Origin: Candidatus Heimdallarchaeota archaeon B3_Heim
GTDB lineage: Archaea; Asgardarchaeota; Heimdallarchaeia; Hodarchaeales; Hodarchaeaceae
Length of the DNA: 32,000 nucleotides
Direction of reading: 5' to 3'
Assembly: GCA_003144275.1 (NCBI GenBank)
Contig: NJBF01000015.1
Coordinates: forward strand, 49,715 to 81,714
In this document: positions 1-32,000 of the stretch, in pieces
Position numbering within the stretch: position 1 is the stretch's first letter
Layout of the letters: each line of letters begins with the position of its first letter
Made by a program: the position numbers and the translations under genes
The notes under the pieces: model-generated
The model's input: only the letters and a program-made list of their open reading frames with translations
What the model was told of the DNA's origin: nothing
Databases searched by the model: none

Positions 1-1092
1 AGATTAAAAGAACTCGATCATTTTTGGATAGAAATTGAAAAAGAAGTAAGTGAATGGCGATTATGGCGTTTCGCTTATCTTGATACCGATTTAACCGAAA
101 TTTATCTTCCAGATCTCACTCATGCGCGATTCAATGAGCCTATATTACTTATCCATGGTTTTAATTCGAAACACACAATTTTCAATTGGTTCGCCAGAGA
201 ATTGTGGAGATACGGTTTTCGTTACATATTTGCACTTGACATGTCAGATCTAATCGATCTAGATAATGCCAGTGCCAATCTTGCAAAGAATGTTAAGATA
301 ATCAAAGAAATTACAAATGCCCATAAGATTTCAGTACTCGCTCACGCTTCTGGGGGGGTGCTAACACGATATTATACAAAATTTCAGAATGGAGCGGCCC
401 AAATTAGGGTCTTGGCAATGATTAGCAGTCCTCATGATAAGACACAATACCTTAATTTACTCCAGAATAAAATTAACGCAACAAAAGAGGAGCTAGAACA
501 AGCTATAGACTATTTTGAAGATATTAATTCAACAATTAGTGAAAAAGAACTATACTTTCTCACTCAAATTAATATTGGGGGATCAATATGGTCAACAAGC
601 AAAAACGGGAGTACTGTAAGATTTATCCCCTTACCCAACGCAGTAAATATCTCTGTTGGAGAAACACATTTGCGGTTACATAGACATAAAATTGTGTTTC
701 GGCTGGTTCGACCGTTCCTTATTCCACAAATAGCGATATTAAAGATCCGTCTTCTCACACTTGTCAACTTACAATCACCAGTATCACTCTGGATTCATTC
801 TCAAGGCCATTTAACTCAACAATACCCACGTCAAGGATTCATTGCACCTAATCAAAAAATTGCAATCCCTGAAAATCCAATGATAATTTATACGAATCAG
901 GTCAAGTTAGATCTGGAGGGGTCTCAAAAATTAGTTATTCATGCATTTGAAAATGTACGTTTACAACAAAAGAAAATCGGGAGACTTGAAGTACCGATAA
1001 AAATAGATAGACTTCCACGTGTAGAATATCTTTCATTAGTTGGAGAAGAGGGTCAACGGATCGATTTTGCCTTATATGCCTACATTCCATGA
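1..1092 (+). CDS. Alpha/beta-hydrolase (lipase/PGAP1-like) fold protein with C-terminal C2-like domain; 5'-truncated by the window edge; nucleophile motif degenerate
   Basis: Frame 1 is open from base 1 (RLKELDHFW...EPILLIHGFNSKHTIFNWFARELWRYGF...), so the 202 start in the ORF track is not the real start. PILLIHG is the typical lipase strand/oxyanion motif. The nucleophile elbow reads VLAHASGGVLTRYY (canonical AHSxGG). The C-terminal ~120 aa have a C2-like beta pattern. Confidence 0.7.
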   Translation, partial: RLKELDHFWIEIEKEVSEWRLWRFAYLDTDLTEIYLPDLTHARFNEPILLIHGFNSKHTIFNWFARELWRYGFRYIFALDMSDLIDLDNASANLAKNVKIIKEITNAHKISVLAHASGGVLTRYYTKFQNGAAQIRVLAMISSPHDKTQYLNLLQNKINATKEELEQAIDYFEDINSTISEKELYFLTQINIGGSIWSTSKNGSTVRFIPLPNAVNISVGETHLRLHRHKIVFRLVRPFLIPQIAILKIRLLTLVNLQSPVSLWIHSQGHLTQQYPRQGFIAPNQKIAIPENPMIIYTNQVKLDLEGSQKLVIHAFENVRLQQKKIGRLEVPIKIDRLPRVEYLSLVGEEGQRIDFALYAYIP

Positions 1093-1862
1093 GGATTAAG
1101 ATAATGAAATTATATAAGCAGGCTGCAAATCTAATAAAGAGTAAATCCAAAATTGTCGCTTTTACGGGTGCAGGAATAAGCGTAGAGTCCGGTATCCCTG
1201 ATTTTCGAAGTCCAGGAGGATTATGGGAAAAATATAATCCTACTGAGTATGCAGAATATTCCGCGTTTTTAAAATGGCCTGAAAAGTTTTGGACGATGCA
1301 TTCTGAACTTGCTGAGCTTGTCTCATCGGCAGAACCGAACCCAGCTCATTTAGCGTTAGCCACACTTGAGAATTTAGGAAAACTTAAAGCCGTCATTACT
1401 CAAAATATTGATTTCTTGCATCAACGTGCAGGTAACTCCCGTGTTCTTGAATTACATGGGACAGGAGAAACTGCATCATGTTTAAGTTGCCAAAAACAAT
1501 TTGATCGCGTAATGGTTGAAGAACTTCTTAAAAAAGTCCAAGTTCCGCGGTGTCCAGATTGCGAGGGGCTAATAAAACCCAATGTAGTATTGTTTAGTGA
1601 ACCTCTTCCTGCAAATGTTTTTGAAGAAGCCAAGCAAGCGCTGCTAGAATCCGATTTATTAATAGTCATTGGAACCAGTTTAAGCGTATTTCCAGCAGCC
1701 GCTTTACCTTCTCTGGTGAGTTTTAATAATACTCCAGTAATCATTATCAATGAGGAACCGACGTCATTAGATTCATCAGCAAGTATTGTAATTAATGGAA
1801 AATCAGGAGAAATTTTCCCTCAAATAATTAAAGCCATGAATACAGATGAGGAGACTAATTGA
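1089..1862 (+). CDS. cobB: NAD-dependent protein deacylase, Sir2/CobB family
   Basis: GAGISVESGIPDFRS, TQNID, ELHG, CLSC/CPDC zinc site, KPNVVLF and GTSL motifs are all present. ATGA overlap with the upstream stop; alternative start at 1104. Confidence 0.96.
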   Translation: MRIKIMKLYKQAANLIKSKSKIVAFTGAGISVESGIPDFRSPGGLWEKYNPTEYAEYSAFLKWPEKFWTMHSELAELVSSAEPNPAHLALATLENLGKLKAVITQNIDFLHQRAGNSRVLELHGTGETASCLSCQKQFDRVMVEELLKKVQVPRCPDCEGLIKPNVVLFSEPLPANVFEEAKQALLESDLLIVIGTSLSVFPAAALPSLVSFNNTPVIIINEEPTSLDSSASIVINGKSGEIFPQIIKAMNTDEETN

Positions 1863-2241
1863 TAGATTTCTGCATAAGGATTGCATGTTCTTTACGTGAG
1901 TAATAATTCTTTAATTTTTTAACCTCAGTATATCCATGTTTTCGATAAAAATTGATTGCTTTATGATTTTCAAAGTGAACCTGTAATTCAAGGGTTTGGA
2001 CAGAGTAGTGATCAACAAAATTCTGCTCAAATGCTTGGAGTAACCGTTGACCAATTTGATGTTGTTGATATCTCGGATCCACTTCAATTGTAACTATTCT
2101 CCCTAGCAATTCTTTTTTATCTTCATACTCTCCAACAATAAATCCTACAATTTTGTTTTGGGGCTTTAAAACCGCAGTTAGTGCTAAATGGGGTGAAGAA
2201 GTATTTATTATTCTCACAATTAGAGAAGGACCATAACGCAT
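1855..2241 (-). CDS. GNAT N-acetyltransferase, RimI/Ard1-like; reading frame extends upstream to about 2352 without a canonical start
   Basis: IVTIEVDPRYQQHQIGQRLL (acetyl-CoA motif A), LQVHFENHKAINFYRKHGY and KNYY...AILMQK motifs. The in-frame upstream sequence encodes VIRPSKISDVEKINELEKLVF, the typical RimI N-terminus. Confidence 0.9.
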   Translation of the reverse strand: MRYGPSLIVRIINTSSPHLALTAVLKPQNKIVGFIVGEYEDKKELLGRIVTIEVDPRYQQHQIGQRLLQAFEQNFVDHYSVQTLELQVHFENHKAINFYRKHGYTEVKKLKNYYSRKEHAILMQKSIN

Positions 2242-2594
2242 TTTTGGTGAAAAAACTAATTTTTCTAATTCATTAATTTTTTCAACATCAGAGATTTTGC
2301 TCGGCCTAATTACAACCTTAACTATATCGGTGTCATTGTCAGGAATTGTCAGGTCTGATCACAGTAATTTTGATTTATGATAGTTTTTTGCTCGACGGGA
2401 GAATAATGCAATTCATTGATTAATAATCCAGTGAAAATGAAGAATTTATACGGAAAATTTTAACCTATTGTTCTATAAAAAAACGTTTCTTTTTCATATT
2501 AAAGAGATTTTAGTCAAATATCTAGGGAGACTTGGTTTATTTTCGAATATTGTTTAGACTAATTTTATATAATCCCCTTTGCTGAAATTCTGCT

Positions 2595-3491
2595 ATGGAT
2601 TCTATTGATAAAAACATCTTATTAGACCTTCATGTTAATTGCCGAACGACTTTTCAAGAGATGGCAAATAAGAATGGTGTATCAGCGAATGCAATCAAGA
2701 AAAGATTTAATAAAATGCTTTCAACGGGTGTAATTGAAAATTTTTATGTAGAGTTGCCCTTAGCGGGTGTAGACGCAGAGTTGCTAATGGCACTCATCAC
2801 TACTGATGGAAATGAGGATGGTAATTTTGTAGAAGTGATGGGAAATCATCCAATGATCAGTTATATAGGAAAATTAGCTGGAGGGATGTACAATGTATTT
2901 TCTTGCTTTCAGGGAACGATAGGCCTTTCAGAAATGGGTGCTTTCTTCAGGAATTTACCTTCCGTGACAAATGTAGAAATACATCCTTTACTTTATTGGA
3001 GAGGAAATAAAGTTGAATTTACAAACTTGCAGGGGAAAGTCTTGAAGTGTTTAATAGAAGATCCAAGAAGAGCTGCGAGTGAAATCGCAAAGCAGACAGG
3101 CTTAACTTCAAGAATGGTGAGTAAAACGATCAATGAACTAATGGAGAAAGGAGGAGTTATTTTAGGAATCATATGGAATCCAAACCTTGGTGGGATAGTT
3201 GCGATGATTCGAATATCATGGTTAGAACAAAAAACTAATCTAAAAGAAATTATAAGTTTTCTTCAAAAAAACTTCCCTGAAGAGTATTTTGCCCCTATGA
3301 TATCAGCAACAAGTCCAGTGTTATTCGCTACTTTCATTGTTAAAGATTTGAAAGTTGTACAAACTATTACTTCGGAAATTAAGAAATTTCAGCATGTAAC
3401 AAATGTGATAACCTATTTGGGAGAACCTTCAAGGGTTTTTCCTGATATTAAGACGACAAAACTGAAGGAATTATTAAATTCAATAGGTTAA
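2595..3491 (+). CDS. Lrp/AsnC-family transcriptional regulator with two tandem HTH+RAM units
   Basis: MDSIDKNILLDLHVNCRTTFQEMANKNGVSANAIKKRFNKM and a second repeat FTNLQGKVLKCLIEDPRRAASEIAKQTGLTSRMV, each followed by a RAM-like alpha/beta segment. Confidence 0.88.
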   Translation: MDSIDKNILLDLHVNCRTTFQEMANKNGVSANAIKKRFNKMLSTGVIENFYVELPLAGVDAELLMALITTDGNEDGNFVEVMGNHPMISYIGKLAGGMYNVFSCFQGTIGLSEMGAFFRNLPSVTNVEIHPLLYWRGNKVEFTNLQGKVLKCLIEDPRRAASEIAKQTGLTSRMVSKTINELMEKGGVILGIIWNPNLGGIVAMIRISWLEQKTNLKEIISFLQKNFPEEYFAPMISATSPVLFATFIVKDLKVVQTITSEIKKFQHVTNVITYLGEPSRVFPDIKTTKLKELLNSIG

Positions 3492-3899
3492 TGGATTAAA
3501 TACGTCTTTCTGTTAATACATCCTTCTTCCCCTGATATCAAAATTCAAACCACTTGGTTCATTTTTCCTCACCCTAGAATTTCTTAGTTTCTAGGATCTT
3601 TTTTTCCTTCGTTTCGATCGAATCGATTTCTGTGACCGTTTGACTAATTTATTAGATTTTTCCTTAGATGTTTCTTATGATAGAAAGTACTAAAATGAAT
3701 TTAATTGCTATAAATCAATTCTTATGAGTTTACCCTAAATTGGAATCGGTTAGAAAACGAACTTGCTAGTTCGTTTTTTTCAACAAAAAATAAACGTATA
3801 GCGGTTAAATGTGAACCTAGTAACTCCCATGACTATATATCAATCAGTATTGCAATTTCAAGTGGTTAATATCAAAAATCAAAAAAAGAAGGAAAAAAA

Positions 3900-4094
3900 A
3901 TGTCAAGTAAAAAAATTTCAATCGATCAAATAATAACCTATATTTTATATGCGATACCCCTCGCCATGGGAGTTGCAACTCTGATTATTTCAATAATAGA
4001 ACCAGGAACGGATATGTTCTTTGCACTTGGTCTAGGAATGGCCTGCTTAGGAATTGTTGGATTAGATCTTTTAGACAAAGGAGGAGAAAGTTAG
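3900..4094 (+). CDS. Small hypothetical membrane protein (2 TM, 64 aa)
   Basis: Two hydrophobic segments, a purine-rich upstream region (agaagga), and no overlap with other genes. Confidence 0.75.
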   Translation: MSSKKISIDQIITYILYAIPLAMGVATLIISIIEPGTDMFFALGLGMACLGIVGLDLLDKGGES

Positions 4095-4199
4095 TCAGGA
4101 ATTATTTCTACATAATGGAGAGAATTTAGCATATATATAATTTCAACAGTAAAATGGCATTAAAATTGATAATAGAGAATCAAGATAAGTTGAAAGATT

Positions 4200-4652
4200 G
4201 TGAGAACTATTGACATAAAATACCAATACCAGAAGCTCTTATCTACTCTTCTAGATGTAAAGTCGGATAAAAATTTGACCAATGAACTTCTATCAGAAGT
4301 ATATGTCTCTGAATGGGTTAAAATGTTCTTAAGTGGCAATATCATGAGTAAAGAGATTGAAATACAGATCGAGATCCCTATTCCTTTCTCATCTTTTCAG
4401 AAAACAGAAAATAACTATGATATCGGTTTTCTCTTAAAAATTCAAATAAAACTTCTCGAATATTTGTTAAGATTGCACACAGATCATGATTTTAGTTTAG
4501 ATATTATTAAGGAAGAAGGAATATGGTATGGTACCAAAAAACTGGAATCAGAACCAACAGAAGAACTTATTAACCAATTGATGCCCCCTAAAATATCTCA
4601 AGAGAATTTCGTAGCTGAACGTAAAAAAATCATAGATGAAAAGAATTTCTAA
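4200..4652 (+). CDS. Hypothetical protein (150 aa) directly upstream of the ABC operon
   Basis: Long ORF with a GTG start and protein-like composition. Its stop is immediately followed by the GGTGA RBS of the ABC ATPase. No family recognised. Confidence 0.7.
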   Translation: MRTIDIKYQYQKLLSTLLDVKSDKNLTNELLSEVYVSEWVKMFLSGNIMSKEIEIQIEIPIPFSSFQKTENNYDIGFLLKIQIKLLEYLLRLHTDHDFSLDIIKEEGIWYGTKKLESEPTEELINQLMPPKISQENFVAERKKIIDEKNF

Positions 4653-4657
4653 GGTGA
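4653..4657 (+). promoter_or_regulatory. Archaeal-type Shine-Dalgarno GGTGA for the ABC ATPase
   Basis: GGTGA lies 5 nt before the ATG at 4663. The same motif occurs at 5405-5409 before the permease and upstream of the 7TM gene on the minus strand. Confidence 0.65.
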
Positions 4658-4662
4658 AAATA

Positions 4663-5403
4663 ATGAAAGAAAATGGTATAAAACTCCAAAATATTGTCAA
4701 AAAGTTCGATGATATAACTGCTGTGGACGATTTGAGTTTTGAAGTCGAAGCTGGGGAATTATTTGGACTATTAGGACCAAATGGAGCGGGAAAAACGACT
4801 ACAATTAAGATCCTAACTGGATTACTGAAACCAACTAGTGGTGAAGCCAAAGTCGGGGGTTATGATCTTAAAAAGTTCATCGGTAAAATCAAAGAAATGA
4901 TTGGTGTTTGCCCTCAAGAACCAGCATTTTATCCATATTTAACTGGGCGGGAAAACGTGGAATTGTTTGGTAATTTGCACGGGATGTCGAAAACAAAAAT
5001 TAAAGAAAGAGCGGAAGAGCTTCTTGCAAAAGTCGGTTTAGTTGAGGGAGCAACAAGAAAAGCGGGAAAATATAGTGGGGGAATGGTAAGACGAATTTCA
5101 TTAGCGATGGCTTTGATAAATGATCCCGATATCGCCTTTCTTGACGAACCAACTGTGGCAATGGATGTCCAATCTCGTCGTGCGACATGGGACTTCATAA
5201 GGGATCTCAAAACGCAAGGAAAAACAGTAATTCTTACTACACATTACATTGAAGAGGCAGAAATGCTTTGTGATCGTGTAGGAATTATAGACCGTGGAAA
5301 ATTGATAGCATTAGATACTCCTAAAGCTCTTATGGCTGAATATGATGCTAAAGACTTAGAAGACGTTTTTATCAAAATAACGGGGAGAAAAATCCGTGAA
5401 TAA
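4663..5403 (+). CDS. ABC-2 type exporter ATP-binding subunit (DrrA/CcmA-like)
   Basis: Walker A GPNGAGKTT, signature YSGGM, Walker B IAFLDEPT, H-loop TTHY. The 4663 start is preferred over 4636 because of the RBS. Confidence 0.96.
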   Translation: MKENGIKLQNIVKKFDDITAVDDLSFEVEAGELFGLLGPNGAGKTTTIKILTGLLKPTSGEAKVGGYDLKKFIGKIKEMIGVCPQEPAFYPYLTGRENVELFGNLHGMSKTKIKERAEELLAKVGLVEGATRKAGKYSGGMVRRISLAMALINDPDIAFLDEPTVAMDVQSRRATWDFIRDLKTQGKTVILTTHYIEEAEMLCDRVGIIDRGKLIALDTPKALMAEYDAKDLEDVFIKITGRKIRE

Positions 5404-5415
5404 AGGTGAAAGAGA

Positions 5416-6561
5416 ATGAATTTGCAACGTATTTACTCATTAATGAAAAAGGATCTGAAAAAATTAGTTCGAGTTCCTGCTACGCTCTTCTTAGCATTAA
5501 TATTCCCATTAATACTCACAGGTGCTTTTGGGTTCGCATTCGGATCTTTAGGAGGAGCAGGTGGGGAAGTAGCATATACTATCGGAATTGTCGATTTGGA
5601 TGAGACAATTTGGGCAGAACATTTCATTGGTAATCTGACTGAAAGTGAAGTACTTGAGACGAAATCTTATGACACTAGTGTAGAAGCAGAAGACGATCTC
5701 TCACAAGGAATAATTGATGCATTCCTTGTTATTCCAGAGAATTTTAGCAATAGCTTCAATTCTTATAACTTAAATCCTACAAATGCAAGTACATGGGTTA
5801 ATTCAACAGTTGAACTCACTGTCGATCAGGGTTCTATGATCGTATCAGCTGCTATACCGCCTCTTGTTCAACAAATATTGGCTGAAACTCTATATGGGAA
5901 GCAATCTATGATTGTGGCCCAACCAGTTCAGATTGGAACTCCTGAGGGAATTGAAGCCGATCATTTTACCCAATTTGATTTAATGGCCCCTGGGATGTTT
6001 GCTTTTGCTGCAATTTTCTTAACAATTATAGTTGCAGAAGGATTTGTGGAAGAACGAACTGAAGGACTATTACGACGAATACAGGTAACTCCTACTTCAC
6101 CAACAGATGTAATTCTCAGTAGCGTAACTGCAAATATGATAACAGCTATTCTTCAGGTAGCGATTATCTTTATTATGGCGAATTTGATGGGATTCAATCC
6201 TTTAACTGACGTATCTGGATATATCTTCGCTTTTGTAATCGTTCTACTACTGGCCCTCTGCAATATAGGATTTGGGTTAATTACGGCTTCTATCGCTAAA
6301 ACTCCAGGAGCAGCAACTGGAATAAGCTTCATGTTTATTCTACCTCAAATGTTTTTAGGCACATTTGTTCCTGTTCCTGATGCAGTTGGTCAACTAGTTC
6401 CAGCTTATTACGTTACAGATGCGTTAACATCAATTTTTCTAAGAGGAGCAGCAATTACTAGTGAAAAAGTATTGTTAGATTTAGTAATAATGATCGGATT
6501 TTGTGTTGTCATTATTCTAGCTGGAATCACTGTATTTGCGAAATTTGGACGAGAAAAATAA
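5416..6561 (+). CDS. ABC-2 type exporter permease
   Basis: N-terminal TM, an extracytoplasmic loop (IGIVDLD...), then multiple TMs with EERTEGLLRRIQVTP. Adjacent to the ATPase and has its own GGTGA RBS. Confidence 0.94.
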   Translation: MNLQRIYSLMKKDLKKLVRVPATLFLALIFPLILTGAFGFAFGSLGGAGGEVAYTIGIVDLDETIWAEHFIGNLTESEVLETKSYDTSVEAEDDLSQGIIDAFLVIPENFSNSFNSYNLNPTNASTWVNSTVELTVDQGSMIVSAAIPPLVQQILAETLYGKQSMIVAQPVQIGTPEGIEADHFTQFDLMAPGMFAFAAIFLTIIVAEGFVEERTEGLLRRIQVTPTSPTDVILSSVTANMITAILQVAIIFIMANLMGFNPLTDVSGYIFAFVIVLLLALCNIGFGLITASIAKTPGAATGISFMFILPQMFLGTFVPVPDAVGQLVPAYYVTDALTSIFLRGAAITSEKVLLDLVIMIGFCVVIILAGITVFAKFGREK

Positions 6562-6567
6562 ACATAA

Positions 6568-6590
6568 TTTTCTCCTCTTTCTCTTTTTCT
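6568..6590 (+). terminator. Pyrimidine/T-rich archaeal intrinsic terminator after the ABC operon
   Basis: ttttctcctctttctctttttct directly after the stop at 6561. Confidence 0.5.
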
Positions 6591-6721
6591 AATGTTTCAA
6601 AATTGAAATTTACACCTCAGCGTTGAATATCACAAAAAAAAGTAAGAATATAGCAAATAATTTGAAAGTATTTGATGTTTGGTGAAATTAATAAGTAAGT
6701 CTCTCAATTAAAAGAATACGG

Positions 6722-7237
6722 ATGAAAATTAGTGTGCCCATGCATAAACTAGCAACTCTGGCTTATCTTGTCCATGAAAACGAAGTCTTGTTACTTTATC
6801 GTAATAAGAAGGAAAATGATTTTCATGAGGGGAAATTTATTGGAGTAGGTGGGAGACTTGAACCTGGGGAAACTCCTCTCGAATGCATCATTCGTGAGAT
6901 CAAAGAAGAAGCAGGATATGAATTTGAACCCTCCGATATATCTTTTCGGGGATATATTTATTTTGATGAAATAAACAGAAAGAAAGAATCAGAGGATTTA
7001 CCCGCCTTTAACTGGTTAGTATTTTTATATACCGCAACGGTTGAAGAGAAAAGGAATTTTGTTAATTCCGAAGGAGAATTGCATTGGTTCGTAAAGGACA
7101 AAGTTCCGTATGAGAATATGTGGGGAGGAGATCGGATATTCATCCCAAAAATTTTGGAAACTGATGAGATTATTGAGGGTAAATTCCTGTATAGAAATAC
7201 TGGTATCAGCTGGTGGACTTTTGGTCGTGATCAATAG
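6722..7237 (+). CDS. NUDIX hydrolase, MutT/MTH1-like 8-oxo-dGTP diphosphatase
   Basis: Nudix box GGRLEPGETPLECIIREIKEEAGY, plus SEGELHWF and MWGGDRIFIP as in MTH1-like enzymes. Start may be 6740. Confidence 0.9.
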   Translation: MKISVPMHKLATLAYLVHENEVLLLYRNKKENDFHEGKFIGVGGRLEPGETPLECIIREIKEEAGYEFEPSDISFRGYIYFDEINRKKESEDLPAFNWLVFLYTATVEEKRNFVNSEGELHWFVKDKVPYENMWGGDRIFIPKILETDEIIEGKFLYRNTGISWWTFGRDQ

Positions 7238-7986
7238 AAATTTTGCCTTATTTGAAAAGCACGATTCACCTCATCAGTTATTACTCCATAAACTTTTTTC
7301 TTAAAGCAACTCAGTAAATATTGCTCAGTATTTACGGTATACGGATTGACCAGTATGCCCTTGTTTCTTGCTTCCTTGAAAGATTTATGTGTATAATATT
7401 TATGAAGACGTGTAGATAACCAGTATGGAATTTTCGTCCCTCCACCTGGAATTTTATCGTAAAAAGGGTGGATCGCGTCACAATTGAATTTTTGAGTCAG
7501 TGGAATTTGGTTTCGGGCAAATCCAACTAAAAGACCAGTGGGTAATTCTGGATTTAGTTCTTTAATCTCTTGTAACGCTTCACCATGAAAGGATGATATA
7601 ATGATGTTTTCAGGGGTATTGTTAATATCATATTGTTGAATTACTCGAACTAATTCTTTTACTCCATTCTTTTGAGGTTTTAGTTCAATGTTCATTAAAA
7701 TTTTATTTCCAAATTTTTCCAGAATGTCCTCAAGCGAAGGGATGGTTATTCCTTCGGATAACTCAATTTCAGTTAAGTCTCCAAGCTTCAAATCATCTAT
7801 TCGCTCAGATCGGCCTAATTTTGCAAGGGTTGCATCATGAAAACAAACCAAATGACCATCAGAAGAGAGCTGTACATCAAATTCAAATCCATCTGCATTT
7901 GCCTTAATTGCAGTTTGAAATGCTTGAATACTATTATCAGGTTCAGAGGTTTTACGAAAACCCCGATGGGCAATGATAAAAGTCAT
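7231..7986 (-). CDS. Glycerophosphodiester phosphodiesterase (GDPD/UgpQ family)
   Basis: IIAHRG, DNSIQAF, EFDVQLSSDG, HD, NIELK, ISSF and ITDE motifs. The ATG at 7986 (MTFIIAHRG) fits the family start better than 8043. Confidence 0.94.
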   Translation of the reverse strand: MTFIIAHRGFRKTSEPDNSIQAFQTAIKANADGFEFDVQLSSDGHLVCFHDATLAKLGRSERIDDLKLGDLTEIELSEGITIPSLEDILEKFGNKILMNIELKPQKNGVKELVRVIQQYDINNTPENIIISSFHGEALQEIKELNPELPTGLLVGFARNQIPLTQKFNCDAIHPFYDKIPGGGTKIPYWLSTRLHKYYTHKSFKEARNKGILVNPYTVNTEQYLLSCFKKKVYGVITDEVNRAFQIRQNFY

Positions 7987-8055
7987 AACAGATACTGCTC
8001 CTAAAAGAGTACAAAAGTAAGTTAAAAATGGAACGAGACACAAGGTCTCTATATT

Positions 8056-8469
8056 CTATCTCTGTTCTTCATCCATCACTCGTGGAATTTCGACTTCTAA
8101 TTGATCTAATTCCTTTTTGTATCTTCTAGAAAGGGGGCGGATCTCGTTTTTTCGATAACGATAAGTGATATCACCTCTATCACCAGCCAGATCACTCCAT
8201 GGTTCAACTAATACGACATCGTTTACCGTAATCCTATATCCTCTTCTGAAACGACCAGGAATTCGTGCAACTCTTTTAACTTTATCGGCACATAAGACAT
8301 CCATTCTACGCGCCCCAAGATTCCGAATAACAACTCCGATAACTTCTGCTTCATTAGGATAGCGTGTTCTCCTTGAATAACCCGAAGCTGGAACAAATCC
8401 TCTACCTTTGCCTCTTTTCGGTGGCTTTTTTCTCTTGCCTTGACCAGGACTCAATTCATTTTTCCTCAA
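8056..8469 (-). CDS. eif1a: Translation initiation factor aIF-1A with basic N-terminal and acidic C-terminal extensions
   Basis: OB-fold core EVIGVVIRNLGARRMDVLCADKVKRVARIPGRFRR...NDVVLVEPW...RGDITYRY is the typical aIF-1A/eIF1A signature. The real start may be the TTG at 8454. Confidence 0.93.
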   Translation of the reverse strand: MRKNELSPGQGKRKKPPKRGKGRGFVPASGYSRRTRYPNEAEVIGVVIRNLGARRMDVLCADKVKRVARIPGRFRRGYRITVNDVVLVEPWSDLAGDRGDITYRYRKNEIRPLSRRYKKELDQLEVEIPRVMDEEQR

Positions 8470-8719
8470 TATATATTCTTTGAGAGTATTTCTGTTATAT
8501 TGCTCCTAAATGCCAACTTAGTTATCGAAGGGGTAAATATTTATTTTAACAGCCAATTCCTTTTCAATACAATTAATTGGTAAATCCATCATGATGAAAG
8601 ACTTGTTAGGTGCCTTAAAGGCTTATCTAGGATTGATCTTCAAATATCTTTTGAAGAAAATAATGGATTATGATTGATTGATATTGTGATCGTATAGATT
8701 GCATTAATGAGGAAAAACA

Positions 8720-10036
8720 ATGTTTCGAAAAAAGGATTATAGCAAACCAACAATTTTTTTCGGTTTATCCTCGTTCCAAATCCTTGCAATGTTTAGGAGA
8801 GGGTTGTTTTATACATATCTTTCAATATATTTACGAGAATTCCTTGGTTTAAGTGTTACCGAGACCACACTCTTTGCATCTTTACCAATGATTGTCAATT
8901 CAGCAAGTCAATTGTTTCTTTGGGGGATAATATCAGACAAGTATCAATTACGAAGAACGTTAGTTGTGATTGGTGAAATTTCAGCTGGTTTCAGTACTCT
9001 GCTTGTGTTCTTTGCTCATCGGATGGTATCAAATCCTCTTCTAGCTGGTTGGATCATCATCCTAGGGTTAAGTGGTGTTGAATTTTTTTGGAGTATGTCT
9101 AATACAGGATGGAGTGCTCTAATCTCAGACTTATACGAATATGAAACAAGGCAAGAAATTCAGGGACAACTATCGAGTGTTGGTGGAGTCGGTAGGATTA
9201 TCGGAATTTTAATAGGAGGAGCCCTTTACGATGGTCTGACACAGTTATATCCAGGGTGGGGTTTTTATGAAGGGCCATTATTTTTTATTGCTGCTTTAGT
9301 AATGTTTATTTCCACGATTCCGATGTTGTTTATTCCAGAGGGTGGAGTAAGCGAAAAAAAACAGAATGAAACTACTGCTTCGTCTTCAATATCAAAATTT
9401 AAGAGAACACCACATAAACAAACGAGAGGAGTTTTCATCATATTTTTAATTGCCATGGTATTTATTAATTTTGGGCGGAACTCATTAGCAGTAATATTTT
9501 CTCCATATATGGTTTTAGACTCTGGTTTCAATTTGGATTATGGAGAATTAAGTATTCTCTTAAATTTCCAATCAGTGGGAATCATAATTGTTGGGTTGCT
9601 TGTAGGAAAGTTGGGTTCCAAAATTGGTGATGGTCTCTCAACATTAGTAGGTGCAGGAATGGCAATAGCTGCATTGGCACTTATTACCTTCGCTACTTTT
9701 CTTCCTTTAATTTATGTAGCTAGTGCATTAAGAGGAGTAGGAGATGTAATTGTGACGGCCTCTTCGTACGCTTTTGTTTCCGAATTGATACCACCTGAAC
9801 GACGTGCGAAAGGATTTAGTATATTTAATACAACTTTTTTTCTAAGTTGGGGGTTAGCTGGAACATTGTTAACTGGTCCGATTATCGACACTCAAATTTT
9901 ATCTGGAGTCCCAGAGGTATTAGCCTATAGATATGCGTTTTTTGCAGCCACAATTATGCTTGTGATTGGGGTGATAATTTTCAGTGGACTTCTCATGAAA
10001 GTCAGAAACAAGAGGAGAAAAAAGGATAATCTGTAA
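8720..10036 (+). CDS. MFS transporter
   Basis: About 12 hydrophobic segments, motif-A-like WGIISDKYQLRR, and VSELIPPERRAKGF in the second half. Confidence 0.92.
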   Translation: MFRKKDYSKPTIFFGLSSFQILAMFRRGLFYTYLSIYLREFLGLSVTETTLFASLPMIVNSASQLFLWGIISDKYQLRRTLVVIGEISAGFSTLLVFFAHRMVSNPLLAGWIIILGLSGVEFFWSMSNTGWSALISDLYEYETRQEIQGQLSSVGGVGRIIGILIGGALYDGLTQLYPGWGFYEGPLFFIAALVMFISTIPMLFIPEGGVSEKKQNETTASSSISKFKRTPHKQTRGVFIIFLIAMVFINFGRNSLAVIFSPYMVLDSGFNLDYGELSILLNFQSVGIIIVGLLVGKLGSKIGDGLSTLVGAGMAIAALALITFATFLPLIYVASALRGVGDVIVTASSYAFVSELIPPERRAKGFSIFNTTFFLSWGLAGTLLTGPIIDTQILSGVPEVLAYRYAFFAATIMLVIGVIIFSGLLMKVRNKRRKKDNL

Positions 10037-10090
10037 ATGTTATGTCAATATTGTGATAACTTATCGGAATAGCAATTATTACTATTTCAA

Positions 10091-10417
10091 ATGAAGGAAT
10101 TTTCTCTAAAATCAATAACCAATTCAGATCGAACGCCACTTTATACATATTTACCTGGTCAAACGTTTTCATTTGCCGCGAAGTTCTCACATATACCTGA
10201 TAAATACCACTTACAAATCCTTGATCGGAAAGAAAATACTAGACTCAACAGATATGGGAAAGGTTCTGACAAAGGTATTGAATTTCAATGGCCAATTCCT
10301 AAATTACTGAGAGATAGGCATTTAGGGTTTTGGCAGATCTATATTGAATCAGACAGTGAAAATTTCCAATTATTCTTCGAAGTAAAGAATCCTGCGACGT
10401 TCTTTTCAGGAGAATAA
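10091..10417 (+). CDS. Stand-alone Ig-like (MG2-like) domain protein, paralogue of the N-terminus of the next gene
   Basis: Shares LQILD.K.N.R.NRYG.G and WPIP...RD.HLG.WQ with the N-terminus of 10433..11860. DRTPLYTYLPGQTF resembles the macroglobulin MG2 start motif. Confidence 0.75.
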   Translation: MKEFSLKSITNSDRTPLYTYLPGQTFSFAAKFSHIPDKYHLQILDRKENTRLNRYGKGSDKGIEFQWPIPKLLRDRHLGFWQIYIESDSENFQLFFEVKNPATFFSGE

Positions 10418-10432
10418 TTCGAACTTCTTCCT

Positions 10433-11860
10433 GTGTCTGTCGATATCTTTAAGTGTATAGCACTAAAGATCGTGTATGAAATGCCTACAATTTGTATCTG
10501 CTTAGCCAATGATCCAATTCTAAGTGTCTTCGCTTTTAAGCCTGGTGAAAAAATTAATATTCACGTTGCGTTTGAAAGTGAGCAGATACCAGGACGATAT
10601 CGTCTACAAATTCTAGATCATAAGAAAAATTCACGTATGAATCGATATGGAATAGGTTTAACTGACATAGTGGTTGACAACTGGCCAATCCCAGTATCTA
10701 TACGGGATGATCATCTAGGGATTTGGCAAGTTAAGGTAGACGGTATGAACAGTGTGAAAGAAGTACGATCACTTGGAGAAGAAGGCCAAAAGGGTATATC
10801 TTTTAGCCAAATTTTTTTTGTAGAAAAAACAGAAAGGGTAGAATATCCTTTACTCGGTGGAGATATAATATATCAACTTCCAGAAATTCTTCCGATAGTA
10901 GAAGAAGAAATTATTGGTATTAGTGATCCCGTTGTTTCTGTTGTCGCATTAAAGGAAGAAAAGGTCGAAATTCCCACACCAACTAGCGATTTTAAGGCTG
11001 AAATTCCTATCACAGAAGTTCGTGGTATTGGAAAGACATATACTGGTCGATTAGCCCAAATAAAAGTTATTACTGTCTCGGATTTATGGAATTACAGAGA
11101 CCGCATCAATTTAGCTGAAATTATGAGAATTAACGATAAGAGACTTGAGAAGATGCTACAGGATGCAGAACTTCTCCTTAGTGAAAAAGCTGACGAAGTA
11201 AGCAGGATTGAGGTAGAGAAAGAGCTGGAATTTGTTCCTGATGATTTAAGAATGGTTAAAGGAATCACTACCTCACATATCAACCAACTAAAGCGAATTG
11301 GTGTGAAATCAAAGACTAATTTGTTAGATTTCCAGGATATCACACTTCTCAAAGGCACGCTTCGAGTGTCAACAACTGAGCTAAGTAAAATGTTAGCCTC
11401 CATAGGTCGGATAATTGAACCTGAAAGTGTTCGAAAACAAGAACCAGTAAAACCATTGGATCAACCAGTGACTGTGCTCAAAGGGATTGGTAAGGTAACT
11501 GCAGGAAAGCTGCAATCAGTGGGGATTTTAACCGTACAAGACCTACTTAATTCATCAGTTGAAGATCTTGGTGGGTTTGCAACAAAGAAAACATATCATA
11601 AATGGAAACAAAATGCCTCACACTATGCACAATTCCCATTAACTGATGATTCAGAAGTTGATGATAAAAGTAAAATACCCGACGAACTGCTATCACTCCC
11701 AGGCATAGGCCCAAAGACTGTAGGAAAATTGCATACACTAAAAATATTTACTTTACTTGATCTTATAGTTTTTGAAGAGTCTGAACGTCTAAGGAAAGTT
11801 TTAAGGATGTCAGAGTCGCGTTTCACAGCGTTCATGGAAAAATTATCCTCTAATGGTTGA
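10433..11860 (+). CDS. MG2-like Ig domain fused to four helix-hairpin-helix modules (HhH_5/DUF4332-like)
   Basis: Four modules: EVRGIGKTYTGRL, MVKGITTSHINQL, VLKGIGKVTAGKL and SLPGIGPKTVGKL, each followed by a (G)I.T..DL-like segment. Likely start 10481. Confidence 0.8.
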   Translation: MSVDIFKCIALKIVYEMPTICICLANDPILSVFAFKPGEKINIHVAFESEQIPGRYRLQILDHKKNSRMNRYGIGLTDIVVDNWPIPVSIRDDHLGIWQVKVDGMNSVKEVRSLGEEGQKGISFSQIFFVEKTERVEYPLLGGDIIYQLPEILPIVEEEIIGISDPVVSVVALKEEKVEIPTPTSDFKAEIPITEVRGIGKTYTGRLAQIKVITVSDLWNYRDRINLAEIMRINDKRLEKMLQDAELLLSEKADEVSRIEVEKELEFVPDDLRMVKGITTSHINQLKRIGVKSKTNLLDFQDITLLKGTLRVSTTELSKMLASIGRIIEPESVRKQEPVKPLDQPVTVLKGIGKVTAGKLQSVGILTVQDLLNSSVEDLGGFATKKTYHKWKQNASHYAQFPLTDDSEVDDKSKIPDELLSLPGIGPKTVGKLHTLKIFTLLDLIVFEESERLRKVLRMSESRFTAFMEKLSSNG

Positions 11861-12127
11861 TCAAATTTGCCAATAACGATATTCGGGTGTGTTGTTATTT
11901 TTGTCGGTATGAAATTATAAAATAAGACATCTTCCTCAAGTGATTCACCTATACATCATAAGTAATTAATTGCATTAATCGTGCGAGGGTAAGAATAAAC
12001 GACAAATTTTTTTACTTATAATTAATTGAAAGAGCGCTTGATTAAAGATTATACAATCATTGTTTGTTCACATCTGGTAAACTGAGTGGACAATCTGTAC
12101 GACTTACAATAATAAAAAAATGAAAAG

Positions 12128-14347
12128 GTGACATCAAAATTGTCATATGACCAATATAGAAATAGTAGCAAAGATGAAAAAATTGGTGCAATAAAAACTC
12201 TTGAAAGACAGCAAAATAAGAGTGCGTTGCACGCATTATTTGAATTTGCTCTGAAAGATCAGGACAAGGATGTACGTAAAGCCGCGATAGATTCTATTGT
12301 AGTTTTAAACGATCCTGAAGCAGTCTCTGTATTACAGAGAATTCAACAAGATGATAGAGATCGTGGAGCTCGAAATAAAGCCAAAGACGGAGCTAATAAG
12401 ATTCAGCAATTTGGAAGGCCTTTAGGTGAAAGTGAATTTTCAGAAGAAGATGAAGAAAGGGCTGCTGATGATTATCGTGCTCTAGATGAATCAGAAAAAG
12501 GACAGGCCGGCTTATACGTAAAAATTCAAGAAACCCTTCAATATCGAATCGATAGAGATAATAATCTTGTAGATGAAGAAGGTGAACAAATTGACGGACT
12601 TGTTGGTACTGGAAAGCTTGAAATCGCCAATACAGGTAGTAAAGACAGGATTTGGGCGGTTGACGCGGTTTTAGAAGGTGTAGATGAGGTCACTTTCGAA
12701 GCAGACGAAGAACAGGGTACAGCAGTATTTGGTAACTCGTTTGCTCTAAAAGAATTAGATCCAAAGTCATCCAAGTATGTTCCGTTTGAGTTTCAAGTTG
12801 AAGCTCCAAAGCTAACTGTCAAAGAAGATTTTTGGGATTTAGAAAAAGAGGATTCACCTCCGCTATTCACAAGGGGTGAAGAATCTGGTATGAAATTCAC
12901 CTTACAACTGACAAACGAATTTGATTATCCTCTAAGTGATGTGGTTGTTAAAAAGTACATTTTGGATGATGCAACTAATGTAGGGGACTTTGATGCTAGT
13001 GTAGGAAAATTAAATCAAAGCTCAGATGACGATGGAAGTCATGTTCTCTGGGAAATTGAAGAAATTGAGGCTGGTGACACGGTAGAAGCAAGCTGTGTGA
13101 TGAAGGTTACGTTACCTGAAGAAGGAAATGATCCATACCTCATTGGTGATACAAAAACCACCTACAAAGTTGTAGAAAAAAGTCTTTCTGGTTTGGACAT
13201 GGATACTGTCACAGGCAGTTCATCTGTTTTTCAATTCATCTCACGTGAGGAACAAGAAGAAAATCCTGGTGATTTTGATTGTTTGTTTGAGCTAGAGAAC
13301 ACTTCTGAATTCGAAATGGATCTGAAAGAAGTTAAAATCTATGAAGGGCCTCTTGATGAAGGAAACATTCGTGTCGAGTGGCTTGGAAAAGACTTTCCTG
13401 AAGAAGAACGATCTATTGATCCTGGTGAGACTTTCTCTCTTGATCCTTGGACAATAACGGTCGAAGATGACAACATGATTCCCCAGTTTGGGAGAGAACT
13501 TGATCTAAGTGTCAAATATATCTATGATGCTGAAGTTGTTGCTGAATGTGTATTACCTGGATATGCGTTACCATTCATGGGTATTGAAGTGACAAAGACA
13601 TACGATCCTCTCGAAATACCATCATTCAGAAGAACAGAAGTCATATCTGAACAAGTCGTAAAATCAATCGGTAGTACAGAGATTATGTATCTACAGCTGC
13701 AAGAAGCTCTTCCTGAAGGTTTTGAAGGCCCTGAACGAGATCAAATAGAAGTTTTGAAAGAAGGTGAGCAGCTTGAAGACTTTAATTTTGATGTCTCTGA
13801 TGGTAGCGTTGTAATTACGATGGAACACTTGGAAGAAACAGAGTTCGGTCCTCTTGCGCAAGATGAAGAAATTCTTGTAAAATATCCAATCTACGCCACA
13901 GCTAAACCTGAAGAAGAGTTCACAGGAACGGTTACAGCGTTAGGGAATATGTATCCAGAAGTAAAACCCATTTCTGCAGAAGCTGAAGCTGGCCCTATTA
14001 CCGTCGTACATCAACGAAGAAAGCTAAAAATTGGTAAAATGGTATCTTCAACCTCCTCAGAGGAAGCTAATGAATACGAAGTAGTTCTTCGAGGTGTTAA
14101 CGATGGAACTGCAGTCATTCAAAATGTTGAAATCACAGATTTCCTACCTCAAGGGTTTGAGTTAGCAGGAGAGACCCATGAGGATCCCGAAGTTGGTTTT
14201 GAAGAACATTCTTCAGTGAATAATGGACAAGCTATGAAATGGATTTTTGAAGAAGTCCAACCAGATCAGAAAGTTGAAATTCGGTTTAAAATCAGAGCAC
14301 CTGGAGAACATGATCCTCACGAAGTTTATAGAATGCTTCTTGGGTAA
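12128..14347 (+). CDS. Acidic cytosolic protein: HEAT repeats + mu-homology-like domain + further Ig/DUF11-like beta-sandwiches (adaptin/coatomer-like)
   Basis: HEAT-like ALHALFEFALKDQDKDVRKAAIDSIVVL and AVSVLQRIQQDDRDRGARNKA. Residues ~128-365 follow the AP-mu/delta-COP strand order. C-terminal VEITDFLPQGFEL...KWIFEEVQPDQKVEIRF is DUF11-like. No signal peptide or TM is visible. The CDS itself is certain; the domain call is inference. Confidence 0.7.
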   Translation: MTSKLSYDQYRNSSKDEKIGAIKTLERQQNKSALHALFEFALKDQDKDVRKAAIDSIVVLNDPEAVSVLQRIQQDDRDRGARNKAKDGANKIQQFGRPLGESEFSEEDEERAADDYRALDESEKGQAGLYVKIQETLQYRIDRDNNLVDEEGEQIDGLVGTGKLEIANTGSKDRIWAVDAVLEGVDEVTFEADEEQGTAVFGNSFALKELDPKSSKYVPFEFQVEAPKLTVKEDFWDLEKEDSPPLFTRGEESGMKFTLQLTNEFDYPLSDVVVKKYILDDATNVGDFDASVGKLNQSSDDDGSHVLWEIEEIEAGDTVEASCVMKVTLPEEGNDPYLIGDTKTTYKVVEKSLSGLDMDTVTGSSSVFQFISREEQEENPGDFDCLFELENTSEFEMDLKEVKIYEGPLDEGNIRVEWLGKDFPEEERSIDPGETFSLDPWTITVEDDNMIPQFGRELDLSVKYIYDAEVVAECVLPGYALPFMGIEVTKTYDPLEIPSFRRTEVISEQVVKSIGSTEIMYLQLQEALPEGFEGPERDQIEVLKEGEQLEDFNFDVSDGSVVITMEHLEETEFGPLAQDEEILVKYPIYATAKPEEEFTGTVTALGNMYPEVKPISAEAEAGPITVVHQRRKLKIGKMVSSTSSEEANEYEVVLRGVNDGTAVIQNVEITDFLPQGFELAGETHEDPEVGFEEHSSVNNGQAMKWIFEEVQPDQKVEIRFKIRAPGEHDPHEVYRMLLG

Positions 14348-14360
14348 TCAAAATAACTCT

Positions 14361-14380
14361 CCTTTCTTTTTTCTTTTTTT
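14361..14380 (+). terminator. T-rich archaeal intrinsic terminator
   Basis: cctttcttttttcttttttt 13 nt after the stop at 14347. Confidence 0.6.
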
Positions 14381-14483
14381 AATACTTTCTCTCGGATTTT
14401 CTTGTATAATGTAATTTCTGAATGTCAACATTTTTGAATTAGATTCAATTCAGCTGAAAGTATTATTACTTGAGGACTTACAA

Positions 14484-15224
14484 TTGGCTCAACCAGTAGT
14501 TTTTTCAGAGATTAAACAGCTTTTAAAAGATGAAAATGATTTACAACCCTTTATAACAGAATTAGAGCATTCGAAAAAGGCGTTATTTTTCTATTGGGCA
14601 TTGGATTCATTAGAGAATGATTTAGATAATTCAACATTAGAAAATAATAGAAATTTGTTGAAAAGTATTCAAGATAAGGTATGTGCAGCGCCAAACCTTG
14701 AATCAAGTTTGAAATCCTATTCCCCTGGTTTTGTCCTGGGTCTTCTGGAATTTAGTATTCGATCTATTGAAGCTAATATTGAAACGCATTTAGAATATCA
14801 AAATTTAGTTGCTAAGATTGAAACGTGGGTGAAAATTGGTTTTTCCAATCCAGATATGGAGAAACACTATTTAGAGACAATTCGGGGGATTCATGAAATT
14901 CGAGATTGGCAAAAGATGAAATCAGAGGAATACTATCCGATTGTGTTCCAATTAATTAATTCTTCTCGGTATCAGAGATCAGATAAGCAGATACTAAAGT
15001 TTTTACAAAAAAGAGCCAATGATGATAAGATCATATTCTATCTACTTTCACAACTCTTGAGAACTAATCCAGTACTCCATAATAAAGTATTAACTTTATG
15101 TGAAGAAAAGAGTATATCATTTGAGGAAATTAAGGAGAAACTTGTCCGTGTAATGCTCCTCTTAGGTGAGGAAACCACTGATCCTAAGGTGGGACAATAC
15201 ATCAAATTATTTCTGAAAAAGTAG
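14484..15224 (+). CDS. Hypothetical, predominantly alpha-helical protein (246 aa)
   Basis: Long ORF with a TTG start preceded by GAGG and an amphipathic helical pattern. No family recognised. Confidence 0.8.
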   Translation: MAQPVVFSEIKQLLKDENDLQPFITELEHSKKALFFYWALDSLENDLDNSTLENNRNLLKSIQDKVCAAPNLESSLKSYSPGFVLGLLEFSIRSIEANIETHLEYQNLVAKIETWVKIGFSNPDMEKHYLETIRGIHEIRDWQKMKSEEYYPIVFQLINSSRYQRSDKQILKFLQKRANDDKIIFYLLSQLLRTNPVLHNKVLTLCEEKSISFEEIKEKLVRVMLLLGEETTDPKVGQYIKLFLKK

Positions 15225-15258
15225 TCTTAAAGTAATTAAATGGGATGTTGGAATAACC

Positions 15259-15705
15259 TTGAAGATTTATTTGTCAGGTGCAATACGTGGAGGTAGGCAG
15301 CTTCAGAAAACTTACCAAATTATTCTGGATTTCTTACAAAAGAATAATCATGAAGTACTTACTCACCATGTGGCTTCACAAGATGTGCTGGAGATCGAAA
15401 ATTCATTAAGCGAAGTTGATATTTTCACCAAGGATGAGAACTGGTTGAATGAATGTGATTGTGTAATTGCTGAGGTATCAGTTCCAAGTTTAGGTGTAGG
15501 GTATGAAATTGCGTATGCATTATGCATAAAAAAACCCGTCATGGCAATATTTGGTAAAAAATTTGAACCAATATCGGCTATGATAGCTGGAAATACATCT
15601 CCTTTACTTGTAGTAGAGAAATACTCCTCCCATTCACAATTAATAAGCTTTCTTGCACCTTTTCTTGATAAAATCCAAAGTTCGACACGAATTGCGCTTG
15701 AGTAG
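15259..15705 (+). CDS. 2'-deoxynucleoside 5'-phosphate N-hydrolase (DNPH1/Rcl), nucleoside deoxyribosyltransferase fold
   Basis: KIYLSGAIRGGR, EVLTHHV, IFTKDENWLNECDCVIAEVSVPSLGVGYEIAYA match DNPH1/Rcl motifs. Confidence 0.9.
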   Translation: MKIYLSGAIRGGRQLQKTYQIILDFLQKNNHEVLTHHVASQDVLEIENSLSEVDIFTKDENWLNECDCVIAEVSVPSLGVGYEIAYALCIKKPVMAIFGKKFEPISAMIAGNTSPLLVVEKYSSHSQLISFLAPFLDKIQSSTRIALE

Positions 15706-15751
15706 GTTTATCTTTTAAGAAGAAAATGTCTCTCAGTTCTTTCAGGAAAAT

Positions 15752-16402
15752 CTAATTTTCTACTCTAATTTCCTCTTTGGTAAACTTTCTAACTAAAGGA
15801 CGAATACTGAGACCTATAAAGATCAGCAGGACATCCAATCCAACTATACTCACTAAAAAGAAAGAGAACATTGGCTGAATCGTGGGAAGCTGGGCAAGTG
15901 TTGGAGGAGTGAGTGAAAGGAATCCAAAAAAGTCCATAAAATCGTTGAAAAGTGTTAAAAAGATAACGAAGATTGTCGTCTTAGTAATTTGTAAATTTCT
16001 TAAGAAAGGAAGGATAAGTAGAGCTTGAAGCAGCAATATTGTATGTCCTAGAATAACAATCTCTGTATCTAATGATGAAAAATTTGCAACAATTAGGTAA
16101 GTAAATATTGCTCCCCTAACCCCTTGAATAAATACCAACAAGTTGTAATTCAAATATCGCTGCCGATCTACTTGAAAGTAAAACCCAATTAGAAGAAAAA
16201 CAGCCATAGGACAATCAGGAATTAATATCCACAAGTATGGAGGGAAATCAGCTATTGGTATGACATCGATATAATATTGAAATCCAATAATGGCACCAAG
16301 CAAATTTCCAATGATTAAGAGTGTTATTATCCACTTATTGCCTAATATACGTCTTTCATGCTTTTCTAAGGAATTTATCATCCCATTTATAATTGCGGTC
16401 AT
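15752..16402 (-). CDS. DUF1405-like integral membrane protein
   Basis: Multi-TM protein with IGNLLGAIIGFQYY, ILIPDCPMAVFL (family PD(S/C)P motif) and NDFMDF. Confidence 0.75.
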   Translation of the reverse strand: MTAIINGMINSLEKHERRILGNKWIITLLIIGNLLGAIIGFQYYIDVIPIADFPPYLWILIPDCPMAVFLLIGFYFQVDRQRYLNYNLLVFIQGVRGAIFTYLIVANFSSLDTEIVILGHTILLLQALLILPFLRNLQITKTTIFVIFLTLFNDFMDFFGFLSLTPPTLAQLPTIQPMFSFFLVSIVGLDVLLIFIGLSIRPLVRKFTKEEIRVEN

Positions 16403-16523
16403 TCGTGTGCACTTAGATAACCATTTATTAAAACACTCTTCTAAACGAGAAATAACATCAACTTCTTATATCATGATCACCCAGCAAGTAATGAAATTCT
16501 GAATAAAATCGAGTTGAAATAAA

Positions 16524-17615
16524 TTGGATAGAGATGTGCTTTTCTGTGTTTTTACGAAACAAAAACAGGCTGTACCTATTTTTTATACAAAACATAACCT
16601 TTCAGATTCTGAAGTCGCCCAAGTTGCGTTAAAATCGACAATGCCATTATCAATGATGACTAGTTCCGAATTAGATAATACAGAGGCGATATTACCATTC
16701 TCAGGCCTTGCTGAAAAACGAATTGGATTTATCTTTTTATTCCAAATCAATCAAAATGATCCTGTGACCCCTCATTGTGTTGCCGCTCTTATTTATCTAA
16801 TGCCTCACGAGCAGCAAGCATTTCTATATTCTAAGATTCCATTCCTCAAACACACCGCAGAAGATATTGCCTCAAAGATTAAACAACAATATATATACGG
16901 AGAGAGAAAACTTCTTTCAAATGAGTTACAATCCTCGGTCAATAATTGGTTAGTTACTGATAAAGATACAACTACACATGTACAAATTATTGAAAAGAGG
17001 GTAACCTACTCAGAGAGAACAGATGAAGGGAATCTCGATTTCTTATTTTCTCAGATAAAAAAGAATGATGATAAATTGCTAGGTGCGATTTACCGGGGGA
17101 ATCCAGTTTTAGTAACAGGTGAATCACAAGTAATGATAGATCTTATAGTCCATAGTATAGATCTTCTCATTCCTCAAATTATTCTTCGGAAGGTCAGCTT
17201 CACAGACGACGTTCTTGATCCAAAACAAGCAGATATTATGGGTATCTCAAAGAATCTTGTAAAGCGCTATCCACAAGAGCTACAGATTGATAGTGATAAA
17301 AAACAAGTAAAAAATGGACAAACGTGTAACTACTCTAAGGAAGTCCTGAAGCAGATAAAAAAAGAACCCAATCGGGCAGAAAACATACTTACACAGGCAT
17401 ATACTCAAATTTTAGAAGTAGCTAATTTGCTGATAGATGTATTCACATATCCCGAAGAAGAACGGGAGCAGTTAATTGTTAACGTTCGCAACCAGCATGA
17501 TGAGACACTTATTGAAGTGGCAGTGGACCTTGCAGCCAAAAGAAATCCCTTGATCCGTGAATTACTCTTTCAGCAAGTATCCTCAAGATTTATGGATTGG
17601 ATGGATGGTTTTTAA
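16524..17615 (+). CDS. DENN-like protein (uDENN longin + cDENN alpha/beta + helical tail)
   Basis: N-terminal longin pattern (VLFCVF..AVPIF...EVAQVALKS...GFIFLF...AALIYL). Central FLFSQIKKNDDKLLGAIYRGNPVLVTGESQVMIDLIVHSIDLLIP resembles the cDENN core. Confidence 0.65.
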   Translation: MDRDVLFCVFTKQKQAVPIFYTKHNLSDSEVAQVALKSTMPLSMMTSSELDNTEAILPFSGLAEKRIGFIFLFQINQNDPVTPHCVAALIYLMPHEQQAFLYSKIPFLKHTAEDIASKIKQQYIYGERKLLSNELQSSVNNWLVTDKDTTTHVQIIEKRVTYSERTDEGNLDFLFSQIKKNDDKLLGAIYRGNPVLVTGESQVMIDLIVHSIDLLIPQIILRKVSFTDDVLDPKQADIMGISKNLVKRYPQELQIDSDKKQVKNGQTCNYSKEVLKQIKKEPNRAENILTQAYTQILEVANLLIDVFTYPEEEREQLIVNVRNQHDETLIEVAVDLAAKRNPLIRELLFQQVSSRFMDWMDGF

Positions 17616-17631
17616 AAAAAAGGGATGGTGG

Positions 17632-18465
17632 TTAGCTTTTAGAAGCGCCTAACCATCCTTTTGCCCAATTAGGAGTATAGACTGCGATCCACATCAGAAC
17701 TGCATATATCATGATCATGAACCTGGCGGAGATCGACCAGAGAGCGTCATTCAGTAAAAGCTCGACATTTATTTTTGCACTGTCAAAAAATGCTGTAAAT
17801 GAGCTTGGGCTGAGGACTTCAATTGTAAAACCAATCGATAAAACTACCTGACTTAAGAAAAACCATCCCACTCGACGCCACGCGCTTACACCTTTCCGCT
17901 TTAATGAAACGCTCAAGAAGAGAAACAGGAATGACACTGTCCATAAGGGAACTAAGAAAAGAATCCACAATATGAATGTAGTAGAAGCATCATGAGTTGG
18001 GCTCCAATCACCCTCATGGTATACAAAATAAAAGGGAGAGGTAATTATGAGTACTAAATAGGCAGTAATAAGTAATATTGGTATTAGTAATAATTTTTTA
18101 TTACTATCAGGGAAAAAGGACTGAGTAAAGAAGTTAGCAGAAATAATGGCCAAACCACTGGTTATCCAAGCAAGAGCTGCAAACAAAAATCCGACCCAGA
18201 ATACATCAATGTCTGAATATTGGAAGATACTGATTGCGTCATCAAGTATTTGCGAATCAAGAGGATCTGCATTGACGAGTAACACCAATTGTTCAAGTGT
18301 AAGTAAGAGTAGTGCCAATCCACCAAATAAGAGAAGTAACGATAGATATAACGTTTGTTTCTTTTCAGAAATTTTATATGAACGGTAAAGACGGGTACCG
18401 AGCGCTAAATAAAATATAATTCCCAATACGACAAACACAACCCCGATTAAATCTGTAGTTTCCAT
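17632..18465 (-). CDS. Orphan 7-TM membrane protein (receptor-like), no output domain
   Basis: Seven hydrophobic segments (about aa 6-27, 38-63, 88-112, 125-146, 163-186, 198-219, 241-263), then an amphipathic TPNWAKGWLG tail. GGTGA RBS upstream. Confidence 0.75.
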   Translation of the reverse strand: METTDLIGVVFVVLGIIFYLALGTRLYRSYKISEKKQTLYLSLLLLFGGLALLLLTLEQLVLLVNADPLDSQILDDAISIFQYSDIDVFWVGFLFAALAWITSGLAIISANFFTQSFFPDSNKKLLLIPILLITAYLVLIITSPFYFVYHEGDWSPTHDASTTFILWILFLVPLWTVSFLFLFLSVSLKRKGVSAWRRVGWFFLSQVVLSIGFTIEVLSPSSFTAFFDSAKINVELLLNDALWSISARFMIMIYAVLMWIAVYTPNWAKGWLGASKS

Positions 18466-18649
18466 TAAGTTTCACCTGTAAAGCTTTGAAAGTTCATCAG
18501 AACGATAGTATAGTTGTTGTTATAATGTAATTACTAATCCTCAAAAAGTTTATGACGCCACTTGGAAGAGAAGGTGAAGTCAAAAAACACTTTAATTAAT
18601 TCGAAAAACTCCATTCTGCTTATTTTGGGAGTCTCTTAACTTCTCAAGG

Positions 18650-20137
18650 GTGAAAATATTGGCCTCTTCTTCTGATAATAGAATTGATGAAATCGGTGTG
18701 GAATTCGAAAAGTATCATATCCAGCTCTCAGAGCAGCGCTATAACCAAACTAGCGGGTTGGACTATGATAAAGCTGTGATGGAAGCAGCAAGCAATTCAT
18801 TAGTGGATTTAAGCACATCCTTTCTTACTCAATACTCAGAACCTCGCTCGTTCTATCTACATTGTCTCGCAGCAATATCTCAAGCACGTAAACTCCCAGT
18901 TACACTAGAGCTCTATGAAAAACGAACGAAAATATTATCGAGTGAAAAATTCAAGATTCATGGAAAACCCGTAAATTGGGGTTCATGGCGCCAATTCAAT
19001 GCAGTCGAGCCAGAAGATAATAATCGTAAACAGTTATTTGACGAGTTCATCCAGAAAGCACCAAATATTGCCCCATTAATTACAAAACGTTTTAATATCT
19101 CACGCCAAGTCTACAAGCTATATGAATCGAGTCCTTTGGACGCGTATCTTGAGCGAGAGTATTTAACTTACAATAAATTGAAAGACTTCGTGAATATTCT
19201 GGGAGATGGAGCGAGAAAATCATTTCTAGTTGCCGCAGACCATTTTGCTCCTGAAATTCTTGGAAAAGAGTCATTTGATTATCATGATGACTTTTACCTC
19301 GCAAGGGGACGAATCTACTCCCCTCTAAACAAGCACTTCATAAAGAAAAACCCCCAGAAATCGATTGAAAAAGTAGTATCGAACCTGGGTTTTGGAGAAG
19401 AGTTACACAAGATAAAAGTTGACAATGAGGATCGTGATAAGAAGTCACCTTCAGCATTTTGCTTTGGTATCCAAATTCCAAATGATGTACGTGTCGCTTA
19501 CAAGCGAGTGTCACCATTTAGCGACTTTACAAGTCTTTATCATGAATATGGTCACGGAATTCATGGTGCATCAGGTAAAGAAGACGATCCATTCTGGAAG
19601 CGGTATATTATTCCAATGAGCGTAGCTGAGACGTTTTCTATCTTTCTTGAAATGTTATTGCAACAGCCATTATATCTACAAAATGTACTCGGGTTGAATG
19701 AAGATGTAGTTCAAGAGATTCTTGATCGTCGACATTTCATGAATCTATACTTCTTAGTATTTTATGCTGCAAATGCACGAATGAAAATAGAATACTGGAA
19801 AAAGGGCTATTCTTATGAAGAAGCCTCCAAGAGATTCCAAGAACTAACTAAGAGGTATTTTTGGGAGGTTCCAGGTGATTACTGGTTAACACATCATATT
19901 ACACCAAATTATGATGTTTACGCCCCCTCCTATATGCTAGCTAGTGTACGTGTCAAAGAATGGATGAATCAAATGATAGATGAATTTGGTGAGGAATTTT
20001 GGCGTGGAGATGCGGCAAAACAAGTTGGAGCTGTAATTCGTGATCTCGCAACAGCACGTGGAGAGTTTGATCTGTCCGTTTGGGATATGGATCCACAACC
20101 TTACCTCAAGGAGCAATCCGAGTTATCTTTTTTCTAA
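18650..20137 (+). CDS. Zinc metallopeptidase, M3 (oligoendopeptidase F)-like
   Basis: PSAFCF, SLYHEYGHGIH (HExxH), downstream SVAETFSIFLE (third ligand Glu) and YAPSY. Confidence 0.88.
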   Translation: MKILASSSDNRIDEIGVEFEKYHIQLSEQRYNQTSGLDYDKAVMEAASNSLVDLSTSFLTQYSEPRSFYLHCLAAISQARKLPVTLELYEKRTKILSSEKFKIHGKPVNWGSWRQFNAVEPEDNNRKQLFDEFIQKAPNIAPLITKRFNISRQVYKLYESSPLDAYLEREYLTYNKLKDFVNILGDGARKSFLVAADHFAPEILGKESFDYHDDFYLARGRIYSPLNKHFIKKNPQKSIEKVVSNLGFGEELHKIKVDNEDRDKKSPSAFCFGIQIPNDVRVAYKRVSPFSDFTSLYHEYGHGIHGASGKEDDPFWKRYIIPMSVAETFSIFLEMLLQQPLYLQNVLGLNEDVVQEILDRRHFMNLYFLVFYAANARMKIEYWKKGYSYEEASKRFQELTKRYFWEVPGDYWLTHHITPNYDVYAPSYMLASVRVKEWMNQMIDEFGEEFWRGDAAKQVGAVIRDLATARGEFDLSVWDMDPQPYLKEQSELSFF

Positions 20138-20170
20138 AGCTTGAAATAGCTCCCCCTTATATCATAATCA

Positions 20171-22756
20171 TTATGAAAAGATATCCCATTCCATATCGTC
20201 AGCTGTAGCAAGAATTGCATTAAATGTAACAAGATCCGCCAGTGTAACAGTTCCGCTTAGTATAGAATCTATTAGTTCGATACACCTCGCTGAATTAACA
20301 TAAATTGAATTGGTGGCATTATCTTGAATATCGCCCCTTACTAAATTTTGCCAATTTGTAATAGCACTCTGGTTCAGGAGATGGGTTGGTACAGTGGCTA
20401 AGATATCATAAGTTTGATTAGCTGAGATTTGACTTTGGGTAAAGTTACCTCGTGCAGCCGAATAGTTCGCGGGGCCAACCAGATCTTGTGTTATAGTATC
20501 ATTTAATACCTTGATACCTAAGGAGAAAGCAGAACTAGCATCGTAGGTACCTTGTAATGCAGCATAATATTCACCTACTACATCAAATTCTGATGTTGTA
20601 TCATCAATAAATGTCTGTAATTCAGCTAGGAATGAATTTAGCGCTTGAAATTCGAGTTCATTTTGAGAGGTGACAATTGCATTCATCTCCCCTAAACTAT
20701 CTTGTGTGCCATTCAAGTACATACCTGTATTTGTTAAGCCTAATTCAATATCTTGCCAAATAGGATCATCAATATTTGAGACATTAGAGAAGGAGACATC
20801 TTGAAAAAGCCTCAAAGTATTGTTTAGTTGTTGAAACATCTGAGTTCCATTCTGAATCGTATATAAGAAATATTTGGTAACTGAATGAAGATTAATACTA
20901 AATTCTGCAAGATCACGAATAGGGACAATTGAGGTATTAGGTAGGGTTTCAACATCAATATCAAGAATCGAGGCTGATCGATCAAAATCAGCAGAAGCGC
21001 TTGCTAAATAATTACTGTCAAACTCGAAACCGAATAAATCGTCAATCACTAGTGTTAATTTGTATGTACTATTCACCCAAGGAGTCAAACCGTCTAAAAT
21101 AGTAATTAAAATCGGTAACACCAGTTCTAATTCCGTTAAAACGGAGGAAATTTCTGCAAAAACCGAGTAACCTAATTTTTCTCTCGCTTGTGAAAAAAGA
21201 GTAAGAAGTGGATCCTCTATGGAAGTAAGATTGTTTGTACCCTGAAGAAGAAGGTCAAGGGCAACCCGCATAGACGGGTCATATGTTGCCGTAATTGATG
21301 CGCCGTAACCACCAAGGGGAGAATGATCAATAGAGCCTTGGAGTAGAGTAAAAGTAAGATTTATTCCAGACTCTAAATTAGTTAAAGACCAAAGTAAATT
21401 GGGAACGTACGTCAACGCACTAGAAACGACTTTAGTTAAATCAAGAATTTGTGGTAGATCTTTCAGTGGTATTCCAGCAACTTGAGGTATGATAAATGGC
21501 AATAAGTATGCAATGAGGGGATTTTCGGCAAATTGTTTAAAAGAATTACCTGCTTTATCAAAATTGAATTGAGCAGACTCTATTAAAGCCATTAATCTAT
21601 CAAAATTCTCTTCGAGATTGGTGAAAAAATCCTCTGAAAAGATGTCGGCTGTTTCTGTAACACCAATACTCGCATATAATGTTCCTTCCATACCTTTTCC
21701 GATTGCATGGTAAGTCATTGGTATTATGATTATCGAGATTAGAAATAATGCGGCAAACAATGTTTTGACAGTAATTGTACGTATTGAAAGTTTTTTCTCA
21801 ACTTTTCCAAGTAGTCCTGCTAATCCAGCTCCAATGGTAAATGGAGTTATCCCTAGAAGGATAATATCAAGAAAAGGGACAATTGCTCCTAGTAGGTCAA
21901 AACCAATGAAGATTTGAGAACCTATTGATTCCACAATCGATTTATTTCGTAGGATTCCAACCAAATTTTGCCTTGAGATATTGTTGAATATACCCCATGG
22001 ATTTATACCATCGATTAAGATGTTAAAATGTATTAAAGTTTCAATTATCAAGTATGAGGAAATTAATGAGAGTATACCTAGGGGAGAATGACGAAAGGAT
22101 CGTTTAACAATGGGATATAGACACACTAGGATAGATAATAGACAGATAACTAATAGATATGTTGTCATCTCTTCTAGCCAAGTTATAGGGAGAACAATTA
22201 CAACTAATGTTGGCAAAATTATACTTAAGGCAAATAGTGTGAGTTTTCCTTCAGTTGTTTCCAGGATTGGCACATAAGAAGTTTTACGCGATAATTCCAC
22301 GGAATTTGAAGCATGATAAATAGCTTTGATTTTTCCTAATCCTTGTATTGGTTTAGTTTCAGGTTGAATTATTTGGATAAGCAGGTTAACAAGTGTTTTA
22401 TAACCAATATAGTTATATTGGGCATCAACGCCTTCTAAAACTAGATATTCAAACTTATTCCGAAAAAGGAGAGAAATTGGACCGATTTTCTCAAAAACCA
22501 ACATTAAGATATGAATTTCCTCTTCACTACTAAAACTGGTACATTTCTTAAATTTCAGATTCCTTAAGTGGCCTTGCGCAAATCCATAATGTTTGTCGCG
22601 ACTATGTTCGTTTAAAGCCCGTAACATCTTTTCTTTAGGAAAGCTAGGAAATTCAACGGATGGATCAGTTAATGAATTAACATTAAAACGGAAGGATTCT
22701 ATTTTAGGTTTTCCTTCTGCTTGTAAATTGAAGCTGATTTGGCATTTATCAGGCAT
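20171..22756 (-). CDS. Large membrane protein: ~170-aa soluble N-terminal domain, ~5 TM, long helical sequon-rich C-terminal region
   Basis: 861-aa ORF. Hydrophobic block at about aa 172-350. The C-terminal half is amphipathic-helical with 14 N-x-S/T sequons counted by eye. Confidence 0.8.
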   Translation of the reverse strand: MPDKCQISFNLQAEGKPKIESFRFNVNSLTDPSVEFPSFPKEKMLRALNEHSRDKHYGFAQGHLRNLKFKKCTSFSSEEEIHILMLVFEKIGPISLLFRNKFEYLVLEGVDAQYNYIGYKTLVNLLIQIIQPETKPIQGLGKIKAIYHASNSVELSRKTSYVPILETTEGKLTLFALSIILPTLVVIVLPITWLEEMTTYLLVICLLSILVCLYPIVKRSFRHSPLGILSLISSYLIIETLIHFNILIDGINPWGIFNNISRQNLVGILRNKSIVESIGSQIFIGFDLLGAIVPFLDIILLGITPFTIGAGLAGLLGKVEKKLSIRTITVKTLFAALFLISIIIIPMTYHAIGKGMEGTLYASIGVTETADIFSEDFFTNLEENFDRLMALIESAQFNFDKAGNSFKQFAENPLIAYLLPFIIPQVAGIPLKDLPQILDLTKVVSSALTYVPNLLWSLTNLESGINLTFTLLQGSIDHSPLGGYGASITATYDPSMRVALDLLLQGTNNLTSIEDPLLTLFSQAREKLGYSVFAEISSVLTELELVLPILITILDGLTPWVNSTYKLTLVIDDLFGFEFDSNYLASASADFDRSASILDIDVETLPNTSIVPIRDLAEFSINLHSVTKYFLYTIQNGTQMFQQLNNTLRLFQDVSFSNVSNIDDPIWQDIELGLTNTGMYLNGTQDSLGEMNAIVTSQNELEFQALNSFLAELQTFIDDTTSEFDVVGEYYAALQGTYDASSAFSLGIKVLNDTITQDLVGPANYSAARGNFTQSQISANQTYDILATVPTHLLNQSAITNWQNLVRGDIQDNATNSIYVNSARCIELIDSILSGTVTLADLVTFNAILATADDMEWDIFS

Positions 22757-22924
22757 AGGAGTTCACGAATCTCATATAGTTGATAAGTCCATATAATTAT
22801 GTATTAATATAATATTAACCTAATTCCATATAAATTGGCGAATCCTTTTAAGAAAATACTTTTCAGTGAACATCATTGAAATAATAACAAATTTGTGGCT
22901 CAAGCTATAAGAGGAGTTAGTACA

Positions 22925-23464
22925 TTGCCAAAGAAGAAAGGAAAGACGGGTAAATTTGCATTTAAACTACTTCTGGTGGGGGAACCTGAAGTGGGAAAGA
23001 CTAGTTTAATTAAACGTTATGTGGATAACTTTTTTGAAGAGGGTTATCAAATCACACTAGGAGTAGATTTTTTATCAAAAACAGTAATGTTAGATGTGGA
23101 GGAAGGTAAACAGGAGTTAATATATCAGATTTGGGACGTAGCAGGGCAGAGTGGGTTTACTAACTTCCGTCATTTATACCTTAAAAAGGCTCATGGCGTT
23201 TTTCTTGTTTTTGATCTCAGCAGACCTGAAGAAACTTTCACAAAGCTTGAACGATGGCGAAGTGATGTACGGGAACAGAGTCCAAACGCCAAAATCATTG
23301 TGATTGGTAATAAAGAGGATCTTGCGGAAGGAAAAATCCCTGGTTCTAAAGAAGAAATAATAGAAAAGTTTGAAGCAGAGGAGTTTATAACAACATCGGC
23401 TAAAACAGGATCCAAGGTAGAAGCTGCGTTCGTTCAGATGGGTAAGTTGATCTTAGGAGAGTAA
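22925..23464 (+). CDS. Rab-like small GTPase (no C-terminal CC/CAAX tail)
   Basis: G1 GEPEVGKTS, G2 TLGVDF, G3 WDVAGQ, G4 NKED, G5 SAKTG, plus RabF-like IWD and LVFD elements. The TTG at 22925 after GGAG is preferred over the GTG at 22895. Confidence 0.93.
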   Translation: MPKKKGKTGKFAFKLLLVGEPEVGKTSLIKRYVDNFFEEGYQITLGVDFLSKTVMLDVEEGKQELIYQIWDVAGQSGFTNFRHLYLKKAHGVFLVFDLSRPEETFTKLERWRSDVREQSPNAKIIVIGNKEDLAEGKIPGSKEEIIEKFEAEEFITTSAKTGSKVEAAFVQMGKLILGE

Positions 23465-23470
23465 AGGACA

Positions 23471-24259
23471 ATGGTTTCTTTTAATGAACTTGAAATCTTC
23501 TTGGGTTTCTTTGTATTTACTAACAAAGGACGACCTCTAATCGCCAAGGATTTTCGTCCAAATAAAGATGCTGATGATTTCTCCCCTAAACAAATCTTCT
23601 CTCTTCTTCAATCAGCATTCGACCTTTCACAAGGATTAAAAGAAGAAAAAATTGATCCAGGACAAATATTTTATGTGGACTTTTCTTCTATGCGCATTGC
23701 TGGCATTCTCCGAAGTGAAGGATTGTTCGCACTAATTACTTCCGCTTCTGCTTCATTATTAGATATCGAATTTAAATTAAGGACTTTAATGACTTTATTT
23801 CTCGGAAGTTTCTCCTATAAATTTGGTAGAAAATCTATTAGAATAACCTCGAAAGAGAAAAAAGAATTTGACGGGGCAATTTTAACAGTCATGGCTGGAG
23901 AAAGTAGATATATGGGTGAATCCATGAAACAAGCTGTGGATGCAATTCTGGTAAAATGGATGAAGAATGAAGAAGCCATTCAGGGAGTGTGTATCTCTTC
24001 TTTCACAGGAGCTGTTATTGTGAATCGTATGGATTCAAAAATCCTTCCAGCAGCAGTTCGTGCGATTCGAGGAGCATTCGCTGCTCATCTAGAACAACCA
24101 GTATTCTTTCTTGCTGTTAGTGGGGTTTCTAATATCTTTGTCTACATCTTAGGAGAAGGGTTATTGCTACTTGTTGATGCGAACCCGAAAATTGCGCCCT
24201 CTGCTGCAATTACGACGATAGAGTCGAAAATTACTGATATCAAACAATTAATTATTTAG
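23471..24259 (+). CDS. Longin + roadblock/LC7 two-domain protein
   Basis: N-terminal GFFVFTNKGRPLIAKDF resembles the first strands of sigma-adaptin/zeta-COP longins. C-terminal LVKWMKNEEAIQGVCISSFTGAVIV...GLLLLV is roadblock-like. Starts 6 nt after the GTPase stop. Confidence 0.7.
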   Translation: MVSFNELEIFLGFFVFTNKGRPLIAKDFRPNKDADDFSPKQIFSLLQSAFDLSQGLKEEKIDPGQIFYVDFSSMRIAGILRSEGLFALITSASASLLDIEFKLRTLMTLFLGSFSYKFGRKSIRITSKEKKEFDGAILTVMAGESRYMGESMKQAVDAILVKWMKNEEAIQGVCISSFTGAVIVNRMDSKILPAAVRAIRGAFAAHLEQPVFFLAVSGVSNIFVYILGEGLLLLVDANPKIAPSAAITTIESKITDIKQLII

Positions 24260-24276
24260 GTAATATTATTCCTATT

Positions 24277-26376
24277 GTGAAGAGCTTGATAGAGCAGCAA
24301 AACCAAGGAACAGTATATTTTCCAATCGTATTCCATATGCATCAACCCGTGGGGAATTTTCCTTGGGTCATTGAAGATGCTTATCAAAAATCTTATCTTC
24401 CACTTCTCAAAACTATTCAAAAATTTCCAGATATCAAGATAAATCTCCATATTTCTGGACCCTTATTAATTTGGTTAAAAGAAAACCATTCTGACTTTTT
24501 AGATCTCATTTACGGTCTATACTCAAATCATCAGCTAGAGATCGTTGGAGGAGGATTTTATGAACCAATTCTAGCAGTAATTCCTGAAGAAGATCGCTTT
24601 AGACAATTACAGAAAACGATTGAATGGTGGAAGTCCAATTACAATATTACTCCAAGAGGGATATGGCTTGCAGAAAGAGTATGGGTTCCTGATCTCCCAA
24701 GAACACTTTCAGAAATGAAAGTTGAATTCGTCTTTATCGATGATTATTTGCTCCATATGGCTGGGTTTTCGGAAGAGGAGACCTTCTATGCCTATAAAAC
24801 TGAATACCAAGGAAAATCCATAACAGTCCTTCCCATTAATGAATCAATTCGTTATTTAGTCCCTTGGAAGTCCCCTTCGGAATCGATCCGTTATCTTCGT
24901 AAAGCACGAGATCCTCGTCACGAAAAAATCGTTGTAATGATATCAGATGCAGAAAAAATGGGAGTATGGCCTGCGGGAGATCGTACAACACACGATATTT
25001 GTTATATTAGTGGATACGATGGAAAGAAAGGATGGATGGAAAGTTTTTTTGAGTCTCTTGTCGAAAATGACTGGATCAAACCTACATTAGTAAGTACGTA
25101 CCTGAATGACCATAATCCAAGAGGGCTTATTTACCTACCAACAAGTTCTTACGATAAAATGGCAATCTGGGCACTTCCCACTCCTTTACGAATTCGTCTG
25201 GAAGAGTTACGAAAGAAAGCTGAAAATGGTGAAATACCCCATGCTGAAGATGTTTTGACCTTCGCTAAAGGATCTCTTTGGCAGAATTTTCTGATAAAAT
25301 ATTCACAAGCAAATGTAATGCATAAAAGGATGTTATACTGTAGACACAAATTAAAAAAAATCGAATCTTTTACCTCTTCCACCGACCTTGAAGATGTATG
25401 GGAGCATATCCTCTCAAGCCAATCCAATGATGCCTACTGGTCAGGGATGTTTGGAGGAATTTACTACAGATTTCTTCGTCACACCTGCCTAAAACATGTT
25501 AATAAAGCAGAGTTTTTGATGGATCAGATTTGTAAAGAGCATGAAATAGAACTACCCGGTGTGTTAATACAAGATATCTTATTAGATGGCCAACCTGATG
25601 GTGTTTTAGAAAATAAGAATATATCCTGTTTCATTTCGTCACTTAAAGGAGGATCTATATTTTCTCTTAATTTAAAGGAACGAGGTTATGATTTTCTAAA
25701 TGTTCTAAGGCGATCTTTGGAAGCTTATCATACAGGGGAGATTCCTGTTGTTGAAGATAGGATAGAAAAATGGACGTTTCAAGATCACTTCTTTCACGAG
25801 ATAAATGATATTCAAACTTATCAAACAGATCAATATGTAGATATGGGAAATTTTGCAAATCGAAGATATACCATTCAACCAGATAATAAAGGATCAATAA
25901 CCCTAAATCGAATTGGGCAGGTGACAGGGAAGAATGGAAGAATTATACCCGTTTCAGTAAAGAAAACATATCAGGTTGATGATTCAATTTTAACTGTATA
26001 CTATGAGATTTTAGTCTCAGATAATGATTTTGATAGTAGTTTTTATTTTTCTCCAGAAATGAACTTCCTTGGAGCTTCTTATCCATATAAAACTAATGGG
26101 TTCCTAAATCAAGAAAAATTTGACCTTGATAAAGGAATCTCTAGAGCGTCGTGCCATCATTTTAAAATTCAGGATTTGAATGAGATTGAACAAGTCTCAT
26201 TAAAGGTAAAATTTCCTTATCCAATCCGTTGCATTGCATTCCCTCTAATGTCATTTGCTAAAAGTGAAATCGGTTACGAGGAGCAATATCAAGGTACTTC
26301 CATTTATCCATTCTTTGAAATCAACAAGAAAAAGACGATTTTTCAGATGGAGCTAACGTTAACACATTTGGAATGA
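24277..26376 (+). CDS. GH57 alpha-amylase/4-alpha-glucanotransferase (AmyA-like, with DUF1925/DUF1926-type C-terminal domains)
   Basis: FHMHQPVGNF, LHISGPL, GGGFYEPIL, WLAERVW (catalytic Glu), SDAEKMGVWP (catalytic Asp), SQSNDAYW and GIGYEEQYQG-like SEIGYEEQYQG. Confidence 0.94.
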   Translation: MKSLIEQQNQGTVYFPIVFHMHQPVGNFPWVIEDAYQKSYLPLLKTIQKFPDIKINLHISGPLLIWLKENHSDFLDLIYGLYSNHQLEIVGGGFYEPILAVIPEEDRFRQLQKTIEWWKSNYNITPRGIWLAERVWVPDLPRTLSEMKVEFVFIDDYLLHMAGFSEEETFYAYKTEYQGKSITVLPINESIRYLVPWKSPSESIRYLRKARDPRHEKIVVMISDAEKMGVWPAGDRTTHDICYISGYDGKKGWMESFFESLVENDWIKPTLVSTYLNDHNPRGLIYLPTSSYDKMAIWALPTPLRIRLEELRKKAENGEIPHAEDVLTFAKGSLWQNFLIKYSQANVMHKRMLYCRHKLKKIESFTSSTDLEDVWEHILSSQSNDAYWSGMFGGIYYRFLRHTCLKHVNKAEFLMDQICKEHEIELPGVLIQDILLDGQPDGVLENKNISCFISSLKGGSIFSLNLKERGYDFLNVLRRSLEAYHTGEIPVVEDRIEKWTFQDHFFHEINDIQTYQTDQYVDMGNFANRRYTIQPDNKGSITLNRIGQVTGKNGRIIPVSVKKTYQVDDSILTVYYEILVSDNDFDSSFYFSPEMNFLGASYPYKTNGFLNQEKFDLDKGISRASCHHFKIQDLNEIEQVSLKVKFPYPIRCIAFPLMSFAKSEIGYEEQYQGTSIYPFFEINKKKTIFQMELTLTHLE

Positions 26377-26435
26377 AAAAATTAAAGGATATTAAGGCAT
26401 TAACGAAAAAATTAGGTGTTGTGTCTTCATTGAAC

Positions 26436-26570
26436 CTATGAGAGTAGGTAAAGGAGAAAGACAATACCGAACAAGAATATGAACCCCACGCCGTAAGTGA
26501 AGACTACATCCATCAGGTTCATCATCAATTTTACTTTTCTTAGTAGAATTCCCATTTCTCTGGGTAACAT
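26436..26570 (-). CDS. Unannotated 44-aa small protein with a single C-terminal TM (tail-anchored)
   Basis: My translation: MLPREMGILLRKVKLMMNLMDVVFTYGVGFIFLFGIVFLLYLLS*. GAGG lies about 9 nt upstream of the ATG. It fills an otherwise empty 350-nt gap. Confidence 0.45.
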   Translation of the reverse strand: MLPREMGILLRKVKLMMNLMDVVFTYGVGFIFLFGIVFLLYLLS

Positions 26571-26729
26571 TGGGATTTCCCTCTTAATAAAGTCTTCTAA
26601 AAAGTATCCTTCAAAAGAAGGATTTTCTGGGACGTAAGGAAGATTAGGTAAAAAAATTATGAAAAATGGAGAAATCGGGTAATTTTTTTAGCCAAAGGAG
26701 TTAAACAACAAATATCTTTTTAGAAAGTA

Positions 26730-27164
26730 GTGGTGAATGATGTGGTAAATAAACCTAAAAACCTTCAAAAAACCAAAAAATATTTACGAAAAGTTATTGA
26801 TGATGGTGCAAGATTAAGACAATATTTTCTACGAGGTCATGGCAACTGGTTTGCCTTGATGTTTTCATTGATAAATTTTACACTAATTTTTTACAATCTA
26901 TTGTTTGTAAACTTGTTTTTTATACCAGCATTTCTTAAATCCTTTTCTTTATTCTTCATAATCTTTGGTGTGATATATTTTCCCATAGCCACTGTAGTGG
27001 GTTGGTTAGATTTTAAGAAAGGAACTTATAGAGCTGAACAACAGCTTACCCGAGAAATTTCCCCTATTTGGAGCGAAGTTTTCGCGAAATTGGAACAACT
27101 AGCCCAACAAAATCAAGACGTTTTGAGGACGATGAAGGCACTAGACAAGCCTGATAAGGACTAG
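26730..27164 (+). CDS. Hypothetical 2-TM membrane protein with C-terminal coiled-coil
   Basis: Two hydrophobic segments, then GWLDFKKGTYRAE and a heptad-like tail. Confidence 0.8.
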   Translation: MVNDVVNKPKNLQKTKKYLRKVIDDGARLRQYFLRGHGNWFALMFSLINFTLIFYNLLFVNLFFIPAFLKSFSLFFIIFGVIYFPIATVVGWLDFKKGTYRAEQQLTREISPIWSEVFAKLEQLAQQNQDVLRTMKALDKPDKD

Positions 27165-27219
27165 CAAGTCCTTATCCAGCCTTTAGGAAAAAAATTGGAG
27201 AAGAAATGGAACAATATTC

Positions 27220-28521
27220 TCATTTTTTCCTTTGTTTTCGTAAATTATATGAGCTAGAGTAGGCCATTTTTCGAGAATCCGTGGTATACATTCTTTCAGT
27301 TAATGTATCAGAAAGTAGAGACTTATTTTCCTCAAATACGGACTCTAATTTTGGGGATGCACCAGGTAATTCAGCACGAGATTTTAATATCGATTGTTGT
27401 TTTGATATTAGCCTCTGAGCTTCAGAAAACTGTCCCTTATCAGCTAGATAGATTGCTTCTTCTCTGACTAGAGCAGTTTCTAGTATCACAACATTATCTA
27501 ACACTTTCTGATTCTCAGATGTCAATAGTTCCTCATCATTTGTGAATGTTATAACACATGGATATTTTTTACTAATTTTCTCAAGACCCGAGTGGGCTGG
27601 GAACCATTCAACCTTAAATGTGACTATTTCCCGTTGGGAATCTTGTTTCCCAGAAGAAATTAAGAGATCCAGAATAATCATTCTATTATTCCCAGATCTA
27701 AGGTCACCAAGCTTAAAGGGTTGATTGGTCTGTTCTTCTAGAGAGACACCTAAAATACGTTGCATTTTGACACCTTGAGTTTGTTCCACTCTTACTTGAA
27801 TATTAGCCGCTATTGTTGCTAATAAACCTTTGAACTCCTTTTCAATGAACACAGGTATGTCATCTGCAGATTTAATATAGTAAAATTCTCCAGAAGCAGC
27901 ATCAGCTATACTGACAAGCATATCTTCATTGAAATCCCCTCCAATTCCAAAAGTACTGATAGTTATACCATCTTTATCGTGAACAGCTTTTGCTGATTTA
28001 GCAATTTGGAGTTTAGAAGTGATTCCCTTATTTGCCAAGCCATCTGATAGAAGTAGAACGACATTTCTATACTCTAGATTTTTATTTTGTCGAACTTGGT
28101 GAACCCCTTCCATCATCCCATCATGAAGATTTGTCATATGCCTTGCAGTGATACTTTTTACTTTAGCAATGACAGATGCTTTTTCTGTGAGCTTAGCAGC
28201 AGGTACAATCGTTTCAATAATGTCATCATATATGACTAGAGAGAAAATATCTGATTTTGACATATTTTCGATAATAAACTCAACAGCTTTCTTGGCTTTT
28301 TCAATTTTCGCCCCATCCATTGAACCAGATCGATCTAGGACTACACTCAAGTTTAGATCAATTCTCTCCTCTGTTTCAATAATTTCCTCTACTGCTTCAA
28401 GTTCAAGTTGAGCGTAAAGATGAGTATCTCCGCTTTCCAGGGCATAGTTACTTGAAGGAGATACTTTAATTTTAATATTATCAGTTAATTCATTGTCTTT
28501 TTCCATACTCATTTCCTCCAT
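27220..28521 (-). CDS. von Willebrand factor A domain protein (YfbK/Ca-activated chloride channel homologue type)
   Basis: MIDAS VLDRSGSM, TNLHDG, LLSDGLAN, STFGIG and GEFYYI, followed by a beta-sandwich and a helical tail. Real start may be 28512 (GGAGG RBS). Confidence 0.92.
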   Translation of the reverse strand: MEEMSMEKDNELTDNIKIKVSPSSNYALESGDTHLYAQLELEAVEEIIETEERIDLNLSVVLDRSGSMDGAKIEKAKKAVEFIIENMSKSDIFSLVIYDDIIETIVPAAKLTEKASVIAKVKSITARHMTNLHDGMMEGVHQVRQNKNLEYRNVVLLLSDGLANKGITSKLQIAKSAKAVHDKDGITISTFGIGGDFNEDMLVSIADAASGEFYYIKSADDIPVFIEKEFKGLLATIAANIQVRVEQTQGVKMQRILGVSLEEQTNQPFKLGDLRSGNNRMIILDLLISSGKQDSQREIVTFKVEWFPAHSGLEKISKKYPCVITFTNDEELLTSENQKVLDNVVILETALVREEAIYLADKGQFSEAQRLISKQQSILKSRAELPGASPKLESVFEENKSLLSDTLTERMYTTDSRKMAYSSSYNLRKQRKK

Positions 28522-29061
28522 TCATTTTTTTAATTCTTCTTCCAATTCTTCTTGCTTTTTTAATACTTTTAGGCCTTTTTTGGTCAATTGATGACGTTTT
28601 TTTGGACGTCCAGCTTTTTTAGGTAGAATCTGTAGGGCCTCCTCAATATATTGCTTAATCAAGTTAAGATCTTCCAGATCCTCTATTGATTGCTTGACTG
28701 TTGTAGGTGAAAATCCGCGTTGTTGAAGTTCATACACACTGATGCCCTCTTGTTCCTGAATAACATTGAGAATTTTACGTCGAGACCTTTTCAGACGAAT
28801 TTCCTTCCCTTGAATATCTTTTAGTTTTTCCTTTCCATACTTTGTTAAAAAGACCTTATTAGCTTTATTCTTTTCAATAAATCCAGCTAGCTGAAGCTCC
28901 TTTACTCTTCGATAAATCGTAGCAGAGGTTAATTTTAATTGACTCCCTTCTGATTGGAAAAACGTATTTATCTCCAAGATCGAAATTGGTTCATCACGAG
29001 TATTCATGAACAAAAGAATTTCAATGGATCCTCTGGCTGCAAGAAGGTCAATCATAGTCAT
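28522..29061 (-). CDS. Winged-HTH transcriptional regulator with two wHTH domains
   Basis: SIEILLFM...TSATIYRRVKELQLAGFIEK...LTKYG and SPTTVKQSIEDLEDLNLI...GRPKKRHQLTKKG. The ATG at 29061 has a GGAGG RBS and an ATGA overlap with the upstream stop. Confidence 0.87.
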   Translation of the reverse strand: MTMIDLLAARGSIEILLFMNTRDEPISILEINTFFQSEGSQLKLTSATIYRRVKELQLAGFIEKNKANKVFLTKYGKEKLKDIQGKEIRLKRSRRKILNVIQEQEGISVYELQQRGFSPTTVKQSIEDLEDLNLIKQYIEEALQILPKKAGRPKKRHQLTKKGLKVLKKQEELEEELKK

Positions 29062-29453
29062 AGTCCTCCATAGTCTCCACACTTGGAATGAAAATGGTGT
29101 AGTGATCGATAACCTATTCTACAACTTTCACATGAAACAATGATCAAGTTGATAATTAGATTGTTTTTACTATCTTGAACGTGCTCTCTGTACAGTGTAT
29201 CCAATAAATTTTTACCTTTCCTTGTAATTGATAATTTTTTATGAGTTTTTCCGACATCAATCAGGTAGCCACTAGAAATAAGCTCACAAACATATTTGAA
29301 AATAGTAGAAGTTGTTTTTTTCGATTTGTACTTCGTAAGTAGATGATTATTGACCTGATTAGAACAACAATTTGGATTTTTATAAACATAATCCAAAATT
29401 TCTGCTTTCTCTCTCATTAACACTTTTGTAGGGTCCTTTATTGCTATTTTCAA
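29058..29453 (-). CDS. Single winged-HTH protein with Cys/His-rich C-terminal tail
   Basis: AEILDYVYKNP...TSTIFKYVCELISSGYL...LSITRKGKNLL is a wHTH pattern. Its stop overlaps the next ATG (ATGA). Confidence 0.7.
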   Translation of the reverse strand: MKIAIKDPTKVLMREKAEILDYVYKNPNCCSNQVNNHLLTKYKSKKTTSTIFKYVCELISSGYLIDVGKTHKKLSITRKGKNLLDTLYREHVQDSKNNLIINLIIVSCESCRIGYRSLHHFHSKCGDYGGL

Positions 29454-29908
29454 GGATAAGAAGGTTTCAATATTATCATCAATAAGAACTAATCTTCACT
29501 TATTGATATTCTAATTTATTATCCTATTTGAGAAAAGTATTATTTATACTTTTTGATAATGGAATGATTTTTCATTGAGAAAGATATCAACAAGGCAGTA
29601 ACTAACTGAATTCATAAAAAAAGAAAAAAGAGCTGTGGTTGATTGCAGGAATCAACCAATATGCTTGTTTAATTATTTTGGAATACGAAATAATGGATGG
29701 AAAATTTCAATAGATTTCATTTTTCCTTTCCAGTTGTATTAATTAGATAACTTATTTTAACCAGTTTTTTGTAAGTTGAAAATGATATCTCCTTGAAATA
29801 ATTTTTCCAGTTAATTCAGTTTTGAGTTAATTATCCAGTCTTCCCACAATCTGTTTTGATTCTGTAAATTTTTATGTGAAAGCAAACTTTAAGCAGTAGG
29901 AAATTTAA

Positions 29909-30802
29909 ATGGTAGTAGTTTCTCAAATATGGATCCAACATCTTCAATGTATGCAGATCATTGGACATAGCCATTTACGGGTTGGATCAGACTTGGAACC
30001 AATCCTTGGAGGATCATTATATACAGCTCTTGTGACTGCTCTCGCAGAAATTGAACCTCCTCCAAATATTTTTATTATGTCGGGTGTTTATGGTTTTAGA
30101 ATCCCTGATAATGAAGGAATTGGCTTTTTCACAATTCAAAATAAGAATTTTAGAATCTTTTTCTTGTGTGAAGGATTATTTGGACGCGGAATTCCATATT
30201 TGGAAGGAACAGCTATTTCTCGACGGATTCGAAACCTATTCTCGTGGTTAGAGGCCGAAATATCTTCTGATGATTGTCAACTTGCTCATGCATCAAATCA
30301 GGATGATTCTTTCTGGTTTGATCTTATAGTTTCACTTGGATTTGGTAGAAATCTACCAATTGATCAATATGAAAAAATTTATCCTTTAAGATATATCGAA
30401 ATTCATGCCTCTCGCACATCATCAAATGAAGTCGTAGTAAACAATCTTGAAACCTCCGAAATGTCCGCTCAACTATCCTATGGCTGGGAGCATATTGATG
30501 AGGTAATTGCTACAAAAATCCAAGGAATATTCTCACGGCCACATTTTAGCTTTCTAGTGTATGAGTCGTTATTTAACCAAATTTCGGAATTTCTCCCTGA
30601 GTTTCAACCCAATACTATAATTCTAACCTACTCTCGTGGAGATTTACTTATAAATCAAAGCTCCATTGCTTCATTTCTAACCATCACTGAGAACTCCTTG
30701 ACAATCCGCTATTGTCTCCCAATGTCCCGAGAATTAGAAGTCGAAGGAAGCCAATCCGTACATTCATTTCTTCGATCAATATATTTAACAACATTAGTGT
30801 AA
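29909..30802 (+). CDS. Hypothetical protein with N-terminal longin-like domain
   Basis: VSQIWIQH...IIG...LEPILGGSLYTALVTALAEI...FFTIQNKNFRIFFLC follows the beta-beta-alpha-beta-beta-beta-alpha longin order. Confidence 0.55.
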   Translation: MVVVSQIWIQHLQCMQIIGHSHLRVGSDLEPILGGSLYTALVTALAEIEPPPNIFIMSGVYGFRIPDNEGIGFFTIQNKNFRIFFLCEGLFGRGIPYLEGTAISRRIRNLFSWLEAEISSDDCQLAHASNQDDSFWFDLIVSLGFGRNLPIDQYEKIYPLRYIEIHASRTSSNEVVVNNLETSEMSAQLSYGWEHIDEVIATKIQGIFSRPHFSFLVYESLFNQISEFLPEFQPNTIILTYSRGDLLINQSSIASFLTITENSLTIRYCLPMSRELEVEGSQSVHSFLRSIYLTTLV

Positions 30803-30979
30803 ATCTTAGCATCTCAAAAAGTCCCGATCGATAATAATTCACCTTTGCATTTCATAGATCGAAAAGTCCTCTAATCTCAAACAGAGAAAAAAGCAGTAAT
30901 TTACCTTAATATAGCAAATTAATCACAAATCTGAATTGGTATCGAGTGATAAATATTGCCACACACAACTGGAAAATCT

Positions 30980-31888
30980 ATGTCGGTTGATTTCGTTATT
31001 AAATCCTTGATCATAGTTGTATTGTGGTCAACACCCCCATTAGTATCTAAAATATGGGTAGGGACAGAAGAACTATTTCCTGGACTATATTTTGGATTTT
31101 TACGATATTTTCTTGGATTTTTAACCTTATTTTTCCTTCTCCTTTGTCGCAATGGATTGGAGAACTTAATAGAATTATTCCTTAAACGAACCAAGGCATT
31201 AATGTTTTGTGCTTTGTGGTTAGTATTGATGATTATAGGACAGAACTTCTCAGTATTTTTTATTCTCGGTGCATCCAGTTCAATTCTACTGAATTTTAAT
31301 CCTGTACTTGTCTATTTGATTGCCCCTCTGCTCTTTGTAAATGAAACATATTCTTCACAGAAATCAATAGCGGTGCTCCTCTCAACCGTGGGAATTTTCT
31401 TGGTTTTTCTTGCGTCTAGTAATTTAATCGGTGTTAATCTCAGTCATTTTCTCATAGGAAATTTCCTTGGATTCCTATCAGGTGTCGCTTGGGCAGGTTA
31501 TTCTCTTTCACTCAAAAAACTTTTTCCTGATGAATCGACCATGGAAGTAACCGCTCTCAACCTTGGTTTTGCCACACTCTTTCTCCTGTTTTCATCACTT
31601 GTTACGGAAACTATTCCTCCAATAAGTAGTTACACACTGGAAAGTATTACTGGGTTGTTGATAATAGGGGTTGGTGCTGCTGCAATCGCATTTACGCTGT
31701 ATTTACAACTTGTGCAAACTTATGGTACTGTCCAAGCTGCTAATATTCAGTTCTTAATTCCCCTGTTTTCATTACTATTTGCATGGATATTTTTAGGAGA
31801 ATATTCATCATTAGCATTAATTGGAGGAATAATCTGTGCAATAGGTGTTGCTGTAATCACCGCTCCCGTAGAGAAAAAAAGAAACTAG
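30980..31888 (+). CDS. DMT/EamA family transporter
   Basis: Two EamA repeats, about 10 TM: LRYFLG, SSILLNFNPVLV, GVAWAGYSL, FTLYLQLVQTYG, FLIPLFSLLFAWIFLGE. The ATG at 30980 is preferred over TTG 30956. Confidence 0.93.
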   Translation: MSVDFVIKSLIIVVLWSTPPLVSKIWVGTEELFPGLYFGFLRYFLGFLTLFFLLLCRNGLENLIELFLKRTKALMFCALWLVLMIIGQNFSVFFILGASSSILLNFNPVLVYLIAPLLFVNETYSSQKSIAVLLSTVGIFLVFLASSNLIGVNLSHFLIGNFLGFLSGVAWAGYSLSLKKLFPDESTMEVTALNLGFATLFLLFSSLVTETIPPISSYTLESITGLLIIGVGAAAIAFTLYLQLVQTYGTVQAANIQFLIPLFSLLFAWIFLGEYSSLALIGGIICAIGVAVITAPVEKKRN

Positions 31889-31890
31889 CT

Positions 31891-31911
31891 AAAAATTGAT
31901 ACTCAATTTTT
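31891..31911. terminator. Perfect 9-bp inverted repeat directly after the EamA stop (hairpin terminator or operator)
   Basis: AAAAATTGA-TAC-TCAATTTTT, followed by further T-tracts at about 31925-31934. Confidence 0.45.
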
Positions 31912-32000
31912 TCGACTGGGAGGGGTTTTTTTTTAGCAATAGAAGAGCAAGCAACAAGAGTTTTAAACCTATTAACTTGCTTTCATGGATAGCTAGCAAA

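Follow-up and report, generated by a model that had tools for sequence, protein, structure and literature searches.

Does a Hodarchaeales archaeon encode a mu-homology domain (MHD; Pfam PF00928/PF10291), and, if so, in what kind of protein? It is through MHDs that AP complexes, COPI, TSET, muniscins, and stonins recognize cargo and partners, and the origin of these modules matters for understanding how vesicle coats came about. The locus that raises the question lies on contig NJBF01000015.1 of Candidatus Heimdallarchaeota archaeon B3_Heim, within the 32,000-nucleotide stretch that we analyzed (the window). An earlier note, made from the letters of the window, had read positions 12509-13250 by eye as an MHD-like region. 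This identification is supported, as VIA and Foldseek searches with an AlphaFold model both rank MHDs first.

The region belongs to a single open reading frame of 739 amino acids with a GTG start (12128..14347, + strand, as are all features below; taken from the ORF list and its translation), in which it corresponds in frame to aa 128-374. Database orthologues in the Hodarchaeales/Heimdallarchaeia are 729-750 aa long, matching the length of this protein. From the N to the C terminus, it comprises a HEAT domain, the MHD-like module, a pilin-type Ig domain, a CLIPPER/DUF11 domain, and a C-terminal helix. The N-terminal HEAT-like alpha-solenoid (aa 7-95; 12146..12412) is identified by Pfam, with HEAT_2 (PF13646) scoring 42.8 bits at aa 11-85 against a cut-off of 27.7, by profile matches to alphaRep/HEAT chains in the PDB, and by six helices in the AF2 model. 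Next comes a linker (aa 96-123; 12413..12496) that is acidic and contains a single short helix; it is the least confident part of the model (pLDDT 58-78 in blocks 100-130). The protein as a whole is acidic (163 D+E versus 72 K+R). Because it has a HEAT domain, no hydrophobic or transmembrane segment (maximum KD19 1.44), and no signal-like N-terminus, these predicted features show a soluble protein that is cytosolic in character.

Every structure of the 739-aa protein is a prediction, and the fold assignment is made on predicted models only. We compared a domain-only AlphaFold model (pLDDT 90.3) with 48,161 PDB representative chains using VIA-align without a pre-filter. The ten best matches were all MHDs (Z 16.0 to 11.9, with 200-216 residues aligned across model residues 6-252). 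Among them were mu4 (4mdr_A; Z 16.0, rmsd 2.4 A, 203 aligned), mu2 (Z 15.7), mu1 (14.8), mu3 (14.5), delta-COP (14.3), SGIP1 (12.9), and Syp1 (12.6). Below the MHDs there is a gap: single Ig-like domains reach Z 10.6 at most, over ~110 residues, and match subdomain B only. These single-domain matches cover domain-model residues 109-234 and include CLIPPER (9ifr_A; Z 10.4), pilins, MG domains, and cohesins. With Foldseek, the best 50 PDB matches of the domain model were all MHDs (TM up to 0.68). The full-length model aligned to mu2 (6bnt_A) with Z 17.4 over 237 of 250 residues, model 125-478 corresponding to mu2 169-435. An independent ESMFold model from the Atlas matched eukaryotic mu clusters over 125-478 with TM 0.56-0.63; bacterial DUF11/CARDB clusters in the same comparison reached no more than 0.37. 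On these models, aa ~124-478 are predicted to form a true MHD fold, with subdomain B inserted into subdomain A.

The full-length match (aa 124-478) extends as far as the final residue of mu2, so the domain proper is longer than 12509-13250. The region itself is real, but the end coordinate first given for it, 13250, is too early, and the alignments run to aa 478 (nt 13561). Missing from the by-eye alignment are a third nested domain and a later hairpin. The first part of subdomain A (aa 124-225; 12497..12802) is delimited by a sub-profile match, by conservation, and by the VIA alignments of the full-length model, which begin at 124/125, equivalent to mu2 168/169. Its family-wide conserved positions are E135, G162, N168, and a D-R-I-W motif at aa 173-176. 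Subdomain B (aa 226-351; 12803..13180), recognized by VIA and by Pfam in relatives, is a DUF11/CLIPPER-type sandwich inserted into A. The chain then returns to A through strands carrying an S-G-L motif (aa 352-375; 13181..13252), which are assigned by HMMER alignment to AP-3 mu and by the domain-model alignment, which carries on across them to mu2 residue 412. In mu2 and mu3, the counterpart of the SGL strand by alignment is the one leading back into subdomain A. The predicted structure is thus interleaved, and not the row of independent DUF11/CARDB Ig domains that had been named as the outcome speaking against an MHD.

The full-length alignment spans aa 124-478 yet aligns only ~237 residues, which points to an extra nested beta domain of ~80 aa (aa ~376-454; 13253..13489) with invariant N391 and S393; eukaryotic MHDs are without such a domain. 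The ESM Atlas model concurs on the nested insertion (235 residues aligned over 125-478), and the nested domain shows family-wide conservation. A final beta hairpin (aa 455-478; 13490..13561), aligned to the C-terminal strands of mu2 and mu4, would complete the module: model residue 478 is matched to mu2 435 and mu4 453, with AF2 strands at E455-462 and E464-476. We infer the boundaries of the nested domain and, from the alignment ranges, the strand pairing of this domain and the final hairpin. With the boundaries corrected in this way, aa 118-480 offer a defined construct for structural and ligand-binding work.

The peptides on which the by-eye reading was built are all present in the order given: GLYVKIQETLQYRIDRDNNL (aa 128-147), TGKLEIAN (aa 161-168), PKLTVKE (aa 227-233), MKFTLQLTNEF (aa 255-265), DVVVKKYI (aa 271-278), HVLWEIEEIEAG (aa 305-316), and YKVVEKSLSGLDMDTV (aa 346-361). 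HMMER reproduces two of the matches proposed for them: the first strands align with the beginning of the MHD in yeast delta-COP, and the segment that opens with the W-containing strand and closes with the SGL motif aligns with AP-3, AP-2, and AP-1 mu. PF00928 has no match in the protein (P0001) even at E 10, and a profile search of the genome gave no credible match, so this Pfam model cannot detect the protein directly. Its matches, in 22 of the 38 orthologues and in 24 of the 56 diverse members of the family, score below or near the cut-off. The best orthologue match (P0031; E 9.3e-8, 32.2 bits against a cut-off of 31.6) covers profile positions 40-233, and that of another orthologue spans 15-231. 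In the reverse search, 23 of the 25 matches of a 70-sequence family profile (A3) among PDB sequences were MHDs. These matches include AP-3 (E 0.0048), AP-2, and AP-1 mu. When the first part of subdomain A was searched alone (A4), the top PDB match was the yeast delta-COP MHD (E 0.041). The sequence signals are weak on the whole but consistent. Against the same PDB sequences, the whole-protein profile (A1) returned HEAT proteins only and the close-orthologue profile (A2) nothing relevant; MHDs appeared only with A3.

The sequence signal is concentrated largely in the DUF11-like subdomain B. This bears on a different reading, in which the module is a nested archaeal assembly of CLIPPER/CARDB-type Ig domains that serves as a rigid spacer, resembles MHDs through the use of the same kind of sandwich, and is neither their ancestor nor their homologue. 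Subdomain B scores as significant DUF11 (above the PF01345 cut-off) in relatives only: P0070 (227-319, 33.6 bits), P0159 (261-346, 47.4 bits), and P0050, over the subdomain B region. Bacterial DUF11 repeats match only ~aa 250-330 of the 739-aa protein, and PF00928 cross-matches bacterial DUF11 adhesins in subdomain B (P0064, 46.8 bits). PF00928 matches alone are therefore not specific, and those limited to subdomain B can be DUF11 cross-matches. A short strand-N-x-G/S turn motif, read from the sequence, recurs in all five beta domains; the family occurs outside Asgard archaea, in Thermoplasmatota; and Foldseek matches Swiss-Prot MJ1393 of Methanocaldococcus (E 7.9e-8), all of which suits a spacer. 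However, the module as a whole matches ten MHDs with Z 12-16, above every tandem- or single-Ig protein in the PDB, bacterial DUF11/CARDB proteins stay at the low TM values given above, and weak sequence likeness to MHDs is also found outside subdomain B, in the first strands and the SGL return strand. We consider an unrelated spacer improbable, and homology of the archaeal module with eukaryotic MHDs very likely. One correction to the earlier note is that subdomain B is itself DUF11/CLIPPER-like.

Beyond the module lies a pilin-type Ig domain (aa 483-628; 13574..14011), identified by VIA structure matches to Sgo0707 (4igb_A; Z 15.4, rmsd 2.3, 132 aligned over model 483-628) and also to SpaD, BcpA, and EbpB. 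The C-terminal DUF11/CLIPPER domain (aa 633-723; 14024..14296) scores 35.5 bits with PF01345 against a cut-off of 24.6, and 53 of the 56 diverse members of the family have it. Such domains are usual in secreted or surface adhesin-like proteins; those of the 739-aa protein match pilins and a CLIPPER domain from a fibrillar adhesin, and a preprint (bioRxiv 10.1101/2025.04.25.650565) describes CLIPPER as an isopeptide domain that is extracellular. That the protein is itself an adhesin is nevertheless extremely unlikely, given its N-terminal HEAT domain, the lack of a signal peptide or transmembrane segment both in the 739-aa protein and in the distant relatives examined, and the proline-rich N-termini and C-terminal zinc ribbon of Thermoplasmatota relatives, which are features of cytosolic proteins. 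The chain ends in a short conserved helix (aa 730-738; 14315..14341; H730-738 in the AF2 model), and the C-terminal tail has a pattern conserved across the family. We rejected the idea that Y-R-M-L (aa 734-737) serves the protein as a YxxPhi ligand of its own, since the motif is confined to close relatives and the tail of the wider family differs.

Could the protein instead belong to an AP/COPI-like coat (a "protocoatomer"), as its medium subunit or as an equivalent of one in a single chain, with the HEAT part as adaptin trunk acting together with the GTPase, longin, and DENN-like genes close by? In favor, one chain joins an alpha-solenoid to an MHD, and a Ras/Arf-like GTPase gene lies 8.5 kb downstream. 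However, the HEAT part is only ~90 aa long and of the PBS-lyase-type HEAT_2, not Adaptin_N, and HEAT is found in just 5 of 56 diverse family members, the rest having unrelated N-termini or TPR. The longin domain of AP mu and delta-COP is missing: a search with Clat_adaptor_s (PF01217) at E up to 1 gave nothing in either the protein or the whole genome, and this domain does not figure among the 25 most frequent Pfam families across the 56 diverse members. Adaptin_N (PF01602), searched at the same threshold, likewise gave nothing in this 94%-complete genome, though divergent solenoids could escape the model. The genome therefore holds no Pfam-detectable adaptin or sigma partner, and it carries a single copy of the family. 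Gene order adds no partner either. In Hodarchaeum mangrovi, the gene after the 876-aa neighbor encodes a CoA-binding protein rather than the GTPase pair, and the downstream genes of distant relatives (LRR-like and other) are unrelated to the 246-aa neighbor. Tight synteny is restricted to Hodarchaeales and gives no functional inference. We regard a coat subunit of this kind as very unlikely. Given the single family copy and the lack of Clat_adaptor_s and Adaptin_N matches in the genome, the protein is most likely, by analogy, a stand-alone MHD protein of the muniscin/stonin type rather than an AP mu subunit.

With the family profile, we find the family to be near-universal among Asgard archaea, with members in 349 of 400 genomes and 80 of 85 genera. 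It is also present in marine MG-II Thermoplasmatota, and thus is not tied to Asgard-specific trafficking parts. As a sign of selection, the breadth across Asgard genomes and genera counts in favor of the reading as a stand-alone MHD protein; the two C-terminal domain types, typical of extracellular adhesins, count against that reading. The earlier note was right that novelty needed checking: relatives are already listed as PF00928 (Adap_comp_sub) candidates, described as sparsely distributed, in Supplementary Table 3 of Eme et al. 2023 (PMC10307638), who place Hodarchaeales as the order closest to eukaryotes. Of 36 Adap_comp_sub rows examined from that table (Loki-, Hel-, Hermod-, and Jordarchaeia), most show the motifs conserved in the family and its order of domains, and no HEAT-fused Hodarchaeales member is among the 36. 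The candidates there are Pfam calls without a structural test; here, the Hodarchaeales protein moves from a Pfam-level candidate to an assignment tested structurally on predicted models, and the family, sparse in that table, proves widespread and not Asgard-specific. No study dedicated to MHDs, muniscins, TSET, or delta-COP in Asgard archaea came up in our literature search, and adaptors receive only a passing mention in the 2026 structure-based ESP papers.

Taken together, we think it probable that the protein presents an MHD fold in a soluble single-chain scaffold that acts alone, as muniscins and stonins do. In such a scaffold, three HEAT-like repeats and the acidic linker would lead into the MHD-like module, followed by the pilin-type Ig domain, the CLIPPER domain, and the short C-terminal helix. 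Sandwich B, which is CLIPPER/DUF11-like, would be set into sandwich A in the manner of AP mu, delta-COP, and muniscins, with the additional ~80-aa nested domain preceding the last hairpin. Short linear motifs or a partner protein would bind to the surface of the MHD, and the HEAT repeats and C-terminal tail may recruit further partners. A link to membranes is more doubtful, and we hold it only tentatively. It is possible, although rather unlikely, that this cytosolic module of archaea is the ancestor of the eukaryotic MHD, having arisen by insertion of a CLIPPER/DUF11 sandwich into another sandwich and already serving in Asgard archaea and MG-II Thermoplasmatota as a stand-alone hub for linear motifs or cargo. 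The archaeal module would then have been fused to solenoids of the HEAT or TPR kind, to proline-rich arms, or to zinc ribbons, and eukaryotes would have kept A and B and lost the third nested domain. If true, this would make it a pre-eukaryotic adaptor working before AP/COPI heterotetramers.

Set beside known systems, the module resembles the MHDs of AP-1 to AP-4 mu (PF00928; mu2 1BXX/6BNT, mu4 4MDR), with which it shares two sandwiches, B inside A, Z scores of 16-17 over 203-237 residues aligned through the C-terminus, and weak reciprocal profile similarity. Unlike AP mu, the archaeal protein has no N-terminal longin and no detected partner adaptins, shows 8-12% identity, carries the extra nested domain of ~80 aa, and has two further Ig-like domains after the module. 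Of the residues of the tyrosine (YxxPhi) pocket of mu2 (F174, D176, K203, W421, and R423), two were mapped by the alignment offset (125 to 169); on this mapping, F174 and D176 would correspond to Y130 and K132, both variable in the family. The delta-COP MHD (4O8Q, 5FJW), the muniscins SGIP1, Syp1, and FCHo, and the stonins have the same fold (Z 14.3, 12.9, 12.6, and 11.9), and delta-COP adds a sequence match in the first strands. In muniscins and stonins, too, what accompanies the MHD is an unrelated module at the N terminus and not a heterotetramer; in the archaeal protein this N-terminal partner is HEAT_2 instead of F-BAR or longin. Finally, CLIPPER/DUF11 (PF01345; 9IFR) has a fold and sequence pattern common to subdomain B and the C-terminal domain. 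CLIPPER domains are tandem modules of extracellular stalks, whereas the archaeal copy is nested inside another sandwich, in a protein of predicted cytosolic character.

One forward-strand ORF at 12128-14347 (GTG start; GC content of the window ~36%) encodes a 739-aa protein, P0001, that contains 12509-13250 (aa 128 to 374), the region that the earlier note had read as a mu-homology domain (MHD). The peptides quoted in that note all occur in the translation, in the order stated. The nearest database proteins are 'HEAT repeat domain-containing proteins' of 729 to 750 aa from Hodarchaeales and Heimdallarchaeia MAGs (59 to 97% identity), followed by a second tier from Promethearchaeota at 23 to 26% identity, which assigns the window to an Asgard archaeon of Hodarchaeales type. 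P0001 is very acidic (163 D+E versus 72 K+R) and has no hydrophobic segment. Pfam recognizes only HEAT_2 (aa 11 to 85) and DUF11 (aa 633 to 723) on it; PF00928 (Adap_comp_sub) finds no match even at an E-value of 10.

Structure predictions support an MHD fold for this module. The AF2 full-length model had a mean pLDDT of 86.4, and a domain-only model (aa 118 to 380, from a 70-sequence alignment) reached a pLDDT of 90.3 and a pTM of 0.82. When the domain-only model was compared with 48,161 PDB representatives using VIA-align, without a Foldseek pre-filter, the top ten hits were all MHDs, spanning model residues 6 to 252: mu4 (4mdr_A; Z = 16.0, rmsd 2.4 Å, 203 residues aligned), mu2 (Z = 15.7), a mu2-FCHO2 chimera (14.9), mu1 (14.8), mu3 (14.5), bovine delta-COP (14.3), the AP2 core (14.0), SGIP1 (12.9), Syp1 (12.6), and yeast delta-COP (11.9). 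A separate second class, which includes Mfa5, the CLIPPER domain 9ifr_A (Z = 10.4), pilins, macroglobulin MG domains, and cohesins, scored Z ≤ 10.6 over ~100 to 115 residues, all within model residues 109 to 234. The best 50 PDB hits from Foldseek were likewise MHDs without exception (E from 2.5e-9, TM up to 0.68), and structure searches of Swiss-Prot and AFDB clusters agree. Because MHDs rank first in both VIA-align and Foldseek, the predicted structure argues against a series of independent DUF11/CARDB Ig domains with no interleaving. Swiss-Prot also holds Q58788 (MJ1393 of Methanocaldococcus jannaschii; Foldseek E = 7.9e-8, TM by query 0.58, residues 17 to 293, rmsd 8 Å), whose model may represent a further non-Asgard archaeal MHD-like arrangement or merely tandem Ig domains.

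The end of the region at 13250 lies too early. MHD alignments of the full-length model run from aa 124/125 to aa 478 and reach the final residue of the targets (mu2 residues 169 to 435, Z = 17.4, 237 of 250 residues, rmsd 3.2; mu4 residues 185 to 453, Z = 17.1, rmsd 2.2). With the ESM Atlas ESMFold model, eukaryotic mu clusters align over 235 to 240 residues (query 125 to 478/480, TM 0.56 to 0.63), and bacterial DUF11/CARDB clusters reach a TM of at most 0.37. Since ~237 residues are aligned inside a 355-residue span, and the domain-only alignment stops at mu2 residue 412, we infer an additional beta domain at aa 376 to 454, nested ahead of a last hairpin (aa 455 to 478). This hairpin would stand in for the last mu2 strands, with the exact strand pairing deduced from the alignment ranges. 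The nested domain is kept family-wide, with N391 invariant and S393 and P452 near-invariant. Downstream, the full-length model has a pilin-type Ig domain (aa 483 to 628; Sgo0707, VIA-align Z = 15.4), a CLIPPER domain (aa 633 to 723), and a short conserved helix C-terminal to it. The C-terminal tail (aa 733 to 739, 14324-14344) ends Y-R-M-L-L-G and formally holds a YxxPhi motif; this tail occurs only in close relatives, and the wider family has another conserved tail after a G-x-G-x-Y motif.

Sequence profiles gave weak but mutually consistent signals, which reproduce two strand matches made by eye in the earlier note. PF00928 matches 22 of 38 P0001 orthologues at E up to 1, best in P0031 (E = 9.3e-8, 32.2 bits against a cut-off of 31.6; residues 157 to 354 on profile positions 40 to 233 of 259), and residues 124 to 350 of P0028 align to profile positions 15 to 231. 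PF10291 (muniscin muHD) matches three. When a 70-sequence profile of the MHD-like domain (A3; identity down to ~16%) was searched in reverse against 177,635 PDB sequences, MHDs made up 23 of the 25 hits, with E-values of 0.0048 for AP-3 mu, 0.04 for AP-2 and AP-1 mu, and 0.33 for delta-COP; its alignments to mu extend from the W-containing strand up to the S-G-L motif. For a profile of the first 111 residues (subdomain A only), the best-scoring hit was the MHD of yeast delta-COP (E = 0.041), with the alignment lying right at the beginning of that MHD.

Judged from profile matches in both directions, subdomain B is a DUF11/CLIPPER-type domain. In family members, subdomain B passes the Pfam DUF11 cut-off (P0070, 227 to 319; P0050, 72 to 147; P0159, 261 to 346), and PF00928 scores on the DUF11 adhesin P0064 (16 DUF11 repeats, LPXTG anchor; 46.8 bits at profile positions 126 to 204, summed from weak hits over the repeats). 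A close-orthologue profile retrieved 462 proteins from 1.84 billion representatives; ~96 of the best 150 cover the whole profile, and giant proteins of 2,000 to 6,700 aa, which are bacterial DUF11 adhesins, match only at positions ~120 to 215, many times each. Another bacterial DUF11 repeat adhesin, P0145, has a PF00928 score of 42.2 bits (cut-off 31.6), again a sum of weak hits over repeats, and Alpha_adaptinC2 also scores 25 bits. Because subdomain B is DUF11-like, PF00928 hits limited to profile positions ~120 to 235 are alone no proof of an MHD. The observation is real, and the models support an MHD reaching aa 478, with an extra nested domain and a CLIPPER-like subdomain B.

The distribution of PF00928 candidates in Asgard archaea was called sparse by Eme et al. 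(PMC10307638), whose Supplementary Table 3 has 44 of them. Among 36 of these 44 rows, most, from Loki-, Hel-, Hermod-, and Jordarchaeia, plainly belong to the same family, a few look unrelated, and none is a Hodarchaeales HEAT fusion. As the family was flagged there, P0001 adds a better characterised member to an already known kind. Later structure-based ESP surveys mention adaptors in passing only, and we found no published study on Asgard MHD structure or on a CLIPPER-MHD link. Across the phylum, the A3 profile recovers the family from 349 of 400 genomes, from 77 of 90 when only those of high quality are counted, and from 80 of 85 genera, with one copy per genome in the B3_Heim genus and up to six elsewhere. 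Of 38 close homologues, 34 have HEAT_2 at the N-terminus, against only 5 of 56 diverse representatives; two of the latter carry TPR, and in others the N-terminus is of low complexity or made of different domains. The family also extends outside Asgard archaea, to P0159 and relatives from Thalassarchaeaceae and other Thermoplasmatota MAGs. A core profile (aa 118 to 628) built from the closely related proteins gives one unbroken 168-bit match to P0159 that corresponds to aa 148 to 602, and ESM Atlas holds a Thermoplasmatota cluster at TM 0.77. These marine MG-II/Thermoplasmatota-type homologues (P0159, P0223, P0190, P0202, P0184, and P0177; loci L008-L014) share the MHD-like and pilin-Ig core, are very acidic, have no TM segment, and carry long N-terminal proline-rich repeats (PPAPPGMPP-type) and mostly a C-terminal CxxC...CxxC zinc ribbon. 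What is new is the near-universality of the family in Asgard archaea, its presence in Thermoplasmatota, and the warning that prokaryotic adaptor-domain calls from Pfam alone can be DUF11 cross-hits.

The family has a single member in the genome (3.95 Mb, 94% complete), where neither Clat_adaptor_s nor Adaptin_N finds a match at E up to 1. Hodarchaeales share the gene order eIF-1A, MFS, HhH protein, HEAT-MHD gene, a ~250-aa protein of no known family, and nucleoside deoxyribosyltransferase. Distant relatives have other, unrelated neighbours, so synteny allows no partner to be named. Upstream lie a 108-aa ORF (10091-10417, +), with a 100-aa counterpart in Hodarchaeum mangrovi (L005), and a 475-aa protein containing multiple helix-hairpin-helix motifs (10433-11860, +), whose gene immediately precedes the HEAT-MHD gene in both L004 and L005, a synteny limited to Hodarchaeales. 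Downstream, a 246-aa ORF (14484-15224, +) without a Pfam match recurs in Hodarchaeales (33 to 42% identity in L004 and L005), its position being taken by unrelated genes in distant relatives. A Ras/Roc/Arf-like small GTPase (22895-23464, +; PF00071, E = 2e-37) is followed after 6 nt by a 262-aa ORF (23471-24259, +) with no Pfam hit.

HEAT and MHD in one chain could weakly suggest a coat precursor, or 'protocoatomer'; however, the HEAT part is only a 90-aa PBS-lyase-type repeat present in a minority of family members, and the GTPase pair, which lies 8.5 kb away here, does not sit beside the orthologous gene block in Hodarchaeum mangrovi. By alignment offset, the two tyrosine-pocket positions that could be mapped, mu2 F174 and D176, correspond to P0001 Y130 and K132. 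Both positions vary within the family, and the canonical pocket is probably not conserved. AP mu subunits have a longin domain and partner adaptins, neither of which was found for P0001, and for this reason we favour a stand-alone mode. The fold and its extent come from predicted models, and P0001 is most likely a cytosolic scaffold whose MHD-like platform would bind a short motif or partner, acting less like an AP mu subunit than like the stand-alone MHD proteins, the muniscins and stonins.

Follow-up and report, generated by a model that had tools for sequence, protein, structure and literature searches.

The 12-kb interval described here, which a first-pass annotation had read as a cluster of trafficking-like genes, is for the most part a chance neighbourhood. 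It lies in a window of 32,000 nucleotides (the whole stretch of DNA that was analysed) from Candidatus Heimdallarchaeota archaeon B3_Heim, an Asgard archaeon of the order Hodarchaeales. We put the probability at roughly 70% that we are dealing with genus-level synteny of an ordinary kind in a Hodarchaeales genome, not with a coat or trafficking system, and that the interval's sole functional module is the operon in which a Rab-like GTPase gene is followed by a gene for a longin-roadblock protein (LR). We call the cluster a chance neighbourhood because its gene density is within chance expectation and its genes stay together only within the genus. The caveat of chance proximity that accompanied the earlier reading was therefore the better interpretation.

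Gene content of the interval

All open reading frames were found where the first-pass annotation had placed them (Table 1), and their layout, with strands alternating, implies seven or more transcription units. Five of the six parts that it described are real, namely the Rab-like GTPase, the longin plus roadblock protein, the longin plus DENN protein, the seven-TM orphan and the 861-aa membrane protein. The sixth, a coat-like HEAT-MHD protein proposed as the adaptor, was not supported. In this 739-aa protein the HEAT part is of PBS type and covers only about 90 residues (aa 6-93); an acidic linker and tandem DUF11-like beta-sandwich domains follow, and a weak DUF11 match (aa 255-332) falls inside the supposed MHD. 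The profile of its orthologues matched only alphaRep/HEAT chains in the PDB, and its structural neighbours in the Atlas were archaeal multi-DUF11 proteins (TM 0.53). Pfam gave no match to Adap_comp_sub, and hydropathy revealed no TM segment. The AP and COPI adaptors also combine HEAT-type helical repeats with beta-sandwich domains; however, the HEAT part of the 739-aa protein is a short stretch of PBS/alphaRep type instead of a solenoid of more than 500 aa, and its beta-rich part resembles prokaryotic DUF11/CARDB tandem sandwiches. The protein is not adaptin- or MHD-like. HEAT_2 genes are rare in the genome (approximately seven); as a post hoc observation, one lies within 8.5 kb of the GTPase-LR module and another 3.8 kb from the paralogous module, and at locus L117 a HEAT_2 gene is directly 3' of LR.

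Table 1. Features of the interval and the adjoining GH57 gene, in window coordinates.
Feature	Position	Strand	Evidence
739-aa cytosolic HEAT + DUF11-like protein	12128..14347	+	Pfam HEAT_2 6.5e-11, DUF11 1.4e-8
246-aa helical orphan	14484..15224	+	no Pfam family
Nucleoside 2-deoxyribosyltransferase-like protein (NDT-like; metabolic)	15259..15705	+	Pfam PF05014 1.5e-10
DUF1405 six-TM membrane protein	15752..16402	-	Pfam PF07187 2.8e-11; six hydrophobic segments
363-aa longin+DENN protein, folliculin/SMCR8/C9orf72 type	16524..17615	+	AF2, Foldseek, Atlas
277-aa orphan membrane protein, seven hydrophobic segments	17632..18465	-	hydropathy
M3-like zinc metallopeptidase, HEYGH motif	18650..20137	+	Pfam Peptidase_M3 2.5e-8; NCBIfam M3_fam_3 3e-13
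861-aa orphan membrane protein	20171..22756	-	hydropathy, sequon count
Divergent intergenic region, AT-rich, 168 nt	22757..22924		TATA-like stretches read from sequence
Rab-like small GTPase, 179 aa	22925..23464	+	Pfam Ras 2.2e-37; PDB matches; orthologue alignment
LR, 262-aa longin+roadblock protein	23471..24259	+	AF2 topology, VIA, Foldseek, family profile
GH57 alpha-amylase/4-alpha-glucanotransferase	24277..26376	+	Pfam GH57 5e-42 + AmyA middle and C-terminal domains

The two candidate receptors or cargo proteins are indeed membrane proteins, but they are lineage-restricted orphans for which we found no link to trafficking. The 277-aa protein has no Pfam or NCBIfam family, and its named homologues all come from Asgard (Hodarchaeales-type) MAGs, none of them with a Pfam domain. 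The 861-aa protein, whose gene diverges from the GTPase operon, has 5-8 TM-like segments, with a cluster of them at aa 173-345. Of its 16 N-x-S/T sites, 14 lie within residues 466-813, in the large C-terminal region; it has no Pfam or NCBIfam family and no usable Atlas match (TM <=0.16). The 246-aa orphan keeps its order across the genus at 35-92% identity, and its gene may share a transcript with the HEAT-DUF11 gene before it and the gene after it. The DUF1405 protein also gave a weak NCBIfam LhaT match, and the HEYGH motif of the peptidase was read from the translation. We take the HEAT-DUF11, 7TM, 861-aa, peptidase, DUF1405 and deoxyribosyltransferase-like genes to be neighbours with no relation to GTPase-LR.

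Both candidate regulators, the longin-roadblock and the longin-DENN protein, were borne out by fold (AF2, Foldseek, VIA). The longin-DENN gene, 5.3 kb upstream of the module, is monocistronic and faces the 7TM gene in convergent orientation. The AF2 model of its product (pLDDT 83.6, pTM 0.81) matched DENND1B best in Foldseek (2.8e-9), followed by C9orf72, FLCN, FNIP2 and SMCR8, and in the Atlas it had a feature score of 0.94 to a Heimdall cluster carrying Folliculin. As regards the eukaryotic longin-domain GAP complexes FLCN-FNIP, C9orf72-SMCR8 and GATOR1 NPRL2-NPRL3, the protein matches FLCN, FNIP2, C9orf72 and SMCR8 over its full length, and members of its family match the Folliculin and C9orf72-like Pfam models (orthologues carry PF27109, and 4 of 30 family members match PF11704). 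Catalytic longin GAPs are marked by a GP motif and a loop Arg (PMC12290439). Paralogues of the longin-DENN protein carry the GP motif, whereas the window protein has Q-A at that place and a Cys for the loop Arg of several paralogous clades; if anything, its sequence would put it nearer to the non-catalytic partner than to the catalytic subunit. It belongs to the reported folliculin-like family of Heimdallarchaeia, in which an FLCN-like longin-DENN organisation has been described (Liu et al., bioRxiv 10.1101/2020.10.19.343400), and its gene is nearby by chance or through genus-specific history.

Gene density, synteny and the neighbourhood

We placed the 70 small-GTPase, roadblock, LR (longin) and DENN-like genes of the genome at random. 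At least three such genes fell within some 12.1-kb stretch in 65% of the placements, so that the local density is within chance expectation, and four real loci of the genome reach this count, three of them, besides the present one, matching or exceeding it. The probability that at least one of the three DENN-like genes lies within 6.5 kb of a GTPase gene was 0.37 under random placement.

Within the genus, the block from 12128 to 26376 is collinear in about 14 congeners, metabolic genes included. When the genomes G009 and G000 were compared over 400 kb, blocks of 32, 21, 13 (the present block), 11 and 10 genes were found; the present block ranks third largest of 107, and 66 of 236 orthologous genes (28%) lie in blocks of at least 13 genes. 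The 246-aa, NDT-like, DENN-like, M3 peptidase, 861-aa, GTPase and LR genes form a seven-gene core whose order is unchanged in 12 of the 13 congener loci spanning the core. With this rank and this conserved core, the arrangement may be under some selection. The cluster is kept together in this genus only, which speaks against the conserved co-localisation expected of a system. In the sister family, in other families and at paralogous loci, the DENN gene lies away from the GTPase operon. For example, G022, from outside the genus, has its DENN-like gene and a GTPase-LR-LR array on different contigs, and the other window genes are absent nearby. No small GTPase gene occurred within the fetched flanks (up to ~8 kb per side) of 15 of 17 DENN-like loci from other families and paralogues; the remaining two, from one genus, have one small GTPase gene 4-7 kb off.

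These results bear on the earlier proposal that the six genes cooperate as a GTPase-regulated coat- or trafficking-like system, which we regard as very improbable. The genes share one collinear block in most congeners (45-90% identity), but the block lacks the HEAT-DUF11 gene in two congeners; the 7TM gene is relocated or missing in several, with three congeners giving no match, and several others have it on the opposite strand. Likewise, the divergent promoter region common to the 861-aa gene and the GTPase operon and the recurrence of HEAT_2 genes close to GTPase-LR modules are set against a supposed adaptor of another kind, the alternating transcription units and nulls that the cluster does not exceed. 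GTPase-LR alone recurs at the paralogous module and in other lineages, with no further part accompanying it. A narrower idea is a genus-specific circuit in which the Rab-like GTPase would be a target of both LR and the longin-DENN protein, for example with LR as a GEF platform and the DENN protein as a GAP partner or scaffold, in a dispersed form of a published operon. Liu et al. (bioRxiv 10.1101/2020.10.19.343400) predicted a conserved Asgard operon linking a roadblock protein, a Rab-like GTPase and a DENN protein, so that a DENN-GTPase link would be plausible in principle. All three of these fold classes are encoded in the window; in 14 congeners a single contig carries the DENN-like and LR genes at a distance of 5.6-7.6 kb; and in eukaryotes, DENN and longin-DENN proteins serve as GEFs or GAPs of GTPases (PMC12290439). 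However, the window DENN gene is distant from the operon and separately transcribed, its product is a longin+DENN protein that departs from the catalytic longin GAPs in both marker positions, and its linkage to the GTPase is limited to one genus and has the chance probability given above. The genome's other two DENN-like paralogues are on contigs without a GTPase nearby, the longin-DENN homologues of other families do not adjoin GTPases, and the phyletic patterns differ, with the DENN-like family in 53 of 61 class genomes and LR in 24 of 61 (with a single-sequence query). We therefore consider this circuit unlikely.

The GH57 gene starts 17 nt past LR on the same strand and could belong to the operon as its third gene. 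This order is kept in 10 of the 12 congener loci that reach that far, and the whole genome has only four GH57 genes. In addition, a GH57 gene lies ~1.5 kb from GTPases at L121 and ~4 kb from an LR-like gene at L080, and other modules are flanked by sugar-nucleotide/hexapeptide transferase-like genes and a PfkB kinase. GTPase-LR might accordingly be a nutrient or storage-carbohydrate switch that shares a transcript with GH57 and either controls alpha-glucan metabolism or reports on it. This is a post hoc pattern, however, and GH57 is missing in two congeners and at the paralogous module, while most other LR loci lack a carbohydrate gene; such a role is improbable.

The GTPase-LR operon

The claim of a Rab-like switch held up well, since the best 60 PDB matches of the GTPase are all Rabs, and a Thorarchaeota Rab was matched as well. 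Motifs G1-G5 are intact, with the catalytic Gln kept, and are invariant in the orthologue alignment. This alignment also set the start at the TTG at 22925 (the longest ORF begins at GTG 22895), ~9 nt downstream of a Shine-Dalgarno-like GAGGAG. The protein has no C-terminal Cys, and its polybasic N-terminus may confer membrane affinity.

LR starts 6 nt past the GTPase stop, and in all orthologues the two genes are 5-6 nt apart or overlap. Every congener searched has a paralogous GTPase+LR pair without the other window genes. The pair was also found in G256 and at six metagenomic/MAG loci, where the GTPase directly upstream is Ras-type in five and Rag-type in one. Three of these six loci and G022 have a tandem GTPase, LR-a and LR-b arrangement, whereas this genome has a single LR per operon. 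The bicistron is a conserved unit that is present in other Asgard lineages.

The AF2 model of LR (pLDDT 83) has the topology bbabbbaa followed by abbabbba, and VIA structure comparison identified the N-domain as longin (Z 13.7) and the C-domain as roadblock (Z 15.1). Whole-chain Foldseek gave subunits of BLOC-3, Mon1-Ccz1 and CPLANE as best matches (E 3.7e-7 to 1e-5). The family profile matched the Mon1 longin domain 1 (LD1; E 1.9e-7) and the Asgard roadblock Roadblock3 (E 5.6e-9). The window LR by itself had no Pfam match and the narrow profile A1 no PDB match, so that the link to Mon1, as far as sequence goes, comes from the wider family profile. PF19036 weakly matches many other Heimdall longins too. 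At the junction of the domains, both paralogue families share a G-E-x-R motif (G143, E144, R146) that shows little or no variation.

Both longin-DENN proteins of archaea and operons pairing a GTPase with a roadblock gene have been published before. As in MglA-MglB and the archaeal/Asgard GTPase plus roadblock pairs, a Ras-superfamily GTPase gene here adjoins the gene of a roadblock-fold regulator; however, LR adds an N-terminal longin domain in the same chain, and the GTPase is Rab-like, not MglA-like. In MK-D1, GTPase genes are reported to lie generally outside operons with roadblock or longin genes (Tran et al., PMC10933270). The closer comparison is with the tri-longin Rab GEFs Mon1-Ccz1, Fuzzy-Inturned (CPLANE) and HPS1-HPS4 (BLOC-3). 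In Mon1 and Ccz1 a canonical longin domain (LD1) precedes a roadblock-type one (LD2) (PMC8833172). LR shares this order and, by gene adjacency, the pairing with a Rab-like GTPase, and the tandem LR-a/LR-b genes of some lineages recall the GEF heterodimers. Unlike those subunits (400-650 aa), LR (~260 aa) has two domains only, with no LD3 and no demonstrated alphaX-betaX linker; the window LR has no significant sequence match of its own, and a GEF role is only predicted.

From these likenesses, LR is predicted to be the cognate nucleotide-state regulator or platform of the neighbouring GTPase, and nucleotide exchange seems somewhat more likely than MglB-like GAP action. That LR instead acts as a GAP in the manner of MglB, or as a passive scaffold resembling Ragulator, is possible but doubtful. 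Its C-domain resembles MglB, LAMTOR2/3 and the Rag C-terminal roadblock domains (Z 13-15), the family profile reaches MglB at ~5e-4, the GTPase retains its catalytic Gln and can thus serve as a GAP substrate, and R146 could act as a finger; yet the longin domain has its closest sequence relatives in Mon1 LD1, the catalytic core of a GEF, the top whole-chain fold matches are tri-longin GEF subunits, and the tandem pairs parallel heterodimeric GEFs.

The LR family is rare and Asgard-wide, with proteins of ~250-270 aa; in placing a canonical longin ahead of a roadblock domain, these proteins have the same layout as LD1-LD2 in the tri-longin Rab GEF subunits of Mon1/Ccz1 type. Because dimers of longin and roadblock domains (LD/RD) are known as platforms for small GTPases (PMC3747258), we infer by analogy that LR would form homodimers, dimers with its paralogue or, in lineages that have a tandem second copy, dimers with that copy, and that the dimer would dock onto the switch regions of the GTPase encoded immediately upstream and set its nucleotide state.

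Gene content and density of the interval

The genome under study (G000) is assembled to 3.95 Mb in 103 contigs and is 94% complete; the window is C27:49715-81714. Named homologues of the window proteins belong to Candidatus Hodarchaeales, Hodarchaeota or Heimdallarchaeota, one congener (a member of the same genus) being Ca. Hodarchaeum mangrovi, and the sequencing runs that contain the source DNA, in small shares, are marine-sediment or cold-seep metagenomes, with no RNA run among those listed. G000 has 49 Pfam Ras matches, or about 58 small-GTPase loci once Arf- and Rag-type matches are added, together with seven Roadblock/LC7 genes, three of the DENN-like family and two of the longin-roadblock (LR) family. 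A search of the whole genome with the Pfam Longin (PF13774) and DENN (PF02141) models returned no match, which is uninformative, both models being equally silent in control genomes. The first-pass annotation regarded 12128-24259 as a possible GTPase-regulated, coat-like trafficking cluster of six modules; the strand alternation of its genes implies at least seven transcription units.

Genes of the interval and the GH57 gene that follows it
Gene product	Position	Strand	Domains
HEAT-DUF11 protein, 739 aa	12128-14347	+	HEAT_2 aa 11-85, DUF11 aa 633-723 (Pfam)
Helical orphan, 246 aa	14484-15224	+	
Nucleoside deoxyribosyltransferase-like	15259-15705	+	
DUF1405 membrane protein	15752-16402	-	
DENN-like protein, 363 aa	16524-17615	+	
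277-aa protein (7TM)	17632-18465	-	seven hydrophobic segments
M3-like peptidase	18650-20137	+	
861-aa protein	20171-22756	-	TM cluster, 16 N-x-S/T sites
Ras-family GTPase	22895/22925-23464	+	
LR, 262 aa	23471-24259	+	
GH57	24277-26376	+	

The HEAT-DUF11 protein, taken for a candidate HEAT-MHD coat adaptor, shows little likeness to coat subunits. Only about 90 of its residues (aa 6-93) are in HEAT repeats, which are of the alphaRep/PBS type, whereas AP/COPI adaptors have a long alpha-solenoid trunk, which this protein lacks. The Adap_comp_sub model gave no match in it even at an E-value of 10, a weak DUF11 match lies inside the claimed mu-homology stretch, and a structural-neighbour search of predicted models (Atlas) placed its model nearest to archaeal multi-DUF11 proteins (TM 0.53). 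For the two proteins described as a 7TM protein and a membrane glycoprotein, the membrane features and the N-x-S/T sites stand, and neither a family nor an informative structural neighbour was found for either. The Atlas search with the 861-aa protein gave no usable match; the named homologues of the 7TM protein were all from Asgard (Hodarchaeales-type) MAGs, the rest being unnamed MAG or metagenome proteins without a family.

We compared the density of such genes with chance by placing the GTPase, roadblock, LR and DENN-like genes, 70 in all, randomly on the real contigs in 2000 trials and scoring 12.1-kb windows. At least one window with three or more such genes occurred in 65% of the trials, and four real loci reach three, namely those on contigs C23 (three GTPases), C57 (roadblock-GTPase-roadblock) and C87 (four Rag-like GTPases) and the study locus. 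Stretches within 6.5 kb of a small-GTPase gene make up 14% of the genome. One or more of the three DENN-like genes would fall into them by chance with a probability of 0.37, in agreement with the original caveat that the proximity might be accidental. In addition, the GTPase and LR form one operon, so that only two independent units make up the cluster. The four genes on C87 (81-88 kb) lie within 7 kb and are denser than the studied cluster. The trio on C57 (16972-18933) is on one strand and may be the G000 copy of an MglA/MglB-type operon or of a published roadblock-GTPase operon.

Within the genus, 14 genomes have the DENN-like and LR orthologues on the same contig, 5.6-7.6 kb from each other, and gene order is kept from 12128 to about 26376, metabolic genes included. 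Such collinearity is typical for the genus: over 400 kb, the complete congener G009 and G000 share collinear blocks of 32, 21, 13 (the study block), 11 and 10 genes, with 66 of the 236 orthologous genes (28%) in blocks of at least 13. The HEAT-DUF11 and GH57 genes are absent from the block in two congeners (G016 and G001), and several congeners either lack the 7TM and DUF1405 genes or carry them at another position. The sister-family genome G022 has its DENN-like gene on one contig and a GTPase-LR-LR operon on another, and neither is accompanied by any further window gene. We also compared 17 loci of DENN-like genes that are paralogues or belong to other families, taking flanks of up to about 8 kb as far as the contigs reached. 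No small GTPase was present in the fetched flanks of 15 of these, and in the other two, both from one genus, a small GTPase lies 4-7 kb away. The other two DENN-like genes of G000 likewise have no GTPase nearby on their contigs. The phyletic spread of the two families also differs (DENN-like in 53 of 61 genomes of the class, LR in 24 of 61 with a single-sequence query).

Genus-only collinearity at the level of background synteny, together with chance-level density, speaks against the interval as a conserved functional gene cluster. It has previously been reported that most Asgard ESP genes lie outside conserved neighbourhoods, an operon of roadblock, Rab-like GTPase and DENN genes being singled out (Liu et al., bioRxiv 10.1101/2020.10.19.343400). 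We rejected this operon as the explanation here, given that our DENN gene is a longin-DENN gene, is not adjacent and has homologues without GTPase neighbours. Synteny and density were the tests that the first-pass annotation had itself proposed; the cluster interpretation fails both, and the observation of the cluster is partly confirmed, its GTPase, longin-roadblock and DENN-like members having been correctly recognized.

The GTPase-LR operon and its neighbours

The G1-G5 motifs of the GTPase are intact, including the switch I Thr and switch II Gln, and the protein matches Pfam Ras at 2.2e-37. In an alignment of 17 GTPase orthologues and paralogues, GEPEVGKTS, TLGVDF, WDVAGQ, GNKED and TSAK are invariant. 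The best 60 PDB sequence matches are all Rab/Ypt/Sec4 proteins plus a Thorarchaeota Rab (E 9e-28 to 4e-24); judged by sequence, it is thus closer to Rabs than to Ras, Rho, Arf or Rag proteins. The orthologue alignment puts the start at the TTG codon at 22925, behind a GAGGAG element. Unlike eukaryotic Rabs, the GTPase has no C-terminal Cys prenylation motif (the C-terminus reads ...LILGE) and has a polybasic N-terminus instead.

In every orthologous locus the gap between the GTPase and LR genes is 5-6 nt, or the two genes overlap. A second, paralogous pair occurs in G000 (C4:42.8-44.2 kb) and in every congener examined, without any other window gene beside it; identity to the window pair is 43-47% for the GTPases and 24-29% for the LRs. 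Of 251 Asgard genomes, 115 have a match to the LR profile at E-values up to 1e-5, many weaker matches covering the longin domain only. Among 1.84 billion proteins it found only 104 representatives at E-values up to 1e-3, nearly all of 240-270 aa, and the named ones are Asgard. A GTPase also lies immediately upstream of LR in another Asgard genome (G256) and in six metagenomic or MAG loci, where it is of the Ras type in five and of the Rag type in one. Most loci of family f14, one Baldrarchaeota locus and one Lokiarchaeota locus have LR without an adjacent GTPase, and in the latter two Roadblock genes adjoin LR. G000 has a single LR per operon; four independent loci (L022 in G022:C134, and L121, L122 and L124 from among those six) show the order GTPase, LR-a, LR-b, in which LR-a and LR-b denote the first and second tandem copies. 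The two copies form separate clades in the LR tree (100/100 support), which does not settle how the two Hodarchaeum LR clades relate to them. These tandem pairs, from other genomes and metagenomes, recall the Mon1-Ccz1 heterodimer.

Several other gene types recur near these loci. GH57 begins 17 nt after LR in the window, an order kept in 10 of 12 congeners, and is also found at a distance of about 1.5 kb from the GTPases of an unrelated locus in a metagenome (L121:3074-4255) and, in another Asgard family, about 4 kb away from an LR-like gene (L080:5-1198); G000 has only four GH57 genes, and their recurrence beside GTPase-LR modules was noticed post hoc. Hexapeptide/NTP-transferase-like and PfkB genes adjoin other modules. 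HEAT_2 genes number only about seven in G000, one being 8.5 kb from the window operon (12128-14347) and another 3.8 kb from the paralogous module (L021:11995-14370, on C4); the architectures of the two proteins differ, and on this ground we rejected a segmental duplication as the reason for a HEAT gene near both modules. A 210-aa HEAT_2 protein is encoded directly after LR in one metagenomic locus (L117:4875-5507), and four other LR loci lack a HEAT_2 gene. As for metallopeptidases, the window has an M3-like gene (18650-20137), two M42 aminopeptidase genes flank the paralogous module (L021:3510-4559 and 10792-11898), and an M20 peptidase gene is directly 3' of an LR-like gene on a Lokiarchaeota contig (L119:4790-6037). 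Two SIR2 genes are found 1-3 kb upstream of GTPase-LR in L117 (598-2273).

The DENN-like protein

The AF2 model of the DENN-like protein (pLDDT 83.6, pTM 0.81) combines a longin (uDENN), a DENN core and a helical dDENN in one chain. Its full-length Foldseek matches are DENND1B (2.8e-9), C9orf72, FLCN, FNIP2, SMCR8 and DENND10, with probability 1.00, and the Atlas search agrees. The window protein itself has no Pfam match; its orthologues carry PF27109 (SMCR8_C), and PF11704 (Folliculin) and PF15019 (C9orf72-like) are matched by four and two of 30 family members, respectively. Folliculin-like longin-DENN proteins have already been published from Heimdallarchaeia (bioRxiv 10.1101/2020.10.19.343400).

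In catalytic longin GAP subunits of the FLCN/SMCR8/NPRL2 type, the longin domain bears an arginine finger, and a GP motif precedes beta2 (PMC12290439). In our alignment, most members of the DENN-like family have G-P before beta2, including the G000 paralogues on C15 and C88, and several paralogous clades have an Arg in the beta4-beta5 loop, which may be equivalent to the eukaryotic finger. The window protein has K-Q-A-V-P at the G-P site and Cys at the Arg site; Q-A in place of G-P and Cys in place of Arg speak against a catalytic longin GAP subunit, and the protein may, by analogy, act as a non-catalytic partner. The natural candidate for its catalytic partner is the paralogue on C15 (1435-2598, in locus L040, 132-3675), which bears both the GP motif and the Arg; its neighbours on the same strand are a ThiF/E1-like gene and one for a 346-aa orphan. 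In another Heimdall family (L035-L039, L044), the DENN-like homologue directly adjoins a homologue (35-37% identity) of the window gene 1089-1862, which in the window is about 15 kb from the DENN-like gene. A weak longin match to the DENN-like profile (E 0.008) was also seen within an 8821-aa open frame (G000:C87:16536-16811).

LR and the tri-longin Rab regulators

We modeled LR with AF2 from an alignment of 26 orthologues and paralogues (pLDDT 83), and DSSP gave the topology bbabbbaa followed by abbabbba, that is, two domains within 262 aa. The N-domain (aa 8-147) has a longin fold, with VIA Z-scores of 13.7 to COPI zeta, 13.6 to synbindin and 12.9 to the Sec22b and VAMP7 longins. The C-domain (aa ~146-262) has a Roadblock/LC7 fold; its aa 151-259 match a roadblock protein of MK-D1 (Prometheoarchaeum; 7yh1) with Z 15.1 and rmsd 1.9 over 107 residues, and MglB, LAMTOR2/3 and the Rag C-terminal domain with Z 13-14. 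The PDB also contains a Lokiarchaeota 'Roadblock-Longin protein' (8yqg). With the whole chain, the top Foldseek matches are subunits of BLOC-3, Mon1-Ccz1 and CPLANE. A wider profile built from 43 LR-family members (A5) matched Mon1 LD1 in the PDB at 1.9e-7 and 2e-7 and human MON1A at 3e-5, compared with 0.03-0.3 for other longins (Bet5, SRX, Trs23); its C-terminal half matched Asgard Roadblock3 (9jue) at 5.6e-9 and MglB at about 5e-4. Pfam Fuz_longin_1 (PF19036) was matched by 23 of the 43 members, mostly just under its cut-off.

In Mon1 and Ccz1, LD1 is a canonical longin and LD2 a roadblock-type domain (Klink et al., PMC8833172). LR thus has the same LD1-LD2 order as the tri-longin Rab GEF subunits (Mon1, Ccz1, Fuzzy, Inturned, HPS1 and HPS4). 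However, these have a third domain, the LD3 lamtor, which LR lacks, and its two domains instead of three set LR apart from a full subunit of this type. Moreover, the window LR alone has no Pfam match, the narrow LR profile (A1) found no PDB sequence at E-values up to 10, and Fuz_longin_1 also weakly matches many other Heimdall longins. Therefore, we regard the similarity to Mon1 as a lead for the family suggested by profile comparison, not as membership. A literature search found nothing on archaeal Mon1-like longin-roadblock proteins, which does not prove that none exist.

Dimers of longin or roadblock domains (LD/RD) are general small-GTPase platforms that can act as GEF, GAP or neither (PMC3747258; PMC10933270). 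We infer that LR would be the cognate regulator of the GTPase encoded just before it. The Mon1-type longin and the pairing of paralogues lean somewhat towards a GEF-like role, and a role as an MglB-like GAP or a scaffold is a live alternative, the C-domain being similar to MglB in both fold and profile. In the linker between the two domains lies a candidate functional site, a G-E-x-R motif (residues 143-146) that might provide an arginine finger; in both paralogous LR families and in the copies of the sister family its Gly is invariant, and its Glu and Arg are nearly so. A further-reaching version of the GEF-like role would make the LR family an archaeal precursor of the tri-longin Rab GEFs, with a Mon1-LD1-like longin plus a roadblock domain encoded directly behind its client Rab-like GTPase and in two paralogous copies in several lineages; it would dimerise through the longin domains and catalyse nucleotide exchange. 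We consider this unlikely as a whole, with a probability of roughly 0.22. The operon itself, a small GTPase with a roadblock/longin regulator, is of a known system type, and its resemblance to Mon1-type Rab GEFs is interesting and unproven.

Asgard genomes encode small GTPases by the dozen, along with numerous longin, roadblock and DENN proteins. Our results show that little can be learned from finding such genes within about 10 kb of one another in a Hodarchaeales genome. The GTPases of MK-D1 are generally outside operons with roadblock or longin genes, and because such genes are mostly not co-encoded, it is hard to assign regulators to GTPases in Asgard genomes (Tran et al. 2024, PMC10933270). 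Our analysis isolates one truly co-encoded and co-inherited pair, a Rab-like GTPase and LR, whose nearest eukaryotic look-alikes are the Rab activators Mon1, Fuzzy and HPS1. If LR is indeed a forerunner of these activators, a late-endosomal-type pair of Rab and Rab GEF would predate eukaryogenesis, and Hodarchaeales would have a matched, testable GTPase-regulator pair. We suggest that the remaining cluster is ordinary and that the GTPase-LR pair is a practical entry point for biochemistry on the origin of Rab regulation.
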